Shown: positions 1-64,000 of the stretch, piece by piece
Layout of the letters: every line of letters starts with the position of its first letter
How positions within the stretch are numbered: the stretch's first letter is position 1
Origin: an uncultured Actinomycetota bacterium
GTDB lineage: Bacteria > Actinomycetota > Actinomycetes > Mycobacteriales > SCTD01
Direction of reading: 5' to 3'
DNA length: 64,000 bases
Assembly (NCBI GenBank): GCA_963726975.1
Contig: CAVSEK010000013.1
Coordinates: forward strand, 918,938 to 982,937
Position numbers and translations under genes: made by a program
The notes under the pieces: generated by a model
Databases searched by the model: none
Told to the model about the DNA's origin: nothing
What the model saw: only the letters and a program-made list of their open reading frames with translations

Positions 1-1038
1 CAGCCCTCACCGGCGCCGCTGCTGCTGGCCGGGCCGCCGGCCGTCGTCCGGTCCTGCCGCGGTCGCGCCGACGGTGCGGTCGACCTGCGCGAGGTGGCAC
101 CGGGCGACGCGCTCGAGGTGGGCGGCTACCGGGCCGTGGCGCTCCCGGCGGCGCACGGCGGGCCGTCCGCGGGTCCCGCGGTCCTCTGGGACCTCACCGG
201 TCCCGACGGCTCCCGGCTCCTCTACGCCACCGACACCGGGCCGATGCCGGCCGGGGCCGTCGAGCAGGCGCGCGACCGGGCGTACGACGCGGTGCTGCTG
301 GAGCTCACCAGCTCCGCGCACGGCGAGCACCTCGACCTCGGGTCCTGGCCGCACCAGGTGCAGCGGCTGCGCGACGTCGGGGCGGTCACCGCCGCGACCC
401 AGGTGGTGGCGGTCCACCTCGGCCACGGCAACCCGGCGCCCGACGTGCTCGACCGCGTGCTCGCCGGCTGGGGCGCCCGGGCCGGCCGCGACGGCGACGT
501 GCTCGAGCTGCCCGGGCCCGCGCCCCGCCGGGTGCTCGTGCTCGGCGGCACGCGCAGCGGGAAGTCGGCGTGGGCCGAGCGCCGGCTGTCCGGTCGCCCC
601 GTGACCTACGTCGCGACGGCGCCAGGGCGTCCGGGCGACGCGGAGTGGGCGGCGCGGGTCGACGCGCACGTGCGCCGCCGTCCGGCCGACTGGCGGACGG
701 TGGAGACGGGCGACGTCGCGGGCGCGCTGCGGGCGGCCCGCTCGCCGGTGCTCGTGGACGACCTGGGGCTGTGGCTGGCCCGCCTGCTCGACGACCGGTC
801 GGCCTGGGACGAGCCGGACGCGGTGTTCGGGCCGGCCCTCGTCGAGCTCGTCGCGGCCTACCGCACGGCGCCCGCCGACGTCGTCGTCGTCGCCCCGGAG
901 GTCGGGTCCGGGGTCGTGCCCGAGCACCGCTCCGGGCGGCTGTTCCGCGACCTGCTCGGCACCGCCACCGCAGCGCTCGCCGCGGCGTCCGACGAGGTCG
1001 TCCAGGTCGTCGCCGGGCTGCCGCGGCGGCTCGTGTGA
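1..1038 (+). CDS. cobU: Adenosylcobinamide kinase/adenosylcobinamide-phosphate guanylyltransferase (CobU/CobP) fused to an N-terminal MBL-fold-like domain; 5' end outside window
   Basis: Frame 1 is open from nt 1 to TGA 1036-1038; track ORF 94..1038 is its tail. The C-terminal half has the P-loop VLVLGGTRSGKSAWAE and the YVATA..D.EW..RV..H..RRP..W.T.E pattern of CobU. The N-terminal half (AAHGG, LLYATDTG, VAVHLGHGNP) resembles an MBL-fold hydrolase. No stop separates the halves. Confidence 0.8.
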   Translation, partial: QPSPAPLLLAGPPAVVRSCRGRADGAVDLREVAPGDALEVGGYRAVALPAAHGGPSAGPAVLWDLTGPDGSRLLYATDTGPMPAGAVEQARDRAYDAVLLELTSSAHGEHLDLGSWPHQVQRLRDVGAVTAATQVVAVHLGHGNPAPDVLDRVLAGWGARAGRDGDVLELPGPAPRRVLVLGGTRSGKSAWAERRLSGRPVTYVATAPGRPGDAEWAARVDAHVRRRPADWRTVETGDVAGALRAARSPVLVDDLGLWLARLLDDRSAWDEPDAVFGPALVELVAAYRTAPADVVVVAPEVGSGVVPEHRSGRLFRDLLGTATAALAAASDEVVQVVAGLPRRLV

Positions 1039-1754
1039 GGACCTTCGCGGTCGAGGACCCGGCACCGGTGCCGCCGGCGCCAGCGACCCTCGGACGCCTC
1101 GGGCTCGTGCTCGAGCGGCTCGCCGCGCAGCAGGGCGCCTGGCCGCCGCGCCGCCCCGCCCGCGTGCAGGTCGCCGCGCCGCCCGCCACCGCGCGCACCG
1201 CCGCCGAGGCGCTCGAGGCCGGGGCCGGGCTCGCCGACCGGCTCGTCGACGAGGGCGCCGACCTGCTCGTCCTGCGCGGCGGCGGCGCCGACGTGCCGGC
1301 CCTCGTCGTGCTGGCCGCCCTGCTCGGGCGCGACCCCGTGTCGGTCGTCGGCACCACCCCCTCCCCCGGCTGGTCGGCGCGCGTGACCGCGGTCCGGGAC
1401 GGGCTGCGGGCCGCCCGCGCCCACCTCGGCGACCCGGTCGCGCTGCTCGGCGCGGCCGGCGCGCTCGACGTCGCCGGGCTCGCCGGCCTGCTGCTGCAGG
1501 CCGGCGCGCGCCGCACCGGCGTGCTGCTGTCGGGCGCACCGGACGTCTGGGCGGCGGCCGTCGCCGGTCAGCGGGTCGCCCCCGAGCTGGGCGGCTGGCT
1601 GCTCGCCGGGGTCGCGCCGCACACCGAGGTGGTGTCGCTGGCGGTCGGCGAGCTGCTGCTGCGACCGCTGCTCGACCTGGGGCTGGACGACCCGCGCGGC
1701 GCCGACCTCGCCCTCGGGGTGCTGCTCGACGGGGTCGGGCTCGCCGGTGCCTGA
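1035..1754 (+). CDS. Short, degenerate CobT-like protein (nicotinate-nucleotide-DMB phosphoribosyltransferase paralogue lacking catalytic motifs)
   Basis: GTG 1035 overlaps the cobU stop (GTGA). It ends at TGA 1752-1754, overlapping cobS GTG 1747. It aligns by eye to the full-length CobT at 56467-57615 (TLGRLGLVLERL ~ ALGVLEDLSVQL; LDVAGLAGLLLQA ~ LEHAALAGFVLGA). It is about 140 aa shorter, and LGEGTGA is replaced by DDPRGAD. Confidence 0.55.
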   Translation: MRTFAVEDPAPVPPAPATLGRLGLVLERLAAQQGAWPPRRPARVQVAAPPATARTAAEALEAGAGLADRLVDEGADLLVLRGGGADVPALVVLAALLGRDPVSVVGTTPSPGWSARVTAVRDGLRAARAHLGDPVALLGAAGALDVAGLAGLLLQAGARRTGVLLSGAPDVWAAAVAGQRVAPELGGWLLAGVAPHTEVVSLAVGELLLRPLLDLGLDDPRGADLALGVLLDGVGLAGA

Positions 1755-2487
1755 CGCGGCGGCCCTGCGGCTGGCCCTGACGACGCTCACCGTGCTGCCC
1801 GTCCGGGGTCCCGCGGTCCTGGACCGCCGGGTGGCCGGCGGTGCCATGGTGCTGGCGCCGGCGGTCGGGCTCCTGCTCGGGCTGACCGCGGCCGGCGTGC
1901 TGGCCGGCCTGCGCAGCGCCGGCGCCGGGGACCTGCTCGCCGCGGTGGCGGCGGTGGCGGTCCTCGCGGCCGCGACGCGCGGCCTGCACCTCGACGGCCT
2001 GGCCGACACCGCCGACGGGCTGGCGTCCTACCTGCCCGCGGAGCGTGCCCGCGAGGTGATGAAGGCCCCGGACGTCGGCGCGCTGGGGATGGTCGCGGTG
2101 GTGCTCGACCTGGCGCTGCAGGCGGCCGCCCTGTCGGTCGCCCCGGCGGTCGCGCTCGTCCTGGCCGGGCTGGTCTCCCGCACGGCGGTCGCGGGCGCGT
2201 GCACGTCGCGCACGCCCCCCGCCAGCGCCGGGGGCCTCGGTGCGCTGGTGGCCGGCACGGTCCGGCCGGCCGCGGCGTACGGCTGGTGCGCGGCGGCCGT
2301 CGTCGCCGGCGGCCTGCTCGACGGGCTGCGCGGCGCGGCGGCCGCCGCGGTCGCCCTGCTGCTCGCCGAGGCCCTGCGCGCGCACGCGGTGCGCCGGCTC
2401 GGCGGGGTCACGGGCGACGTGCTCGGCGCGCTGGTCGAGACGGCCACGACCGCCGTCCTGGTCGTCTCGGCGCTGGGCGCCGCCTGA
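1747..2487 (+). CDS. cobS: Adenosylcobinamide-GDP ribazoletransferase (cobalamin synthase)
   Basis: Track ORF 1747..2487. Polytopic membrane protein with the TRGLHLDGLADTADGL motif characteristic of CobS. Confidence 0.9.
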   Translation: MPDAAALRLALTTLTVLPVRGPAVLDRRVAGGAMVLAPAVGLLLGLTAAGVLAGLRSAGAGDLLAAVAAVAVLAAATRGLHLDGLADTADGLASYLPAERAREVMKAPDVGALGMVAVVLDLALQAAALSVAPAVALVLAGLVSRTAVAGACTSRTPPASAGGLGALVAGTVRPAAAYGWCAAAVVAGGLLDGLRGAAAAAVALLLAEALRAHAVRRLGGVTGDVLGALVETATTAVLVVSALGAA

Positions 2488-2536
2488 GCCGCGCGCCTCC
2501 CCGCCGGGACGGGCGGGCGCTGCCACACTCCGGGCC

Positions 2537-3309
2537 ATGCGGCTGGCGGTGTGCTCGTCCAAGGGCGGTGTCGGCAAGACCTCGACGGCGGCCAACCTCG
2601 CCGCCGTCCTCGGGTTCCCGCGGCCGGGTCCTGGCCGTCGACGTCGACCCGCAGGACAGCCTCGGGCGGGCGTTCGGGGTGGTCGCGAAGGCCGCCGACG
2701 ACTCGCTCGCGGCGCTGCTCGACGGCAGCGGCACCGACGCCCGCTCGGTCGTGCGGCGCGACGTGGCCCCCGGCGTCGACGTGCTGCCCGCGCACCCGGC
2801 CGCCGAGGCCGCGGCCCGGCGGCTCGCGGCCGACGGCGGGCTCACCACCAGCCTGCGGCGCGCGCTGCGCCCGCTGCTCGCCGACTACGACCACGTCGTC
2901 CTCGACACCCACGGCGATCTCGGGCACCTCACGCTCGCGGCCGTCTGCGCCGCCGACTCCGTGCTGACGGTCTTCACCAGCGACCCGGGCTCGGCGCTGG
3001 GCGCCGTGCGCGTCGCCGGCTTCGTCGAGCAGCACCGCGGCTTCGAGAACACCTCGGCCGTGCTCGTCGGGCGTCGCCTGCTCGTCCTGGGACCGCGACG
3101 GCCGGGCGGCCCGCGAGGTGGCCGGCGCCCTCGAGGGGGCCGGGCTGCCGCTGCTGCCGACCCGGGTGCCGGTGTCCCGGCGGGTGCCGAGCGCGACGCT
3201 CGCCAAGCGCCCCGTCGTGCTGTCCCACCCCTCCAGCCCGGTGGCCGCGGCCTACCGGGCGCTCACCGACGACGTGCTCGCCGCCTACGACCGGGAGGTG
3301 TCGCGATGA
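2537..3309 (+). pseudogene. ParA/MinD-like P-loop ATPase, two frameshifts
   Basis: ATG 2537. The deviant Walker A MRLAVCSSKGGVGKTSTAANLAAVLG is in frame 2. RVLAVDVDPQDSLG...DYDHVVLDTHGDLG...ENTSAVLVG follows in frame 3 (shift near 2610, GGG run). WDRDGRAAREVAGALEGAGLPLLPTRVPVSRRV...AAYRAL follows in frame 1 (shift near 3070, GGG run). Stop is TGA 3307-3309. Confidence 0.75.
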
Positions 3310-3521
3310 GCGACCTGCTCGCCGACCTGCAGGTGGACCGCTCCCGCACCGCTCCGCCCCCGCCCGCTCCTGCGCCCGGCGCTCCGGCCGCTCGGACGAC
3401 GGCGCCCGTGCTCGCGCTGCGGGTCACCCCGCTGCACTGGACGCGCCCCTCGCTGCAGGTCGGGCGATCGAGCTGGTCGGCCGCCGCGGGCCCGGTGCGC
3501 CTGGAGCTGCAGCTGCGCTGA
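3305..3521 (+). CDS. Small hypothetical protein translationally coupled to the ParA-like gene
   Basis: ATG 3305 overlaps the ParA-like stop (ATGA). It has 71 codons with high GC3. No domain was recognised. Confidence 0.4.
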
Positions 3522-3538
3522 CCCGGGGCGGCCCCGGG

Positions 3539-4631
3539 TCAGCGCACCCGGCTGGGCACGAAGGGCGGGCGCACGACCCGCACCCGCGACGTGCGGCCGC
3601 GCACGTCGACCGTCAGCTCGTCGCCCTCGGCGGTGCCGCGCTCCAGCAGGGCCAGGGCGATCCCGACGCGCCGGGTCGGCGAGAACGTGCCGCTGGTGAC
3701 CTCGCCGACGACCCGGCCGTCCCGGGAGACCAGCATGTGCGCGCGCGGGATGCCGCGGTCGAGCGCCTCGAGGCCCCACAGCGAGCGCGCCGCTCCCTCG
3801 GACCGCTCGCGGAGCAGCACGTCGCGACCCCAGAACGCGGGCTTGTCCCAGCCGACCGCCCACGTCGCGCGCGCCTGCACCGGCGTGATCTGCAGCGACA
3901 GGTCCTGCCCGTGCAGCGGGTAGCCCATCTCGGTCCGCAACGTGTCGCGTGCCCCGAGCCCGCACGGCGCCGCACCGGCCGCGAGCACGGCGTCCCAGAG
4001 CTCGCCCGCCTCGTCCCAGCGCGGCAGCAGCTCGTAGCCGCGCTCGCCCGTGTAGCCGGTCCGGCACACCACGACCGGCTGGCCGCGCCAGTGCGCGCCG
4101 GCGAAGCTCATGTAGTCGTGGTCCGTCGGCAGCCCGAGCTCCTCGACGACCCGGGGGCTGTCCGGCCCCTGCACGGCGAGCACGGCCATCGAGCGGTGCA
4201 GGTCCTCGACCTCGATGCCTCCCGGCGCGTCCTGGGCGAGCAGCCCGACGACCGCGGACGTGTTGGCCGCGTTCGGGATGAGGAAGACCTCCTCCTCGCC
4301 GCGGACGTAGGCGATGAGGTCGTCCACGACGCCGCCGGTCCGGTCGTCCAGGCACAGCGTGTACTGCGCCTGTCCGGTGCCGACCCTGCGCAGGTCGTTG
4401 GTGAGCCGGGCGTTCACGAAGTCCAGCGCCGTGACCCCGTCCGGTGCGGCCGCGCACGACCCCCTTGCCGAGGTGGCTGACGTCGAAGACGCCCACCCGC
4501 TCCCGGACCGCCGCGTGCTCCTCCAGCACCCCCGCGTACTGGATGGGCATGTCCCAGCCGCCGAAGTCGCCGGTGCGCGCGCCGAGCGCGACGTGCCGGT
4601 CGTACAGGGGGCTGCGCTGCAGGTCGGCCAT
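3539..4631 (-). pseudogene. gcvT: Glycine cleavage system aminomethyltransferase (T protein), one frameshift
   Basis: ATG at 4631 opens [32 protein letters not shown]...[13 protein letters not shown] in one frame. The remainder ([20 protein letters not shown]...[11 protein letters not shown]...VPSRVR*) is in track ORF 3539..4858. The frames switch near 4450-4465. The 1093-nt span is not a multiple of 3. Confidence 0.85.
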
Positions 4632-4698
4632 GCGCCGCAACCTACCGAGCGGCCGGGCACGACCGCCCGTACGGGCGAGCGGGTGCGAGGCTGGGCCG

Positions 4699-5240
4699 GT
4701 GCCGCCTCCCGCTCCCCGCTGCGTCGTCGTGATGGGCGTGTCGGGCTCCGGCAAGACGACGGTCGCCCGGGGCGTCGCGGAAGCGCTGGGCTGGCCCTAC
4801 CGCGAGGGCGACGACCTGCACCCGCCGGCCAACGTCGCGAAGATGGCGGCCGGCACACCGCTGACCGACGCCGACCGGGAGCCCTGGCTGCGGCGGGTCG
4901 CCGAGGTGATCGGTGCGGCCGAGGCCGAGGGCGAGGGCCTCGTGCTCACCTGCTCCGCGCTGCGGCACCGCTACCGCGACGTGCTGCGCGACGGGCACCC
5001 GTCGGTGTGGTTCGCCCACGTGGCGCCCGACGCCCAGGTGCTGCGCGACCGGCTCGCCCGGCGGCGCGGCCACTTCATGCCGGCGTCGCTGCTGGACAGC
5101 CAGCTCGCCACGCTCGAACCCCTGGGACCCGACGAGCCGGGGACGGCGGTCGACAGCGCCGGCGGTCCGGAGCAGGTGGTCGCCGCGGTGCTCACCGCCC
5201 TCCGGGGCGACACGGGGTCGCCCTCGAGTCGGCCGGGTGA
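4699..5240 (+). pseudogene. gntK: Gluconokinase (GntK family), probable frameshift near the 3' end
   Basis: GTG 4699. The P-loop [15 protein letters not shown] and gluconokinase-like body ([42 protein letters not shown]) are in frame 1. Frame 1 has no stop until 6723. A frame-3 TGA at 5238-5240 overlaps pepA GTG 5237 (GTGA), which implies a 1-nt shift in the G-runs around 5205-5218. Confidence 0.65.
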
Positions 5241-6723
5241 CCACACTCGCGCTGTCCTCCTCCTCCGCCGCCACCGTGCGCGCGGACGCCGTCGTCGTCG
5301 GCGTCGCCCAGGGCCCGCGCGGCCCGGTCCTGGTCCCGGGCGGCGAGAGCGTCGCCGACGCGTTCGGCAAGGGGCTGCTCCCGGCGCTGACCGGGCTGGG
5401 CGCGACCGGCAGGGCCGGCGAGGTCACCCGCATGGCCACCCTGGGGGTGCTCAAGGCACCGGTGCTCGTCGCCGTCGGGCTCGGCCCGGTCGCCAAGACC
5501 TACGACGACGAGGCCGTCCGCCGGGCGACCGGCGCGGCGGTGCGCGCCCTCGCGGGCACGGGGAAGGTCGCGCTCGCCCTGTCCCTGACGGGGGCGGTGC
5601 GGCCGGTCGCCGAGGGCGCGCTGCTCGGCGCGTACGCCTTCACGGCCTTCCGCTCGGCCGCGTCCGCCGCGGAGGTCCGCTCGCCGGTGGAGCAGGTCTC
5701 GCTGCTCGTCACGAGCACCCGGGACGCCGACGCCAAGGCCGCCGTGTCGCGCGCGGAGGTCGTCTGCGAGGCGGTGCTCCTGGCCCGCGACCTCGTCAAC
5801 ACGCCCCCGTCGCACCTGCACCCCGCCGAGCTCGCGGAGGTGGCCCGCACCCGGTGCACCGCACTCGGGCTGGACGTCGAGGTGCTCGACGAGAAGGCCC
5901 TCAGGAAGGGCGCCTTCGGGGGCGTGCTCGGGGTCGGGCAGGGTTCGGTGCACCCGCCGCGCATGGTGCACGTGTCCTACCGCGGCGGCGGTCCCAAGGT
6001 CGCCCTGGTCGGCAAGGGCATCACCTTCGACTCCGGTGGCCTGTCGCTCAAGCCGGCCGCGGCCATGGAGGACATGAAGTCCGACATGGGGGGTGCCGCG
6101 GCCGTCCTGGCCACCATGACCGCGGTGGCGCAGCTCGGGCTGGCCGTCGACGTCGACGCCTGGATCCCCATGGCGGAGAACATGCCGAGCGGGACGGCGA
6201 TCCGCCCCTCCGACGTCCTCACCCTGCGCGGCGGCACCCGGGTCGAGGTGAACAACACCGACGCCGAGGGACGCCTCATCCTCGCCGACGCCATCGCCCG
6301 TGCGGGGGAGGACTCCCCCGAGGTGCTGCTCGACGTCGCGACGCTCACCGGCGCGCAGCTCGTCGCCCTCGGCGCGCGCACCGCAGGCGTCATGGGCAAC
6401 GACGACGCCCTCCGCAGCTCGGTCGTCGCCGCGGCGGGCCGGGCGGGCGAGGCCATGTGGGGCATGCCGCTGCCCCCGAGCTGCGCAAGGGCCTGGACTC
6501 CGAGGTCGCCGACATGCTCAACAGCGGTCCGCGCGAGGGCGGCATGCTCACCGCCGGCCTGTTCCTCCAGGACTTCGTCCCCGAGGGCGTCCGCTGGGCG
6601 CACGTCGACATCGCCGGGCCCGCCTACAACACCGGCACCGCGTACGGCTACACCCCCAAGGGCGGGACGGGCGCGGCGGTGCGCACCTTCGTGCAGGTGC
6701 TCGAGGAGCTCGCCGCCGGCTGA
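5237..6723 (+). pseudogene. pepA: Leucyl (M17) aminopeptidase, one frameshift
   Basis: GTG 5237 (VTTLALSSSS...). The M17 motifs VGKGITFDSGG and NTDAEGRLILAD are in frame 2. After ...AMWGMPLPP (C-run about 6473-6477) the conserved C-terminus ELRKGLDSEVADM...HVDIAGPA...VLEELAAG* continues in frame 1 to 6723. Confidence 0.85.
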
Positions 6724-6832
6724 CCACGTCCGGCACCGGGACCCTCGCACCTGATCGCCTCACCCGTACGGCCCTGCGAGCCGCAGGCGCGAGCGCCGAC
6801 AGGACGAGGAGTCCCGCCGACCGGAGGTCCCC

Positions 6833-7656
6833 GTGCCCGCTCCCCTGCTCGCCCTGCTCGCGCTCAAGGCCAAGCTCACCAGTGCCGCCGTGGTCGGGAC
6901 GGTGCTCGCGACCGCCACCGTGGGCGGCTCGGCCGTCGCCCTCGCGGCCGTCTCCTCGCCGGCACCGCAGCCGGTCGCCACGGCTGCCCAGGACGACGCG
7001 GCGGAGCCACCGGTCGCTCCGCTCGAGGGGGACCCGGCTGCCGCGCCGGTCGGTGCCGAGAGTGCCGACGACGACACCCCGGCCGACGGCGGGGACGCCC
7101 TCGACGACCCTGCCGGCGAGCCCGGCGACGACTCCGGCGACGACCTGCCGACGAGCCCGGCGGGGACACGCCTGCCGACCCCGCGTCCGACGGGGCGGGC
7201 TGCACCGGCAACCACGGACAGCACGTGTCGTCGGTCGCCCGGGCCGGGGGCGACGTCCGTACGGCCGCGCACGACGACTGCGGCAAGGGGGCCGGGCACG
7301 ACGCCACCGGCAGGACAGACCGAGACACCGACAACACCGGCAAGGCCGCCGACGACGCCGACGCCGACGAGCAGGGGCACGGCAAGCAGCCGGGGGCCGC
7401 GCCGTCGGGTCCCCCCGCGCCCGGCGGGGGGACCTCGGGCAAGAAGGCCCCCGGCACGAAGGCACCCGGCACGACCTCCGGCACGAAGACCGCCGAGCCG
7501 GCCCGGTCCGGGGCGTCGTCGGGCGGCGGGACGCGCAAGCACGCCGCCGAGGCACCGGCCGCACCGGCCGGGTCGCAGGGGGGCGACCGCACCTCGGGCG
7601 GGCACGGCGGCGGGGACGGCCGCGGGGGTCGCGGCGACGGGGGGTCGAAGGGCTAG
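6833..7656 (+). pseudogene. Hypothetical membrane-anchored/secreted acidic Pro/Gly-rich protein, one frameshift
   Basis: GTG 6833. The hydrophobic N-terminus LLALLALKAKLTSAAVVGTVLATATVGG and then an Asp/Pro-rich region are in frame 2. After ...GDDSGDD (about 7143) sense continues in frame 1 (PADEPGGDTPADPASDGAGCTGNHGQHVSSVARAGGDV...GGSKG*). No family was recognised. Confidence 0.45.
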
Positions 7657-7782
7657 CCGGACAGCAGGGGACGCCGCCCGCGGGAATGCCGCGGGGCCGA
7701 TGGCGACCTGTACTCCTCAGGTGGGAACATGACCCGGGCGCCGTCACGAGCAGCGCCCGCCGGACCTGCGGAGGAGCACGCC

Positions 7783-9159
7783 GTGACTGAGACCCAGCCC
7801 GTCGACCTCGTCGTCCTCGGCGGCGGCAGCGGGGGCTACGCCGCCGCCCTGCGCGCCGCCGAGCTCGGGATGAGCGTCGTGATGGTCGAGAAGGACAAGG
7901 TCGGCGGCACCTGCCTGCACCGCGGCTGCATCCCGACCAAGGCGCTGCTGCACTCCGCCGAGATCGTCGACACGTTCAAGGACTCCAGCCAGTTCGGCGT
8001 CCTCGGCTCGTTCGACAAGGTCGACATGGCGGGCGTCAACGCCTACAAGTCCAAGGTCGTCGAGGGGCTGTTCAAGGGCCTCACCGGTCTGGTCAAGAGC
8101 CGCAAGATCGAGGTCGTCCAGGGCACCGGCCGGCTGGTCTCCCCCACCGCCGTCGAGGTCGACGGGCGCACGGTCGAGGCCGGCCACGTCCTGCTCGCCA
8201 CCGGCTCGGTGCCCCGCTCGCTGCCCGGCCTGGAGATCGACCACGAGCGGGTCATCACCAGCGACGACGCGCTCGGGCTCGAGACGATCCCGGGCTCGGT
8301 GGTCGTGCTCGGCGCCGGCGCGATCGGCTGCGAGTTCGCGTCGGTGTGGAGCTCGTTCGGCGCCGAGGTGACCATCGTCGAGGCGCTGCCGCACCTCGTG
8401 CCCCTGGAGGAGGAGAGCAGCAGCAAGCTGCTCGAGCGGGCCTTCCGCAAGCACGGCATCAAGCAGGAGCTCGGCGCCCGGTTCGAGAAGGTCGAGCCGA
8501 CCGAGCAGGGCGTCCGGGTCAGCCTCGAGGGCGGCAAGACGATCGAGGCCGAGCTGCTGCTCGTCGCCATCGGCCGGGGTCCGGTCAGCAAGGACCTGGG
8601 CTACGAGCAGGCCGGCGTCGAGATGGAGCGCGGCTTCGTCAAGGTCGACGCGTACTGCCAGACGAACATCCCGACCATCAGCGCCGTCGGCGACCTCATC
8701 CCGACGCTGCAGCTCGCCCACGTCGGCTTCGCCGAGGGCATCCTCGTCGCGGAGCGGCTCGCCGGGCTGCCCGTCGCCCCGATCGACTACGACGGCGTCC
8801 CCCGGGTCACCTACTCGCACCCGGAGGTGGCCTCCGTCGGGCTGACCCGCAAGGTCGCCGAGGAGCGCGGCTACGAGGTGGTCGAGGCGACGTACGACCT
8901 CGCCGGCAACGGGAAGGCCCGCATCCTGGGCACGTCCGGCGCCGTGAAGGTGCTGGCGAGCAAGGACGGCCCGGTGATCGGCGTGCACATGGTCGGCGAG
9001 CGGGTCGGCGAGCTCATCGCCGAGGCGCAGCTCATCACCAACTGGGAGGCGCTGCCGAGCGAGGTCGCGCAGCTCATCCACCCGCACCCGACGATGTCCG
9101 AGGCCGTCGGCGAGGCCCACCTCGCCCTGGCCGGCAAGCCGCTGCACAGCCACGCCTGA
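7783..9159 (+). CDS. lpdA: Dihydrolipoyl dehydrogenase (E3)
   Basis: GGAGGAG at 7770-7776 is followed by GTG 7783. Motifs: VDLVVLGGGSGGY (FAD), redox-active GGTCLHRGCIPTK, VVVLGAGAIGCEF (NAD) and C-terminal HPHPTMSE. Confidence 0.9.
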   Translation: MTETQPVDLVVLGGGSGGYAAALRAAELGMSVVMVEKDKVGGTCLHRGCIPTKALLHSAEIVDTFKDSSQFGVLGSFDKVDMAGVNAYKSKVVEGLFKGLTGLVKSRKIEVVQGTGRLVSPTAVEVDGRTVEAGHVLLATGSVPRSLPGLEIDHERVITSDDALGLETIPGSVVVLGAGAIGCEFASVWSSFGAEVTIVEALPHLVPLEEESSSKLLERAFRKHGIKQELGARFEKVEPTEQGVRVSLEGGKTIEAELLLVAIGRGPVSKDLGYEQAGVEMERGFVKVDAYCQTNIPTISAVGDLIPTLQLAHVGFAEGILVAERLAGLPVAPIDYDGVPRVTYSHPEVASVGLTRKVAEERGYEVVEATYDLAGNGKARILGTSGAVKVLASKDGPVIGVHMVGERVGELIAEAQLITNWEALPSEVAQLIHPHPTMSEAVGEAHLALAGKPLHSHA

Positions 9160-9213
9160 CCGACCGCCGACCGCACCCCGCTGACCGCACCCCCTGAGGA
9201 GCCCACACCCACC

Positions 9214-10684
<1,471 letters not shown>

Positions 10685-10695
10685 TCCGCCACCCT

Positions 10696-10736
10696 CCCGC
10701 AGGGCCCGCCGCTCCCGGAGCGGCGGGCCCTGCGGG
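10696..10736 (+). terminator. Strong hairpin after sucB (putative intrinsic terminator)
   Basis: Perfect 19-bp stem cccgcagggcccgccgctc / gagcggcgggccctgcggg with a 3-nt loop. It starts 12 nt after the sucB stop and is followed by cttc. Confidence 0.65.
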
Positions 10737-10747
10737 CTTCGGGCAGG

Positions 10748-11650
10748 ATGATCCGCATGCGCATCGCGGTCACCGGAGCGTCCGGCCTCATCGGCACGCC
10801 CCTCGTCACGGCCCTGCGGGCCGACGGGCACGACGTCGTCCGGCTCGTCCGCGGGGCGGCGTCCGCGCCCGACGAGCGCTCCTGGGACGCCCGCACGCTG
10901 GACCCCGCGGCCGTGGCCGACCGGGACGCGGTCGTGCACCTGGCCGGCGCGGGCGTCGCGGACCACCGCTGGACCCGGTCGTACAAGCAGACCGTGCTGG
11001 ACAGCCGGGTCCAGGGCACCACGGCCGTCTCCCAGGCCATCGCAGCGGCCCGGGCCGGCGGGGCGGGCCCGCAGGTGCTGCTGTCCGCCAGCGCGATCGG
11101 CTACTACGGCGACACCGGCGACCGCGTCACCGACGAGACCGGGCCCGGCGGAGAGGGCTTCCTCGCGGAGGTCTGCCGGCAGTGGGAGGCCGCGACCGCT
11201 CCCGCGGAGACCGCCGGCGCCCGGGTGGCGCACCTGCGCACCGGCATCGTGCTGTCCGGCCAGGGCGGCGCGCTCAAGAAGCAGGTGCTCGCGGCCAAGG
11301 CGTTCGCCGGGGCGCCGCTGGGCAGCGGCCGGCAGTGGTCGAGCTGGATCAGCCTGGCCGACGAGGTCGCCGCGGTGCAGCACCTGCTCGTCGCCGACGT
11401 GTCCGGCCCGGTCAACCTCGTCGGGCCGCACCCGGTGACCAACCGCGAGTTCACCCGCACGCTCAACTCCGTCGTGCACCGCCCGACGATCCCCGTGCCC
11501 GTCCCCGCGCCCGTGCTGCGCCTGGTGCTCGGCGAGTTCGCCGACGAGGGGGTGCTCATCGGACAGCGCCTGGTGCCCGCCGTGCTGGAGCGCAGCGGCT
11601 TCGTCTTCGCCCACCCCGACCTCGAGGCGGCCCTGCGCGCCAGCCTGTGA
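10748..11650 (+). CDS. TIGR01777/YfcH-type NAD-dependent epimerase family protein (with DUF1731-like C-terminus)
   Basis: MRIAVTGASGLIG Rossmann motif and SASAIGYYG. Intact 300-codon ORF. The start is ATG 10748 or 10757. Confidence 0.8.
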   Translation: MIRMRIAVTGASGLIGTPLVTALRADGHDVVRLVRGAASAPDERSWDARTLDPAAVADRDAVVHLAGAGVADHRWTRSYKQTVLDSRVQGTTAVSQAIAAARAGGAGPQVLLSASAIGYYGDTGDRVTDETGPGGEGFLAEVCRQWEAATAPAETAGARVAHLRTGIVLSGQGGALKKQVLAAKAFAGAPLGSGRQWSSWISLADEVAAVQHLLVADVSGPVNLVGPHPVTNREFTRTLNSVVHRPTIPVPVPAPVLRLVLGEFADEGVLIGQRLVPAVLERSGFVFAHPDLEAALRASL

Positions 11651-11654
11651 GCGG

Positions 11655-13073
11655 TCACGTCGGGGTGAGCTCCGCGATCCGCCACTGCTCCGCACCGGGC
11701 ACGAGCACGACCTCGTAGGACGACGGGCCGCGGCCGGGCCGCCGCTCGACGAGCGCGCCGCCCGGGCCGAGCACCGTCGCGGGCGCCAGCCGGTCGGTGA
11801 CGAGCAGCTCGACCCGCTCCGCCGTCGCCGCTCCCGGCCGGACCTCGAGCACGTCGTGCCGCACCCCGGTGGCCGTGCGCCCGGCCGCCCCGAGCGCGCG
11901 CAGCACCGCTGCGTCGGCCTCGCGCGGCGCCGCGCCGGGGGCGTAGACGGCGTCGAGCAGGGTCGGGTCGGCCCGCGCGAACGCCTCCTCCCGCCGGGTG
12001 TCGAGCTCGGCGAGCACCGCCGCCCAGTCGACCGGCCGGTCCCGCACCGGTGGGGGGGCGGCGACCGGCGGCGGCACCGCGAGCGGCAGGCGCCCCGCCA
12101 CGGGGGCCGGGGGGTGCAGCGCCCAGACCAGGCCCGCGACGAGCAGCAGGCCGGCGACGAGGCCCGCCGCGACGACCGGCCAGCGCGGCCGGCGCGGCGC
12201 TCCGGGGTCGGGGACCGCGTCGAGCTGCGCCACGCCGGTCGTCTCGCGCAGCACCGGGGCGTCGCGCGGCGGCGTCCGCCCGTCGTGCAACCGGACCGGC
12301 TCCGGGGCGTGCGCGGCCAGCAGCGCGCTGGCGAGCGCCGCCGCCGTCGGCCGCGCCGCCGGGTCGCCGCACAGCGCGGCCTCCACGACCGCCACGAGCG
12401 CCCGGGGCACGTGCGGGGCGAGCAGCCCCAGCGGGGCCCGCTCGCCCCGCGCGGCCGCGCCCAGCACGTCGTCGACGCTCGCGCCCTCGTGCGGCGGTGA
12501 CCCGCAGAGCAGGTGCGCGCACAGCGCCCCCAGTGCCCAGACGTCCGACGCCGGACCGGGGACGGCGCCGCGGGCCACGACCGGGTCGACGTACTCGGCC
12601 GTCGCCACGACCGGCCGCCGGTCACCCTCCCGCCGGGCCGCACCGAGGTCGGACAGCAGCGGCATCCCGTCGTCGGCGAACAGCACGTTGCGCGGGGACA
12701 GGTCGCCGTGCACCAGGCCCAGCGCGTGGGCCTCGGCGAGCGCCTCGGCCAGGGGCACGGCGACGGTGACGACCTCACCCGGGTCGAGCACGCCGCGACG
12801 CGTCAGCAGAGCCGCCAGGGAGCCGCCACCGGCGTGGTCGAGCACGAGGACGCCGTCGACGGCCGCCCGCAGCCGCACGACGTGCGGCGTGCTCAGCGCC
12901 GACAGCGCCTCGGCCTCCCGCTGCAGCGCGGCCGGGTCGGCCCCGGTCCGCAGCCGCTTCAGCGCGACGGTCTCGCCGCTCGCCAGCTCGCGCGCCCGCC
13001 ACACCTCCCCCGTCGCCCCGAAGCCGAGCATCTGCTCGACCTCGTAGCCCGCCACCACCGGTCTCCCGTCCAC
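11655..13073 (-). CDS. Membrane Ser/Thr protein kinase-like protein with atypical catalytic loop
   Basis: Gly-loop GFGATGEVW, VALK, catalytic loop HGDLSPRNVLF and SDLG. These are followed by a Pro-rich linker, one TM (WPVVAAGLVAGLLLVAGLVWAL) and a C-terminal domain of about 150 aa. Confidence 0.8.
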   Translation of the reverse strand: MDGRPVVAGYEVEQMLGFGATGEVWRARELASGETVALKRLRTGADPAALQREAEALSALSTPHVVRLRAAVDGVLVLDHAGGGSLAALLTRRGVLDPGEVVTVAVPLAEALAEAHALGLVHGDLSPRNVLFADDGMPLLSDLGAARREGDRRPVVATAEYVDPVVARGAVPGPASDVWALGALCAHLLCGSPPHEGASVDDVLGAAARGERAPLGLLAPHVPRALVAVVEAALCGDPAARPTAAALASALLAAHAPEPVRLHDGRTPPRDAPVLRETTGVAQLDAVPDPGAPRRPRWPVVAAGLVAGLLLVAGLVWALHPPAPVAGRLPLAVPPPVAAPPPVRDRPVDWAAVLAELDTRREEAFARADPTLLDAVYAPGAAPREADAAVLRALGAAGRTATGVRHDVLEVRPGAATAERVELLVTDRLAPATVLGPGGALVERRPGRGPSSYEVVLVPGAEQWRIAELTPT

Positions 13074-13143
13074 GGCGCCACCTCAGCACGGTCGGACGAC
13101 GACGTGCCTCCGTCGTCCACAGGCCGGGCCGTAGCGTGGCGCC

Positions 13144-14346
13144 GTGAGCGACGTCGTCGTGGTGGGGGCCGGTCTGGCCGGTCTGGCCTGCGCCCGGGTC
13201 CTCGCCGGGGCCGGTGTCGACGTGCAGGTGCGCGAGGCCGGTGACCGGCCCGGCGGGCGGGTCCGCACCGAGCACGTCGACGGCATGCTGCTCGACGTCG
13301 GCTTCCAGGTGCACAACACCGGCTACCCCGAGGCGCAGCGGGTGCTCGACCACCCCGCGCTCGACCTGCGTCCCTTCTCCGCGGGGGCGCTGGTCCGCCT
13401 CGGCGACCGGCTGCACCGGGTCGGCGACCCGCGCCGGTTGCCGACCTGGGCGCCGTCCACGACGCTGGCGCCCATCGGGTCGCTCAAGGACAAGGCCGTC
13501 GTCGCGGCTCTCGCGGCGCGGGCCGGGCTGCTGCCCGTCGACCGGCTGCTGGGGGCGCCCGAACGGACGACGTACGACGCCCTGCGCTCCTGGGGCGCGT
13601 CGGACACCGTGGTCGACCGCTTCTTCCGCCCCTTCCTGTCCGGGGTCTTCCTGGAGGACCGGCTGGAGACCTCCAGCCGGTTCTTCGACCTCGTGTGGCG
13701 CTCCTTCGTGCGCGGCACGCAGTGCGTGCCCGCCGCCGGCATGGGCGCGATCCCGCAACAGCTCGCCGACCGGCTCCCGCCCGGCACCCTGCGCCTGGGC
13801 GCGCGCGTCGCCGCCGTGGCGCCCGGGCGGGTCGACGGCGAGCGGGTCCGCGCCGTCGTGGTCGCCGCCGACCCGGCCACCGCCGCGGGCCTGCTCGACC
13901 TGCCCGCACCGCGGCTCAACAGCGTCACGACGCACTACCACGTGGCGCCCGAGCCGCCGGTGCGCGCACCCGCGATCGTGCTCGACGGCGAGGCCGCCGG
14001 CCCGGTGGCCAACACGGTCGTGCTCACGAACGCCGCGCCCTCGTACGCCCCCGGCCGGCACCTGGTCTCCAGCTCGGTCGTCCGCGGCGACGCCGCCGAG
14101 CCGGCGGTGCGTGAGCACCTGGCGCGGGTCTACGGCGTCGACACCGCGGCCTGGGAACACGTCCGGGCCTACGACGTGCAGGGCGCGCTGCCGAGCCAGG
14201 CGCCGCCGCTGGACCTGCAGCGCGACGTGCGCCTGGCCGACGGGCTCTACGTGGCCGGCGACTGGCGCGACTCGGCCTCCATCCAGGGGGCGCTCGTCAG
14301 CGGGCGCCGGGCCGCCCGGGCGGTGCTGGCCGACCTGCGGGCGTAG
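13144..14346 (+). CDS. NAD(P)/FAD-dependent oxidoreductase (amine oxidase / phytoene desaturase-like)
   Basis: N-terminal [17 protein letters not shown] dinucleotide fold with GGR, and C-terminal YVAGDW. Intact 400-codon ORF. Confidence 0.75.
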
Positions 14347-14356
14347 CGTCGCCGGC

Positions 14357-14974
14357 GTGGAGATGCGGCGGCTGGGGCTCGTGCCGTACGACGAGGCCTG
14401 GGCGCTGCAGCGCCGCGTGCACGCCGAGGTGGTCGCCGGCGGCGACGACGTCTGCCTGCTGCTGGAGCACCCGCCGGTCTACACCGCGGGCAAGCGCACC
14501 GAGCCCCACGAGCGGCCGCGGGACGGCACGCCGGTCGTCGACGTCGACCGCGGGGGCAAGATCACCTGGCACGGCCCGGGGCAGGTGACCGGCTACCCGG
14601 TGGTGCGCCTGGCCGACCCGGTCGACGTGGTGGCCTACGTGCGGCGGCTCGAGCAGGTGCTCATCGACGTCTGCGCCGAGCTCGGGCTGACCACCGGCCG
14701 CGTCGAGGGCCGCTCGGGCGTCTGGACCCCCGACGGAGCGCGCAAGGTCGCCGCGATCGGGATCCGGGTCGCGCAGGGCGTGACCATGCACGGCTTCGCG
14801 CTCAACGCGGACCCGGACCTGTCGGCGTACGGCGCGATCGTGCCGTGCGGCATCTCCGACGCGACCGTGACGAGCCTGTCGGCCGAGCTCGGGCGCGACG
14901 TGGGCGTCGACGAGGCGCTGCCGCTGCTCGAGCGGCACCTGCCGGCGCTCAGCGCGCGGACAGCTGCGGCATGA
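14357..14974 (+). CDS. lipB: Lipoyl(octanoyl) transferase
   Basis: Start is GTG 14357 or ATG 14363. Motifs: [44 protein letters not shown]. Confidence 0.9.
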
Positions 14975-15857
14975 CCTGCTCGGCCACCAGCTCCAGGTGG
15001 TCCAGGTCGGCCAGGTCGAGCACCTGCAGGTAGAGCCGGGTCGCTCCCGCCTCGCCGTAGCGCCCGGCCTTGTCGACGACCTCGTCGGGCGTGCCGGCCA
15101 GGCCGTTCTCGCGCAGCTCGTCGACCTCGCGGCCGATCGCGGCGGCCCGGCGCGCCAGCTCGTCCTCGTCGCGCCCGACGCACAGCACCTGCGCCGCCGA
15201 CAGCACGAGGTGCTCGCCGCCGGCGTCGCGCACCCGGCCGAACTGCTCGGCGGTCCGTCCCACCGGCGCGAACGGCATGTTGAACTCCTGCGCGTACGTC
15301 GCGGCCAGCCGCGGTGTCCGCCGAGCACCCCCGCCCCCGACGATCACCGGCAGCGGCGACTGCACCGGTCTGGGCAGCGCCGGGCTGTCGCGCAGCACGT
15401 GGTGACGCCCCTCGAAGGTGAACGGCCCGTCGGCCGCCCACAGCCCGGTGACGACCTGCAGCTGCTCCTCGAAGCGGTCGAAGCGCTCCGCGAGCGGGGG
15501 GAACGGGATCCCGTACGCGGTGTGCTCGGCCTCGTACCACCCGGTCCCGAGCCCGAGCTCGACCCGCCCGCCGGACATCGCGTCCACCTGCGCCACGGCG
15601 ATCGCCAGCGGACCGGGCAGCCGGAAGGTCGCGGCGGTGACGAGCGTGCCGAGCCGGATCGTCGTGGTGTCGCGGGCCAGGCCGGCGAGCGTCACCCAGG
15701 CGTCCGTCGGGCCGGGCAGCCCGTCTCCGCCCATCGGCAGGTAGTGGTCGGAGCGGAAGAACGCGCCGTAGCCGGCGTCCTCCGCGCAGCGGGCGACCCG
15801 CAGCAGGTCGTCGTACGTCGCGCCCTGCTGGGGCTCGGTGAACACGCGCAGCTCCAC
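14949..15857 (-). CDS. LLM-class (luciferase-like) F420-dependent oxidoreductase
   Basis: Track ORF of 302 aa. Luciferase-like monooxygenase pattern ([19 protein letters not shown]). It overlaps lipB convergently by 26 nt. Confidence 0.8.
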
Positions 15858-15866
15858 GGGCGGACC

Positions 15867-16352
15867 CTAGGCCAGCTGCACGAGCACCCCGTCGCCGGCC
15901 GCCGCCGCCTGCGCGTAGAAGCCCCGCAGCACCTCGTACGCCGGCAGCACGAAGCTCGTCAGCACGTCCGGCTGGTCCCACACGTCGGGGTAGACCTCGG
16001 CCTGCCGGAAGGCGCGGTGGGTGAACCGGCCGCGCAGCTCGGTGGTGCCGAGGTCGGTCAGCAGCACCGCCGCGTCGGCGACCCGCGGCGGCAGCAGCAC
16101 CCGCACCGGTTCGTAGGTGCTGGGGTCGCCGACCGGCGTCCCGCCGAGCACGACGTCGAAGGCCGGTCCGCTGCCGCCCCACGGCGAGCCGTTCAGCAGC
16201 ATGTGCACGGCGTGCCAGGCGCGGCCGACGTCGACGAGCTCCGCCGGGTCGCTGTCGGCCAGCAGCAGCGCGGCGACATCAGGGTCTGCCTCGACGCGGT
16301 CCAGCTCGTCCGCACTCGCGCGGCGCCACCTCATCACCATGTCCCGGACCAC
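15867..16352 (-). CDS. YfbM/DUF1877-like protein
   Basis: 161-codon ORF. It resembles YfbM as I recall it (VDVGRAWHAVHMLLNG, EVYPDVW, C-terminal GVLVQLA). The start could be any of the Met codons at 16334-16352. Confidence 0.6.
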   Translation of the reverse strand: MVRDMVMRWRRASADELDRVEADPDVAALLLADSDPAELVDVGRAWHAVHMLLNGSPWGGSGPAFDVVLGGTPVGDPSTYEPVRVLLPPRVADAAVLLTDLGTTELRGRFTHRAFRQAEVYPDVWDQPDVLTSFVLPAYEVLRGFYAQAAAAGDGVLVQLA

Positions 16353-16375
16353 GCGGCGACGGTAGTCGCGGGCCG

Positions 16376-17605
16376 GTGCGCGAGACTGGCCTGGTGAGCA
16401 CCGGTCCGGACCTGCCCGACCTGCGCGCCGAGCTCGACCGCGTCGACTCCGGCCTCGTCGACCTCATCGCCCGCCGGCTCGAGGTCGTCGCGCAGGTGGG
16501 GGCGGCCAAGGCCCGCAGCGACACCCCGGTGCGCGACGCCGACCGCGAGCGGGCGGTGCTCGACGGGGTCGCCGCCGTCGCGCAGCAGCGCGGCGTCTCC
16601 CCCGAGCTGGTCCGACGGATCTTCCGCGAGATCATCGGGCACGCGGTGGACCGCCAGGTCGCCGAGCTCACCGGCACCCAGGACCGACCGCTGGTCGTCG
16701 CCTACCAGGGCACCGACCAGGCGTACAGCCACCTGGCGGCGCAGAAGCACCTGGCCGGCCGCGGGCAGCAGGGCCGCTTCGAGGGGCACGTCTCGTTCGC
16801 CGACGCCCTCGCCGCGCTCGTGAGCGGCGCGGCCGACCTCGCCCTGCTCCCCATCGAGAACACCACCGCCGGGAGCATCAACCAGGTCTACGACCTGCTG
16901 CAGGCCAGCGACGTGCACGTCGTCGGCGAGGAGACCTGGCGGGTCGACCACTGCCTCGCCGCGGTGCGGGACGTCCCGCTGTCGTCGCTGACCCGCGTGC
17001 TGAGCCACCCGCAGGGCCTCGAGCAGTGCGCCGGCTTCCTGCGCACGCTGCCCGGCGCGGTCCCCGTGACCGTGTTCGACACCGCCGAGGCGATGCGGGT
17101 CGTCGCCGCCGAGGGCGACCCGACCTGGGCGGGCATCGGCTCGCCGGAGGCGGCCGAGGTGCACGGGCTCGTCGTGCTGCGCCGTGGCCTGGCCGACCGC
17201 GAGGAGAACTGGACGCGCTTCCTGCTGCTGTCCCGCTCGCCGGTGCCGGTGCCGCCGAGGGTGCCGAGCAAGACCAGCCTGGTGCTCGTCACCCGGCACG
17301 AGGAGGGCGCGCTGCTGCGCTGCCTGGAGGTCCTCGCGCGCTCCGGACACTCGCTGACCAAGCTGGAGTCGCGCCCTCGCCCCGGCAGCCCGTTCGAGTA
17401 CCTGTTCTTCCTCGACTTCGAGGGCAACGTCGCCGACGAGCCGACGCAGCAGGTGCTGGCGCAGCTGCAGGAGCACGCGCTCGCCGTGAAGCTGCTCGGC
17501 AGCTACCCCGCGAAGGTGGTGCGCGGCGCCGGCGACGAGTCCGTCGAGGCCGTCCTCGGCCGGGCGGAAGGCCCGCAGGTCGGTGAGCGTTGGGGCACGG
17601 TGTGA
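16376..17605 (+). CDS. pheA: Bifunctional chorismate mutase / prephenate dehydratase
   Basis: Chorismate mutase N-terminus ([22 protein letters not shown]), prephenate dehydratase core ([24 protein letters not shown]) and ACT-like C-terminus (SKTSLVL...ESRP). Confidence 0.85.
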
Positions 17606-18531
17606 CGACGATCCAGCCCGAGGGCCGACGCCTGCTCCGCCTCGAGGTGCGCAACGCGCAGACGCCGATCGAGAAGAAGCCGTCCTGGATCAAGACCCGT
17701 GCGGTCATGGGGCCCGAGTACACCGAGCTCAAGGGCCTCGTGAAGCGGGAGGGGCTGCACACGGTCTGCGAGGAGGCCGGCTGTCCCAACATCTACGAGT
17801 GCTGGGAGGACCGCGAGGCGACCTTCCTCATCGGCGGCGACCAGTGCACCCGGCGGTGCGACTTCTGCAACATCGACACCGGCAAGCCGGCCGACTACGA
17901 CACCGACGAGCCGCGCCGCGTCGCGGAGTCGGTGGCGACCATGGGCCTGCGCTACGCGACGATCACCGGCGTCGCCCGTGACGACCTGCCCGACGGCGGG
18001 GCCTGGCTGTACGCCGAGACGGTGCGCCTGGTGCACGAGGCGGTCCCCGGCATCGGCGTCGAGCTGCTCATCCCGGACTTCGACGCCGACCCGGCGCAGC
18101 TCGCCGAGGTCTTCGACAGCCGTCCCGAGGTGCTCGCGCACAACGTCGAGACGGTGCCGCGCATCTTCCGCCGCATCCGGCCCGGCTTCCGCTACGAGCG
18201 CAGCCTCGACGTGCTGCGGCAGGCCCGGGCCGCCGGCATGGTCACGAAGAGCAACCTCATCCTGGGCATGGGCGAGGAGCGCGCCGAGATCAGCGAGGCG
18301 CTGCAGGACCTGCACGACGCCGGCTGCGAGCTCATCACCATCACGCAGTACCTCCGGCCCTCCCCCCGTCACCACCCGGTCGACCGCTGGGTGAAGCCCG
18401 AGGAGTTCGTCGCGCTGCGCGAGGAGGCCGAGGAGATCGGCTTCGCCGGCGTGATGAGCGGCCCCCTCGTGCGCTCCTCCTACCGCGCCGGCCGCCTCTA
18501 CGAGCAGGCCCTGGCCCGCCGCGCAGGCTGA
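17602..18531 (+). CDS. lipA: Lipoyl synthase (radical SAM)
   Basis: GTG 17602 overlaps the pheA stop (GTGA); track start 17590 is also possible. Cys clusters [12 protein letters not shown] and [10 protein letters not shown]. Confidence 0.9.
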
Positions 18532-18912
18532 CCGGCACGTTCATCCTCAGGTCACACGCACGTCACACCGCCCGAGGAGGGTGAGGGGCACCCCCACCTC
18601 CCGGAGGCTCCCGTGACGCTGACCGTCCCGCTCGCCGCACCCCGGGGGGCCCTGCCCCGTCCCCTGCCCCGCCCCCTGACCCGCTCCCTGTCCCGTTCCA
18701 CGACGGCACCCGCCGTCCCCCGGCTCCTGCAGGCCGCCCTGCTCGCCGTGCTGCCCGCCGGCGGCCAGCGCACCGCCCGGCGCAACGCCTGGGCCGGCCG
18801 CAGCGAGGGCTCGGCGCGCAGCCGCGCCCGGCGGGAGGCCGAGCTGGCCCTGGCCCGGGCCACCGCCCGCGCGGCGCGCTCCCCCGGGGCCGCCGTGCTC
18901 TAGCGTGCTGGC

Positions 18913-19671
18913 GTGGTCGAGCCGGTCTACACCCCAGTCGTCGCCCTCGCGAAGCTCGTCTTCCGCGGCCTGGGCATCCGGTTCACCATCAGCGGCCAGG
19001 AGCACGTGCCGCCCACCGGCGGCGCGGTCATGGCGATCAACCACACCGGCTACCTGGACTTCACCTTCGCGGGGCTGTCGGTCCTGCCCGCCGGGCGCCT
19101 GGTGCGCTTCATGGCCAAGAAGCAGGTCTTCGACCACCGGGTCTCCGGACCGCTCATGCGCGGCATGAAGCACATCCCGGTGGACCGCACCGGTGCCGCT
19201 GCCGACTCCTACCGCCTCGCTGTCGACGCCCTGCGCCGCGGTGAGGTCGTCGGTGTCTTCCCCGAGGCGACGATCTCGGAGAGCTACGACCTCAAGGAGT
19301 TCAAGACCGGCGCGGTCCGCATGGCGCGCGAGGCCGGCGTCCCGCTGCTGCCGTGCGTCCTGTGGGGCAGCCAGCGGATCTACACCAAGGGCCGCAAGCG
19401 CGACCTGACCCGCGGGACGCCGGTCCGGATCGTGCTCGGCGAGCCGTTCACCCCGGACCCGGACGAGGACCCTGCCGTCGCCACCGCAGAGCTCAAGGCC
19501 CGGATGCAGAGGCTGCTCGACGAGGCCCGGGCGACGTACGCCGGCGGCCCGCGCTCCCCGCAGGACACCTGGTGGCTGCCGCGGGCGCTCGGCGGCACGG
19601 CGCCGAGCGTCGAGGAGGCCGCCGCGAACGCCGCCCGCCGGGACGCGGAGCGCGCCGCGCGCCGGTCCTGA
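18913..19671 (+). CDS. 1-acyl-sn-glycerol-3-phosphate acyltransferase family (PlsC/LPLAT)
   Basis: GTG 18913. HxxxxD motif (AINHTGYLD) and FPEATIS. Confidence 0.8.
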   Translation: MVEPVYTPVVALAKLVFRGLGIRFTISGQEHVPPTGGAVMAINHTGYLDFTFAGLSVLPAGRLVRFMAKKQVFDHRVSGPLMRGMKHIPVDRTGAAADSYRLAVDALRRGEVVGVFPEATISESYDLKEFKTGAVRMAREAGVPLLPCVLWGSQRIYTKGRKRDLTRGTPVRIVLGEPFTPDPDEDPAVATAELKARMQRLLDEARATYAGGPRSPQDTWWLPRALGGTAPSVEEAAANAARRDAERAARRS

Positions 19672-19715
19672 CCGGTCCCCGGCGGCTGCTGCCCGCCCCC
19701 GCCTAGGCTGCGGGC

Positions 19716-20525
19716 ATGGCCAGGGACGAGACCACACGCCGTACGGCAGCGCCCGGGCGGCGCGGCGCTCCCGCCGGCACGGCACCCGGCAAGGTGGGCG
19801 GGAAGGTGGGCGGGAAGGTGGCGGGCAGGCGGGGCCGCAAGGGCGCCGGCCCTGACCGGGCCGCCAAGCGGGCTGCGCGCCGGGCGCGCTTCGGTCAGCT
19901 CAAGACCGCGTTCACCATGACGCGGAAGGCTGACCCCCGCCTGGTGCCGCTGCTGGCCATCGCGCTGCTGGTGCCGTTCGTCGTGCTGCTGCTCATCGGC
20001 ATCGCCGTCGGCCACCCGGTGCTGCTCGGGCTGCTGGGCCTGGTCCTGGCGCTGCTGGCCGCGACGTCGGTGTTCGGCCGACGGGCGCAGCAGAGCGCGT
20101 TCGGACAGGTCGAGGGGCAGGTCGGCGCCGCCGCAGCCGTGGTGCAGAACATGCGGGGCGACTGGCGCGTGACGCCGGCCGTCGCCTTCAGCCGGGAGCA
20201 GGACCTCGTGCACCGCGTGCTCGGCCGCCCCGGCATCGTGCTCGTCGGCGAGGGCAGCCCGTCCCGCGTGCGCGGCCTGATCATCAACGAGAAGAAGCGG
20301 CTCGCCCGCTTCGTCGGCGACACCCCCGTCTACGACGTGGTCGTCGGCGACGCGGACGGCCAGGTGCCGCTGCGCGGCCTCCAGAAGCACTTCATCAAGC
20401 TGCCGCGCAACATCAAGCCGCGCGAGGTCAACGTGCTCGACCGCAAGCTGTCGGCCATGGCGCCGGCGCTGCCGATCCCCAAGGGCCCGGTGCCCGGTCG
20501 CGTCCCCCGCGGACGGATGCGCTGA
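19716..20525 (+). CDS. DUF4191 membrane protein
   Basis: Basic N-terminus with a GKVGGKVGGKVAG repeat, two TM helices and the conserved tail PVYDVVVGD...LPRNIKPREV. The position between lipA and glnA is typical of this family. Confidence 0.75.
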   Translation: MARDETTRRTAAPGRRGAPAGTAPGKVGGKVGGKVAGRRGRKGAGPDRAAKRAARRARFGQLKTAFTMTRKADPRLVPLLAIALLVPFVVLLLIGIAVGHPVLLGLLGLVLALLAATSVFGRRAQQSAFGQVEGQVGAAAAVVQNMRGDWRVTPAVAFSREQDLVHRVLGRPGIVLVGEGSPSRVRGLIINEKKRLARFVGDTPVYDVVVGDADGQVPLRGLQKHFIKLPRNIKPREVNVLDRKLSAMAPALPIPKGPVPGRVPRGRMR

Positions 20526-20540
20526 CCCCGGACCGCGGGC

Positions 20541-21011
20541 TCAGGTCCTGACGACGACCGCGCCGCCGGCCTTGTCGTGCAGCCCGCGCCCGTCGCGGTC
20601 GCTGATGAGCGCGGGCACGAGCAGCAGGAGCAGGGCGGTCCGCAGCGCCAGGGGCACGAAGGCCAGCGCTCCTCCGCCCACCGCGACGAGGCGCAGGCGC
20701 AGCAGGCGCATGCCCGGGGTCTGGCCGGTCAGCGCGACGCCGACGAGGTAGACGAGCGCGAGCACGACGACCGGGGCGAGGCCGGCCGCCACCTGGGGCT
20801 CGCCGGTGCTGCGCACCGGGAAGAACAGCCGTGCGACCAGCCCGGAGGCGATCGCGTCGACGGCGAAGGCCCCCGCCCGGGCGCCGAAGCCGGCGACCGA
20901 GCCGGGCCCGCTGACCGGAAGGCCGAGCCGCTCGCCGGGCGCCGCCCGGGCGTCGGTCGACACCCCGACCGCGCCGAGCCCGCTCAGCCAGGTCCCGGTC
21001 CACCGCGCCAC
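20541..21011 (-). CDS. RDD family membrane protein
   Basis: GTG 21011. Motifs: RAGAFAVDAIASGLV, TPGMRLLRLRLV, GRGLHDKAGG. Confidence 0.7.
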   Translation of the reverse strand: MARWTGTWLSGLGAVGVSTDARAAPGERLGLPVSGPGSVAGFGARAGAFAVDAIASGLVARLFFPVRSTGEPQVAAGLAPVVVLALVYLVGVALTGQTPGMRLLRLRLVAVGGGALAFVPLALRTALLLLLVPALISDRDGRGLHDKAGGAVVVRT

Positions 21012-21060
21012 CCCCGCAGGTTACGGCGGACCTGCCGCGCGCGCCCGGCCGTACGCCCGC

Positions 21061-21098
21061 GTAACGCCGGGGAAACACACGGGACACCGGTGTTTCAC
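21061..21098 (+). promoter_or_regulatory. GlnR-box-like operator upstream of glnA
   Basis: GTAAC-n6-GAAAC-n6-GACAC-n6-TTCAC, plus GTTAC at 21020. It lies in the divergent RDD/glnA intergenic region and matches the published actinobacterial gTnAc-n6-GaAAc GlnR consensus. Confidence 0.45.
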
Positions 21099-21151
21099 AG
21101 CCGCTGGCTACGGTGGCGTCCAGCCCCGACCCCGATCCGCAGGAGAGACAC

Positions 21152-22576
21152 GTGTTCAAGGACGCCGACGAGGTCCTGAGCTACATCAAGAAGGAGGGCG
21201 TCGAGATGGTCGACGTCCGGTTCTGCGACCTCCCCGGTGTCATGCAGCACTTCACCGTGCCCGCCGGGTCGTTCGACGAGTCCGTCTTCAGCGACGGCCT
21301 GGGCTTCGACGGCTCCTCGATCCGCGGCTTCCAGCAGATCCACGAGTCCGACATGCTGCTGCTGCCCGACCCGACCACGGCACAGCTGGACCCGTTCCGC
21401 ACCCGCAAGACGCTCATCCTGAACTTCTTCATCCACGACCCGCTGACCGGCGAGGCCTACTCGCGCGACCCGCGCAACGTGGCGAAGAAGGCCGAGGCGT
21501 ACCTCAAGGGCACCGGCATCGCCGACACCGCCTTCTTCGGCGCGGAGGCGGAGTTCTACATCTTCGACAACGTGCAGTTCGACTCGACGCCGCAGGGCAC
21601 GTTCTACAAGATCGACGCCGAGGCGGCGGCCTGGAACACGGGGCGCGAGGAGGTCGGCGGCAACCTGGGCTACAAGCCCCGCACCAAGGGCGGCTACTTC
21701 CCCGTCTCCCCCACCGACCACTACGCCGACCTGCGCGACGAGATGGCCGTCAAGCTCGAGCAGGCCGGGATGGTCGTGGAGCGCGGCCACCACGAGGTCG
21801 GCTCCGCCGGCCAGGCCGAGATCAACTACAGGTTCAACACGCTGCTGCACGCCGCCGACGAGATGATGCTCTTCAAGTACATCATCAAGAACACCGCGCA
21901 CGCCGCCGGCAAGACCGTGACCTTCATGCCCAAGCCGATCATGGGCGACAACGGCTCCGGGATGCACTGCCACCAGTCGCTGTGGCAGGACGGGTCGCCG
22001 CTGTTCTACGACGAGGTCGGCTACGCCGGGCTGTCGGACACCGCGCGCTACTACATCGGCGGGCTGCTGCACCACGCCCCGTCGCTGCTGGCCTTCACCA
22101 ACCCGACGATCAACAGCTTCCACCGGCTCGTGCCGGGCTTCGAGGCGCCGGTCAACCTGGTCTACAGCCAGCGCAACCGCTCGGCCTGCATCCGCATCCC
22201 GATCACCGGCTCGAACCCCAAGGCCAAGCGCCTGGAGTTCCGCTGCCCCGACCCGTCGTCGAACCCCTACCTGGCGTTCTCGGCCATGCTCATGGCGGGC
22301 CTCGACGGGATCAAGAACAAGATCGAGCCGCCGGTCCCGGTCGACAAGGACCTCTACGAGCTGCCGCCCGAGGAGCTCGCCGACGTCGCGCAGGTGCCGG
22401 CCTCCCTCGACGCCGTCCTCGAGGCGCTCGAGGCCGACCACGAGTACCTGCTCGAGGGCGGCGTCTTCACCGAGGACCTCATCTCGACGTGGATCGAGTA
22501 CAAGCGGACCGTCGAGATCGACGCGATCCGCCTGCGCCCGCACCCGTACGAGTTCGCGATGTACTACGACATCTGA
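21152..22576 (+). CDS. glnA: Glutamine synthetase type I
   Basis: AGGAGA at 21141-21146 is followed by GTG 21152 ([24 protein letters not shown]...). GS-I body includes the adenylylation-site region [11 protein letters not shown]. It lies within track ORF 21113..22576. Confidence 0.95.
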
Positions 22577-22634
22577 GTCGCCACCGTCCTCAGGTCCGAG
22601 CGCACCGGGCCGGACCGGGTGACCGAGGCGGGTC

Positions 22635-22673
22635 GTCGCCACGCTCCTCGAGCTCCTCGTCGAGCGTGGCGAC
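22635..22673 (+). terminator. Hairpin about 60 nt downstream of glnA (possible terminator)
   Basis: 12-bp stem gtcgccacgctc / gagcgtggcgac with a 15-nt loop. There is no U-tract. Confidence 0.35.
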
Positions 22674-22906
22674 GGCACGGTCCGCCGTGTCCTCCGACTC
22701 CGGCGACAGCTGCCTGCGAGGCCGCGACGTGCAGCCCGGACCGGCTGCCGCAGCGGCTCGCAGGCCGCGCGCCGGACTTCGGCGGCGCGCTGGCACGCAG
22801 CGGACTCCTTGAACCGCTCGCGGGACAGCCCGCTCGCGACCGGGCGCCCCTCCTCGCCCGGGAGGCCGTCTCGCGCCGCCCCGACACCTGCAGGCCCCGC
22901 CCGGTG

Positions 22907-23054
22907 GCCAGCAGCCGGGTGCGCCCCCGCGTGTGGTGATCTTGCGGGGGTCCTGAGCGTGCGAGATCACCACGGTCGGTAGCCAGCAGCCGGGTGCGCC
23001 CCCGCGTGTGGTGATCTTGCGGGGGTCCTGAGCGTGCGAGATCACCACGGTCGT
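22907..23054. repeat. Two tandem copies of a 75-bp unit, each containing a 10-bp-stem hairpin
   Basis: 22907-22978 is identical to 22982-23053 (72/72). Each unit carries GTGGTGATCT-n21-AGATCACCAC (22933-22973 and 23008-23048) and a competing CCCCCGC/GCGGGGG pair. Confidence 0.9.
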
Positions 23055-23213
23055 CCCCCGCGCTGATGGCCTGGTGCTGCTCGACCCCCACGGGGACAGC
23101 GTGACGGCTCCGCCGACGCACGGGGGCCTGCCGCACGTGCTCGTCCAGGTGCGGCACGATGCGACTCCCCCGCCCGCACCCGTGGGCGAACGCCGTCCGC
23201 CCCGGAGGGCACC

Positions 23214-23804
23214 GTGACCCATCCCGCCGACCTCGTCGCGACCACGTACGCAGGGCTGGCCGACCTGCTGGAGGAGGCGGACGTCTGGGACGCCGGATCG
23301 CTGTGCGCGGGCTGGCGGGTGCGCCACGTCGTTGCGCACGTGTCGATGCCGCTGCTGCTCACGGCCGAGCAGTTCGGCGCGGAGCTGGCCGCGGCCGGCG
23401 GCGACTTCGGGGTGCTGTCGGACACGGTCGCCGAGCGGGAGGCGGGTCGCGCCCCCGCCGACGCGCTGGCCGGGCTGCGCTCCCCGCGGTTGCACGAGTG
23501 GCAGCCGCCGGGCGGCGGCGAGGCGGGAGCCCTCAGCCACGCCGTCATCCACTCCCTGGACGTGACGCTGGCGCTGGGTCGCGAGCCGGTCGCCCCGGCC
23601 GCCGCGCGGGCCGCCGTGCTCGACCAGCTCGTCGACGCGGGCGGCGCGCACTTCGGCGTCGACCTGTCGGACGTGCGGCTGGTCGCCGACGACGTCGACC
23701 TGCAGCGCGGCAGCGGCACCGAGGTGCGGGCCGACAGCGGCGCGCTCGTCGCCCTGCTCAGCGGCAGGACGCTGCCGGACGGGCGCCACCTGCCGCGGCG
23801 GTGA
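23214..23804 (+). CDS. Maleylpyruvate isomerase-family mycothiol-dependent enzyme (DinB-like)
   Basis: GGAGGG is followed by GTG 23214. The N-terminus LVATTYAGLADLLEEADVWDAGSLCAGWRVRHVVAHV is typical of MDMPI_N/TIGR03083 proteins. Confidence 0.7.
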   Translation: MTHPADLVATTYAGLADLLEEADVWDAGSLCAGWRVRHVVAHVSMPLLLTAEQFGAELAAAGGDFGVLSDTVAEREAGRAPADALAGLRSPRLHEWQPPGGGEAGALSHAVIHSLDVTLALGREPVAPAAARAAVLDQLVDAGGAHFGVDLSDVRLVADDVDLQRGSGTEVRADSGALVALLSGRTLPDGRHLPRR

Positions 23805-23807
23805 GGG

Positions 23808-24606
23808 TCAGACTGCGGGTCGGCGCCCGACGAGGTGGAAGACGCGGCTGAGGCGGCGGTACGGCTCGCGGTCCGCCGCCTCGAGCTCGACCGCGGTCAC
23901 CGCGTCCAGGTCGGTGCCCTCGACGGGCAGGTCCAGCCAGTCGGTGAAGAGCCACACGCCGTACCACGCGACCGGCTCGACCCCGGACCGGCGCAGCAGG
24001 TCGGACAGCCCCTCCACGGTGTCCGCCCGCGTCGGGCGGCCCAGCCCACCGGGCTCCCCTGCCGCGTCGGACGCCGCCAGCGCGTCGGCCCAGCGGCGCT
24101 CCAGGGCCGGCCGCACGGCGAGCGTCCGGCGGTTCAGCGCCAGCACCGACACGAGCCCGCCCGGCGCGGCGCAGGCGCACAGCGCGTCGACCAGCGGCGT
24201 CGGGTCGTCGAGGTACACCACCACCCCGTGGCAGAGCACCCCGGCGTACGTCTGCCCGTCCAGGGCGCGCGGCGCGTCCGCGCCGTCCGCCTGCACGAGG
24301 GCACCCGGTCGCGCACGCCGACCGGCTCGGCGGCGACCCGCGCCGCCGCCTTCTCCAGCATCGCCGCGGACGGGTCGAGCACGGTCACGTCGTGGCCGCG
24401 CCGGGCCAGCGGCAGCGACTGGTGCGCGGCGCCGCCACCGACGTCGAGCACGGCGGCGGGCGGCGCGGGCAGGTGGCGCAGCAGCTGCGCGTGCAGCACG
24501 CGGGTGCGCACCTGCCCCTCGACGGTCGCGTACGCGCCGTCGAGGGGCAGGCGTCGGCCAGCTCGGACCAGTCGGCCGGCGCGGGCCCGCGGAGCCGGCC
24601 GGTCAC
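23808..24606 (-). pseudogene. Class I SAM-dependent methyltransferase, two frameshifts
   Basis: GTG 24606 overlaps the MMPL stop (GTGA). VTGRLRGPAPADWSELADA is in one frame. LPLDGAYATVEGQVRTRVL...VLDVGGGAAHQSLPLARRGHDVTVLDPSAAMLE is in a second frame (shift about 24550). LVQADGADAPRALDGQTYAGVLCHGVVVYLDDP...HLVGRRPAV* is in a third frame (shift about 24300). Confidence 0.7.
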
Positions 24607-26870
24607 GCGGGGGAAGCCGCGGGCGACGCGGGTGCGGGGAGCGGCTCGGCACGCGAGCGCTCCGCCTGCTGCCGGTGCACGCGCGCGCTGGCGTGCCGGC
24701 CGAGCAGGGTGAGCAGCGACGGCAGCAGCAGCGAGCGCACGACGACGGCGTCGAGCAGCACTCCGAGCACCATGGCGCAGGCCAGCTCGCGGAAGGGGCG
24801 CAGCGGCACGAGCGCGAGCAGGCCGAAGCTGGCGGCGAGCGTCAGCGCGGCGGCCGTGATGGCCCGGCTGCTGTCCGGGACCGCGACGAGCAGCGCCTCG
24901 CGCAGCGACCTGGTGCGCGCCTCCTCCCAGACCCGCCCGACCGCGAAGATGTTGTAGTCCGAGCCCAGCGACACCAGCAGCACGGCGGCGGCGAACGGGA
25001 CGTAGAAGGTCAGCCCGGTGCCGCCGAGCAGGTCCTGGAAGACGAGCACGGTGAGGCCCAGGGCGGCGCCGAGCGCGAGCACGCTGCTGGCCAGCAGCAG
25101 CAGCGAGGTCCAGAAGGCCCGCAGGAAGAGCACGAGCATGACCAGGTTGACCAGCAGCGCGGCGATCGTCAGGCGCCGCAGGTCGCGCTGCGTCGCGCGC
25201 ACGATGAGCTCGGACAGCGCCGTGTCCCCGGCCAGGGACGCGGTGACCTGCGGCAGCCCCGCCGCGTCGAGCAGGCCCGGCAGGTCTTCGCGCAGCGCCG
25301 TCACCCCGTCGATGGCCGGGGCGCTGAGCGGCCGGGCAGCGAGCACGAGGAGCAGCCGCGCCGTGTCGCCGGAGGGGGCGACGAAGACGTGGAGGCGGTC
25401 GGCCAGCGGCAGGGTGCCCGGTCCCAGCACGGCCTGCACCTGTGGCTGCCCTCGCAACGCGTCGGCCAGCGCCCTGAGCTCCGCGGGCCGCTCCCCCAGA
25501 CCCGGTCCTTCCAGCAGCACCTCCGTGGGCGCGACGATGCCGGGCGCGAAGCCCGCGCGGGCGTTCTCGGCCGCTACCGCGACCGGGGAGTCCGAGGGGA
25601 GCGCGGCGATGAAGGAGACGCCGAGGTCGAGGTGCCGCAGCGGCAGGGCCGCGAGCAGGAGCGCGGCAGTCGTCAGACCGACGACGACCCCTGCCGTCCG
25701 TCGGCGGGTCAGGCGGCGGACCAGCCGCTCGGGCGTGCGCCCGTGCCGGACGTGCAGCGCCGTCACGGGAGCCGGCCAGAGCGCCCCGCTGCCGAGCACG
25801 GCCAGCACGGCCGGGACGAGGGTGACCGTGACGAGCAGGGCGAGCAGCACGGTGAGCGCGAGCCCCGGACCGAGGCCGTGGAAGAGCGGGGACCTCGCGA
25901 CGGTCAGGGCGCCGGTACCGGCGCTGACGGTGAGCCCGGCGACGAGCAGGATCGGCACCGTGCCGGCGATGGCGCGCTCCACCGCGTCGCGCACCTCGCC
26001 GCCCGCGGCGAGCTCCCGGCGCAGCCCGGCGAGGAAGAAGACCGTGTAGTCGGTGACGACCCCCAGCAGCAGGGCGACGAGCAGGGGGCTGACCTCGTCG
26101 GGGACGGTCAGCCCCAGTGCGACCGCGACGGTGTTGACCAGGCGGAGCGTCACGACGGTGGCCGTCCCGGCGACCACGAGCGCGACGACCGCAGCGACGG
26201 GAGAGCGGAAGGCCAGCGCGACGAGCAGCGCGATGGCGACGACGGTCGCCGTCTCCACCACGGGCAGCGCCCCCTCGATGGTCTCCGCCTGCTCGGCCCG
26301 CGCCGGGATGGACCCGGTGATGCCGACGAGCGCGTCGTCCGGGTCGCCGAGGTAGCGGTCGGCGTACTCCTGCGCCGCCTGCCGCTGGTCGTCGAACCCG
26401 GCGCCGGGCGGCAGGAACAGCGATGTGAGCACGGTGGTCCCCTGCTCGGCCGCTCCCGGGAACAGGCCCAGCGCGTTGGGCAGCGGCAGGGCGCCGAGCA
26501 CCAGCGGCACGTCGCCCTGCCCCTGGTCGACCTGCACCGCGCGCAGCACGGCCCCCGCCTGGGCCTCCAGCGACAGCCCGTCCGGGTCGCGCTGCACCAC
26601 GGTCACCCGGCTGAGCAAGGGGAAGCCGAACGCCTCGTACGAGCGCAGCTCCGCCTGGATCGCCGGGTTGTCGGCGCTCACCAGACCGCCCAGGCCTCCG
26701 CCGCCCCCGCCGGACGGAGCGGGCAGCAGCACCGCGGCGACCGCCAGCAGGGCCCAGCCGGCCAGGACGGCCCAGCGCAGGCGCACGACGAGACGCGCGT
26801 AGCCCTGGGCCAGGCGCCCGCGCCGCCGGTGGCGCGGGCGGGTCAGCAGCCCGGACAGCGGTGCGGTCAC
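24603..26870 (-). CDS. MMPL family (RND-type) transporter
   Basis: GTG 26870 overlaps the upstream stop (GTGA). It has 755 codons and two 6-TM bundles with large extracytoplasmic loops. Motifs: GVVTDYTVFFL and SLGSDYNIFAVGR. Confidence 0.85.
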   Translation of the reverse strand: MTAPLSGLLTRPRHRRRGRLAQGYARLVVRLRWAVLAGWALLAVAAVLLPAPSGGGGGGLGGLVSADNPAIQAELRSYEAFGFPLLSRVTVVQRDPDGLSLEAQAGAVLRAVQVDQGQGDVPLVLGALPLPNALGLFPGAAEQGTTVLTSLFLPPGAGFDDQRQAAQEYADRYLGDPDDALVGITGSIPARAEQAETIEGALPVVETATVVAIALLVALAFRSPVAAVVALVVAGTATVVTLRLVNTVAVALGLTVPDEVSPLLVALLLGVVTDYTVFFLAGLRRELAAGGEVRDAVERAIAGTVPILLVAGLTVSAGTGALTVARSPLFHGLGPGLALTVLLALLVTVTLVPAVLAVLGSGALWPAPVTALHVRHGRTPERLVRRLTRRRTAGVVVGLTTAALLLAALPLRHLDLGVSFIAALPSDSPVAVAAENARAGFAPGIVAPTEVLLEGPGLGERPAELRALADALRGQPQVQAVLGPGTLPLADRLHVFVAPSGDTARLLLVLAARPLSAPAIDGVTALREDLPGLLDAAGLPQVTASLAGDTALSELIVRATQRDLRRLTIAALLVNLVMLVLFLRAFWTSLLLLASSVLALGAALGLTVLVFQDLLGGTGLTFYVPFAAAVLLVSLGSDYNIFAVGRVWEEARTRSLREALLVAVPDSSRAITAAALTLAASFGLLALVPLRPFRELACAMVLGVLLDAVVVRSLLLPSLLTLLGRHASARVHRQQAERSRAEPLPAPASPAASPA

Positions 26871-27466
26871 GTGGGGTCGCGCCGGAGGCCGAGATGCTCG
26901 AGCTGAGCGTCGGCGAGGTGCCGCCGCCGCCCCTCGGCGAAGTCCCGTTCCGGCGTCGGCGTCGTCCGCTGCAGCGTCTCGTAGGGAACCTCGGCCAGCG
27001 CGCGGCGGGCGAGGTGCGTGTCGAGGTCCGGACCGTCGGCCGACCGCAGCAGCGCCAGCACGCGCCGCCGGTCGGCGGCGGCGGCGGCGCGCACCGGCAG
27101 GTAGAGCAGGACCGGCGCGAGCGGCAGCAGCGCCACGCTGACACCGAGCAGGACCGCGAGCCGGCGCGTGCTGTCGCGGGTCTCCCCTCCCCGGGCCGCG
27201 ATGCTCGTCGCGGCCTCGCGCACCGAGTCGCCGATCGTGCCGGGGGTGCCGCCGATGATCGGGATGTCGCGCAGCTCCTGCAGCGCCCGGCCGGAGTCGT
27301 CCAGCGCCTGCCCGGTCGTGGTCAGCGTCTCGCCCAGGTGCGAGAGCTGCCAGACCTCGTGTCCTACCCAGCCGCCGATCACCACCCAGGCGACGCACCA
27401 GAGCAGGGCGACGGCGTCGAGGAGGCGGAGCTGGTCGGCGCCGGCGCGGCGCAGGGCAGAGGGCAC
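26867..27466 (-). CDS. Hypothetical two-TM membrane protein coupled to the MMPL gene
   Basis: Candidate GTG at 27466 (VPSALRRAGADQLRLLDAVALLWCVAWVVIGGW...). Its stop overlaps the MMPL GTG. No family was recognised and the start is uncertain. Confidence 0.5.
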   Translation of the reverse strand: MPSALRRAGADQLRLLDAVALLWCVAWVVIGGWVGHEVWQLSHLGETLTTTGQALDDSGRALQELRDIPIIGGTPGTIGDSVREAATSIAARGGETRDSTRRLAVLLGVSVALLPLAPVLLYLPVRAAAAADRRRVLALLRSADGPDLDTHLARRALAEVPYETLQRTTPTPERDFAEGRRRHLADAQLEHLGLRRDPT

Positions 27467-27581
27467 GGCGCGGGTCGTACCCCGTTCCGTACCGGGAACG
27501 TCACGGGTGCGCGCCCCGCACCCGGGCACAGGGACAGGGACGAGCCGCGACGGTCGCGGCGGACGAGACGCAGGAGGCGGC

Positions 27582-28010
27582 ATGACGCAGGTGGAGCGGC
27601 ACTCCGGCTGGCAGCGCTGGTCGGTGCTGCTGCCCGCCCTGGCCTTCGTGGGCGGCGCTGCGCTCGGGGGCGTGGTCGTGGGGGTCGCGGTGGGCGGCGG
27701 CTCGTCCTCGTCGTCGGACGCCGCCGCACCGGGTGCGACGCCGACGCCGACGCCGTCCGCGGGGCGTGCCGATGCCGTGGTCCGGGTGCCGGGCCCGTGC
27801 CTGCAGGCCGCGGACCGGGCCGACGACGCGTACGCGCTCGTGCAGCAGGGCGTGCAGGCCGCGCGCGACCTCGACGCGCGGGCGCTCGCCGACCTCGTCG
27901 ACCAGGTGCAGCAGCAGCGGCCGCAGGTGCAGGCGCTCATCGCGGACTGCCGCGCCGCTGCCGCCGACACGGTGCTGCAGCCGGCGCCGACACCCGCCCG
28001 GACGCCCTAG
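27582..28010 (+). CDS. Hypothetical membrane-anchored protein
   Basis: GGAGG is followed by ATG 27582. One TM (WSVLLPALAFVGGAALGGVVVGVAV), then a Ser/Pro linker and a helical C-terminus with 2 Cys. Confidence 0.5.
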   Translation: MTQVERHSGWQRWSVLLPALAFVGGAALGGVVVGVAVGGGSSSSSDAAAPGATPTPTPSAGRADAVVRVPGPCLQAADRADDAYALVQQGVQAARDLDARALADLVDQVQQQRPQVQALIADCRAAAADTVLQPAPTPARTP

Positions 28011-28013
28011 GGC

Positions 28014-29561
28014 TCACACCCCGCGCTGCTGCCCCGACCAGAAGGGAGCACGCAGCTCGCGGCGCAGCACCTTGCCGGTGGCGTTGCGCGGGAGCTCCTG
28101 CAGGACGTCGTAGGACGTCGGGCGCTTGTAGCCGGCGAGGTGCGACCGGCACAGCGCGTCGAGCTGGGCCGGGTCGACGGAGGCACCCGGGGCCGCCACC
28201 ACGCAGGCCTTGACGGTCTCGCCCCAGCGCTCGTCGGGCACGCCGATGACGGCGACCTCACCGACCGACGGGTCCAGCAGCAGCACGCGCTCCACCTCGG
28301 CCGGGTAGACGTTCTCGCCACCGCTGATGATCATGTCCTTGAGCCGGTCCTCGAGGTAGACGAAGCCGCCCTCGTCGAGGCGGGCGACGTCACCGGTACG
28401 CACCCAGCCGCCCTCGACGAGCGTCTCCTGCGTCGCCTCCGGCCGCTGCCAGTAGCCGGCCATCGCCTGCTCCGACCGCACCCACAGCTCCCCGAGCTCC
28501 CCCGCCGGCACCTCGGTGCCGGACTCGTCGACGACCCGCACCTCCACGCCCGGGTAGGGCCGACCCGCGGACTGCAGGCGCTCGGGGTGCTCGGCGTCGG
28601 CGTGGTCCTCGGGGCTCAGCCAGGTGACGGCCCCCGACAGCTCGGTCATGCCGTAGACCTGCCCGAGGATCCCCGGGAACCGGGCGAGCGCCGCCCGCAT
28701 CAGCGGCGCGGGCATCGGCGACGCGCCGTAGAGCAGGTGCCGCAGGCTCGACAGGTCGCGCCCGGGCAGCGACGGGTCCTGCAGCAGCGCCGCGACGAGC
28801 GCCGGCACCACGAAGGTCTCGGTGACCCGCTCCCGCTCGACGACGTCCAGCAGCAGCGACGGCACCGGGTCGCGGGTGACGACGACGCGCACGCCCGCGG
28901 CGAGCTTGGACAGGGCGTACGCCAGACCGCCCACGTGGTAGAGCGGCATCGGGACGAGCGCCACCGCGTCGCCGGCGGGCGGCACGACCCGCGCCGCCGC
29001 TGCGTCGTGGGCCGCGACCGAGCGGGACGTCAGCATGACGCCCTTGGGGAAGCCGGTCGTGCCCGAGGTGTACAGCTGCAGCACGGCGTCGTCGGGCGAC
29101 CGCTCCGCCCACGTGGGGTCGGGCTCGTGCGCGGCCAGCCACGGCTCGTAGCCGTCGTCCGGACCACCGAGCACGACCACGGTGCGCAGCCGCGGCAACC
29201 GCTCCCGCAGCGGCTCGACGACCGGCGCGAGCTCGTGCCCGACGACGAGCACCTCGGCGGTGCTGTCCTCGAGGGCGAAGTGCAGCTCCTCGGGAGCGAG
29301 CCGCCAGTTGACGACGGCCGTGACCGCGCCGACCCGGGACCCGCCGAGCGCCACCTCCAGGACCGCGGGCGAGTTCTTGTCCAGGACGGCCACCCGGGTG
29401 TCCGGCCCGACGCCGTCCGCACGCAGGGCGGCGCCGACCCGCGCGACCCGCTCGTCGAGCTGCGCCCAGGACCAGGTGCGGTCCTCGGACCGGACCGCCT
29501 CGGCGTCGTCGGTGCGGAGCCTGGCGCCCAGCCGCGGGCCGGTCGTGCGGGAGGGGTCCAC
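28014..29561 (-). CDS. Acyl-CoA synthetase / AMP-dependent ligase (FadD-like)
   Basis: GTG 29561. AMP-binding motifs LYTSGTTGFPKGV, YGMTE, TGDVARLDEGGFVYLEDRLKDMI and GKVLRREL. Confidence 0.85.
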   Translation of the reverse strand: MDPSRTTGPRLGARLRTDDAEAVRSEDRTWSWAQLDERVARVGAALRADGVGPDTRVAVLDKNSPAVLEVALGGSRVGAVTAVVNWRLAPEELHFALEDSTAEVLVVGHELAPVVEPLRERLPRLRTVVVLGGPDDGYEPWLAAHEPDPTWAERSPDDAVLQLYTSGTTGFPKGVMLTSRSVAAHDAAAARVVPPAGDAVALVPMPLYHVGGLAYALSKLAAGVRVVVTRDPVPSLLLDVVERERVTETFVVPALVAALLQDPSLPGRDLSSLRHLLYGASPMPAPLMRAALARFPGILGQVYGMTELSGAVTWLSPEDHADAEHPERLQSAGRPYPGVEVRVVDESGTEVPAGELGELWVRSEQAMAGYWQRPEATQETLVEGGWVRTGDVARLDEGGFVYLEDRLKDMIISGGENVYPAEVERVLLLDPSVGEVAVIGVPDERWGETVKACVVAAPGASVDPAQLDALCRSHLAGYKRPTSYDVLQELPRNATGKVLRRELRAPFWSGQQRGV

Positions 29562-29620
29562 GTCAGCAACCTGCCCGACCGGCCCGGCGGGCGCAAGCAC
29601 CGCCGGGAGGTCGAGGAGCG

Positions 29621-31459
29621 TCAGGCGACCGTGCGGTTGCGCGCAGCCTCGGAGGTGTCCCCGCTGCTCGTCGCGCCGCTCGGCACCCCGGCCGGCGCCG
29701 CGACGCCCGACAGGGCGGTGGCGGTGGCGGTCACCGGTGTGCCGGGGGCCAGCGACGAGGACGGGGAGAACGACCAGCGCCCGCTGCCGTCCGCCCTCGT
29801 CGAGCCCAGGTAGGCGCTGGGCTGCCCGACGTCGCGCACGGTGCCGCGCGTCGAGGGCTGGGCGCGGAAGACCTCCACGACGCAGCCCGCGCAGGCCGTG
29901 CCGCTGATGCTGCTCGGGCTCGCCGACTGCACCACCGGCACCTGGATGCCGTGGTTGACCTGCGGGTCGCCCACGCCGCCCGCGTTGACCTTGCCGTAGG
30001 GCGCCAGGTCGATGCCCAGGGCGGCGTCGTTGTCGTGCACGGAGTTCCGGGTGAACCGGTTGTACGGGGTCGGGATGTGCTCCGGCTCCGGCGGCTGCAC
30101 GCCGTTGGCCTGCACGGCGATGCCCGGCCCGCCGTTGTGGGCGATGACGTTGCCCGGCCCGAAGGTGTTGTTGACGGCGCCGTGCTCGATCCGGATGCCG
30201 AACGCGCCGTTGCCGGCCGGCGTGCCGTCGGGCAGCACGCCGATCCAGTTGTCGTGCACCCAGTCCCACTGCTGGCCCTTGTCGACGACGACGCCGCCCT
30301 TGACGTTGTTCACGATGATGTTGTGCGCCACCTCGATGAACCCGGCGTTGGGCGCGCACGGCGTGCAGTCGTGCTCGCCCTCGAGCCGCACGCCGTAGCC
30401 CGCGATGTTGTCCGGGTTCTGGCCGTTCGCGGCGTACGCCGGCGCGGCCCGGCCGGTGAGGTCGGTGCCGATGTAGTTGCCGATCACGCGGTTGCGCCGG
30501 TTGTTGTTGCCGTGCGAGACCTCGACGCCCTCGTTGCTGTTGCCGGAGATGACGTTGTGCTCGAAGGCGCCCTCGCCCCCGATGAGGTTGTCGTTGGCCG
30601 AGTAGTTGACGTCGAGACCGTGCGCCCGGTTGCCGAGGTTGCGCCGCCCGTCCGGCGAGAGGCCGACGATGTTGTTCTGGACGGTGTTGCGGCTGGTGCC
30701 GGTGAAGCTGGCGGTCAGGCCGCGGTGCGCGCACCCGGAGATGACGTTGCGGTCGGCCGGCGTGGGCGCTCCGACGACGTTGTCGTGGGCGTGGTGGGTG
30801 AGGATGATGCCGGCGGCGCCGCCGTAGACGCCCGGGGCCCGGTAGGTGCCCGAGGAGTCGGTGCACAGGAACGAGCCGACGATGCGGTTGGCCCCGACCT
30901 CGCCGGTGGGGCTGTACTTGCCGTCCAGCAGCACGGAGTGCCGGAACGCGTAGATCGCCAGTCCCCGCAGGACGTTGCCGGAGGACCCGATGCGCAGGCC
31001 CTCGATCCCGCGGGCCCCCGTGCCCTTGATGTTGACCTGGATCACGGCGTCGTCCACCACCGGGTCCGTGTTGGGCCGGGCCCCCGGCTGGGTGTAGCCG
31101 TCGATGGTGGTGCCGGCGGGGTTGCTGAGGACGGGCAGCAGCGAGGTCACCGCGATCGTCGACGGCCCCGCGGAGGGCAGCGCGAAGGCGATGGTCGCGT
31201 GCGTCGTGAGGCGGTCCGCCTCCTGGATCGCGGCCCGCAGCGTGCACTCCCCTCCGGGCGTGCGGCAGATCCCGTCGGGCGAGACGTCGGCCGCGTCGCC
31301 GGTGGACGTGACGGTGAAGACGTCGGTGGGCGCGGCGCTCGAGGGCACCGCGGACCCGCCGACCACGAGCAGCAGAGCCGCCGCCGTCGCCGCGGTCAGC
31401 AGGGCAGGAGGACGTCGGAGCGCGCTGCGCGAGCGCGACCCTCGGCGGAACGGGTTCAT
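29621..31459 (-). CDS. Secreted right-handed parallel beta-helix repeat protein (CSLREA-like N-terminus)
   Basis: Signal peptide (RRGSRSRSALRRPPALLTAATAAALLLVVGGSAVPSSA/AP), then CTLRAAIQEA. Many N..G / GN.I beta-helix repeats follow (NVISGN, HNIIVNN, NVIAHNGG). Confidence 0.8.
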   Translation of the reverse strand: MNPFRRGSRSRSALRRPPALLTAATAAALLLVVGGSAVPSSAAPTDVFTVTSTGDAADVSPDGICRTPGGECTLRAAIQEADRLTTHATIAFALPSAGPSTIAVTSLLPVLSNPAGTTIDGYTQPGARPNTDPVVDDAVIQVNIKGTGARGIEGLRIGSSGNVLRGLAIYAFRHSVLLDGKYSPTGEVGANRIVGSFLCTDSSGTYRAPGVYGGAAGIILTHHAHDNVVGAPTPADRNVISGCAHRGLTASFTGTSRNTVQNNIVGLSPDGRRNLGNRAHGLDVNYSANDNLIGGEGAFEHNVISGNSNEGVEVSHGNNNRRNRVIGNYIGTDLTGRAAPAYAANGQNPDNIAGYGVRLEGEHDCTPCAPNAGFIEVAHNIIVNNVKGGVVVDKGQQWDWVHDNWIGVLPDGTPAGNGAFGIRIEHGAVNNTFGPGNVIAHNGGPGIAVQANGVQPPEPEHIPTPYNRFTRNSVHDNDAALGIDLAPYGKVNAGGVGDPQVNHGIQVPVVQSASPSSISGTACAGCVVEVFRAQPSTRGTVRDVGQPSAYLGSTRADGSGRWSFSPSSSLAPGTPVTATATALSGVAAPAGVPSGATSSGDTSEAARNRTVA

Positions 31460-31638
31460 GGGCTCTCCCAGCAGGCGGGGACGACGGCCCGGTGCGGCGG
31501 GCCGCCACGGACGGTAGTCGCGCCCGGCGCCCGGCGCAGGCGCTCCGGGAAGGGTTCAGGCAGTCGTCAGGGCCGCGCTCCGGCCGACGAGCGCGGCGGT
31601 GCTTGACGCCCGGCCCGGCGTCACGGACGGTGGTCCGC

Positions 31639-32214
31639 GTGTCACCCCTCGCCGCGCCCTTCCTGGCCGCGGCCCTGCTGCTGCTGCTCGCCGGGCTCCT
31701 CAAGCTGCGCCGGCCGGCGGCCACCGCCCAGGCCCTGAGGACCCAGGGCCTGCCCGCGGCCACCGCGCTCGTGCGCGCGCTCGGCGGCGCCGAGGTCCTC
31801 GTCGCCGGAGCCGCGCTCGCCGGCACCCGCACCGGCGCGGTCGGCCTGGCCGTGGCGTACGCCGGCTTCACCGGCTTCGTCGGGCTGGCGCTGCTGCGGG
31901 GCCGCCCGCTGACCTCGTGCGGCTGCTTCGCCGAGCCCGACCTGCCGCCGACCTGGGCGCACCCGGCCGTGACGGCCGGGCTGGCCGCCGCAGCCCTGCT
32001 CGCGGCCGGGACGCCGACCGGCCTCCCCCAGGCGGTCGCCGCCGGGGCGGGCCCCGCCCTGGCCGCCGCCGCCGGCGCGCTCCTCGTCGCCGGGCTCGCG
32101 CTCGTCGTGCTCGCCGAGCTCCCCCGGCTCGTGGCCGAGACCGCTCCGCCGCCGCCCGCGCAGACCGGACCGCTCCCCTTCGCCCTGCTCCCCCTCCCGA
32201 CCGTCCGGAGCTGA
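31639..32214 (+). CDS. MauE/DoxX-family redox-associated membrane protein
   Basis: GTG 31639. Four hydrophobic helices and the TSCGCF motif typical of MauE-type proteins. Confidence 0.75.
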   Translation: MSPLAAPFLAAALLLLLAGLLKLRRPAATAQALRTQGLPAATALVRALGGAEVLVAGAALAGTRTGAVGLAVAYAGFTGFVGLALLRGRPLTSCGCFAEPDLPPTWAHPAVTAGLAAAALLAAGTPTGLPQAVAAGAGPALAAAAGALLVAGLALVVLAELPRLVAETAPPPPAQTGPLPFALLPLPTVRS

Positions 32215-32220
32215 ACCGCC

Positions 32221-33009
32221 GTGACCGTGCTCGTCGTCGCCCTCACCGCCGCTGTCGCCCTGCTCGGCGTGCTCGTCGTCGGCCTGCTGCGCAGCCACGC
32301 CGAGATCCTGCGCCAGCTGCACGCGCTCGGTGCCGGGCGCGAGGACACCGCGCCGGGAGCTCTCGTCGCCCGACCTGCCGACGCGCCGTTCGAGGTCCGC
32401 GACGACGTGCTGCCGCCGGCCGGGGTCACCGGCACCGCCGCCTCCGACCTGGTGGGCACCAGCCCGACCGACGAGGCCGCGCTGCTCAGCGTCGTCGGCG
32501 CCGGGTCCGACACCCTCATCGCCTTCCTGTCGAGCGGGTGCTCGACCTGCCAGGACTTCTGGGACGTCTTCGGCTCCCCCGCCGACCTCGGCCTGCCGCC
32601 GGCGACCCGCCTCGTCGTGGTGACCAAGGGCCCCGACCTGGAGAGCTCGTCCACCGTCGCGCGGCTGGCCCCCGGTCGGGTCCCGGTGCTCATGTCGACG
32701 CAGGCCTGGGAGGACTACGGCGTGCCCGGCAGTCCCTACTTCGTGCTCGTCGACGGCGCGGCCGGGCGGGTGGCCGGCGAGGGCTCGGCGACGACCTGGG
32801 AGCAGGTGGTCCGGCTGTGCCGCGACGCGTCGGCCGACCGCAGCGCCGCCGTCCGCCGGCACGCCGCCGCCGGGCACGGCGGCCCCGAGGACCGCGGCGA
32901 CGGCGCGCACCGGGAGGCCCGCGCCGACCGCGAGCTGGCCGCCGCAGGCATCCTGCCGGGCGACCCCAGCCTCTACCCCGTCGGCGGCGAGGAGGTCGGG
33001 CCGCGGTGA
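32221..33009 (+). CDS. Membrane-anchored thioredoxin-fold protein with CxxC (MauD/TlpA-like)
   Basis: GTG 32221 lies 6 nt after the MauE-like stop. N-terminal TM anchor, LSSGCSTCQDFW (CxxC) and VPGSPYFVLVD. Confidence 0.75.
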   Translation: MTVLVVALTAAVALLGVLVVGLLRSHAEILRQLHALGAGREDTAPGALVARPADAPFEVRDDVLPPAGVTGTAASDLVGTSPTDEAALLSVVGAGSDTLIAFLSSGCSTCQDFWDVFGSPADLGLPPATRLVVVTKGPDLESSSTVARLAPGRVPVLMSTQAWEDYGVPGSPYFVLVDGAAGRVAGEGSATTWEQVVRLCRDASADRSAAVRRHAAAGHGGPEDRGDGAHREARADRELAAAGILPGDPSLYPVGGEEVGPR

Positions 33010-33095
33010 CGCCGTCCACCTTCGCCCTCGTCACCGGGGTCCCGGTCGCCGCGCTCGCCGCGCTGCGCGCGACCTGGTCGCCTTGAGGCGAGTCG

Positions 33096-33797
33096 ATGCT
33101 CACGAGCATCACCCCGCTCGGTGAGCGGGGCCGCGCCAGCAGGTGGGGGGTGACCGTCACCGCGTACGCCCTGGGCTCCGCCGCCGGCGGCACCGCCGTC
33201 GGCGCCCTCCTCGGGCTGCTCGGGCAGGTGCTCCCGCTCGGGCGGGCACCCGTCGCGACGGCGGTCCTCGTCGCGGGAGCCGCGCTGCTCGCCCTGCTCG
33301 TCGAGGTCGGCGCCCTGCCGGCGCCGCCGACCTGGCGGCGGCAGGTCGACGAGGACTGGCTGCACCGCTACCGCGGCTGGGTCTACGGCGTCGGCTACGG
33401 CGCGCAGCTCGGCGTCGGGCTGGTGACCATCGTGACCTCGACGAGCCTGTACGTCGCGCTGCTGCTGGCGCTGCTCACCGGGTCCGCGGCCGGGGGCGCC
33501 CTCGTCGGTCTCGTGCTGGGGCTGGGGCGTGCGGTGCCCGTGCTCGCGCTGCGGAACGTCACGACGCCGGGCCGGCTCGCGGCGGTCGCCCGCCGCACCG
33601 CGGCCCTCGCCCCGCTCGCCCGCCGCGCGGTCGCCGCAGGCCTCGCGGTCGTCGCCGTGGCCGCGGTGCTGCAGGCGACCACGGCGGGCCCGGCCGCTGC
33701 CGCACCTCCCGCCGCCGCACCCCCCGCCGCCGCACCCCCCGCCGCCGCACCCCCCGCCGCCGCCCCTCCCGCCGCCGCACAGATCGGACCGACGTGA
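33096..33797 (+). CDS. Polytopic membrane protein of unknown family (possibly starting at GTG 33006 with an in-frame TGA at 33084)
   Basis: ATG 33096 is preceded by GAGG. It has several hydrophobic helices and a C-terminal (AAPPA)5 repeat. The same frame is open upstream to GTG 33006, which overlaps the previous stop as GTGA, except for one TGA at 33084-33086. Confidence 0.65.
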   Translation: MLTSITPLGERGRASRWGVTVTAYALGSAAGGTAVGALLGLLGQVLPLGRAPVATAVLVAGAALLALLVEVGALPAPPTWRRQVDEDWLHRYRGWVYGVGYGAQLGVGLVTIVTSTSLYVALLLALLTGSAAGGALVGLVLGLGRAVPVLALRNVTTPGRLAAVARRTAALAPLARRAVAAGLAVVAVAAVLQATTAGPAAAAPPAAAPPAAAPPAAAPPAAAPPAAAQIGPT

Positions 33798-34261
33798 AGC
33801 TCCGCGCCTCGGGCATGGCCCTCGAGCCCGGACCGGGCTGGGAGGTGCGCATCCGCACCCGTCCCGCCGACCCCGCGGCGCCGGAGGGACGACCGCGCGC
33901 CGTCCTGCACGCCGCGACCGTCGCGCTGCCCGAGGACCGCGGCGACTTCGGCGGCGGGGTGACGCCCCTGCTCGGGCCCGACGACGTCTTCGTCACGCTG
34001 TTCGAGCACGAGCCCGAGGCCGCCTCGACCCCGCTGTTCGCGACCCGCGGCCGGCCCACCGTGGCCGCCCTCGACTTCAGCCCCTCGGGGCTGCAGCGCA
34101 CCATCCCCGGCCAGTCGGGCCGCCAGTGGTTCTTCCGCGAGGGCGGCCGCGCCTTCTGCCTCTACGTCGTGCTCGGCAGCCACGCCCGCCGCGCCCCGCT
34201 CGCCCGCCGCGCCGCCGCGCTGCTCGCCACCCTCGACCTCGACCCGGGAGCCGGCTCGTGA
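33794..34261 (+). CDS. Soluble hypothetical protein (155 aa) coupled on both sides
   Basis: GTG 33794 overlaps the upstream TGA, and its own TGA overlaps GTG 34258. There is no signal peptide or TM, and no family was recognised. Confidence 0.55.
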   Translation: MKLRASGMALEPGPGWEVRIRTRPADPAAPEGRPRAVLHAATVALPEDRGDFGGGVTPLLGPDDVFVTLFEHEPEAASTPLFATRGRPTVAALDFSPSGLQRTIPGQSGRQWFFREGGRAFCLYVVLGSHARRAPLARRAAALLATLDLDPGAGS

Positions 34262-35937
34262 CCCTGCTCGCGCACGACACCGCGCCCTCCGCCGAGGTCC
34301 CGACGCGGCGCGGCCTCGTCGGCCTCGTCGACCGGCTGTCCGCCGTCCTCGACCGCCGCACCAGCCGGCGCGGCTTCCTCGCCCGCAGCGCCGTCGTCGG
34401 CTCGGCGCTCGCCGTCGGCCCCGGGCAGTACCTCCTGCGGCCCGGCACCGCGTACGCCGCCGTCTGCGGCTCCGACAGCACGTGCAGCTCGGGCTACACC
34501 GTCTTCTGCGCGACCATCAACGACGGCGTCAACCGGTGCCCGCCGAACGCGCTCGTCGGGGGGTGGTGGAAGGCCGACAACTCCGGCTTCTGCTGCGGCA
34601 GCGCCCGCTACTACATCGACTGCCACAGCTACTGCTCCTGCGGCTGCGGCGGCGGCAGCGCCTTCTGCGGCGAGGGCTGCCGCTCCTGCTCGTGCGGCTG
34701 CGGACCGAAGGACTCCTGCGACCAGCGGCGCGTCTGCTGCAACCAGTTCCGCTACGGCCAGTGCCGCCAGGACGTCTCCTGCACCGGACCGGTCTGGTGC
34801 CGCGTCGTCACGTGCACGCCCCCGTGGCGGATCGCCGACTGGGACTGCTCGACGACCTCGGCCACGGACCCCCGCACCGCCACGCACACCGCCCCCGGGC
34901 TGCCGGACTGCTCCCCGATCGACCGCAAGTACACCTCCTTCGGCAGCCAGGGCTCGTTCCTCGGCGAGCCGCTGACCGGCGAGGTCGCCGTCGCGGGCGG
35001 GGCCTGCACGACGTACGACCGCGGCAGCATCTGCACGTCCCCGGCCACCGGCACGCACGAGGTGCACGGCGCGATCAGGGACACCTGGCTGCGCACCGGC
35101 GGGCCGGCCGGACCGCTGGGCTTCCCCACCACCGACGAGGGGCCGACCGGCGACGGCCGCGGCCGCTACAACCACTTCTCCGGCCGGGCGGGGCTGGGGT
35201 CGGTGTGGTGGCGCCCCGACCTCGGTGCGCACGCCGTCTACGGCGAGGTCCGCGTGCGCTGGGTCGCCCTCGGTGCGGACGGGGGGGTGCTCGGCTACCC
35301 GACGACCTCCGAGGCCGACACCCGCGACGGGCACGGCCGGTTCAACGACTTCGTCGGCCCCGGTGGGGTCGGCTCGGTCTACTGGTCGCCGACGACCGGT
35401 GCCCACGCGGTGTGGGGCGCCATCCGCGAGCGGTGGGCCGCGCTCGACCGCGAGCAGGGGCCGCTGGGCTACCCGACGTCGGAGGAGTCCGTCGCGGCCG
35501 ACGGCGTCGGCCGCACGACGACCTTCTCCGGGTACGGCGGCGTCGGCTCCATCAGCTGGACGCCCGCGACCGGCGCGCACGGAGTGTGGGGAGCGGTGCG
35601 GGCGCGGTGGGTCGACAGCGGCGCCGAGGCCGGGCCCCTGGGCTACCCCGTCAGCTCGGAGGCCGACGCGCCCGGCGGCGGGCGCTACAACGACTTCGTC
35701 GGCGGCGGGACCGCTGCCCGGCCCGCCGGGTCGGTCTACTGGAGCGCCGCGACGGGCGCGCACGGCGTGCGTGGCCCCGTCCGCGCCGCCTGGCTGGAGG
35801 CCGGCGGGCCGGCGGGCCGGCTCGGCTACCCGACCTCGGAGCCCGTCACGGCGGGCCCGCGCACCCGCAGCGACTTCACCGGGGGCTCGGTCACCTACGA
35901 CAGCAGCACCGGCAGGACGACCATCACCTACACCTGA
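34258..35937 (+). CDS. Tat-signal, cysteine-rich (23 Cys) protein with LGFP cell-wall-binding repeats
   Basis: GTG 34258. Twin-arginine motif TSRRGFLARSAVVGSALAV. There are 23 Cys between codons 70 and 197. Five clear repeats follow (PLGFPTTDE, VLGYPTTSE, PLGYPTSEE, PLGYPVSSE, RLGYPTSEP) plus one degenerate LGFP-type repeat. Confidence 0.8.
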   Translation: MTLLAHDTAPSAEVPTRRGLVGLVDRLSAVLDRRTSRRGFLARSAVVGSALAVGPGQYLLRPGTAYAAVCGSDSTCSSGYTVFCATINDGVNRCPPNALVGGWWKADNSGFCCGSARYYIDCHSYCSCGCGGGSAFCGEGCRSCSCGCGPKDSCDQRRVCCNQFRYGQCRQDVSCTGPVWCRVVTCTPPWRIADWDCSTTSATDPRTATHTAPGLPDCSPIDRKYTSFGSQGSFLGEPLTGEVAVAGGACTTYDRGSICTSPATGTHEVHGAIRDTWLRTGGPAGPLGFPTTDEGPTGDGRGRYNHFSGRAGLGSVWWRPDLGAHAVYGEVRVRWVALGADGGVLGYPTTSEADTRDGHGRFNDFVGPGGVGSVYWSPTTGAHAVWGAIRERWAALDREQGPLGYPTSEESVAADGVGRTTTFSGYGGVGSISWTPATGAHGVWGAVRARWVDSGAEAGPLGYPVSSEADAPGGGRYNDFVGGGTAARPAGSVYWSAATGAHGVRGPVRAAWLEAGGPAGRLGYPTSEPVTAGPRTRSDFTGGSVTYDSSTGRTTITYT

Positions 35938-35947
35938 GCGGCGGAGC

Positions 35948-35967
35948 GGCCGGGCGTCCGCCCGGCC
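35948..35967 (+). terminator. GC hairpin after the Cys-rich gene
   Basis: GGCCGGGC-gtcc-GCCCGGCC lies 11 nt after the stop. There is no U-tract. Confidence 0.35.
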
Positions 35968-36046
35968 CTCCTCGGACCGCGACACGCCGACCGGATCACC
36001 CGATCGGGTCCCCGGTCGGCGGCGTCCGGGCGCCGACCTCAGGAGC

Positions 36047-37030
36047 ATGTCGACGACGTCCCGCTCCCGCTGCACGCACCGCCCCGCGCTGGCCCGGCGA
36101 GGCCTGCTCCCCGGTGGTCCCCGCCCGGCCCCCGCCCCGGCCCGCACCGGCCAGGGCCGGGCTGCTGCCGCGGTCGTGACGACCGCTGTCACCGGTGCGC
36201 TCACGGTGGCGCTCGCCGGCGGTGCCGCGCCCGCCTTCGCCGGCCCGGCCGAGGACGCGGTCACGTACGCCTCGCAGCAGGCCGGCAAGCCGTACGTCTA
36301 CGGGGCGACCGGTCCGGCCGGGTTCGACTGCTCCGGGCTGGTGCAGTACGTCTACGCCAAGGCCGGCATCGCCCTGCCGCGCACGTCCGCGCAGCAGTGG
36401 GCCGCCCTGACGCACGTGCCCGCCGAGGACCGGCGCGTCGGCGACGTCCTGTTCTTCTTCACCCCCGCCGGCGTCGTCTACCACGACGCCGTGTACGCCG
36501 GGAACGACCTCATGTGGGCGGCGCCGAAGACCGGCGACGTCGTGAAGCTGCAGAAGGTCTACGACGTGCGCTACGGCGTAGGCCGACCGGGCGCCACGCC
36601 GCTGGTCGCCGAGGGCGCCAGCGGTCCCGCCGTCGCCGATCTGCAGCGCCGGCTCGGCGCGGCTCCGGACGGCACGTTCGGCCCCGGGACGTCCGCGGCC
36701 GTGCGGGCGTTCCAGAGCTCGCGCCGGATGACGGCCGACGGCGTCGTCGGTCCCGCCACCTGGGCCGCCCTGGTCGGGTCGGCCCGCACCGCCGCCCCCG
36801 TCGCGCCGGCGGCCCCCCGCCCGGTGACCGCGCCGGTCGGCGGCAGCCCGCTGCTGCGCCCGGGCGACCGGGGCCCCGCGGTGGCGTCCCTGCAGGCGCT
36901 GCTCCGCGTCGCCCCCGACGGCTCGTTCGGCCCGCGGACCCGCGCCGCCGTCGTCGCCTTCCAGGCCGGCCGAGGCCTGACCGCCGACGGCGTCGTCGGC
37001 AGCCGCACGTGGGGCGCACTGCGCGGCTGA
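36047..37030 (+). CDS. NlpC/P60 peptidoglycan endopeptidase with two PG_binding_1 domains
   Basis: ATG 36047. Signal peptide ending APAFA/GP and catalytic core YVYGATGPAGFDCSGLVQYVY. Two repeats: GPAVADLQRRLG..DGTFGPGT..AVRAFQ and GPAVASLQALL..DGSFGPRT..AVVAFQ. Confidence 0.85.
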   Translation: MSTTSRSRCTHRPALARRGLLPGGPRPAPAPARTGQGRAAAAVVTTAVTGALTVALAGGAAPAFAGPAEDAVTYASQQAGKPYVYGATGPAGFDCSGLVQYVYAKAGIALPRTSAQQWAALTHVPAEDRRVGDVLFFFTPAGVVYHDAVYAGNDLMWAAPKTGDVVKLQKVYDVRYGVGRPGATPLVAEGASGPAVADLQRRLGAAPDGTFGPGTSAAVRAFQSSRRMTADGVVGPATWAALVGSARTAAPVAPAAPRPVTAPVGGSPLLRPGDRGPAVASLQALLRVAPDGSFGPRTRAAVVAFQAGRGLTADGVVGSRTWGALRG

Positions 37031-37038
37031 GCCGGCGC

Positions 37039-37515
37039 TCAGCGCTGCAGGGCGACCGGGTCGCCCGGCGCCACCCCTGCCAGCCCGCCCGCCGCCGTCT
37101 CGACGACGAGGTCGACGACGGTGGCCGGGCCGTACGACGGGCACTGCGCCACGGTGCCCGGGCAGGGCTGCAGCGCCTCGACCGAGACGACCCGGCCGCC
37201 GAGGGCGAAGGCCGCGGCGAGCGGTGTCGTCACCCCCGCCATGGTGAAGCGCACCGTACGGCCCCCCGGGTAGGGGAAGGCCATCCCGGTGCCCGGGGGG
37301 ACCGCGCGCCCCCGCAGGCCCGCGGCCTGCTGCGCCGGCGTCGTGGCGAGCTCCACGTCGAGACCGACCGCGCCGACGGTGGCGCGGGCCCGCGGCAGCG
37401 GCGGCTGGCCCGTCGCCGCGGAGGAGGACGCCTCCGGCGCCGGGCCGCTGCCCGAGCAGGCGGTGAGGAGGCCCGGCAGCAGCACGAGCGCGGCGACCGG
37501 CCGCCCCGTCCTCAC
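37039..37515 (-). CDS. DUF192 lipoprotein
   Basis: GTG 37515 overlaps the permease stop (GTGA). Lipobox LLTAC and DUF192-like core (GLRGR...GMAFPY...FTM). Confidence 0.7.
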   Translation of the reverse strand: MRTGRPVAALVLLPGLLTACSGSGPAPEASSSAATGQPPLPRARATVGAVGLDVELATTPAQQAAGLRGRAVPPGTGMAFPYPGGRTVRFTMAGVTTPLAAAFALGGRVVSVEALQPCPGTVAQCPSYGPATVVDLVVETAAGGLAGVAPGDPVALQR

Positions 37516-38888
37516 GCGCGCTCGGCGACCGGCTGCTCCTGCTCGTCCGGGTAGGGCTCGGCCCCGTCGCCGCGGGCGCCGGTCACCCGCGACACGGCGT
37601 ACAGCGCGAGGCCGAGCAGCAGCAGCAGGCCCGCCCGGGCGTACGTCCCGGCGCTCTGCTGCGTCGCGAGGAGCACGCACGAGCCCAGGCCCAGGACGGG
37701 CACGACGGTCGGCACGCGCACGTGGTCGTGCTCGACGTGCTCGCGGCGCAGGACGAGGACCGCCAGGTTCGTGCTCGTGAAGACGACGAGCAGCAGCAGC
37801 ACGACGGTCTCGGCGAGCGCGGTGAGGCTGCCGGTCGCGGTCAGCGCGACCGCGACGGCGGTGGTGGCGACGATCGCGACCCACGGCGTGCGTCGCTGCG
37901 GCAGCACGCGCGAGAGCACCGGCGGCAGCAGGCCGTCGCGCGACATCCCGAACACGAGCCGGCTGGCCATGACGAGGGTGAGCAGCGCGCCGTTGGCGAC
38001 CGCGATGAGAGCGATGACGCTGAACACCTGCTCCGGCAGGCCCACGCGGCTGGTCCGCACGACCTCGAGCAGCGGCCCGGTCGAGCCGGCCAGCTGCTCC
38101 GTGGGCACGGCCGCGCTCACCGCGAGACCCACGAGGACGTACGCGACCCCGGCGACCAGCAGGGCGCCGAACAGCGCGCGCGGGTAGGTGCGGCGCACGT
38201 CGACGGTCTCCTCGGCGACGTTGGCGGAGGTCTCGAAGCCGACGAAGGAGTAGTAGGCCAGCAGCGCCCCGCCCAGCACCGCGCTGGGGACGCTCACCCC
38301 GTCCGTGAACTCGACGACCCGCCCGGGCGAGCCGTCGCCGTGCAGGACGACGATCGCCCCGAGCACGACCACGAGCAGCAGCCCGCCGACCTCGACGCAG
38401 GTCATGACGACGTTGGCCCGCAGGCTCTCCTTGATGCCGCGGGCGTTGAGCAGGCCCACCAGGACGAGGAAGACGAGCGCCGCACCGCGCTGCGGCACGT
38501 CGACCAGCGCGCTGAGGTAGTCGCCCGCGAAGGCCAGGGCCAGGCCGGCCGCCGACACGACCCCCGCCGCGGCCATGCAGAAGCCCACGACGAAGGCGAT
38601 CGCCGGGGAGCGGTAGGCCCGTCGGGCGAACACGGCCGCTCCCCCGGCCCGCGGGTGCTTGGTGACGAGCTCGGCGTAGCTCCCGGCCGTCAGCAGGGCG
38701 AGCCCCAGGGCGACGAGCAGCGGCACCCACACGGCGCCACCCGTCTCGCGCGCGATGCCGCCGACGAGGGCGTAGATGCCGGCACCGAGGACGTCGCCGA
38801 GGATGAACAGGAAGAGCAGGGGGCCGGTGATGGCGCGGCGCAGGCTCGGGGAGGACGACGTCCCGGTCGGGCGGGTCTCAGCGGTCAC
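37512..38888 (-). CDS. APC-superfamily amino acid permease
   Basis: GTG 38888. It has 458 codons with about 12 hydrophobic helices. Motifs: FILGDVLGAGIYAL and YSFVGFETSANVAEE. Confidence 0.85.
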   Translation of the reverse strand: MTAETRPTGTSSSPSLRRAITGPLLFLFILGDVLGAGIYALVGGIARETGGAVWVPLLVALGLALLTAGSYAELVTKHPRAGGAAVFARRAYRSPAIAFVVGFCMAAAGVVSAAGLALAFAGDYLSALVDVPQRGAALVFLVLVGLLNARGIKESLRANVVMTCVEVGGLLLVVVLGAIVVLHGDGSPGRVVEFTDGVSVPSAVLGGALLAYYSFVGFETSANVAEETVDVRRTYPRALFGALLVAGVAYVLVGLAVSAAVPTEQLAGSTGPLLEVVRTSRVGLPEQVFSVIALIAVANGALLTLVMASRLVFGMSRDGLLPPVLSRVLPQRRTPWVAIVATTAVAVALTATGSLTALAETVVLLLLVVFTSTNLAVLVLRREHVEHDHVRVPTVVPVLGLGSCVLLATQQSAGTYARAGLLLLLGLALYAVSRVTGARGDGAEPYPDEQEQPVAERA

Positions 38889-38968
38889 GGCACCCGGGGT
38901 GCCCGGGCCGGCCCCTCCCGACACGCGCCGGGGGCGGGCCGCTGCGTGCTGCCCGTCACGCCCGCTCC

Positions 38969-39814
38969 TCACCCGAAGTGCTGGACCAGCAGCTCCGCCA
39001 CCGTCTCCGGCGCCTCCTCGACGACGAAGTGACCGGCTCCGGGGACGGTCGTGAGCCGCGTCGACGGGCCCAGGTCGCGGACCGCCGCCTCCCCCGTCGA
39101 GACGGGCAGCACCGGGTCGAGCGCGCCCCAGACGACGAGGACGTCGGCGAGGTCGACGTCGGGCAGCGCCGCCGCGAGAGCTCTGCCGGGCCGCGGCGCG
39201 GCCGCGCTCGGCCGGGCCGCCGCGCGGTAGTAGCCGAGCATCGCGCGCACCCGCTCGCGGGAGGAGTACGCCGCGGTGTACTCCGCGCGCCGCTCGTCGT
39301 CGAGCGGTCGGGGCGCACGCCAGCCCACCCGCAGCATGAGCTCGACGAGCCGCCGACCGGCCAGGCGGAAGGCCAGCTCGGGCAGGCCGGGCAGGGCGAA
39401 GAGCGGCACGTGGACGGCGCGGTGCAGCGGCGGGCCGGAGCGGTACGGCGCGTTGAGCACCGCCAGCCGGCGCACCAGGTCGGGCCGGGTCCCGGCCAGG
39501 GCCAGGGCCACGACCCCGCCCCAGTCGTGCCCGGCGACGTCGACCGGCCCGCCGACCTCCGCCTCGACGAGCGCGGCGACCTGCGCCGCGACGGAGCGCA
39601 CGTCGTACGGCCCGGCGAAGCTCGAGCCGCCCAGGCCCGGCAGGTCCGGCGCGAGCACCCGCCGCTCCCGGGCGAGGTGCGGCACGACGTCCCGCCAGCA
39701 CGAGGACGTCTCGGGGACGCCGTGCAGCAGCAGGACGGGCGGCGCGCCACCGGCCCCCTGTGCCCGCAGCAGGAACACGGTGTCGGCCGCCACCACGGTG
39801 CGCACGTCGTCCAC
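38969..39814 (-). CDS. Alpha/beta hydrolase (epoxide hydrolase/dehalogenase-like)
   Basis: LLLHGVPETSSCW, nucleophile elbow GHDWGG and C-terminal GAGHFVVEE. Confidence 0.8.
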   Translation of the reverse strand: MDDVRTVVAADTVFLLRAQGAGGAPPVLLLHGVPETSSCWRDVVPHLARERRVLAPDLPGLGGSSFAGPYDVRSVAAQVAALVEAEVGGPVDVAGHDWGGVVALALAGTRPDLVRRLAVLNAPYRSGPPLHRAVHVPLFALPGLPELAFRLAGRRLVELMLRVGWRAPRPLDDERRAEYTAAYSSRERVRAMLGYYRAAARPSAAAPRPGRALAAALPDVDLADVLVVWGALDPVLPVSTGEAAVRDLGPSTRLTTVPGAGHFVVEEAPETVAELLVQHFG

Positions 39815-39823
39815 CGCGGCAGG

Positions 39824-42800
39824 CTAGCGACCTCCCGGGGCCGGGGCTCCGTAGAAGGTGCGCTGCACGACGTCGCGGGCCCGGCGGGTGCGCCGCCGGT
39901 AGGCGTCGAGGAACTCCCCGGGCGACCCCGGCGGGAAGCCCAGCAGGCGCGCCACGGCCTCGAGGTCGCGCCCGCTCGACGGGAGCGCGGTCGCCGGGCG
40001 TCCCCTCACCAGGACCAGCGCGTCCCGCGCCCGGGCGGCGGTCGTCCACGCGGTGCGCAGCACCTCGGCGTCGTCCGCGTCGAGCAGACCGCTGTCGACA
40101 GCGGCCTGCAGGCCGCCCAGCGTCGAGGTCGTCCGCAGGCGCGGCTCGGCGTGGGCGTGCTGGAGCTGCAGCAGCTGCACCGTCCACTCGACGTCGGCCA
40201 GCCCGCCGTGCCCGAGCTTGAGCGCGAGGCCCGGGTCGACGCCCCGCGGCACGCGCTCGGCCTCCACCCGCGCCTTCAGGCGGCGCACCTCGACGACCTG
40301 CTGCTCGCTCAGGCCACCGGCCGGCCAGCGCACCGGAGCGACGAGGTCGAGGAAGCGCCCGGCCAGGTCGGCGTCGCCGGCGAGCGGCGCGGCCCGCAGC
40401 AGCGCCTGCGCCTCCCACAGCAGCGACCAGCGCTCGTAGTAGGCGGCGTACGACGCCAGGCTGCGCGTCAGCGGCCCCTGCCGGCCCTCGGGTCGCAGGT
40501 CGGCGTCGACGAGCAGCGGCGGGTCGGGCGCGGGCAGCGCCAGCAGGCGGCGGGTCTCGTGGGCGACGTCGTGGGCGGCCTCTGCCGCCTCGCGGTCCGT
40601 CGCGCCGTCGCGCGCCTCGTGCACGAACAGCACGTCGGCGTCGCTGCTCCAGCTCTGCTCGCGACCGCCGAGCCGACCCATCGCCAGCACGGCGAGCCGT
40701 ACGGGGAGCGGCTCCCGACGTTCGGCCTCGACCTTGCGGGTCGCGGTGACGAGGGCCGCCTCGACGGTCGCCGCCGCGACGTCGGACAGCGCTCCTCCCA
40801 CGCCGGCCAGGTCCGTCAGCCCGAGCAGGTCGGCGCAGGCGACCCGGAGCATCTCCTGGCGGCGCAGCCCGCGGGCCGTGCCGACCGCGCCCTCCCAGTC
40901 GTCGCGCCGCCGGACCGCCGCGACGAACGCGCCGACGAGCTGCTCGCGGCTGCGCGGCTGCAGCTGCTCGTCGTCCGCGAGCAGGCGCACCCCGTCAGGC
41001 GTGCGGCCGAGCAGGTCGGCGACGTAGCGCGAGGTGCCGAGCAGGCGCGCCAGCCGCTCCGCCACGGCCCCGTCGTCGCGGAGCAGGCGCAGGTACCAGG
41101 GCGTGGTGCCGAGCGCGTCGCTCACCTGCCGGTAGCCCAGCAGGCCCGCGTCGGGGTCGGGCGACCCCGCCAGCCACCCGAGCAGGACCGGCAGCAGCGT
41201 CTGCTGGATGGCTGCCCGGCGGGACACCCCCGAGGTCAGCGCCTCCAGGTGGCGCAGGGCGGCTGCGGGCCCGGAGAAGCCCAGCGCGGCGAGCCGGGCC
41301 CCTGCCTCCGCGGGGGTGAGCCGGGCCTCCTGCGCCGGGAGCCGGGCCACCGCGCCCAGCAGCGGTCGGTAGAAGAGCTTCTCGTGCAGCCGCCGGACCT
41401 CCCGGCGGTAGCCGGCGCGCTCCCGGGCGAACCGGGCGGTGGCGTCGGCCCGCAGGCCGGTGGCCCGGGCCAACCGCCGCAGCGCGGCGGCGTCGTCCGG
41501 CGCGGGCATGAGGTGCGTCCGGCGCAGCCGGAGCAGCTGCAACCGGTGCTCGACGGTCCGCAGCCAGCGGTAGGCCTCGGCGAGGTGCCGCGCGTCCTCC
41601 CGCCCGACGTAGCCGCCCTGCGCCAGCTGCTCGAGCGCGGTGAGCGTCGTCCCGCTGCGCACCAGCGGGTCCGCACGACCGTGCACCAGCTGCAGCAGCT
41701 GCACGGCGAACTCGACGTCCCGCAGCCCGCCGCGGCCGAGCTTGAGCTCCCGGTCCACCTCGTCGCCCGAGAGCGTCGACTCGACGCGGCGGCGCATGGC
41801 CTGCACGTCCTCGACGAAGCCCGGGCGCTCGCTGGCGGTCCAGACGAGCGGACCGAGGGCGGTGACGTAGCGCTCGCCGAGCGCGAGGTCACCGGCCACC
41901 GGGCGCGCCTTCAGCAGCGCCTGGAACTCCCACGTCTTGGCCCACCGCCGGTAGTAGGCCTCGTGGCTGGCCAGCGTGCGCACCAGCGGCCCCTGCTTGC
42001 CCTCCGGGCGCAGGGCGGCGTCGACCGGCCAGGCGACGGCGCCGCACGCGCGCACCATCCCGCTGGCGACCCGGGTCGCGCTGCGCAGGGCCGCGTCGTC
42101 GGTGCCGGGGTCGCCGTCTGCGGCGCGGACGGGCTCCGCCACGAAGACGACGTCGACGTCGCTGACGTAGTTGAGCTCGCGCCCGCCGCACTTGCCCATG
42201 CCGAGGACCGCGAGCCGGCTCGGGGCGAGGTCGCCCGGCAGGTCGGCCAGCGCGACGGCGAGCCCCGCGGTGAGCGTGGCCCCGGCCAGGTCCGCGAGCT
42301 CGCCGGCGACGTCCTCGACCTGCACCGCCCCGGTGAGGTCGCGGGCCGCGAGCAGGAGCAGGCACCGGCGGTACTCCACCTGCAGGGCGGCGAGCACGTC
42401 CGGCCCGGCGCCCCGGGCCCGGGCGCCCCCCGTGCCCCAGGGCAGCGGCTCCTCCGGCGGGGCCCCGACGCTGGCGAGCAGCCGCACCTGCAGGCCCAGC
42501 AGGGTGGGCCGGGTCGCCACCTGCTCGTCGTCGGCCAGGTCGCGCCAGTGGCCGGGGTGCGCCACGAGGTGGTCGGCGAGGGCGCTGCTGGCCCCCAGCA
42601 CCGCGAGCAGGCGGCGGCGCAGCCCGGGCTCGGCACGCAGCGCGGACACCAGCGGCGCGGCGTCGGTCGCCTCGGCGAGCCGGAGCAGCGACCCCGCCGC
42701 CAGATCCGGGTCGGCCGTGTCCGCGAGCGCCTGGACGACGGCCTCGGCGCCCGGGTCGACGGGTCGACCGTCCCAGAGCCCGAGCCGGGTGAGCGCCACC

Positions 42801-42865
42801 TCGGCCGGGAGCACGTCGCCGAAGCCGAGCCGGGCCAGCAGGCCGCCGCCCGCGGGGCGCGTCAC
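39824..42865 (-). CDS. glnE: Bifunctional glutamine synthetase adenylyltransferase/adenylyl-removing enzyme
   Basis: GTG 42865 overlaps the GNAT stop (GTGA). It has 1013 codons and two nucleotidyltransferase repeats (LAVLGMGKCGGRELNYVSDVDVVFV; LAVLAMGRLGGREQSWSSDADVLFV). Confidence 0.9.
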   Translation of the reverse strand: MTRPAGGGLLARLGFGDVLPAEVALTRLGLWDGRPVDPGAEAVVQALADTADPDLAAGSLLRLAEATDAAPLVSALRAEPGLRRRLLAVLGASSALADHLVAHPGHWRDLADDEQVATRPTLLGLQVRLLASVGAPPEEPLPWGTGGARARGAGPDVLAALQVEYRRCLLLLAARDLTGAVQVEDVAGELADLAGATLTAGLAVALADLPGDLAPSRLAVLGMGKCGGRELNYVSDVDVVFVAEPVRAADGDPGTDDAALRSATRVASGMVRACGAVAWPVDAALRPEGKQGPLVRTLASHEAYYRRWAKTWEFQALLKARPVAGDLALGERYVTALGPLVWTASERPGFVEDVQAMRRRVESTLSGDEVDRELKLGRGGLRDVEFAVQLLQLVHGRADPLVRSGTTLTALEQLAQGGYVGREDARHLAEAYRWLRTVEHRLQLLRLRRTHLMPAPDDAAALRRLARATGLRADATARFARERAGYRREVRRLHEKLFYRPLLGAVARLPAQEARLTPAEAGARLAALGFSGPAAALRHLEALTSGVSRRAAIQQTLLPVLLGWLAGSPDPDAGLLGYRQVSDALGTTPWYLRLLRDDGAVAERLARLLGTSRYVADLLGRTPDGVRLLADDEQLQPRSREQLVGAFVAAVRRRDDWEGAVGTARGLRRQEMLRVACADLLGLTDLAGVGGALSDVAAATVEAALVTATRKVEAERREPLPVRLAVLAMGRLGGREQSWSSDADVLFVHEARDGATDREAAEAAHDVAHETRRLLALPAPDPPLLVDADLRPEGRQGPLTRSLASYAAYYERWSLLWEAQALLRAAPLAGDADLAGRFLDLVAPVRWPAGGLSEQQVVEVRRLKARVEAERVPRGVDPGLALKLGHGGLADVEWTVQLLQLQHAHAEPRLRTTSTLGGLQAAVDSGLLDADDAEVLRTAWTTAARARDALVLVRGRPATALPSSGRDLEAVARLLGFPPGSPGEFLDAYRRRTRRARDVVQRTFYGAPAPGGR

Positions 42866-43350
42866 GACGCGGCGGTCGCCGGAGGCGCGGGCAGGTCCTT
42901 GCCGAAGCAGACGGACAGCGGGCTGTCGGCCCACTCCCCGTAGGGCGAGACCCGGGTCCAGCCGCTGGACGCGTAGAGCGCGACCGCCTCCGGCTGGCGC
43001 AGCCCGGTCTCCAGCACGAGGCGGTCGAGCCCGAGCCCGCCCGCGGCCTCCTCCAGCCCGGCGAGCAGCGCGCGGGCGACGCCCCGCCCCCGCGCGGACG
43101 GCGCGACGTACATCCGCTTGACCTCGCCCGTGCTCCCGCTGCGGCGGCGCACGCCGCCGCACCCCGCGGGCACCCCGTCGAGCAGCGCGACGAGGAAGGC
43201 GCCGTGCGGCGGCGCGAAGGACGCGGGGAGGAGCGCGGTCCCGGCGGCCCCGTCGTCCTCGTAGCGCACCTGCAGGTCGCGCACCAGCGCCTCGACGAGC
43301 CCGCGCGCCCGCGCGCCGTCCAGCGGCTCCGCGAGCAGGACCAGGGCCAT
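42862..43350 (-). CDS. GNAT family N-acetyltransferase
   Basis: ATG 43350. It has 162 codons and the acetyl-CoA site RGRGVARALL. Confidence 0.8.
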   Translation of the reverse strand: MALVLLAEPLDGARARGLVEALVRDLQVRYEDDGAAGTALLPASFAPPHGAFLVALLDGVPAGCGGVRRRSGSTGEVKRMYVAPSARGRGVARALLAGLEEAAGGLGLDRLVLETGLRQPEAVALYASSGWTRVSPYGEWADSPLSVCFGKDLPAPPATAAS

Positions 43351-43410
43351 GGGCGGCAGTCTCCCAGGCGACGGTGTTCGCGCCGGCGCCGGTCGGGCAC
43401 TGCTGCGGGT

Positions 43411-44343
43411 GTGACGACGCCTCCGCTGCTCCCGACCGGGCGGCAGACGCTCCTGCAGGCCCACGACCAGACCGCGGTGGTCGTCCAGGTCGGCGGCGGC
43501 CTGCGCGACTACCGCGTCGGCGGCCGGCCGGTGCTCGACGGCTACGCGCAGGACGAGGCCTGCTCCGGCTCGCGCGGCCTGCCGCTGGTGCCGTGGCCCA
43601 ACCGGCTGCACGAGGGCCGCTACACCTGGCGGGGGCAGGAGCACGTGCTGCCGGTGGACCACCCGGCGACGCGCTCGGCCATCCACGGGCTGGCGCGCTG
43701 GCAGTCCTGGGAGCCTGTCGCGCAGGAGGCCGACCGGGTGACGCTGCAGACGACCCTCTGGCCGCGGCCTGCCTGGCCGTTCACGCTCACGGTGTCGGTC
43801 GAGCACGTGCTCGGTCCGGACGGGCTGGTCGTGACCACTGTCGCGGAGGCCACCGGCGCGCAGGACGTGCCGTACGCCTGCGGCGCGCACCCCTACCTCA
43901 CCGTCGGCACCGCGACCGTCGACGAGGTGGAGCTGCACCTGCCGGCGCGGACGCGGCTCACGACGGACGAGGACGGCATCCCGACCGGGCGCGAGGAGGT
44001 GGCCGGCACGGCGTACGACTTCCGCACGGCCGGGGCGGTCGGCGACCGCCGGCTGGACACCGCCTACACCGACCTGGCCCGCGGAGCGGACGGGCGGGCC
44101 CGCGCCACGCTGCGCAACCCCGCGGACGGGCGCGAGCTCGACCTGTGGGTCGACGGCGGGTACGACCTGCTCATGGTCTTCACCGGCGACACGGTGAGCC
44201 CGCCGCAGCGCCGCCGGCGGGGGCTCGCCGTCGAGCCGATGAGCGCGCCGCCCAACGCGTTGCAGACCGGTGAAGGGCTCGTCACGGTCCGGGCGGGCGA
44301 CGTCCACACCACCCGCTGGGGCATCACGCCGCGCGGCTGGTGA
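43411..44343 (+). CDS. Aldose 1-epimerase (galactose mutarotase-like) family protein
   Basis: GTG 43411. Motifs: PWPNRL, IHGLARW, CGAHPYL. Confidence 0.8.
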   Translation: MTTPPLLPTGRQTLLQAHDQTAVVVQVGGGLRDYRVGGRPVLDGYAQDEACSGSRGLPLVPWPNRLHEGRYTWRGQEHVLPVDHPATRSAIHGLARWQSWEPVAQEADRVTLQTTLWPRPAWPFTLTVSVEHVLGPDGLVVTTVAEATGAQDVPYACGAHPYLTVGTATVDEVELHLPARTRLTTDEDGIPTGREEVAGTAYDFRTAGAVGDRRLDTAYTDLARGADGRARATLRNPADGRELDLWVDGGYDLLMVFTGDTVSPPQRRRRGLAVEPMSAPPNALQTGEGLVTVRAGDVHTTRWGITPRGW

Positions 44344-44352
44344 GGCCGCCGC

Positions 44353-45168
44353 TCAGACGAGGGGCAGGGCGCGCGGCCTCGGGTCCTCGCCGCGGACCAC
44401 GGCGGCGAACCGCTCGAGGACCGGCCGCCAGAGCTCAGCCGTCTCCGGGAGCTCGCGCAGGGTGCGCTCGGTGAGCGCGTCGACGTCGACGCCGCCCTCG
44501 CGCAGCGCCTCGTCCTCCTGCGCCAGCCAGCTGCGCACCAGGTCCTCGTCGGCCTCGGCGTGGAACTGCATCCCCCAGGCCCGCTCCCCGAGCCGGAACA
44601 TCTGGTGCGGGTAGCGGGTGCTGCTCGCCAGCAGCGTCGCGCCCGGCGGCAGCTCGGTCACGACGTCCCAGTGCCACTGCACGCAGATCCAGCTCATCGG
44701 CGTGTCCCAGACGAGCGGGTCGGCGCCCGCGACGTCGCGCTTGCCGACGAGCCGGGCACCGAGCTCGGGACCCTCCTCGCCGGGCTCGACGACGCCTCCG
44801 GTCGCCTCGGCGAGCAGCTGCGCGCCGAGGCAGACCGCCAGCACGGGCACGCCGCGCTCGACCGCCTCGCGCAGCAGCGCCTTCGTCGGCGCCAGCCAGG
44901 GGGCCGAGGCGTCGTCGTAGGCCTGCTGCGGCCCGCCGAGCACGACGAGCGCGTCGTGCCCGTCGACGCTGCTCGGCAGCGCCTCGCCGGCGTACGGGTG
45001 GTGCACGTCGAGCGCGAGCCCGGCGGCCGGCAGCCACTGCGCGAGCAGCCCGGGGCCCTCGTCGGCCGCGTGCTGCACGACGAGCGCCCGCAGGGGCGAG
45101 CGGTCGGCGGTCCCGGTCGCGGTCCTGGTCCCGGTCCTGGTCACGGTCCTGGTCACGATGACGCTCAC
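44353..45168 (-). CDS. Type 1 glutamine amidotransferase-like protein
   Basis: GTG 45168 overlaps the glnA2 stop (GTGA). Nucleophile elbow VLAVCLGAQLL and MQFHAE. The N-terminus carries a TRTVTRTGTRT hexanucleotide-repeat stretch. Confidence 0.75.
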   Translation of the reverse strand: MSVIVTRTVTRTGTRTATGTADRSPLRALVVQHAADEGPGLLAQWLPAAGLALDVHHPYAGEALPSSVDGHDALVVLGGPQQAYDDASAPWLAPTKALLREAVERGVPVLAVCLGAQLLAEATGGVVEPGEEGPELGARLVGKRDVAGADPLVWDTPMSWICVQWHWDVVTELPPGATLLASSTRYPHQMFRLGERAWGMQFHAEADEDLVRSWLAQEDEALREGGVDVDALTERTLRELPETAELWRPVLERFAAVVRGEDPRPRALPLV

Positions 45169-46502
45169 AGCACCGGCAGGTAGCGGCCGAGCTCGAAGGG
45201 CGTGACCTCGCTGCGGTAGGCGCGCCACTCCTCCCGCTTGTTGCGCAGGAAGAAGTCGAAGACGTGCTCGCCGAGCGTCTCGGCCACGAGCTCGCTGCGC
45301 TCCATGGTGCTGATGGCCTCCGCGAGGCTGCCCGGCAGCGGTGTCATGCCCATCGCCCGCAGCTCCTGCTCCGGCAGCGACCAGACGTCGTCCTCGGTGC
45401 CCGGCGGCAGCGGGTACTCCTGCTCGACGCCCCGCAGCCCCGCCGCGAGCAGCAGCGCGAAGCACAGGTACGGGTTGGTGGCGCTGTCGGGGCTGCGCAC
45501 CTCGATGCGCGTCGACCCGCTCTTGGTCGGCTTGTACATGGGCACGCGCACGAGCGCGCTGCGGTTGTTGGTCCCCCAGCAGACGTACGGCGGCGCCTCT
45601 CCCCCGCTGACCAGCCGCTTGTAGGAGTTGACCCACTGGTTGGTCACCGCGGTGATCTCGGCCGCGTGCCGCAGCAGGCCCGCGATGAAGTGCTTGGCCG
45701 TGGTCGACAGGCGGGCGGGGTCGCCGCCGTCGTGGAAGGCGTTGCGGTCGCCCTCGAACAGGGACAGGTGGGTGTGCATCCCGCTGCCCGGCTGGTCGCT
45801 GAACGGCTTGGGCATGAACGTCGCGTAGATGCCCTGCGACAGGGCGACCTCCTTGATGACGTGCCGGGTCGTGAGCACGTTGTCGGCGGTCGTCAGCGCG
45901 TCGGCGTAGCGCAGGTCGATCTCCTGCTGCCCGGGGGCGACCTCGTGGTGGGAGTACTCCACCGAGATGCCCATGCTCTCCAGCACCGTGATCGCCTGCC
46001 GGCGGAAGTCCTGGCTGACGTCGTGCGGCGTGAGGTCGAAGTAGCCGCCGGCGTCGACCGGCTCGGGCACCAGCCCGCGGGCCGGGAGCGCCTTGAGCAG
46101 GAAGAACTCGATCTCCGGGTGGGTGTAGAAGGTGAAGCCGGCGTCGGCGGCCTTGGCGAGCGCCCGGCGCAGGACGTGCCGCGGGTCGGCCCAGCTCGGC
46201 GTCCCGTCGGGCATCGTGATGTCGCAGAACATCCGGGCGGTGCCCGGCGAGGTGCCCCGCCACGGCAGCACCTGGAACGTCGCGGGGTCGGGCTTGGCGA
46301 GCATGTCGCTCTCGTGCACCCGGGCGAAGCCCTCGATCGCCGAGCCGTCGAAGCCGATGCCCTCGGCGAACGCGCCCTCGAGCTCGGCCGGGGCGATGGC
46401 GACGGACTTCAGCGTGCCGAGCACGTCGGTGAACCACAGCCGGATGAAGCGGATGTCGCGCTCCTCGAGCGTGCGGAGCACGAACTCCTGCTGCTTGTCC
46501 AT
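45165..46502 (-). CDS. glnA2: Glutamine synthetase paralogue GlnA2
   Basis: Intact 445-aa track ORF. Motifs: FIRLWFTDVLG and PGSGMHTHLS. Confidence 0.9.
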   Translation of the reverse strand: MDKQQEFVLRTLEERDIRFIRLWFTDVLGTLKSVAIAPAELEGAFAEGIGFDGSAIEGFARVHESDMLAKPDPATFQVLPWRGTSPGTARMFCDITMPDGTPSWADPRHVLRRALAKAADAGFTFYTHPEIEFFLLKALPARGLVPEPVDAGGYFDLTPHDVSQDFRRQAITVLESMGISVEYSHHEVAPGQQEIDLRYADALTTADNVLTTRHVIKEVALSQGIYATFMPKPFSDQPGSGMHTHLSLFEGDRNAFHDGGDPARLSTTAKHFIAGLLRHAAEITAVTNQWVNSYKRLVSGGEAPPYVCWGTNNRSALVRVPMYKPTKSGSTRIEVRSPDSATNPYLCFALLLAAGLRGVEQEYPLPPGTEDDVWSLPEQELRAMGMTPLPGSLAEAISTMERSELVAETLGEHVFDFFLRNKREEWRAYRSEVTPFELGRYLPVL

Positions 46503-46601
46503 GCCGGCAGCCTGTCAGCCCGGTGACGGGTGTCCCCGGCGCGCACCGGGAAGGGTCACCGTCAAGCAGTTGATCCAGCAACCACCTTCGCGAGGAGCGA
46601 C

Positions 46602-47489
46602 ATGACGACGACCAGCAGCACGCCCGTCACCGGGTCCGGCACCTTCCGCCTCGGCGGCGACCTCGACGTCTCCCGCCTCGGCTACGGCGCCATGCGCATC
46701 ACCGGCAAGGGCATCTGGGGCCCGCCGGCCGACCTGGACACCGCCCGCGCCGTCCTGCGCCGCGCCGTCGAGCTCGGCGTCGACTTCATCGACACCGCCG
46801 ACAGCTACGGCCCGTACGTCAGCGAGGACCTGATCCGCGAGGCGCTGCACCCGTACGACGGGGTGGTGGTCGCCACCAAGGGCGGCCTGACCCGCACGCG
46901 GCCCCGACGTGTGGCCGCCGGTCGGGCCGGCCGGAGTACCTGCGGCAGTGCGTCGAGATGAGCCTGCGCCGCCTCGGCGTCGAGCGGATCGACCTGTGGC
47001 AGCTGCACCGCATCGACAGCAAGGTGACCGGCCGAGGAGCAGTTCGGCCCTCATGGCCGACGTCCAGCAGGAGGGCAAGGTCCGGCACCTGGGCCTGTCC
47101 GAGGTCTCCGTCGAGCAGATCGAGGCGGCCCGCAAGCACGTCGAGGTCGTCAGCGTGCAGAACCTCTACAACCTCGGCAACCGGCAGTCCGAGGACGTCC
47201 TGGAGTACTGCGAGCGCGAGGGCATCGCGCTTCATCCCGTGGTTCCCGGTGGCGGCCGGCGAGCTGGCGCGAGCCGGGCGGCGTGCTCGACGAGATCGCC
47301 GAAGGACCACCACGCCACGCACGCCCAGCTCGCGCTCGCCTGGCTGCTGCGCCGCTCGCCGGTGATCCTGCCGATCCCGGGCACCGGCTCGGTCGCGCAC
47401 CTGGAGGAGAACTGCGCCGCCGCGAGGTCGAGCTGACCGACGCGGAGTACGACGCGCTGACCGAGGCCGGCCAGCACGTCGCCGCCTGA
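46602..47489 (+). pseudogene. Aldo/keto reductase, at least 7 frameshifts
   Basis: GAGGAG is followed by ATG 46602. Recognisable segments hop frames as follows. Frame 3: [10 protein letters not shown]...DTADSYGP...ATKGGL. Frame 1: VWPPVG. Frame 2: [33 protein letters not shown]. Frame 3: AEEQFG. Frame 1: [21 protein letters not shown]...EREGIA. Frame 2: [16 protein letters not shown]. Frame 3: VLDEIA. Frame 1: [16 protein letters not shown]...[17 protein letters not shown]. Frame 3: [15 protein letters not shown]. Confidence 0.8.
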
Positions 47490-47554
47490 GCGGCTCCGCG
47501 TCGCCGGCCCGTCCGCGCTTCGCGCGGGCGGGCCGTTCGGCGTTGCGTGAGCGC

Positions 47555-49337
47555 ATGGCGCAGCTGCGGGTGGCGCTCGCCCAGGTCGACAGCACGGTCG
47601 GCGACCTCGCCGGCAACGCCGACGTCGTCAGCCGCTGGGCGGCGCGGGCCCGCGACGCAGGGCGCGCACCTGGTGGTGCTTCCCGGAGATGCTGCTGACC
47701 GGCTACCCGCCGGAGGACCTCGTGCTGCGCGGCTCGTTCGTGCAGGCGTCGCTGGACGCGCTGCGAGGCGCTCGCCGGGCCGGCTGCAGCCGAGGGCGCG
47801 GCGACCTGGCGGTCGTCGTGGGCTACTGCGGCCGCACCGAGCAGCCGGCGCCCGCGGTCGGGCGCCCGGCCGGCGAGCCGCAGAACAGCGCCGCGCGTGC
47901 TGCACGGCGGCGCGCGTCGTGGCCCGCTACGCCAAGCACCACCTGCCGAACTACGGCGTCTTCGACGAGTTCCGCTACTTCGTGCGCGGCGACCGCTTCC
48001 CGGTCGTCCGGCTGCACGGCGTCGACGTCGCGCTGTCGATCTGCGAGGACCTCTGGCAGGAGGGCGGCCCGGTGCGCGTCGCCCGGGAGGCCGGCGCCGG
48101 GCTGCTGCTGTGCCTGAACGGCTCGCCGTACGAGCGCGGCAAGGACGACGTCCGCGGCGAGCTGGTGGCCCGCCGCGCCGTCGAGGCCGGCTGCGCGCTG
48201 GCGTACGTCAACACGGTCGGCGGGCAGGACGAGCTGGTCTTCGACGGCGACTCGCTCGTCGTCGGACGCCTCCGGCGACGCTGGTCGCCCGCGCCCCGCT
48301 GTGGCAGGAGGGGCTGATGTGCGTCGACCTGGACCTGCCGGCGGCGACCCGCGCCGCGACCGGGCCGGTCGACGCCGGCGACGGGACCGATCATGACGGT
48401 CGAGCACGTGGTGCGTGTCGGAGCAGCCGCTCGCCGCCGTACGAGCCGCTGGTGCCCGGGATCGCCGAGCCCCTCGACGAGCTCGCCGAGCTGTGGGGCG
48501 CGCTGGTCACCGCGACCCGCGACTACGTCGAGAAGAACCGGTTCCGCTCGGTGGTGCTCGGCCTGTCCGGCGGGATCGACAGCGCGCTGGTCGCGACGAT
48601 CGCCTGCGACGCGCTCGGTCCGGAGCGGGTGCACGTGGTCGGGATGCCGAGCGACTGGAGCAGCGGGCACTCGGTGACCGACGCCGAGGACCTGGCCCGG
48701 CGGCAGGGCCTGCAGTGGCAGCTGGTGCCGATCAAGCCGATGGTCGAGGCCTACCTGGCGTCGGTCGAGCTGACCGGGCTGTCGGTGGAGAACCTGCAGG
48801 CCCGGGTGCGCGGCACGCTGCTGATGGCGCTGTCCAACGAGCACGGGCACCTGGTGCTCACGACCGGCAACAAGAGCGAGCTGGCGACCGGCTTCTCGAC
48901 CCTGTACGGCGACAGCGCCGGCGGGTTCGCGCCGATCAAGGACGTGCCGAAGTCGCTGGTGTGGGAGCTGGCGCGCTGGCGCAACGCCGCTGCCGCCCGA
49001 GGCGGCGTCGCCGTGATCCCGCCGAGCAGCATCGACAAGCCGCCGTCGCGCCGAGCTCGCGCCCGGGCAGCTCGACAGCGACCGGCTGCCGCCGTACGAC
49101 GTGCTCGACGCGCTGCTGGACGCCTACGTCGAGCAGGACCGCGGGCGCGCCGAGCTGGTCGCGCGCCGGCTTCGACGGCGAGCTCGTCGACCGGGTCGTG
49201 CGGCTGGTCGACGCCGCCGAGTACAAGCGCCGGCAGAACCCGCCCGGGCCGAAGGTGACCGGGCGGGCGTTCGGCCGCGACCGGCGGCTGCCGATCACCT
49301 CGCGCTGGCGCGAGCTGGCTGCGCCGACCGCCGGTGA
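47555..49337 (+). pseudogene. nadE: Glutamine-dependent NAD+ synthetase, about a dozen frameshifts; 3' end uncertain (49337 or 49369)
   Basis: ATG 47555 opens MAQLRVALAQVDSTVGDLAGN (frame 2). The following segments each sit in the next frame: AHLVVLP (f3), EMLLTGYPPEDLVLRGSF (f1), RVVARYAKHHLPNYGVFDE...ICEDLWQ (f3), TLVARAPLWQEG (f2), [10 protein letters not shown] (f3), SEQPLA (f1), PYEPLVPG...[13 protein letters not shown]...[17 protein letters not shown] (f2), [23 protein letters not shown] (f3) and [24 protein letters not shown]...[10 protein letters not shown] (f1). Confidence 0.8.
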
Positions 49338-49434
49338 GCCACCCCGAGGCCCGGCCCGAGCCGGCCTGAGGGCAGGCTGGCGGCGTCCGGGGACCTCGTC
49401 GGGGCGCCCCGAGCCCGGCGACCGGGAGCCCCGC

Positions 49435-50276
49435 ATGACCGAGACCCACCCTGTACGGCGGCACGTCACTCGCGCCGCGTCACCGTGCGCGACCTGCAGC
49501 GCGGCCAAGGAGCGCGGTGAGCGCTGGGCGATGCTCACGTCGCTACGACATGCTCACCGCCGGGGTCTTCGACGAGGTCGGCGTGCCCGGTGCTGCTCGT
49601 CGGCGACAGCGCCGGCAACAACGTGCTCGGCTACGACACGCACCGTGCCGGTGACGGTGGAGGACCTGCTGCCGCTCGTGCGCGGCGTCGCGGCCGGGAC
49701 CCGACGCGCGCGCTCGTCGTCGCGGACCTGCCGTTCGGCTCCTACCAGGGCTCCCCCGCGCAGGCGCTGGAGACCGCCGCCCGCTTCCTGCGCGCCGGGC
49801 GCGCAGGCGGTCAAGCTCGAGGGCGGCCGGCGCGTGCTGCCGCAGGTCGAGCTGCTCGTGGAGTCCGGGCGTCCCGGTCATGGGCCACCTCGGGCTGACC
49901 CCGCAGTCGGTCAACACCCTCGGCGGCTACCGCGTGCAGGGCCGGGGCGACGGCCGGCGACCGGCTCGTCGAGGACGCGCTCGCGCTGCAGGCGGCCGGG
50001 CGCGTTCGCGCTCGTGCTCGAGGTGGTGCCCGGCCGACCTCGCCGAGCGGGTGACCGAGGAGCTGACGATCCCCACGATCGGCATCGGCGCCGGCGCCGG
50101 GCTGCGACGCGCAGGTGCTGGTCTGGACCGACATGGCCGGGTTGACCCCGGGCGCGGGCCCGAAGTTCCTCAAGCGCTACGCCGACCTGCGCACCGTGCT
50201 CGGCGACGCGGCGCGGGCCTACACCGACGACGTGCGCGAGGGCCGCTACCCCGGCCGCGGAGCACGGCTACCCTGA
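49435..50276 (+). pseudogene. panB: 3-methyl-2-oxobutanoate hydroxymethyltransferase, about 12 frameshifts
   Basis: ATG 49435. The ordered frame path is listed in the finding on 46602-50653. The last segment ends at TGA 50274-50276. Confidence 0.8.
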
Positions 50277-50653
50277 GCGAGGCCCTCCAGCGCGGCGGCG
50301 GCGCTCCACGACGACCGCGCCGGTGCCGCGGCGGACGATGACGACCTCGGCCCGCTCGTCGGTCGGGTTGCTCTCGCGGTGCACCGGTGCGCGCCGGCAC
50401 GTGCACGAAGTCGCCCGGCGTCGCCCTGCACGACGCCGGCCGCGGTCTCGACCCGGAACGCGCCGCGCACGACGTAGGCGACCGTGTCGTGCTCACCGTG
50501 GTGGTGCCAGCCGCTCGTCGAGCCCGGCTCGGTGACGGCCAGCCCGGACCAGACGTCGTGCAGGACGACGGCCTCGAAGCGCTGCATGCCGGCGGTGGGG
50601 TGGCCCGGCGCGAGCGCGTCGGCCGCGACCTTGGACACGGGGGTCTCGCTCAT
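50268..50653 (-). pseudogene. Cupin domain protein, at least 2 frameshifts
   Basis: ATG 50653 opens MSETPVSKV...GSTSGWHHHGEHDTVAYVVRGAFRVE. Then GDFVHVPA, and then [28 protein letters not shown] in other frames. It ends at TAG 50268-50270. Confidence 0.6.
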
Positions 50654-50724
50654 GCCGCGGAGCGTACGGCCGGCCGGGGTCGTGCCGCTCAGCCGCGCAG
50701 CGCGGGGCCCGGCGACGTGGCACT

Positions 50725-52584
50725 GTGACCTGGACCACACCCAGGGAGGCCCTCGTGACCGAGCTGCTCGACCGTGCGACCACCAGCCCCGCCGCGGCCC
50801 GGGTCCGCGACTGGCTCGACGCCTTCGACGGCGCGCTGCAGGCGCGCGATGCGCGGGCCGCCGCGGCGCTGTTCGAGACCGGCGCCTTCTGGCGCGACCT
50901 CGTGTCGTTCACCTGGAACATCTACACGGCGGAGGGGCGCGACGCCATCGAGGTCATGCTCGGCGACGGCCTCGCCTGGGCCGGGCCGTCCGGCTGGGAT
51001 CTGGACGAGGAGCCGACCGAGGCCGGGGGCGTGACGGAGGCCTGGCTGCGGTTCCGGACCGCTGTCGGCCGGGGTGAGGGCCTGCTGCGGCTGCGCGAGC
51101 AGGACGACGGGACCGTGCTCGCCTGGACGCTGCTCACGACCCTGCAGGAGATCGAGGGCCACGAGGAGCCGCGCGGCGACCGGCGGCCGAAGGGGGCCGA
51201 GCACGGTGCCCGGCGCGACCGGGAGTCGTGGCGGGAGGCGCGCGAGCGCGAGGCGGCCGAGCTCGGGCGCAGCGTGCAGCCGTACGTCGTCGTCGTCGGC
51301 GGCGGGCAGGGCGGGATCGCCCTGGGCGCGCGGCTGCGCTCGCTGGGCGTCCCCGCCGTGGTGCTGGAGAAGGACGAGCGGCCCGGCGACTCCTGGCGCA
51401 AGCGCTACAAGTCCCTGTGCCTGCACGACCCCGTCTGGTACGACCACCTGCCGTACCTGAAGTTCCCCGACACCTGGCCGGTCTTCGCGCCGAAGGACAA
51501 GATCGCCGACTGGCTCGAGATGTACACGCGCGTCATGGACCTCGACTACTGGGGCTCGTCGACCGCGACCTCGGCCCGGTGGGACGAGGACGCGCAGCGG
51601 TGGGAGGTCGTCGTCGACCGGGCCGGCGAGCAGGTGGTCCTGCGGCCGGAGCACCTCGTGATGGCGCTGGGCGTCTCCGGCAAGCCGAACGTGCCCGAGG
51701 TGCCCGGCCAGGACCGGTTCCGCGGCGACCAGCACCACTCGTCCCAGCACCCCGGACCGGACGCCTACCGCGGCAGGAAGGCCGTCGTCGTCGGCTCCAA
51801 CAACTCGGCACACGACATCTGCGCCGCCCTGTGGGAGGCGGGTGCGGACGTGACGATGGTGCAGCGCAGCAGCACGCACGTCGTGCGCAGCGAGTCGCTC
51901 ATGGACCTCGCGCTCGGCGACCTCTACTCCGAGCGGGCCGTCGCGTCCGGCACGACCACGGAGAAGGCGGACCACGTGTTCGCGTCCCTGCCGTACCGGA
52001 TCATGCACGAGTTCCAGATCCCGGTCTACGACGCCATCCGGGAGCGCGACGCGGCCTTCTACGACCGGCTGGCGGCAGCCGGGTTCGACCTGGACTGGGG
52101 CGACGACGGCTCCGGGCTGTTCATGAAGTACCTGCGGCGGGGCTCCGGCTACTACATCGACGTGGGCGCCTCCGAGCTCGTGGCGAACGGCGACGTGCAC
52201 CTCTCGCGCGGGCAGGTGCGCGAGCTCACCGAGACCGCGGTCGTGCTCGAGGACGGCACCGAGCTGCCCGCCGACGTCGTCGTCTGGGCCACCGGCTACG
52301 GCTCGATGAACGGCTGGCTGCGCGACCTCATCAGCCCCGAGGTGGCCGACCGGGTGGGGAAGGTGTGGGGTCTGGGCTCGGACACGACCAAGGACCCCGG
52401 GCCCTGGGAGGGCGAGCAGCGCAACATGTGGAAGCCCACGCAGGTGCCGCACCTGTGGTTCCACGGGGGCAACCTGCACCAGTCGCGCTACTACTCGCTG
52501 CCGCTGGCCCTGCAGCTCAAGGCCCGCCAGGTCGGCCTCGACACGCGGGTGCACGGGCTGGCACCCGTGCACCACACGGGCTAG
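50725..52584 (+). CDS. Flavin-containing monooxygenase-like NAD(P)/FAD-dependent oxidoreductase
   Basis: VVVVGGGQGGIALG (FAD), RFRGDQHHSSQH and AVVVGSNNSAHD (NADP). Intact ORF. The start is GTG 50725 or GTG 50755, the latter preceded by AGGGAGG. Confidence 0.8.
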   Translation: MTWTTPREALVTELLDRATTSPAAARVRDWLDAFDGALQARDARAAAALFETGAFWRDLVSFTWNIYTAEGRDAIEVMLGDGLAWAGPSGWDLDEEPTEAGGVTEAWLRFRTAVGRGEGLLRLREQDDGTVLAWTLLTTLQEIEGHEEPRGDRRPKGAEHGARRDRESWREAREREAAELGRSVQPYVVVVGGGQGGIALGARLRSLGVPAVVLEKDERPGDSWRKRYKSLCLHDPVWYDHLPYLKFPDTWPVFAPKDKIADWLEMYTRVMDLDYWGSSTATSARWDEDAQRWEVVVDRAGEQVVLRPEHLVMALGVSGKPNVPEVPGQDRFRGDQHHSSQHPGPDAYRGRKAVVVGSNNSAHDICAALWEAGADVTMVQRSSTHVVRSESLMDLALGDLYSERAVASGTTTEKADHVFASLPYRIMHEFQIPVYDAIRERDAAFYDRLAAAGFDLDWGDDGSGLFMKYLRRGSGYYIDVGASELVANGDVHLSRGQVRELTETAVVLEDGTELPADVVVWATGYGSMNGWLRDLISPEVADRVGKVWGLGSDTTKDPGPWEGEQRNMWKPTQVPHLWFHGGNLHQSRYYSLPLALQLKARQVGLDTRVHGLAPVHHTG

Positions 52585-53327
52585 CCCCGCAGAGCGCGCT
52601 CCAGCAGCGCCCGCGCCTCGACGAGGCTCGGTCCGTACCACGTCAGGTGCCGGCCGCTCACGCAGGCGGCGGGCACCCCCGGGAACGCCTCAGGACCGTC
52701 GTCGGGCGTGAAGGCGTACGGCTCGTCGGGCAGCACGACGAGGTCGACGCCGTCCACCGGCGGGGTGAAGCGCGGGTAGCGCTCCGCGCTGTCGGCGAGC
52801 ACGTTGTCGACGCCCAGGCGCGAGAGCACGTCGCCGGTGAAGGTGCCCGAGCCGACCGCCATCCAGGGCCGTCGCCAGACCGGGACGACGGCCGTGCGCC
52901 GCGGCCCGTCGTAGGGCGCCCGCCAGACGGTGCGGGCCTCGTCGAGCCAGCCCGGCCGGTCGAGACCGCAGGCGCCGAGCATGCGGCCGAGCGAGTCGAG
53001 CGCCTCGGGGACGGTGCGCGGGAAGGTCGTCCAGACGGCGACCCCCGCCTCGCGCAGGGCGGCGAGGTCGACCTCGCGGTTCTCCTCGGCGTTCGCCAGG
53101 ACGAGGTCGGGGCGCAGGTCCAGCACGGCCTCGACGTCGGGGTTCTTCGTGCCGCGGACACGGGTCACTGCCAGGTCCGCTGGGTGCGAGCACCAGTCGG
53201 TGGCGCCGACGAGCAGCCCGGGGGCGGTGACCGCGACCGCCTCGGTGAGGGACGGCACGAGGGAGACGACCCGGGAGACCTGCCCCGGGTCGAGCTCGCG
53301 GCCGAGGTCGTCAGACGTCGGTGACAC
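52581..53327 (-). CDS. Cobalamin-binding / BtuF-TroA-like helical-backbone receptor protein without signal peptide
   Basis: VVSLVPSLTEAV, GTKNPDVEAVLDLRPDLVLAN, and a PBP type-III-like fold by eye. Its TAG shares the palindrome CTAG with the convergent FMO stop. Confidence 0.65.
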   Translation of the reverse strand: MSPTSDDLGRELDPGQVSRVVSLVPSLTEAVAVTAPGLLVGATDWCSHPADLAVTRVRGTKNPDVEAVLDLRPDLVLANAEENREVDLAALREAGVAVWTTFPRTVPEALDSLGRMLGACGLDRPGWLDEARTVWRAPYDGPRRTAVVPVWRRPWMAVGSGTFTGDVLSRLGVDNVLADSAERYPRFTPPVDGVDLVVLPDEPYAFTPDDGPEAFPGVPAACVSGRHLTWYGPSLVEARALLERALRG

Positions 53328-53991
53328 GCAGACCAGCGTGCGCCTTGTAGCGGCGGTTGACCGAGATCAGGTTGGCCGTCAGCGCCTCCACCTGGTGGGC
53401 GTTGCGCAGCCGCCCGCCGTAGACGCCGCGCATGCCCGGGACGAGGGAGGCCAGCGCCTGCACCAGGTCCGTGGCGCCGCGGTCGTCGCCCAGCACGAGC
53501 ACGTCGGTGTCGACGGTGTCCACCGCCTCGTCCAGCAGCAGCACGGCGCTGACGTGGTGGAAGGCGGCGACCACCCGGCTGTCCGGGAGCACCGCGGCCG
53601 CCTGCTGCGCCGCGCTGCCCTCCTCCACCGCCAGGGCGAAGGCACCCTGCTTGTCGAAGCCGAGCGGGTTGACGCAGTCGACGACGACCTTGCCCGCCAG
53701 CTCGCCCGCGAGCCCCTGCAGCAGCTCCCGGTGCCCGTCCCAGGGCACGGCGACCACGACCACGTCGGCGTCCCGGGCGGCCGCGGCGTTGTCCGCGCCG
53801 GACACCCGCTCGGGCAGGCCCTCGGCCGCCTGCTGCGCACGCTCGGCGGACCGCGAGCCCAGCACGACGCGCACGCCGGCCAGCGCGAAGCGCCGGGCCA
53901 GGCCGCGCCCCTGCTCCCCCGTGCCGCCCAGCACGGCCACGGTGACGGTCGTCGGGTCGGGCGGGGTGGGCGGCGGCGTGGCGGAGGTCAT
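53311..53991 (-). CDS. NADPH-dependent F420 reductase (Npd/FNO family)
   Basis: VAVLGGTGEQGRGLA Rossmann motif. 226-aa intact ORF that overlaps the downstream gene by 17 nt. Confidence 0.8.
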   Translation of the reverse strand: MTSATPPPTPPDPTTVTVAVLGGTGEQGRGLARRFALAGVRVVLGSRSAERAQQAAEGLPERVSGADNAAAARDADVVVVAVPWDGHRELLQGLAGELAGKVVVDCVNPLGFDKQGAFALAVEEGSAAQQAAAVLPDSRVVAAFHHVSAVLLLDEAVDTVDTDVLVLGDDRGATDLVQALASLVPGMRGVYGGRLRNAHQVEALTANLISVNRRYKAHAGLRVTDV

Positions 53992-54129
53992 GCCCCGACT
54001 CTGCCAGGACCGTCCCGTCCCCGGGCAGGAGACCGGCGCGGCGGGCCGAAGAGGACCCCGAGCGTGACGTCGACTGCCCCACGGGGGGGCTGAGCGGACG
54101 TATCGTCATGATCTGGACGGAGGTGGGCA

Positions 54130-55044
54130 GTGAGCGACGCGGGCAGTCCGGTGCGCCCACCCGGTCGCCGGCGGTCCGCCACGTCCGCGGCCGACGTGCT
54201 GCCCGCCGTGCCGCGCCTCGCCTCGCTCGACGCCCTGCTGCGGGAGGTCGACGGCCTCCGGCTGACGCTCGAGGCCGACCTGTCCGTCGCGGCGGCCGCG
54301 ACCGAGGCGGGTGCGCTGCAGGTGGCCGCCGACGTCGTGGCGGCCGACCAGGCCGAGGTGGCCCGGTTCGAGCGGCGCTCGCTGGCCCACCTGCGCGACC
54401 GGGGACCGCGCCGCCGCGTGCCGACGCTGCTCTGGCGGGCCGCACCGGTCGTCCCCGTCGCCGCCGCCGCGGCGGCCGTGGTCGTCGGGCTGAGCCTGGC
54501 CCCGGGCGCCACCGCCCCCTCGCGGCCCACCGGCCAGAGCTCGACGCGCGTGTCGCTGTCGGCGTACGACCGGCTCGCCCAGGTCGTGCAGCAGGCGCCG
54601 GGCCCCGAGGCCCTGCGCGTCGCGGCGGCGCCCCTGCACGCCGAGGTGCTCGCCCTGCTCGACCGGGCCGGCTCCGACCCGTCGGCCCACCGGGCGGCGG
54701 CGGAGGCCCTGGAGGGTGAGCGCCGGCTGCTGCTCGCGCTGCCCGCCGACGCCCGCGACCGAGACGTCGTCGTCGCGTGGCAGGGCCTGAGCGACCGCCT
54801 GGCAGCCACCGCACCGCCGGAGCCTGCCCCCGACGCCCCGGCCGCACCGGTCGCCCCGGTCACGGCGACCCCGCTGGAGGCCCCGGCCCCCGCGTCGCCG
54901 ACCACGCCCCCGACGGGCCACGCTCCGCTGGACGGGTCGGACGCCGGTGCGCCCCCGCTGCCCACCGCGGCGGTGCAGGGGCGCCTGGAGGTGCCGGCTC
55001 CGACCCTCCCCCCGACCCTCCCCCCGGCCCCACCGGCGCGCTGA
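54130..55044 (+). CDS. Hypothetical single-pass membrane protein with Pro/Ala-rich exterior
   Basis: GGAGGTGGG is followed by GTG 54130. Charged N-terminal region, one TM (APVVPVAAAAAAVVVGLSLA) and a Pro-rich C-terminus. Confidence 0.5.
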   Translation: MSDAGSPVRPPGRRRSATSAADVLPAVPRLASLDALLREVDGLRLTLEADLSVAAAATEAGALQVAADVVAADQAEVARFERRSLAHLRDRGPRRRVPTLLWRAAPVVPVAAAAAAVVVGLSLAPGATAPSRPTGQSSTRVSLSAYDRLAQVVQQAPGPEALRVAAAPLHAEVLALLDRAGSDPSAHRAAAEALEGERRLLLALPADARDRDVVVAWQGLSDRLAATAPPEPAPDAPAAPVAPVTATPLEAPAPASPTTPPTGHAPLDGSDAGAPPLPTAAVQGRLEVPAPTLPPTLPPAPPAR

Positions 55045-55051
55045 CGGCCGC

Positions 55052-56464
55052 TCAGGCGCGGAAGAGCACGTCGCGCCGGACCGGGTCGGCGCGCACCAGC
55101 GCGACGTCGAGCGTCTGACCGAGCGGCAGGTCGTCGCCCTCGCACCGGGCCCGCACGGCCGGGTCGGCCAGCTGCACGACCCCGGCGTGGGCTCCCGAGC
55201 CGACGACCTGCGCGCGGAAGCGCTCCCCGGTGCGTCCCTGGAGCACCAGCGCCTCGGCGAGGTCCGTGCCGGCGCGCTCGAGCTCGGACGACCTCCGCCC
55301 GGCCGCGGCCATCACCGCAGGCAGCTCCGGCAGGGCCGTCCGCACGTCCTCGGGGACCGGCACGCCCGCCTGCAGGGCGACACAGGTCTGCAGCACGTAG
55401 CGGTCGGCCAGCCGCCGCAGCGGCGCCGTCGCGTGCGCGTACGGCCCGCCGACGGCGCTGTGGGTCGTCAGCTCCGGTGGCGCGCCGTCGAAGGCGGTGT
55501 AGCCGGCGCCCCGCAGCAGCCGGGGGGCCAGGGCGAGCAGGGCCGCGGCCGGCCCGTCGCTGGGGTCGAGCCGCGAGACGACGGCGGCGTACGGCTCGTC
55601 CTGCGCCCACGGCAGGCCGAGCGCGAGGGCGCTGCGGCGCAGCGCCTCGACGTCGGCAGGGTCCGGGTCCGGCATGGTGCGCAGCAGCCCGGTGCCGCCG
55701 TCGAGCATGAGGCGGGCGGCCACCGCACCGGTGAGCAGGCTGATCTGCGCGTTCCACCCCTCGGCCGGGAGCGCGGCGCGCAGCCGCAGGAGAGGACGCC
55801 CTGCGGCGTCGAGGTCGACCTCCTGCTCCAGGGACGGCAGGTCGACCGCACCGCGCTCCCGGCCGCGCTGCTGGCGCAGGAGCCCGATCTCGCGCAGCAG
55901 CTGCAGCTGCTCGTCGGCCGTGCCGGCGTCGAGCCGGCCCTGCACCTCGCCGTAGGTGAGCTGGGCGCGGGAGCGCACGAGGGCGCGGCGCACGTCGACG
56001 CGGTCGGGCTCGCCCTCGGGGTCCAGGTGCACGTCCCAGACGACGGCCGGACGGTCGACGGACGGCAGGAGGCTGGCGGCGCCCTCGCCGAGGACGGGCG
56101 GGTGCAGCGGCACGCGGGCGTCCGGGGCGTAGAGCGTCTCCCCGCGGGACCGCAGCGCGGTGTCGAGGGCCCCTCCGGGGCGGACGAAGGCCGACAGGTC
56201 GGCGATGGCGTAGCGCACGCGGTAGCCGGCGCCGTCGCGGTGCAGCGCCAGTGCCTGGTCGAGGTCCCGGCTGCCCTCCGGGTCGACGGTCACGAACGGG
56301 ACGTCGGTGAGGTCCTCCTCGGGCAGCGAGGGAGCCGCGGCGGCGCGCTCGGCCTCGGCGAGCGCCTCGGGCCCGAACTCCTCGTGCACCCCCAGCTCGG
56401 CGCGCAGGTCGGCGAAGGCCCCCGCCGCCGACGGCTCCGGCAGGCGGACCCGCACCGACGGCAC
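55052..56464 (-). CDS. RNB-domain ribonuclease (RNase II/R family, no obvious CSD/S1 domains)
   Basis: GTG 56464 lies 2 nt after the cobT stop. Motifs: VDPEGSRDLDQAL and HSAVGGPYAHATAPLRRLADR. Confidence 0.8.
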   Translation of the reverse strand: MPSVRVRLPEPSAAGAFADLRAELGVHEEFGPEALAEAERAAAAPSLPEEDLTDVPFVTVDPEGSRDLDQALALHRDGAGYRVRYAIADLSAFVRPGGALDTALRSRGETLYAPDARVPLHPPVLGEGAASLLPSVDRPAVVWDVHLDPEGEPDRVDVRRALVRSRAQLTYGEVQGRLDAGTADEQLQLLREIGLLRQQRGRERGAVDLPSLEQEVDLDAAGRPLLRLRAALPAEGWNAQISLLTGAVAARLMLDGGTGLLRTMPDPDPADVEALRRSALALGLPWAQDEPYAAVVSRLDPSDGPAAALLALAPRLLRGAGYTAFDGAPPELTTHSAVGGPYAHATAPLRRLADRYVLQTCVALQAGVPVPEDVRTALPELPAVMAAAGRRSSELERAGTDLAEALVLQGRTGERFRAQVVGSGAHAGVVQLADPAVRARCEGDDLPLGQTLDVALVRADPVRRDVLFRA

Positions 56465-56466
56465 GG

Positions 56467-57615
56467 TCAGGCCTTCCCGGTGACGCCGGCGCTGTCGAAG
56501 GTGGCCATGGAGGTCAGGGTCGCCACCGCGGCCTGCACGAGCGGCAGCGCCAGGACCGCCCCGGTGCCCTCACCGAGGCGCAGGTCGAGGTCCACGAGCG
56601 GGCGGAGCCCGAGCGCCTGCAGCGCCACGGCCGCACCCGGCTCGGCCGACCGGTGCCCGGCCACGCAGGCGGCGAGGCAGTCCGGCGCCAGGGCGGCGGC
56701 GACGAGCGCGGCCGAGCAGGCGATGACCCCGTCCAGCACGACCGGCACCCGGGCCGCTGCGGCGCCGAGGACGAAGCCGGCGAGGGCCGCGTGCTCCAGG
56801 CCGCCCACGGCCGCCAGGACGCCGACCGGGTCCTGGGGGTCGGGGTCGTGCCGGGCCAGCGCGCGCCGCACCACGTCCGTCTTGCGCGCCAGGGTCGCGT
56901 CGTCGACCCCGGTGCCGCGGCCGGTGACGTCCTGCGGGTCGCGGCCCGTGAAGGCGGCGACCAGGGCGGCCGACGGCGTGGTGTTGGCGATGCCCATGTC
57001 GCCCGTGAGCAGGCAGCGGCTGCCGCCGGCCACGAGGTCGCGGGCCACCGCGATGCCCACCTCGAGCGCCCGGACGGCCTCCTCGCGGGTCAACGCGGGA
57101 CCCTGCGTCATGTCGCGCGTCCCGGCCCGCACGTTGCGCGCCAGCAGCCCGGGAGCGGCCTCCAACAGGCCGGCGACCCCGACGTCCACGACGACCACGT
57201 GCGCACCCGCCTGCGCCGCGAGCACGTTGACCGCGGCCCCGCCGGCCAGGAAGTTGCCGACCATCTGGGCGGTGACCTCCTGCGGCCAGGGCGTGACGCC
57301 CTGGGCGTGCACGCCGTGGTCGCCGGCGAAGACGGCCACCGTCGCCGGCGACGCCGGCGGTGGCGGGCAACGGCCCGCGAGCGCGGCCAGCTGGACGGAG
57401 AGGTCCTCGAGCACGCCGAGCGCCCCGGGCGGCTTGGTCAGCCGCGACTGGCGGTCGCGCGCCTCGGCGGCCGCGGCGGCGTCCGCCGGTCCGATCGCGT
57501 CCAGGGTCTGCTGCAGCAGGTCCACGTCGTCCTCCCCGGGCCGCTCGCCCTCGGTGTGGTGCCGGTCTTCGTCGCGCCCTGCCCCGACGGGGCCCGGCGG
57601 GAGGTCCGCGCTCAC
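56467..57615 (-). CDS. cobT: Nicotinate-nucleotide--dimethylbenzimidazole phosphoribosyltransferase
   Basis: GTG 57615 overlaps the upstream stop (GTGA). Motifs: LTKPPGALGVLEDL, FAGDHGV, GDMGIANTT, LGEGTGA. Confidence 0.9.
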   Translation of the reverse strand: MSADLPPGPVGAGRDEDRHHTEGERPGEDDVDLLQQTLDAIGPADAAAAAEARDRQSRLTKPPGALGVLEDLSVQLAALAGRCPPPPASPATVAVFAGDHGVHAQGVTPWPQEVTAQMVGNFLAGGAAVNVLAAQAGAHVVVVDVGVAGLLEAAPGLLARNVRAGTRDMTQGPALTREEAVRALEVGIAVARDLVAGGSRCLLTGDMGIANTTPSAALVAAFTGRDPQDVTGRGTGVDDATLARKTDVVRRALARHDPDPQDPVGVLAAVGGLEHAALAGFVLGAAAARVPVVLDGVIACSAALVAAALAPDCLAACVAGHRSAEPGAAVALQALGLRPLVDLDLRLGEGTGAVLALPLVQAAVATLTSMATFDSAGVTGKA

Positions 57616-58373
57616 CCCTGCCCCGCCAGCGGCGGCACGAGGTCGCCGTGCCCGGTGAGGATGAGCGCCCCCAGCGTCAGGGAGGCCACTCCGGTGAGCG
57701 CCCCCAGCGCGATCTGGACCCGCGGGGTGCGCCGGGAGCCGAGCAGACCGGAGAGCCAGGCGAGGGCGATGCCGAGGTCGGTGACCACGAGCCCCGCGAC
57801 GAAGGCGAGCAGGACGACGGCGGCCGTGGCGCGGGAGCCGGAGGCACCGGCGGTCGCGAACAGGACGACCTGCGTCGGGGTCTCGGCGCCCGTGCCGTGC
57901 AGCAGCCCGACGAGGAAGGCCCCGCGCCGGTCGACGTCCCCGGTCGTGGCGGGCGCCTCCCGGCGCCGGGCCCGCGCCCAGCCGCGGCGCAGCGCGCCGA
58001 CCACGAGGCCCACCCGCCCGGCGTAGCGGTAGTCCGCGCGGTCGCGCCCCAGCTGGTAGAGCACGATGCCGCCCAGCACGACGAGCGTCGTGCCCACCGC
58101 GTACGCGAAGGCGTCGTCCAGCCCGGCCGGCAGGCCGACGCCGAGGGCCAGGACGAGCATCCCGAAGACGAAGAGCACCAGGCCGTGGCCGGTGCAGTAC
58201 CAGAACGCCAGCAGCGACCCGCGGGTCGCGTGGGCGCCCGGGTGCCCCTCGTCCTCCGGCCGGGGTGCCGTGAGGTCGGTGATCGCCGCGATGTGGTCCC
58301 AGTCGAGCCCGTGGCGGGCTCCCAGCGCGAAGCTGGTGCCCGCCAGGGCGAGCGGCAGTGCGTCGAGCAGCAA
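57612..58373 (-). CDS. NicO/NiCoT-superfamily putative cobalt (nickel) transporter
   Basis: TTG 58373 is the track start. About 6 TM helices. RHGLDWDHIAAI resembles the NiCoT HX4DH signature. It sits between a B12 riboswitch and cobT. Confidence 0.65.
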   Translation of the reverse strand: MLLDALPLALAGTSFALGARHGLDWDHIAAITDLTAPRPEDEGHPGAHATRGSLLAFWYCTGHGLVLFVFGMLVLALGVGLPAGLDDAFAYAVGTTLVVLGGIVLYQLGRDRADYRYAGRVGLVVGALRRGWARARRREAPATTGDVDRRGAFLVGLLHGTGAETPTQVVLFATAGASGSRATAAVVLLAFVAGLVVTDLGIALAWLSGLLGSRRTPRVQIALGALTGVASLTLGALILTGHGDLVPPLAGQG

Positions 58374-58379
58374 GGTCCG

Positions 58380-58525
58380 GCTCTTCCCCGTCGGCGGAGG
58401 TGCGTGCGAGTCGGCCCACGCCGTCGGCGACCTGGCTCGCCGCCCCCCGCGGACGGGGACCGGACGTCAGTAGCGCACCTGCACCGGACTCGCACCGGAC
58501 TTCCCCGACGACCGGGTCAGGAGCA
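58380..58525 (-). promoter_or_regulatory. Cobalamin (B12) riboswitch
   Basis: The minus-strand RNA reads GUCGGGGAAGUCCGGUGCGAGUCCGGUGCAGGUGCGCUACUGACG...GCGAGCCAGGUCGCCGACGG. By eye it fits the cobalamin riboswitch core (GGGAAnnCGGUGnnAnUCCGnnGC, a GCCACUG-like box, AGCCAGG..ACC.GCC). A second CGGGGAAGAG lies just before the TTG start. Confidence 0.65.
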
Positions 58526-58530
58526 GGACA

Positions 58531-58716
58531 CTAGCGCTCCGGCTCGGCCGGGGGCGCGACATCGGCCTCGTCGACGGTGTCGGCCGCCTCGTCCGCGCCG
58601 ATCGTGGAGCCGTCCGCGAAGCCCGTGCCGTCGGGGGTGTCGGAGCCGGTGCCGGGCAGGCCGCCGGTCGCGCCGGGGCCGGAGGGCTGGGAGGGGGTGC
58701 TCGAGGAGTCGGTCAT
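58531..58716 (-). CDS. Small acidic Gly/Thr/Asp-rich hypothetical protein
   Basis: ATG 58716 is preceded by GGGGAAGGGG. It has 61 codons with near-uniform GC3. No family was recognised. Confidence 0.35.
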   Translation of the reverse strand: MTDSSSTPSQPSGPGATGGLPGTGSDTPDGTGFADGSTIGADEAADTVDEADVAPPAEPER

Positions 58717-58753
58717 GGCCTGCCCCTTCCCCGTGCGGGTGCCGACTACCGGG

Positions 58754-59512
58754 TCAGGAGGCCCCGCGCGCCAGGCGACGTACGACCTGCCGGGTCAGGG
58801 CGTCCGGGGTGACCTGCGAGCTGAGCGCCAGCAGCCGGGCCTGACGGCCCACCGCCCGGTGCGGACCCCGTGCCCGCGGCCCTGGCCGCAGCGCGGCCGC
58901 GACCACCGCGTCCGCGACCTGCGCGGCCGTGAGCCGGACACCGAGCGTGCGGGTCGTGGGCAGGTGCGCGACCTGTCGACCCATGTCGGTGCCCACGAAC
59001 AGCGGCAGGACGTCGACGACGCGCAGGCCGTGCGGCTCCCACTCGAGGTCGAGCGCCTCGGTGAGCGCGCTGACGGCCGCCTTCGTCGCGGAGTACGTCG
59101 CGAGCCCGGGCTGCCCGTAGAGCGCGCTCGCGGAGGACAGGTTGACCACCACGCCGCCCGCCCGCAGCTGCGGGAAGGCCGCGGCGCAGCCGTGCAGGAC
59201 CCCCTTGACGTTGACGTCGACGACGCGGGCCTGGGCCGCGGCGGACTGCTCGCTGAAGGGGCCGGCGACGAGCACCCCGGCGTTGTTGACGAGCACGTCC
59301 AGGCTCCCGAACGCCGCGAGGCAGCGCTGCCAGTCCTCGGGGTCGGTGACGTCCAGCCGGTCGGTCACGAGGCCGGGCACCTGCGCGGCCAGCTCCCCCA
59401 GACCCCCGCCGTCGACGTCGTACGCCCCGACCCGCCAACCGCGGCTGGCGAAGCGCAGCACGACCTCGCGACCGATGCCGCGGGCGGCACCGGTGACGAC
59501 GACGGACCTCAC
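58754..59512 (-). CDS. Short-chain dehydrogenase/reductase
   Basis: GTG 59512 overlaps the esterase stop (GTGA). Motifs: TGAARGIG, NNAG, YSATK. Confidence 0.85.
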   Translation of the reverse strand: MRSVVVTGAARGIGREVVLRFASRGWRVGAYDVDGGGLGELAAQVPGLVTDRLDVTDPEDWQRCLAAFGSLDVLVNNAGVLVAGPFSEQSAAAQARVVDVNVKGVLHGCAAAFPQLRAGGVVVNLSSASALYGQPGLATYSATKAAVSALTEALDLEWEPHGLRVVDVLPLFVGTDMGRQVAHLPTTRTLGVRLTAAQVADAVVAAALRPGPRARGPHRAVGRQARLLALSSQVTPDALTRQVVRRLARGAS

Positions 59513-60378
59513 CGGCGCACCCGTGCGAGCGCCTCGCCGAGGGCCCGCACGGCCTGAGCCGCCTCCGGCACGACGGCGGCCTGCAGGTGCACGTCGTGCC
59601 ACAGCCCGTCGAGCAGGTGGGTCTGGACCGCGACGCCCGCCGCCGCGAGGCGCCGGCCGAGCTCCTCGCCCTCCGGGCGGAGCCGCTCCTGCCCCGACAC
59701 GTGCAGCACGACGGGCGGCAGGCCGGACAGGTCGGCCGACAGCGGCGACAGCGCGGCCGCGTCCGCGCCGCCCAGGTAGGCGGTGTAGCCCTGCCGCAGC
59801 CACGACAGCTGCAGGAGCGGGTCGTGCCCCGACCAGCGCGCTGCCCGCTCGAGGGTGAGGTCGGCCACCGGGCTGACCAGGCCGAGCGCGTCCGGTGCCG
59901 GCAGGTGCGTCCCGCGCAGGCGCAGCGCGAGCAGCAGCGCGAGGCACCCGCCCGCCGAGTCGCCGACCAGCGTCACCGGACCGCCGGCGACCAGCTCCTC
60001 GTACGCCGCCTGCGCGTCGTCGACGGCGGCAGGGTGGGTGTGCTCGGGCGCCAGGCGGTAGTCCAGCACGTGCACCGGGCGTCCCGTCGCCGAAGACAGG
60101 TGCGCCGCGAAGGCGCGGTGGGTGACCAGCGGCCCGAGCAGGAACGCGCCGCCGTGCAGCAGCAGCACGGCGCCGGGGCCGTCCGCCCCGCCGGCCTGCA
60201 GCCGCTCGCTGGGACGACCGCCGAGCGCGGGTCGCGTGAGCGTGGTGCCGCGCGGCAGCGGGGCCCGCGACCCGAGCCCGACGACGACGCGCTGCACGGC
60301 GACCGGGGTGCGGGGGTGGAGCACCGGGCGCACGGCGGTCTGCAGGGCGCCCCGGACGAGGCGCGCGGCCAGGCTCAT
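59509..60378 (-). CDS. Alpha/beta hydrolase, hormone-sensitive-lipase-like esterase
   Basis: ATG 60378 overlaps the BVMO stop (ATGA). LLLHGGAFLLG oxyanion motif and GDSAGG nucleophile. Confidence 0.8.
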   Translation of the reverse strand: MSLAARLVRGALQTAVRPVLHPRTPVAVQRVVVGLGSRAPLPRGTTLTRPALGGRPSERLQAGGADGPGAVLLLHGGAFLLGPLVTHRAFAAHLSSATGRPVHVLDYRLAPEHTHPAAVDDAQAAYEELVAGGPVTLVGDSAGGCLALLLALRLRGTHLPAPDALGLVSPVADLTLERAARWSGHDPLLQLSWLRQGYTAYLGGADAAALSPLSADLSGLPPVVLHVSGQERLRPEGEELGRRLAAAGVAVQTHLLDGLWHDVHLQAAVVPEAAQAVRALGEALARVRR

Positions 60379-61841
60379 GCCGCGACCCCGGCCGGGCGCG
60401 TCTCCACGCTGAAGTCCTGCAGCCGCACCCGGCGCAGCCGGGCGCGCAGCTCCAGTGTCGAGCCGGGCCAGTTCTGGGTGTTGCGCCCGCTCGCCGTCTG
60501 GTACCAGCTCGTGCAGCCGCCGGCGAAGACGGTGCCCCGCATGCGCCGCTGCACCTCGTCGTTGAAGGCGGCCTGCACCGGCGCGTGCACGTCGAGGCTG
60601 CGCACCCCGCCCTGCAGCAGCCGCACCGCGTCGAGGACGTAGGCGAACTGGCTCTCGAGCACGTGCACGATGGAGTTGTGGCCGAGGTTGGTGTTCGGGC
60701 CGTAGAGCACGAACAGGTTGGGGAAGCCGCTGACCACCGTGCCGAGGTAGGCCTCGGCACCGTCGGTCCAGGCGTCGCCCAGCGACCGCCCCCCGCGGCC
60801 GTGCACCTGCATCGGCACGAGCAGCTCGGTCGCCGCGAAGCCGGTCCCCAGCACGATCGTGTCGACGGGGTGCCGGACACCGTCCGCCGTGCGCAGCGCG
60901 TGCGGCTCCACCTCGACGACCCGCTCGTGGACGACACGCACGTGCGGCCGCACGAGCGCCGGGTACCAGTCGTTGCTCTGCAGGATCCGCTTGCAGCCCA
61001 TCGTGTAGTCGGGCGTGAGGCGGGCGCGCAGGTCGGGGTCGGGCACGCTGCGGGACAGGTGCCGCCGGAAGCGGTGCTGGTGCAGCGCCATGAGCCGCGG
61101 TTCGGTGTTGAAGCCCAGGCTGCGCGCCTCGTTGACGACGTACGTCCGGAGCCGGTCGGCGGCGAGCGTCGCCGGCACGTGCCGCAGCAGCGCGTGCGTG
61201 CGTCGGCCGTACGCGCGGTCGGGCTTGGGCAGCACGTAGGGGGCACTGCGCTGGAAGACCGTGAGCGAGGCGACCCGGTCGACGATCTCGGGCACGAACT
61301 GGATCGCGCTCGCCCCGGTCCCCAGGACCGCCACCCGCTCCCCGGACAGGTCGTGGTCGTGGTCCCAGCGGGCCGAGTGGAACGACGTGCCGGCGAAGCG
61401 GTCCAGGCCGGGGACGTGCGGCACCGACGGGCGCCGCAGCTGCCCGCACGCGGTGACCAGGACGTCCGCCTCGTGCTCCTGACCCGTCGACAACCGCAGG
61501 CGCCAGGTCGCCGTCCCCTCGTCCCAGGTCGCCGTGCGGACCTCGGTCGAGAAGCGCACGTGCGGCAGCACGCCGGCCTCCTGCGCCACGCGGCGCAGGT
61601 AGGCGTGGATCTCCGGCTGCGGGGCGAAGCGGCGCGACCAGCCGCCCTCCGGGGCGAAGGAGAACGAGTACAGGTGCGACGCGACGTCGCAGGCCGCCCC
61701 GGGGTAGGTGTTGTCGCGCCACACGCCGCCGACGTCGTCGGTGGCCTCGAACACCGTCAGGTCGACGATCCCCGCCTGCTTGAGGCGCACCGCCATGCCG
61801 ATCCCGCCGAACCCGCTGCCCACCACCGCGACGCGCACCAC
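60375..61841 (-). CDS. Baeyer-Villiger-type flavin monooxygenase
   Basis: GTG 61841. VAVVGSGFGGIG (FAD), BVMO fingerprint FAGTSFHSARWD and VAVLGTGASAIQ (NADP). Confidence 0.85.
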   Translation of the reverse strand: MVRVAVVGSGFGGIGMAVRLKQAGIVDLTVFEATDDVGGVWRDNTYPGAACDVASHLYSFSFAPEGGWSRRFAPQPEIHAYLRRVAQEAGVLPHVRFSTEVRTATWDEGTATWRLRLSTGQEHEADVLVTACGQLRRPSVPHVPGLDRFAGTSFHSARWDHDHDLSGERVAVLGTGASAIQFVPEIVDRVASLTVFQRSAPYVLPKPDRAYGRRTHALLRHVPATLAADRLRTYVVNEARSLGFNTEPRLMALHQHRFRRHLSRSVPDPDLRARLTPDYTMGCKRILQSNDWYPALVRPHVRVVHERVVEVEPHALRTADGVRHPVDTIVLGTGFAATELLVPMQVHGRGGRSLGDAWTDGAEAYLGTVVSGFPNLFVLYGPNTNLGHNSIVHVLESQFAYVLDAVRLLQGGVRSLDVHAPVQAAFNDEVQRRMRGTVFAGGCTSWYQTASGRNTQNWPGSTLELRARLRRVRLQDFSVETRPAGVAA

Positions 61842-61851
61842 GTCGCGGACT

Positions 61852-63435
61852 CTAGAGCGCGGTGCCCACGGGCGCAGGCGGGGCGGCCGGGACCGTGCCG
61901 GGCACCGGTCGGCCGGGGGGCGCGTCGTCGTCCCCGGGCAGCGGGGTCGTCCGGCGCGGCATGAGCAGGACCGAGGCGGCGAGCAGGACGGCCAGCACGA
62001 CGAGGCCGAGGAAGACCGCGTGCGAGGCGTCCGAGACGGCGCTGCGGACGTAGGCGACGACCGGCCCGTCGCCGCCCGAGAGGGCGCGCGAGGCCGCGTC
62101 GACGTCCTCGGGCAGCCGGCCCGCGACCTGCGCCGGCGGCGCGGCGAACCGGGCGGCCAGCACGGAGTTGGCGACCGCGCCGAAGGCCGCGGCACCCAGG
62201 GCGCTGCCCATCGACCGGGCGAACATGTTCGTCCCCGTGACGACCCCGCGCCGCCGCCACCCGACGACGGACTGCAGCGCCACGACGGTGGGCGAGGACG
62301 ACAGGCCCATCCCCAGCCCGACGACGAACATCGCCCCCGCGACGCCCCACACCGACGACCCCTCCCCCAGCGGCAGCGTGAGCAGCGCGCCGACGACCAC
62401 GAGCGCGGCGCCGAGCAGGGCCGTGTCGCGGAACCCGATGCGCAGGTAGACGCGCCCGGCGAAGCCCGCGGCGAGCGGCCAGCCGAGCGTGAGGGCGCCG
62501 AGCGCGAGGCCGGCCTCCACCGCCCCGGTGCCGAGGACCCCCTGCACGAAGGTCGGGACGTACGACGAGAGGCCGATGAGCGCGGCGCCCACCGCGACCG
62601 CGACGAGGTTGCCGCCCACGAGCAGCCGCGAGCGGAAGACCCACAGCGGGAGCACCGGCTCGGCGGCGCGGCGCTCGACGGCCACGAAGGCGACGAGGAA
62701 GGCCGCGGCCCCGACCAGCACCGCCGCGCTCGTCGGGGAGGCCCACGCCCAGGCGTTGCCGCCCTCGAGCAGCCCGAGCACGAGCAGCGAGCAGCCCGTC
62801 GTGAGGGTGAGGGTGCCGGCGACGTCGATGCGGTGCGGCCGCCGCTCGACGCGCTCCGCGAAGCGGCGGTGCAGCGCGAGCAGGGCGACGAGACCGAGCG
62901 GAAGGTTGACGAAGAAGATCCAGCGCCACGAGACGTACTCGCTGAACAGGCCCCCGATGGCCGGCCCGGCGACCGATGCCAGGCCCCAGACCGAGGCGAC
63001 GTAGCCCTGGACCCGCGAGCGCTCCTCGACGGTGTACAGGTCGCCGATGATCGTCAGGCCCATCGGCTGGATCGCGCCGGCGCCGACGCCCTGCAGCCCC
63101 CGGGCGGCGATCAGCACGGGCATCGACCAGGCGGCGCCGCACAGCAGCGAGGCGACGAGGAAGACCGCGACGCCGAAGAACATCACCGGCTTGCGTCCCA
63201 CGACGTCGGCGAGCTTGCCGTAGACGGGCACCGTGACGGCCTGGGTGAGCAGGTACACCGAGAACAGCCACGGGAAGGCGCTGAAGCCACCCAGGTCCGC
63301 GACCACGCTCGGCACGGCGGTCGCGATGACCGTGCTGTCGAGCGCGATCAGCGCCGTCGTGAGCATGACGGCGCCGAGCACCGGGCCGCGCTCGCTGCGC
63401 AGCCCGACGGCGGTGGTCGTGGTCGGGCTCGTCAT
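61852..63435 (-). CDS. MFS transporter, DHA2 (EmrB/QacA-like, 14-TM)
   Basis: ATG 63435 is preceded by GGAGAGG (track ORF starts at 63465). Motifs: LDSTVIATAVPS, GKLADVVGRKPV, and 14 hydrophobic segments. Confidence 0.85.
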   Translation of the reverse strand: MTSPTTTTAVGLRSERGPVLGAVMLTTALIALDSTVIATAVPSVVADLGGFSAFPWLFSVYLLTQAVTVPVYGKLADVVGRKPVMFFGVAVFLVASLLCGAAWSMPVLIAARGLQGVGAGAIQPMGLTIIGDLYTVEERSRVQGYVASVWGLASVAGPAIGGLFSEYVSWRWIFFVNLPLGLVALLALHRRFAERVERRPHRIDVAGTLTLTTGCSLLVLGLLEGGNAWAWASPTSAAVLVGAAAFLVAFVAVERRAAEPVLPLWVFRSRLLVGGNLVAVAVGAALIGLSSYVPTFVQGVLGTGAVEAGLALGALTLGWPLAAGFAGRVYLRIGFRDTALLGAALVVVGALLTLPLGEGSSVWGVAGAMFVVGLGMGLSSSPTVVALQSVVGWRRRGVVTGTNMFARSMGSALGAAAFGAVANSVLAARFAAPPAQVAGRLPEDVDAASRALSGGDGPVVAYVRSAVSDASHAVFLGLVVLAVLLAASVLLMPRRTTPLPGDDDAPPGRPVPGTVPAAPPAPVGTAL

Positions 63436-63499
63436 CGCTGCGCCTCTCCGGTCGTTGCCGAGCACAACCGCCCGGCCCGACCGTCATTCCGGGCCGGGC

Positions 63500-64000
63500 T
63501 CAGACCGCGCAGAGCATCGACCACAGCGCACCGGTGAGCCGGTCGCTGCCCGCCCGGTCGCGCACGGCGGTGCGCCAGTGCTCGGCCGTCAGACCGGGGA
63601 ACGTGTCGCCGCGCCGCACGGCGATGCCGACCTCCCGGAGCCGGTCGCGGACGTACGCGTGACCGGGCGCGCGGCAGAGCAGGTAGGGCGCCTGCGACCC
63701 CGGCGCCACCTCCAGACCGAGACCGGTCAGCGCGCGGGCGAGCCGGGCCCGTTCGGCGGCCGTCGTCAGCGCGGCGTCCTGGGCCTCCTGCACCGCTCGC
63801 GGGGTGCTGCAGGCCTCGGCGGCGGCCAGTGCCGGGCTCGACACCGACCACAGCGGCTGGGCCGCGCGCAGCCCCTCGAGCAGCGCGGGCGGGCCGAGCA
63901 CGTAGCCGATCCTCAGCCCGGCGAGCGACCAGGTCTTCGTGAGGCTGCGGACGACGACCAGGCCGGGCAGGTCTGCGCGACCGGCCAGCGACCCCCGCTC
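63500..64000 (-). CDS. cobC: CobC/CobD-type PLP aminotransferase-fold enzyme (threonine-phosphate decarboxylase family); 5' end outside window
   Basis: The frame is open to the window edge. SLTKTWSLAGLRIGY is the PLP-lysine region, and the C-terminal domain ends at 63500. Confidence 0.75.
   Translation of the reverse strand, partial: ERGSLAGRADLPGLVVVRSLTKTWSLAGLRIGYVLGPPALLEGLRAAQPLWSVSSPALAAAEACSTPRAVQEAQDAALTTAAERARLARALTGLGLEVAPGSQAPYLLCRAPGHAYVRDRLREVGIAVRRGDTFPGLTAEHWRTAVRDRAGSDRLTGALWSMLCAV

Follow-up and report, generated by a model that had tools for sequence, protein, structure and literature searches.

A cysteine-rich protein family of Actinomycetota encoded with homologues of MauE, MauD and MauF: a candidate wall-tethered client of an oxidative-folding module

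Organization of the locus

Within the window, the whole 64 kb stretch of DNA that was analysed, a five-gene operon encodes a MauE homologue, a MauD-like thioredoxin-fold protein, a MauF-like membrane protein, a small conserved protein and an exported cysteine-rich protein (Table 1). The gene for the cysteine-rich protein is the last in the operon, the position held by mauA in methylamine and aromatic-amine dehydrogenase clusters. This + strand gene runs from a GTG codon at 34258 to a stop codon at 35935-35937 and encodes 559 amino acids; the identical 559-aa product is recorded as a called gene on a public contig. Third codon positions in this frame are 98% GC, as expected for the true coding frame in a 76% GC genome, and invariant residues shared with hundreds of homologues confirm the frame.

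Table 1. Features of the operon and of the cysteine-rich protein (window coordinates)
Feature	Coordinates	Strand	Remarks
MauE homologue, membrane disulfide oxidase (by homology)	31492..32214	+	PF07291 E 5e-14; CGC at nt 31918-31926
MauD-like thioredoxin-fold protein, N-terminal membrane anchor	32221..33009	+	CxxC (CSTC) at nt 32539-32550
MauF-like polytopic membrane protein, DsbD_2 superfamily, no Cys	33096..33797	+	PF13386 E 9.6e-7
Conserved ~146-aa protein, no signal peptide	33821..34261	+	alternative GTG start at 33800
Tat leader, residues 1-69	34258..34464	+	twin arginine at 34366-34371 (RR, residues 37-38)
Cys-rich domain by family definition, residues 66-215	34453..34902	+	core, residues 70-197, at 34465-34848
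Variable CxC-rich insertion, residues 126-145, CSCGCGGGSAFCGEGCRSCS	34633..34692	+	opens the centre marked in the first-pass annotation (residues 126-149)
Six LGFP repeats (first degenerate), putative cell-wall-binding part	34930..35934	+	PF08310

The core of the Cys-rich domain contains 23 cysteines in 128 residues (18%), every one of them encoded by TGC, together with five tryptophans. CxC motifs start at residues 126, 128, 144 and 146, and CC pairs occur at residues 112-113 and 160-161. With a background of 0.77% cysteine, taken from four neighbouring proteins and the C-terminal part of the protein itself, the binomial probability of 23 cysteines in 128 residues is about 1e-24. The first-pass annotation of this DNA, made from the letters alone, had described a 23-cysteine stretch in a Tat-signal protein. 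Its quoted translation is identical to the one obtained here, its cysteine count is exact, and the leader matched TIGR01409 with 21-22 bits (cut-off 16.7). The same model was matched by 37 of 45 family precursors, and R37 of the leader is invariant. Signal-peptidase cleavage likely follows AYA at residues 65-67. A lipoprotein was considered as well, but by eye no lipobox lies ahead of C70 (A-A-V-C), and this reading was rejected.

The C-terminal part of the protein matched PF08310 in six stretches (E 2.7e-86; 284 bits vs a cut-off of 22), with LG[FY]P motifs at residues 287, 345, 403, 461 and 522. These matches agree with the earlier description of the product as wall-anchored, a location predicted here from the repeats. 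Of the long family representatives, 44 of 90 have LGFP repeats after the Cys-rich domain, as do about 47 of 80 species loci, and the other partner modules in the family are CWB2, SLH and FG-GAP. In some loci, SLH, FG-GAP or an unnamed module is found on a separate PD40 protein. For Nakamurella-type loci, a PD40 propeller fused to the Cys-rich domain was considered and rejected; the tblastn match lay in a C-terminal module of about 100 aa in the PD40 protein, not in the propeller.

Neighbouring genes

MauE is a DsbB-like oxidase with a CXC-Phe active site, which substitutes for DsbB in E. coli and is far more widespread than MauA (10.64898/2026.03.05.709764). The active-site motif of the homologue in the window reads C-G-C-F, and the true start of the protein is probably downstream of the listed ORF start. 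MauE was found beside the family in 29 of 46 related loci (tblastn, 1e-5), and the MauD-like gene in all 46. The latter encodes a protein in which C107-x-x-C110 is invariant across 33 orthologues. TIGR02661 (MauD) was matched by 23 of these orthologues (best E 2.7e-9), and an hhalign comparison with P. denitrificans MauD gave a probability of 96.4%, an E of 1.4e-9 and a score of 65.5, compared with 13.0 +/- 2.4 for shuffled controls. Weak PDB profile matches were to StoA and YkuV. The window's own copy matched no Pfam or NCBIfam model, so its assignment rests on the orthologues. MauE/MauD-like neighbours had already been named in the first-pass annotation, and both identifications are upheld by these matches.

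The MauF-like neighbour adds a third homologue of the mau accessory proteins to the two named earlier. Its 30 orthologues aligned by hhalign with P. denitrificans MauF over 150 columns (probability 97.6%, E 3.6e-12), with a score of 83.6 vs 12.8 +/- 2.3 for shuffled sequences. R82, Q83, E86, W88, R93 and W95 are invariant among them and no cysteine is conserved. The C-terminal (AAPPA)n tail of the window protein is encoded by a 15-bp tandem repeat at 33694-33780. The gene is present in 40 of 46 loci, and a tblastn search of plasmids with the protein gave no match.

The small conserved protein had no match in Pfam, NCBIfam or PDB, whether as a single sequence or as a profile, and it did not resemble MauJ. 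Its stop codon and the GTG start of the cysteine-rich gene overlap (GTGA, 34258-34261). Three gene orders occur among the 46 related loci, and in all 46 the small-protein gene lies immediately 5' of the last exported gene.

Downstream of the cysteine-rich gene, the window also encodes an NlpC/P60 wall hydrolase. This and beta-helix-like neighbours were considered as parts of the system and rejected, since they are not conserved (NlpC/P60 in one of 80 loci).

The cysteine-rich family

The Cys-rich domain, of about 150 aa, belongs to a large, unnamed family that is confined to Actinomycetota. It gave 154 matches in 90% clusters and 463 clusters at 50% identity, and it is present in at least 535 species genomes. 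An exhaustive search of representatives listed the best 150 matches, all of which were family members. No Pfam or NCBIfam model for the domain was found, and literature searches found no paper on the family. Single-sequence and family-profile searches of PDB sequences returned nothing at E<=10. Similarly, Foldseek searches of PDB (with two models) and of BFVD returned nothing significant.

Family domains contain 16 to 25 cysteines each. Among 249 representatives (50% clustering), ten cysteines are invariant (C70, C84, C94, C112, C122, C154, C169, C181, C186 and C197) and six more are at least 92% conserved. Eleven other residues, namely N92, P95, G102, W103, W104, D121, F164, R165, Y166, G167 and R182, are identical in 249 of 249. 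An AlphaFold model of residues 66-215 (mean pLDDT 88.9, pTM 0.84) predicts strands at residues 98-106, 117-124 and 179-185, and N92, W103, W104, D121, F164, R165, Y166, G167 and R182 are placed on or beside the three strands. The first-pass annotation had drawn attention to tryptophans adjacent to cysteine. Of these, W103 and W104 (GGWWKAD) are invariant, and the others are not conserved: 1% of the family has W180, 55% has W190 (with Tyr in another 42%), and W195 is an insertion.

The cysteine-rich centre

The CxC-rich centre had been likened in the first-pass annotation to a metal-thiolate cluster motif. A metallothionein-like site of this kind (Zn, Cu or Fe-S), loaded in the cytoplasm, would account for the Tat leader and for the small cytoplasmic partner, a conserved signal-peptide-less protein encoded next door. 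CxC and CC runs are present, and the MauF-like protein falls in the DsbD_2 superfamily, which also includes metal transporters. Cysteine counts are often odd as well (111 of 249 domains, the 23 of the window protein included), so at least one cysteine is often unpaired.

Several results argue against a metal site. The columns of the CxC-rich insertion are the least conserved part of the domain and are gapped in about 30% of the 249 representatives; C128, C130, C137 and C141 are present in only 55-69%. C128, C137 and C141 are present or missing jointly (phi 0.91-0.95). Cysteines co-vary as independent pairs and not as three- or four-ligand sets, with phi 0.98 for C144-C160, 0.97 for C146-C161, 0.94 for C76-C148 and 0.90 for C85-C214, a pair of which both members are lost in the window protein. 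The proposed comparison with metallothionein families came out negative, as neither these nor other metal-site Pfam families were matched by any of 54 members at E<=1. High-GC actinobacteria use Tat for export in general, and a Tat leader alone implies no cofactor. In addition, a disulfide-forming oxidase and a CxxC carrier are among the products of the operon (10.64898/2026.03.05.709764). Paired loss of cysteines speaks for disulfides and not for a metal cluster, and the pattern points to a lineage-variable, disulfide-stapled insertion; a metal-thiolate site is very improbable. The pairings proposed here are predictions, drawn solely from co-variation.

Comparison with the light chain of methylamine dehydrogenase

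A resemblance by eye to MauA, the light chain of methylamine dehydrogenase (MADH), had also been noted, and the comparison suggested for it, with PF02975 by profile and with structures by Foldseek, gave no significant light-chain match, an outcome named in the annotation as refuting the idea. PF02975 was matched at E<=1 neither by the window protein nor by 54 members, and the light-chain model TIGR02659 by none of 45 precursors. An unfiltered MauA HMM reached at most 1.0 bit with the 249 domains vs 1.4 with shuffled sequences. When mature domains were compared with MauA by hhalign, the probability was 3-6% and only 13-21 columns around G.N.CPPG(T) were aligned. The score was 21.7 vs 13.9 +/- 3.1 for column shuffles, of which 5 in 150 scored as high; addition of four chains of the aromatic-amine dehydrogenase (AADH) type to the MauA profile left this result unchanged. 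Foldseek with the pLDDT 88.9 model retrieved no MADH or AADH chain. With a first, low-confidence model, AADH light chains were the top four PDB matches, at E 1-2.

Whole precursors aligned far better with MauA (probability 95.9-96.4%, E 1e-9 to 5e-9). This was rejected as proof of homology because it is mostly an effect of the generic Tat signal, TorA giving 93% with the MauA leader profile. The leader itself was scored with that profile: the window leader reached 38.6, compared with 21.3 +/- 5.0 for 13 generic Tat leaders and 35.4 for TorA. It is nearer to MauA/AauA leaders than 12 of the 13; the n-region contributes about 11.6 units to the score, and none of 150 shuffles reached the observed value. 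Tat leaders from the same loci were tried as a further control and set aside, as the seven sequences were too few and poor.

A forced alignment keeps the motif order C..C..G..CC..CPPG..W..C..Y.DC, with W104 on the TTQ tryptophan Trp57 and D121 on Asp76. The position before C181, which would stand for Trp108, is Trp in two of 249 domains, the window's included, and otherwise mostly Val, Ala or Thr. In the window's clade it forms PVWC, which resembles IIWC of MauA. The only mature segment that hhalign aligned, G.N.CPPG(T), belongs to the MauA pattern quoted in the first-pass annotation. By these comparisons, the Cys-rich domain is not a demonstrable member of the MADH light-chain family.

Other parallels with MauA and AauA lie in the make-up of the proteins and their operons. 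Both are small Cys-rich proteins with a long Tat leader, and G.N.CPPG(T), an invariant Trp and Y.DC follow in the same order. Their operons have MauE and a MauD-type CxxC protein in common, along with a MauF-type membrane protein in the case of Paracoccus. Many disulfides are predicted for the family, and the MADH beta subunit has six (PMC7876137). In contrast, the Cys-rich family has about twice as many cysteines, the second TTQ tryptophan is absent in 99% of its members, and its loci are without a heavy chain, amicyanin, cytochrome or MauG nearby. Also, its hosts are Gram-positive and its domains are fused to wall-binding repeats.

Evidence on a quinone cofactor

The domain could be a very diverged MADH/AADH light-chain homologue with a Trp-derived quinone, which would be a TTQ-like W104-W180 pair for the Kineococcus-type clade or, elsewhere, a CTQ-like link between Cys and Trp. 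The protein would then act in Gram-positive bacteria as a quinoprotein oxidoreductase bound to the wall. The chance of a true but very diverged relative of MauA with related chemistry is raised by the presence of MauF, MauE and MauD homologues in one operon with a Tat-exported, MauA-sized Cys-rich protein and by the MauA-like leader. The shared G.N.CPPG(T) segment, the motif order, the invariance of W103, W104 and D121, the PVWC motif and the AADH matches of the first model are in keeping with such an origin. The profile results on the mature domain, the high-confidence model and the rarity of the second TTQ tryptophan go against it.

So does the gene content of the loci. All known tryptophylquinone systems need MauG, LodB/GoxB or QhpD/E/G (PMC7876137). 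The 64 kb window contains no CxxCH ORF of at least 100 aa, and the 1.28 Mb of 85 related loci yielded only one two-CxxCH ORF and no conserved dihaem ORF; MauG was recovered in a control locus. The missing local mauG is not decisive, because known AADH clusters are also without mauG, as well as mauF, nearby. Neither a heavy chain nor an electron acceptor is encoded in the window or in the 85 related loci, and no cupredoxin or cytochrome partner was seen among the called genes of four loci. PD40 genes follow the operon in some genomes; none accompanies a domain with fused wall-binding repeats, and the window has no relative of them. As heavy-chain equivalents, the PD40 proteins were rejected (hhalign probability to MauB/AauB 1.7%). 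Mutants of mau genes have assigned mauF, mauE and mauD to export and folding of the small subunit, and mauG and mauL to cofactor synthesis.

Light-chain descent with a quinone is accordingly judged unlikely, and a quinone cofactor on the domain as such is possible but quite unlikely. It is also rather improbable that the family is a Gram-positive branch of the tryptophylquinone small-subunit lineage, heavy-chain-free and MauG-less, with a quinone or Cys-Trp cross-link at W103/W104. In that branch, the Kineococcus-type clade may have regained a TTQ-like Trp-Trp pair through W180. A weaker form would make TTQ light chains a specialised offshoot of a larger, cofactor-less family. If this minority reading were true, Gram-positive bacteria would have in this family their first tryptophylquinone-type protein, and one that forms without an enzyme of the MauG type.

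Proposed maturation and function

On balance, a module of the MauF/E/D type appears to serve export and oxidative folding of the protein, which would be a new client of it, wall-tethered and with an invariant functional patch. Its 23-cysteine stretch may well form the core of an extracytoplasmic domain of about 150 residues with some eleven predicted disulfides. The precursor would be exported via Tat by its MauA-like leader. Outside the membrane, MauE would oxidise the cysteines to disulfides by way of its CGC site and the quinone pool; the MauD-like protein would act as carrier and the MauF-like protein would assist the disulfide step. This scheme follows homology and the reported roles of MauE, MauD and MauF. 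The folded head would then be held in the cell wall by the six LGFP repeats, for which binding is suggested by the Pfam family. An unusual feature, which stands against the scheme, is the use of Tat for a protein whose disulfides must form outside the cytoplasm; it may hint at a step in the cytoplasm, where the small conserved protein could act as chaperone.

The working surface is probably the patch of W103, W104, R117, Y118, D121, R182, F164-Q168 and N92 on and around the three-stranded sheet of the model, which most likely binds a ligand or partner. The domain is probably made in the manner of the MADH light chain, and it most likely carries no tryptophan-derived quinone.

The domain might instead have no site of its own and serve as a protease-resistant, disulfide-knotted spacer or scaffold, or as a tethered inhibitor of enzymes that act on the wall; the mau-like genes would then provide for its folding only. 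This would suit the lack of similarity to enzyme folds in PDB or BFVD, fusion partners that are all wall-binding or propeller modules and never catalytic, and the downstream NlpC/P60 gene of the window, although the last is conserved in only a single locus of the 80. A spacer's constraint is exceeded by the identity of nine non-Cys residues, including WW, D, R, FRY and R, in every one of the 249 representatives, and a dedicated five-gene operon in so many species (at least 535) suggests a specific function. A role as spacer or inhibitor is judged unlikely.

Comparison with other systems

The client reading is close to the MauE oxidative-folding pathway, in which a CXC-Phe MauE adjoins a thioredoxin-fold CxxC protein; here, the two stand beside a 23-Cys client. 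MauE occurs without MauA in about 90% of MauE-bearing species, and the published MauE is a generalist with no client named (10.64898/2026.03.05.709764). The operon described here differs in being dedicated to one hyper-Cys-rich client, with MauF-like and small conserved proteins.

A similar pairing was found in candidate RiPP clusters of Streptomyces identified by decRiPPter, where mauE, once also with mauD, accompanies a small product of at least eight cysteines in genomes otherwise without mau genes (PMC7794033). These actinobacterial products, however, are peptides of about 60 aa with unrelated sequences; FRYGQC, GGWWK and CPPG are in none of them, Tat leaders and LGFP repeats are lacking, and the paper makes no mention of a mauF-like gene (PMC7794033).

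QhpC, the CTQ-bearing gamma subunit of quinohaemoprotein amine dehydrogenase, is also a small, heavily cross-linked, Cys-rich subunit, the Trp of which becomes a quinone (PMC7876137). Its cross-links are Cys-to-Asp/Glu thioethers and not disulfides, and its maturation by QhpD, QhpE and QhpG takes place in the cytoplasm (PMC7876137). None of these three was found near the family among the called genes of four loci, and the family has no sequence match to QhpC. LGFP wall-associated proteins (PF08310) share the C-terminal LGFP array as an anchoring part; the N-terminal head of the present protein is the unnamed Cys-rich domain and not a known enzyme.

Significance

MauE has only recently been shown to be DsbB-like and to occur far beyond methylamine dehydrogenase, and MauF is without a known function. 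The operon would provide a natural, dedicated client for the MauF/MauE/MauD set in Gram-positive bacteria, where natural clients of MauE beyond the mau cluster were not previously known. With a client of 16 to 25 cysteines and a confident predicted structure, deletion and co-expression could test the roles of all three helpers directly. The family occurs in at least 535 species, no Pfam or NCBIfam model covers it, and it represents a sizeable unannotated part of the actinobacterial cell envelope.

The Cys-rich Tat protein and its family

The target protein carries 23 Cys, every one encoded by TGC, and five Trp within residues 70-197 (nt 34465-34848). Four CxC motifs begin at residues 126, 128, 144 and 146, two CC pairs begin at 112 and 160, and the stretch reads exactly as it was quoted in the first-pass annotation. 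Cys makes up 0.77% of the neighbouring proteins; 23 in 128 therefore has a binomial P of ~1e-24, and the feature is real and non-random. G+C is ~76% across the entire window. The target frame is the true coding frame because its third-position GC is 98%, and the identical 559-aa product is already recorded as a called gene on a public contig of 1.09 Mb. Very long ORFs that overlap the true genes (28014-32693 (-), 34162-36288 (-), 34482-36179 (+) and others) are not genes. Their translations are rich in Arg, Pro, Ala and Gly; at 76% GC, such ORFs are typical of either strand and of alternative frames.

Features of the target gene, its operon and its co-varying Cys (residue numbers refer to the target precursor)
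Feature	Position	Strand	Evidence or remark
MauE	31492-32214	+	PF07291, E 5e-14; C-G-C-F motif
MauD-like protein, membrane-anchored, invariant CxxC	32221-33009	+	Orthologue matches to TIGR02661
MauF-like membrane protein without Cys	33096-33797	+	DsbD_2 match, E 1e-6
~146-aa protein without signal peptide	33821-34261	+	Stop overlaps target start (GTGA)
Target ORF, 559 aa	GTG 34258 to stop 35935-35937	+	ORF translation
Twin-arginine leader	Ahead of Cys stretch; RR at residues 37-38	+	TIGR01409, 21-22 bits vs cut-off 16.7
Six LGFP repeats	C-terminal to Cys stretch	+	PF08310, E 2.7e-86
Cys presence/absence pair	C76-C148		phi 0.94
Cys presence/absence pair	C85-C214		phi 0.90
Cys presence/absence pair	C144-C160		phi 0.98
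Cys presence/absence pair	C146-C161		phi 0.97

The Cys-rich part matched no Pfam or NCBIfam model at E<=1 and no PDB sequence, either as a single sequence or as a profile. The domain (residues 66-215) represents a large family without a name. The 154 relatives in 90% clusters are mostly stand-alone Tat proteins of ~205 aa annotated as 'hypothetical', and an exhaustive HMM search defined 463 clusters at 50% identity; among the matches listed, lengths are mostly 300-740 aa. At least 535 species-level genomes contain relatives, and every named one is from Actinomycetota; carriers include Kineococcus (~80% identity), Nakamurella, Pedococcus, Jatrophihabitans, Frankiaceae, Acidimicrobiia and Microthrixaceae. 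A confident model of residues 66-215, predicted with 54 trimmed homologues as input (mean pLDDT 88.9, pTM 0.84), contains three predicted strands (residues 98-106, 117-124 and 179-185) and had no significant Foldseek neighbour in PDB or BFVD. The Kineococcus rubinsiae copy (locus L082, 10001-10684) is normal until ...CGEGCRA, beyond which the frame is rich in Arg and Ala; this looks like a frameshift or assembly error.

Conserved residues and Cys pairing

Conservation was counted over 249 full-length domain representatives. Ten Cys are conserved in all of them (C70, C84, C94, C112, C122, C154, C169, C181, C186 and C197), as are N92, P95, G102, D121, F164, R165, Y166, G167 and R182; six further positions (76, 85, 146, 148, 161 and 214) hold Cys in at least 92%. 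W103 and W104 are both present in 249/249. The remaining Trp, which had been stressed as a context for quinone cofactors, are not conserved: W180 occurs in 2/249, position 190 has Trp in 55% of representatives and Tyr in 42%, and W195 belongs to an insertion. The presence of W180 and W195 characterizes a Kineococcus-type clade (loci L006-L016), which has lost both C85 and C214. At one locus, L015, both Cys are kept and W180 is present. Aromatic packing may take the place of the lost C85-C214 disulfide in this clade.

The CxC-rich centre had been proposed to be a metal-thiolate cluster. Residues 126-144 (CSCGCGGG...) are, however, the least conserved part of the domain; C128, C130, C137 and C141 are found in 55-69% of members, and their columns are gapped in ~30%. 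Four Cys pairs are gained and lost together (see table), the partners C85 and C214 co-varying outside the Kineococcus-type clade, while C128, C137 and C141 co-vary as one block. Such independent pairs point to disulfide partners rather than to ligand sets of three or four. Metallothionein families gave no match to the family domain (Pfam, 54 members, E<=1), and a metal cluster is not supported by these sequence comparisons. The Cys count is odd in 111/249 domains, including the window copy, in which C113 is likely the unpaired Cys.

Operon and neighbouring genes

The MauE and MauD-like neighbours named in the first-pass annotation were confirmed, and a MauF-like protein was added to them. No library model matched the MauD-like copy in the window; TIGR02661 MauD was matched by 23/33 of its orthologues (best E 2.7e-9), and the family profile matched P. 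denitrificans MauD with a prob of 96.4% (E 1.4e-9; score 65.5 vs 13.0 +/- 2.4 for shuffled MauD). The MauF-like profile matched P. denitrificans MauF over 150 columns (prob 97.6%, E 3.6e-12; score 83.6 vs shuffled 12.8 +/- 2.3). The ~146-aa protein had no match in Pfam, NCBIfam or PDB, as a single sequence or profile, nor to MauJ. Of 46 related loci with enough flank, which show three gene orders, all 46 have the MauD-like and ~146-aa genes, 40 have the MauF-like gene and 29 have mauE.

The MauF-like protein of the window has an (AAPPA)n C-terminal tail, whose coding sequence at 33694-33780 consists of 5.8 copies of a 15-bp unit (93% matches). Orthologues in other genomes are without this tail. 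The next gene after the target (~36200-37030 (+)) encodes an NlpC/P60 peptidoglycan endopeptidase with two peptidoglycan-binding-1 repeats (PDB sequence matches to 2e-19) and is kept downstream of the family in only 1/80 loci. On the other side, a 612-aa protein (29621-31459 (-)) whose N-terminus is signal-peptide-like and which contains Gly/Asn-rich repetitive segments resembles a parallel beta-helix by eye; it had no PDB sequence match and is not conserved beside the family.

Wall-binding modules and PD40 proteins

Among 90 long representatives, the extended domains carry a wall-binding module, namely LGFP (44), CWB2 (6), FG-GAP (5) or SLH (2), and LGFP follows the Cys-rich domain in ~47/80 species loci. 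With stand-alone Cys-rich proteins, the last gene encodes a secreted PD40 propeller protein that carries SLH or FG-GAP, or else a ~100-aa module without a name. This module had no Pfam match. In Nakamurella-type genomes (loci L041, L060 and L061, ~10400-11330), two or three copies of it follow the Cys-rich domain in tandem; separate PD40 proteins have a single copy at the C-terminus (locus L003, ~11620-11980). In L015, a stop-to-stop frame (10001-12523) joins the Cys-rich domain and LGFP to a GDP-mannose 4,6-dehydratase domain (residues 518-827). The latter probably belongs to a neighbouring gene that shares the frame, rather than to a true fusion.

Comparison with MauA and tryptophylquinone systems

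The Cys-rich stretch had also been likened to the methylamine dehydrogenase light chain. MauA family HMMs did not match the mature domain, and unfiltered MauA HMM scores of mature domains were no higher than those of shuffled sequences. Alignment by hhalign with 34 MauA, also with four AADH-type light chains added, gave a prob of 3-6% over 13-21 columns at G.N.CPPG(T); the score was 21.7 against 13.9 +/- 3.1 for column shuffles, 5/150 of which were equally high. A forced alignment preserves the order C..C..G..CC..CPPG..W..C..Y.DC with posterior confidence near zero, and the light chain was not among the Foldseek matches of the domain model.

Whole precursors matched MauA with a prob of 96%. 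This was rejected as proof of homology, being mostly Tat signal: TorA reached 93% against the MauA leader profile. That profile scored the window leader at 38.6 and family leaders at 35.5 +/- 5.2, compared with 21.3 +/- 5.0 for 13 generic leaders. The n-region before RR adds ~11.6 score units, a value reached by 0/150 shuffles. PD40 proteins were likewise rejected as heavy-chain relatives (hhalign prob 1.7%).

All known tryptophylquinones depend on MauG, LodB/GoxB or QhpD/E/G (PMC7876137). No ORF of at least 100 aa in the window contains CxxCH, and 1.28 Mb of related loci held no conserved dihaem ORF, with MauG recovered in the control. Because the mature-domain tests were negative or marginal, and neither a heavy-chain relative nor a conserved dihaem ORF was found, the target is not assignable to PF02975; the light-chain proposal is not borne out at the level of profile and fold. 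A very distant common origin with MauA is plausible from the operon context, at somewhat less than even chances, and the head is unlikely to carry a cofactor derived from Trp.

In P. denitrificans, the reference mau cluster runs mauF-B-E-D-A-amicyanin-J-G. Four AADH-type plasmid clusters (Pseudomonas, Haematobacter, Novosphingobium and Cupriavidus; L087-L090) are ordered heavy chain-mauE-mauD-light chain, with neither mauF nor mauG within 5 kb. Cytochrome c genes follow in 3/4 of these; in Novosphingobium a hypothetical protein follows instead.

Proposed maturation of the Cys-rich domain

In mutant work attributed to Chistoserdov in 1994 and van der Palen in 1997 (the second of these is cited in PMC7794033), mauF, mauE and mauD mutants reportedly were without the small subunit, and mauG mutants made inactive enzyme. 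The actinobacterial operon retains the export-and-folding set and is without the cofactor set; the best reading would therefore be export, oxidation and retention in the wall. MauE replaces DsbB, uses a CXC site and is far more widespread than MauA, and MauD is taken as its DsbA-like carrier (10.64898/2026.03.05.709764). The analysis shows which genes these are, how their synteny and residues are conserved, and how Cys pair statistically. In the proposed pathway, the precursor would be exported via Tat, and ~22 Cys would then be oxidized to disulfides by MauE via the MauD-like carrier, with the MauF-like protein assisting. The LGFP repeats would hold the folded protein in the wall, where the invariant WW/R/Y/D/FRYGQ/R patch may be the working surface, a putative binding site.

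In Streptomyces clusters, mauE and, once, also mauD lie beside Cys-rich peptides (PMC7794033). The sequences of those peptides are unrelated to this family, but the theme is common to both. The overall arrangement is already known; the variant here is a mau-type small-subunit maturation module that, in Gram-positive bacteria, would serve a new Cys-rich domain, widespread and tethered to the wall.

Follow-up and report, generated by a model that had tools for sequence, protein, structure and literature searches.

Four consecutive genes of an uncultured actinomycetotal bacterium, encoding an aldo-keto reductase (AKR), the glutamine-dependent NAD+ synthetase NadE, the ketopantoate hydroxymethyltransferase PanB, and a Cupin_2 protein, are interrupted by dense frameshifts that are in all likelihood (about 90%, judged from the sequence) an artefact of assembly or consensus calling, by whatever route, and would be absent from the organism. 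We favor this reading because real decay would bring deletions, substitutions, a drift toward A/T, and stop codons, and no such signature was seen. The four-gene frameshift block holds no biological novelty. The genes lie within a 64-kb stretch of DNA, here called the window, which was analyzed as a whole and probably derives from a long-read metagenome assembly. An earlier note on this DNA had preferred a locally low-quality, insertion-biased assembly to real pseudogenes, and every sequence-intrinsic test that we ran agrees with that preference.

GC3 frame tracking and a frameshift-aware aligner were used in place of lists of open reading frames, which are uninformative because every frame is open in a 76% G+C genome. 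Indels were counted from a custom frameshift-aware protein-to-DNA alignment to orthologues and checked in a DNA alignment of the window with two relatives, 90% (L081) and 84% (L082) identical. The former is the closest DNA found and has the same gene order; its 90% identity is enough for placing each indel but not for proving an artefact. It is a contig from an ENA metagenome assembly, and its 'contig_' name is of the kind that assemblers assign.

The alignments revealed a 3.5-kb error-rich patch at positions 46,896 to 50,421 that holds approximately 39 indel events. Its density of about 11 events per kb is some 80-fold higher than the approximately 0.13 per kb elsewhere in the window (Poisson P of about 4e-60 for the clustering). 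Across the four genes, there are 35 to 37 extra bases versus only 2 or 3 missing ones (sign test, P = 4e-8, for about 36 inserted bases). In the three-way DNA alignment, 35 insertion events (one of 2 nt, the other 34 of 1 nt) and two 1-nt deletions in coding DNA proved specific to the window. The earlier note had put the shifts, by eye, at about 35 in 4 kb, nearly all of them +1. The earlier note had also suggested a comparison with the closest relatives, and neither L081 nor L082 carries any of the 35 insertion events.

The frame hopping is also visible in a GC3 frame plot and in the three-frame translation, and a GC3-based Viterbi frame census divided positions 46,583 to 50,724 into about 33 frame segments; elsewhere, segments were gene-sized. 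These analyses, together with the protein and DNA alignments, bear out the description of four consecutive frameshift-ridden genes. The affected block had been placed at 46,602 to 50,653, but the patch is only 3.5 kb long and cuts through genes: the first insertion (46,896) lies 295 nt inside the AKR gene, and the last (50,419 to 50,421) falls 230 nt short of the start codon of the cupin gene. Since it starts and ends within genes and covers both coding strands, the patch is defined by coordinates rather than by gene or strand. The spacing of the events is only marginally nonuniform, with a largest gap of 616 nt versus a mean of 93 nt (the probability of so large a gap being roughly estimated at about 5%). 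A search for repeats and mobile-element ends at the patch borders returned only chance-level short matches.

The AKR gene (46,602 to 47,489, plus strand) has seven extra bases (near 46,896, 46,910/24, 47,026, 47,039/49, 47,228, 47,269/73, and 47,299) and one missing base (near 47,422) according to the frameshift-aware and DNA alignments. Its repaired product matches PF00248 over positions 1 to 286 of 291 (227.6 bits; above the curated cut-off) and shares 83% identity with its orthologue in L081; once repaired, the gene can be regarded as intact in concept. The nadE gene (47,555 to 49,369, plus strand) has 13 extra bases and one missing base (near 47,798). A frame hop every 60 to 130 nt, as reported earlier, describes panB but does not hold throughout, as nadE contains clean stretches of 352 nt (47,915 to 48,264) and 616 nt (48,433 to 49,046). 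Repaired NadE matches CN_hydrolase (positions 1 to 253 of 256; 224.4 bits) and NAD_synthase (positions 4 to 241 of 242; 111.7 bits), both above the curated cut-off, and retains 133 of 134 invariant columns. It is 89.4% identical to the intact L082 NadE (residues 1 to 595), and the best identity among the species-representative genomes scanned was 83%.

In panB (49,435 to 50,276, plus strand), the alignments gave 14 or 15 extra bases, including one 2-nt insertion at about 49,694 to 49,703, and a probable 1-nt deletion near 50,269 leaves the TGA at 50,274 to 50,276 out of frame. The repaired protein matches PF02548 over positions 1 to 258 of 259 (348.5 bits; above the curated cut-off), retains all 42 invariant columns, and is 93% identical to an intact 275-amino-acid protein (P0121), the best match in the protein database. 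The Cupin_2 gene (50,268 to 50,653, minus strand) has two extra bases, near 50,386 and 50,419, in alignments to orthologues and relatives, and its 5' 230 nt are clean. Its repaired product matches PF07883 over positions 3 to 69 of 70 (48 bits; above the curated cut-off).

Both flanking genes served as controls. The glnA-type glutamine synthetase gene on the left (45,165 to 46,502, minus strand) has no frameshifts; it is 90.3% identical to L081 DNA with no gaps in 1,356 nt, and all 150 of its invariant columns are retained. The flavin-containing monooxygenase (FMO) gene on the right (50,755 to 52,584, plus strand) has no frameshifts compared with three orthologues, and its product is identical to a database protein (P0001) and otherwise at best 79% identical. 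Three control regions (44,389 to 45,090, 52,587 to 53,375, and 55,058 to 56,233) were likewise free of frameshifts. The earlier observation of unshifted flanks thus stands, but the rest of the window is not clean: isolated frameshifts occur in four other genes (a ParA-like gene, gcvT, pepA, and a methyltransferase gene), which indicates that the assembly is indel-prone in general. These isolated indels are of both signs, and the nadE gene of L081 carries a +1 doublet of its own.

After repair, all four proteins are full length, with end-to-end Pfam matches and 83 to 94% identity to intact orthologues. We looked for relaxed selection in the repaired genes in the form of stops, A/T third positions, and altered invariant residues and saw none. 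The repaired frames of the four genes contain no stop codons, GC3 is 99.3%, above the 97.6% of the remaining window (odds ratio, 0.29; P = 1e-5), and NadE and PanB combined retain 175 of 176 invariant residues. The earlier note had likewise described the peptide segments between shifts as conserved in appearance and stop-free. From these sequence features, we infer that the true AKR, nadE, panB, and cupin genes are intact and under purifying selection.

A very recent inactivation of the whole block is very unlikely by comparison. It would turn the four genes into pseudogenes and imply dependence on external NAD precursors and pantothenate or second gene copies elsewhere. The deposited sequence does contain frameshifts, and the other broken genes in the window are what a decaying genome would display. 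However, about 39 neutral indels should bring many more substitutions and some stop codons, and such accompanying changes are undetectable here. In vivo, +1 mutations arise mainly from slippage in homopolymer runs, whereas homopolymer extension is impossible for 19 of the 33 insertions that were typed, and no insertion involves a run of more than 3 nt. The disregard of the patch for gene boundaries also speaks against inactivation. Finally, bacterial indel spectra are deletion-biased (PMC2817411) and bacterial mutation is AT-biased (PMC2936535), and both the excess of insertions and the GC3 of the repaired genes run contrary to these biases.

Conserved repaired frames would also be expected of a functional gene whose shifts are real and decoded, whether by dense programmed +1 ribosomal frameshifting, by transcriptional slippage, or by RNA editing that removes the extra bases. 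This is the sole point in favor of such decoding, which we consider next to impossible. The shift sites share no slippery motif, have no stop or rare codon, and contain no run longer than 3 nt, and in most cases the previous frame remains open for tens of nucleotides past the switch. They are also unconserved, the genes of the relatives being plain and uninterrupted. We know of no bacterial precedent for recoding at about 36 sites that are spread over both strands and four unrelated genes of a coordinate-defined patch. It is also extremely improbable that the extra bases are real and stem from a localized burst of nonhomopolymer +1 mutations over 3.5 kb, too recent for other mutations to have followed. 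In such a burst, nadE and panB could be knocked out together by an undescribed form of error-prone repair or gap-filling synthesis in which a G or C is placed beside a C or G.

If the frameshifts are an artefact, as we favor, the pattern of the insertions may point to its origin. A pair of two different bases at a third codon position, either of which can be deleted synonymously, accounts for 25 of the 33 typed insertions, and 21 of these 25 hetero-doublets are C+G. Simulated random insertions in the same genes fit the doublet pattern in 41% of cases (P = 5e-5), and only 1 of 33 events has homopolymer extension as its sole explanation, versus 34 to 54% expected (P = 2e-5); both comparisons are close rather than identical, the observed events having been typed by scoring against orthologues and the simulated ones against the true protein. 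About seven insertions fall off third codon positions, and 13 doublets can also be read as a GG-to-GGG or CC-to-CCC extension. At 49,543, 49,586, 50,001, and 50,097, the two bases of the window doublet are exactly those present in the two relatives. Homopolymer-slip error of the 454, Ion Torrent, or Nanopore style was ruled out by the typing of the insertions and the simulation.

Judging by the doublets, it is reasonably probable that two haplotypes were collapsed and that the consensus retained both of their alleles at sites where they differ. Reads in the patch would come from two slightly different haplotypes, belonging either to coassembled strains or to a recombined segment with polymorphism in the population. 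About 1% of sites would distinguish the two haplotypes, in most cases through a synonymous G/C change at the third position of a codon. Consensus calling or polishing would then have chosen neither allele and written both in succession, creating a 1-nt insertion per site. A long-read error model may favor a deletion in every read over a rare G-to-C miscall in half of them. Two collapsed haplotypes explain the confinement to 3.5 kb only if a locally polymorphic or recombined tract is also assumed, and they leave the near-absence of deletions unexplained.

The artefact could alternatively have arisen where long reads were very sparse or left unpolished, such as in a gap fill from poorly corrected or raw reads or in a failed polishing window, with residual errors that happen to be insertions. 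The sharp bounds of the patch and its jump in error density suit this route, and the clean sub-stretches within nadE could be windows in which polishing succeeded. The isolated indels of both signs in the window and the indel of L081 likewise fit a long-read assembly with uneven support. A raw long read, however, would show an error rate far above 1%, with deletions and substitutions mixed in; here, deletions amount to less than 0.1%, and neither A/T third positions nor altered invariant residues are in excess. Random insertions also fail to reproduce the surplus of doublets or the scarcity of homopolymer-only events. We regard this route as possible but somewhat doubtful. The example given in the earlier note, a gap fill with uncorrected long reads, found no particular support, the error rate being about 1% rather than 10% and the synonymous hetero-doublets being nonrandom, which better suits a consensus over two collapsed haplotypes.

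On the artefact reading, NAD and pantothenate biosynthesis should both be scored as intact in this organism, and auxotrophy should not be inferred. The patch is of practical rather than biological importance, as a warning: automatic annotation will call four pseudogenes or gene fragments here, and several elsewhere, which would lower completeness and impair metabolic reconstructions. The occurrence of two different bases at a synonymous site is a diagnostic that needs no reads, and it could be used to flag consensus errors from collapsed strains in long-read metagenome-assembled genomes.

The block resembles the pseudogene clusters of Mycobacterium leprae and Sodalis in that adjacent genes, biosynthetic ones included, are interrupted by frameshifts. 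Unlike genuine pseudogene clusters, it shows no predominance of deletions, no substitutions or stop codons, and no drift toward A/T. Typical residual errors of long reads are associated with homopolymers, and those of Nanopore reads are rich in deletions, whereas the patch consists almost entirely of insertions, has hardly any pure homopolymer events, and is far denser in errors than the surrounding window. Its likeness to long-read (Nanopore or PacBio) metagenomes lies in the 1-nt indels that break genes and can be detected by frameshift-aware protein alignment. Long-read metagenome assemblies are known to contain frameshift errors (Arumugam et al. 2019, PMC6469205), and the scattered, isolated frameshifts in the window and in L081 fit that picture.

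Another comparison is with long-read assemblies in which the collapse of two alleles creates apparent frameshifts along with indel errors (Cosentino et al. 2021, PMC8445201). That case concerns a diploid eukaryote with genome-wide heterozygosity and not, as here, a single 3.5-kb patch in a bacterial and probably metagenomic contig, where the two haplotypes are deduced from the doublet pattern rather than observed. The likeness is that frameshifts occur in conserved genes, are dominated by indels rather than substitutions, and are tied to coexisting variants; in the diploid case, they vanish after haplotype separation or read correction.

The window has a G+C content of about 76%. GC3 is 98.4% in undisturbed genes (two training genes) and 97.6% over the window outside the patch genes, with many genes at 99 to 100%. 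Because third codon positions are nearly all G or C, the reading frame, and hence any frameshift, is visible from base composition alone. We tracked the frame with a frame plot, three-frame translation, and a Viterbi frame census. Frame segments were gene sized over most of the 64 kb, and the same census gave about 33 short segments within 46,583-50,724. Outside this interval, nearly all same-strand frame switches coincide with a stop codon, i.e., a gene boundary; inside it, no switch does so.

Indels were counted and typed per gene with our own protein-to-DNA aligner, which allows 1- and 2-nt frameshifts, against orthologues from related contigs and later from closer ones. The relatives are Frankiales/Mycobacteriales metagenome-assembled genomes. 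The aldo-keto reductase gene (AKR; 46602-47489, +) contains 7 inserted bases and 1 deleted base, and its repaired protein is 83% identical to that of the closest relative, L081. Glutamine-dependent nadE (47555-49369, +) has 13 inserted bases and 1 deleted base (89.4% identity over residues 1-595 to the intact protein of a second relative, L082). In panB (49435-50276, +), 14 to 15 bases are inserted, including one 2-nt event, and one base is probably deleted just before the stop codon; the repaired protein is 93.7% identical to that of L081 and 93% identical to P0121, an intact 275-aa database PanB. The cupin gene (50653-50268, -) has 2 inserted bases and no firm deletion (about 71% identity to L081). 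panB and the cupin gene are convergent with overlapping 3' ends (cupin TAG, 50270-50268; panB TGA, 50274-50276), and the panB TGA is in frame only with one base restored (window, TACCCTGA; relatives, TACCGCTGA). In each of the two firm -1 events of the patch, a short run seems to have lost one of its bases.

We then aligned the window DNA three ways with L081, which shares 90% identity and the gene order glnE-GATase-glnA-AKR-nadE-panB-cupin, and with L082 (84%). Specific to the window were 34 single-nucleotide insertions, one 2-nt insertion (35 events in all), and two 1-nt deletions in coding sequence within 46,896-50,419, which bears out the earlier estimate by eye of about 35 shifts, almost all +1. 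Indel density is approximately 11 events/kb in the patch and 0.13/kb elsewhere in the window (Poisson P ~ 4e-60). The four genes are hit as originally described, but the affected block spans 3.5 kb (46896-50421) rather than 4 kb, with both ends inside genes, and the proposed frame change every 60 to 130 nt does not hold for nadE, where stretches of 352 and 616 nt are free of shifts. Frameshift-aware alignment detected no frameshifts in control genes on both sides of the patch, and glnA (45165-46502, -) aligned to L081 over 1,356 nt with zero gaps. On the right, the flavin-containing monooxygenase (FMO; 50755-52584, +) is 100% identical to database protein P0001, with the next best homologue at 79%. 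Just downstream of the glnA stop, between the gene end (45165, minus strand) and a GATase-matching region (44389-45090), lie four copies of a 12-nt tandem repeat, CGGTCCYGGTCM (45108-45155); its minus strand probably specifies a short peptide repeat of Asp/Gln/Arg type.

Once the extra bases were removed, the four patch genes contained no in-frame stops. Only 9 of 1,248 third positions are A/T (99.3% GC3), a significantly lower share than elsewhere in the window. Of the columns invariant among 60 orthologues, NadE keeps 133/134 and PanB 42/42 (glnA control, 150/150), and each repaired protein gives a single, uninterrupted, end-to-end Pfam match. Judged by sequence, the repaired genes look fully functional. 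Bacterial mutation spectra contain more substitutions than indels, so several stops would be expected alongside some 39 neutral indels. Under neutral drift, bacterial deletions are expected to exceed insertions (PMC2817411), and substitutions are AT biased (PMC2936535). Real pseudogenes are therefore very unlikely: stops, A/T drift, and a deletion excess are all missing, all but one of the invariant residues are kept, and the patch borders are independent of gene borders and strand. The chance of programmed recoding is negligible, given that the shift sites lack a slippery motif, runs there are all ≤3 nt, the switch points have no stop, and the relatives' genes are unshifted. Sequence-intrinsic evidence and relatives at 84 to 90% identity thus support an assembly artefact, as the earlier note had argued. 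Substitution errors at the 0.5% level may also be compatible with the evidence. The patch is of no biological novelty.

To type the +1 events, all nearby single-base deletions were tried, and those best restoring similarity to six orthologues were kept; 4,000 simulated insertions into these repaired genes served for comparison. Third-position pairs of two different adjacent bases, either of which can be deleted synonymously, made up 25/33 events (21 were C+G), against a simulated expectation of 41% (33% if only G/C was inserted; P = 5e-5). Homopolymer extension was the sole explanation for 1/33, compared with 34 to 43% in simulations and 54% under a pure homopolymer model (P = 2e-5). This scarcity rules out homopolymer-type error (454, Ion Torrent, or Nanopore chemistry), and the event pattern is not what in vivo slippage would give. 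At 49543, 49586, 50001, and 50097, the DNA alignment shows that the bases found in the two relatives are exactly those adjacent in the window (e.g., TCG/TCC in the relatives versus TCGC, and CCG/CCC versus CCCG).

The surroundings are clean in the control genes, but four further window genes are frameshifted, and their joined frames each give one full-length Pfam match across the junctions. A ParA/MinD-like ATPase gene (2537-3307, +) occupies three frames owing to a pair of +1 events (near 2617 and near 3068), and its AAA_31 and CbiA matches span both junctions; the second event reads GG[G C]GTC, the doublet type of the patch. The glycine-cleavage T protein gene gcvT (3545-4633, -) has one +1 near 4445 (GCV_T 1-255/255 plus GCV_T_C). 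The M17 leucyl aminopeptidase gene pepA (5238-6722, +) has one -1 at ~6473, where CCG GAG appears as CCGAG (Peptidase_M17 2-310/310), and a class I SAM-dependent methyltransferase gene (23838-24640, -) has two -1 events near 24550 and 24305 (Methyltransf_25 1-97/97). A gluconokinase-like P-loop gene (4723-5240, +; ~169 codons) runs without an in-frame stop for >900 nt, and a TGA at 5237 in another frame suggests a further frameshift near its 3' end. In a low-complexity coding stretch rich in Asp/Pro/Gly (7066-7389, +), an apparent frame switch at ~7148 could be another -1 error or merely unusual composition. The relative L081 (ERZ25039476 contig_21808) belongs to an ENA metagenome assembly whose contigs are named in assembler style. 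Its nadE (4136-5939) carries its own +1 doublet, GT[C G]CCC at 5027, so that only 280 codons are called as a gene; its GGDEF-EAL gene (7637-9915) is called in three pieces, and this assembly is also imperfect.

We infer that the extra bases of the patch stem from a consensus over two haplotypes. Haplotypes differing mostly by synonymous G/C changes, the only synonymous kind that a genome at 99% GC3 would tolerate, would have fed one consensus, with both alleles written side by side at each polymorphic site. A likelihood-based long-read polisher could prefer both bases, since it may score a pair of "deletion" errors as more probable than one rare G-to-C miscall. Confinement to this single tract would need an extra assumption. 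The version in the earlier note, a patch of low coverage or left unpolished in which the insertions are random, is less likely and does not predict the doublet pattern. The two-haplotype consensus would refine the artefact reading of that note, and the window as a whole is consistent with a long-read assembly prone to indels, in which this one patch is particularly poor. Long-read metagenome assemblies are known to suffer from frameshifts (PMC6469205), and the collapsing of alleles is a documented cause of indel errors and of genes that look frameshifted when genomes are assembled from long reads (PMC8445201).
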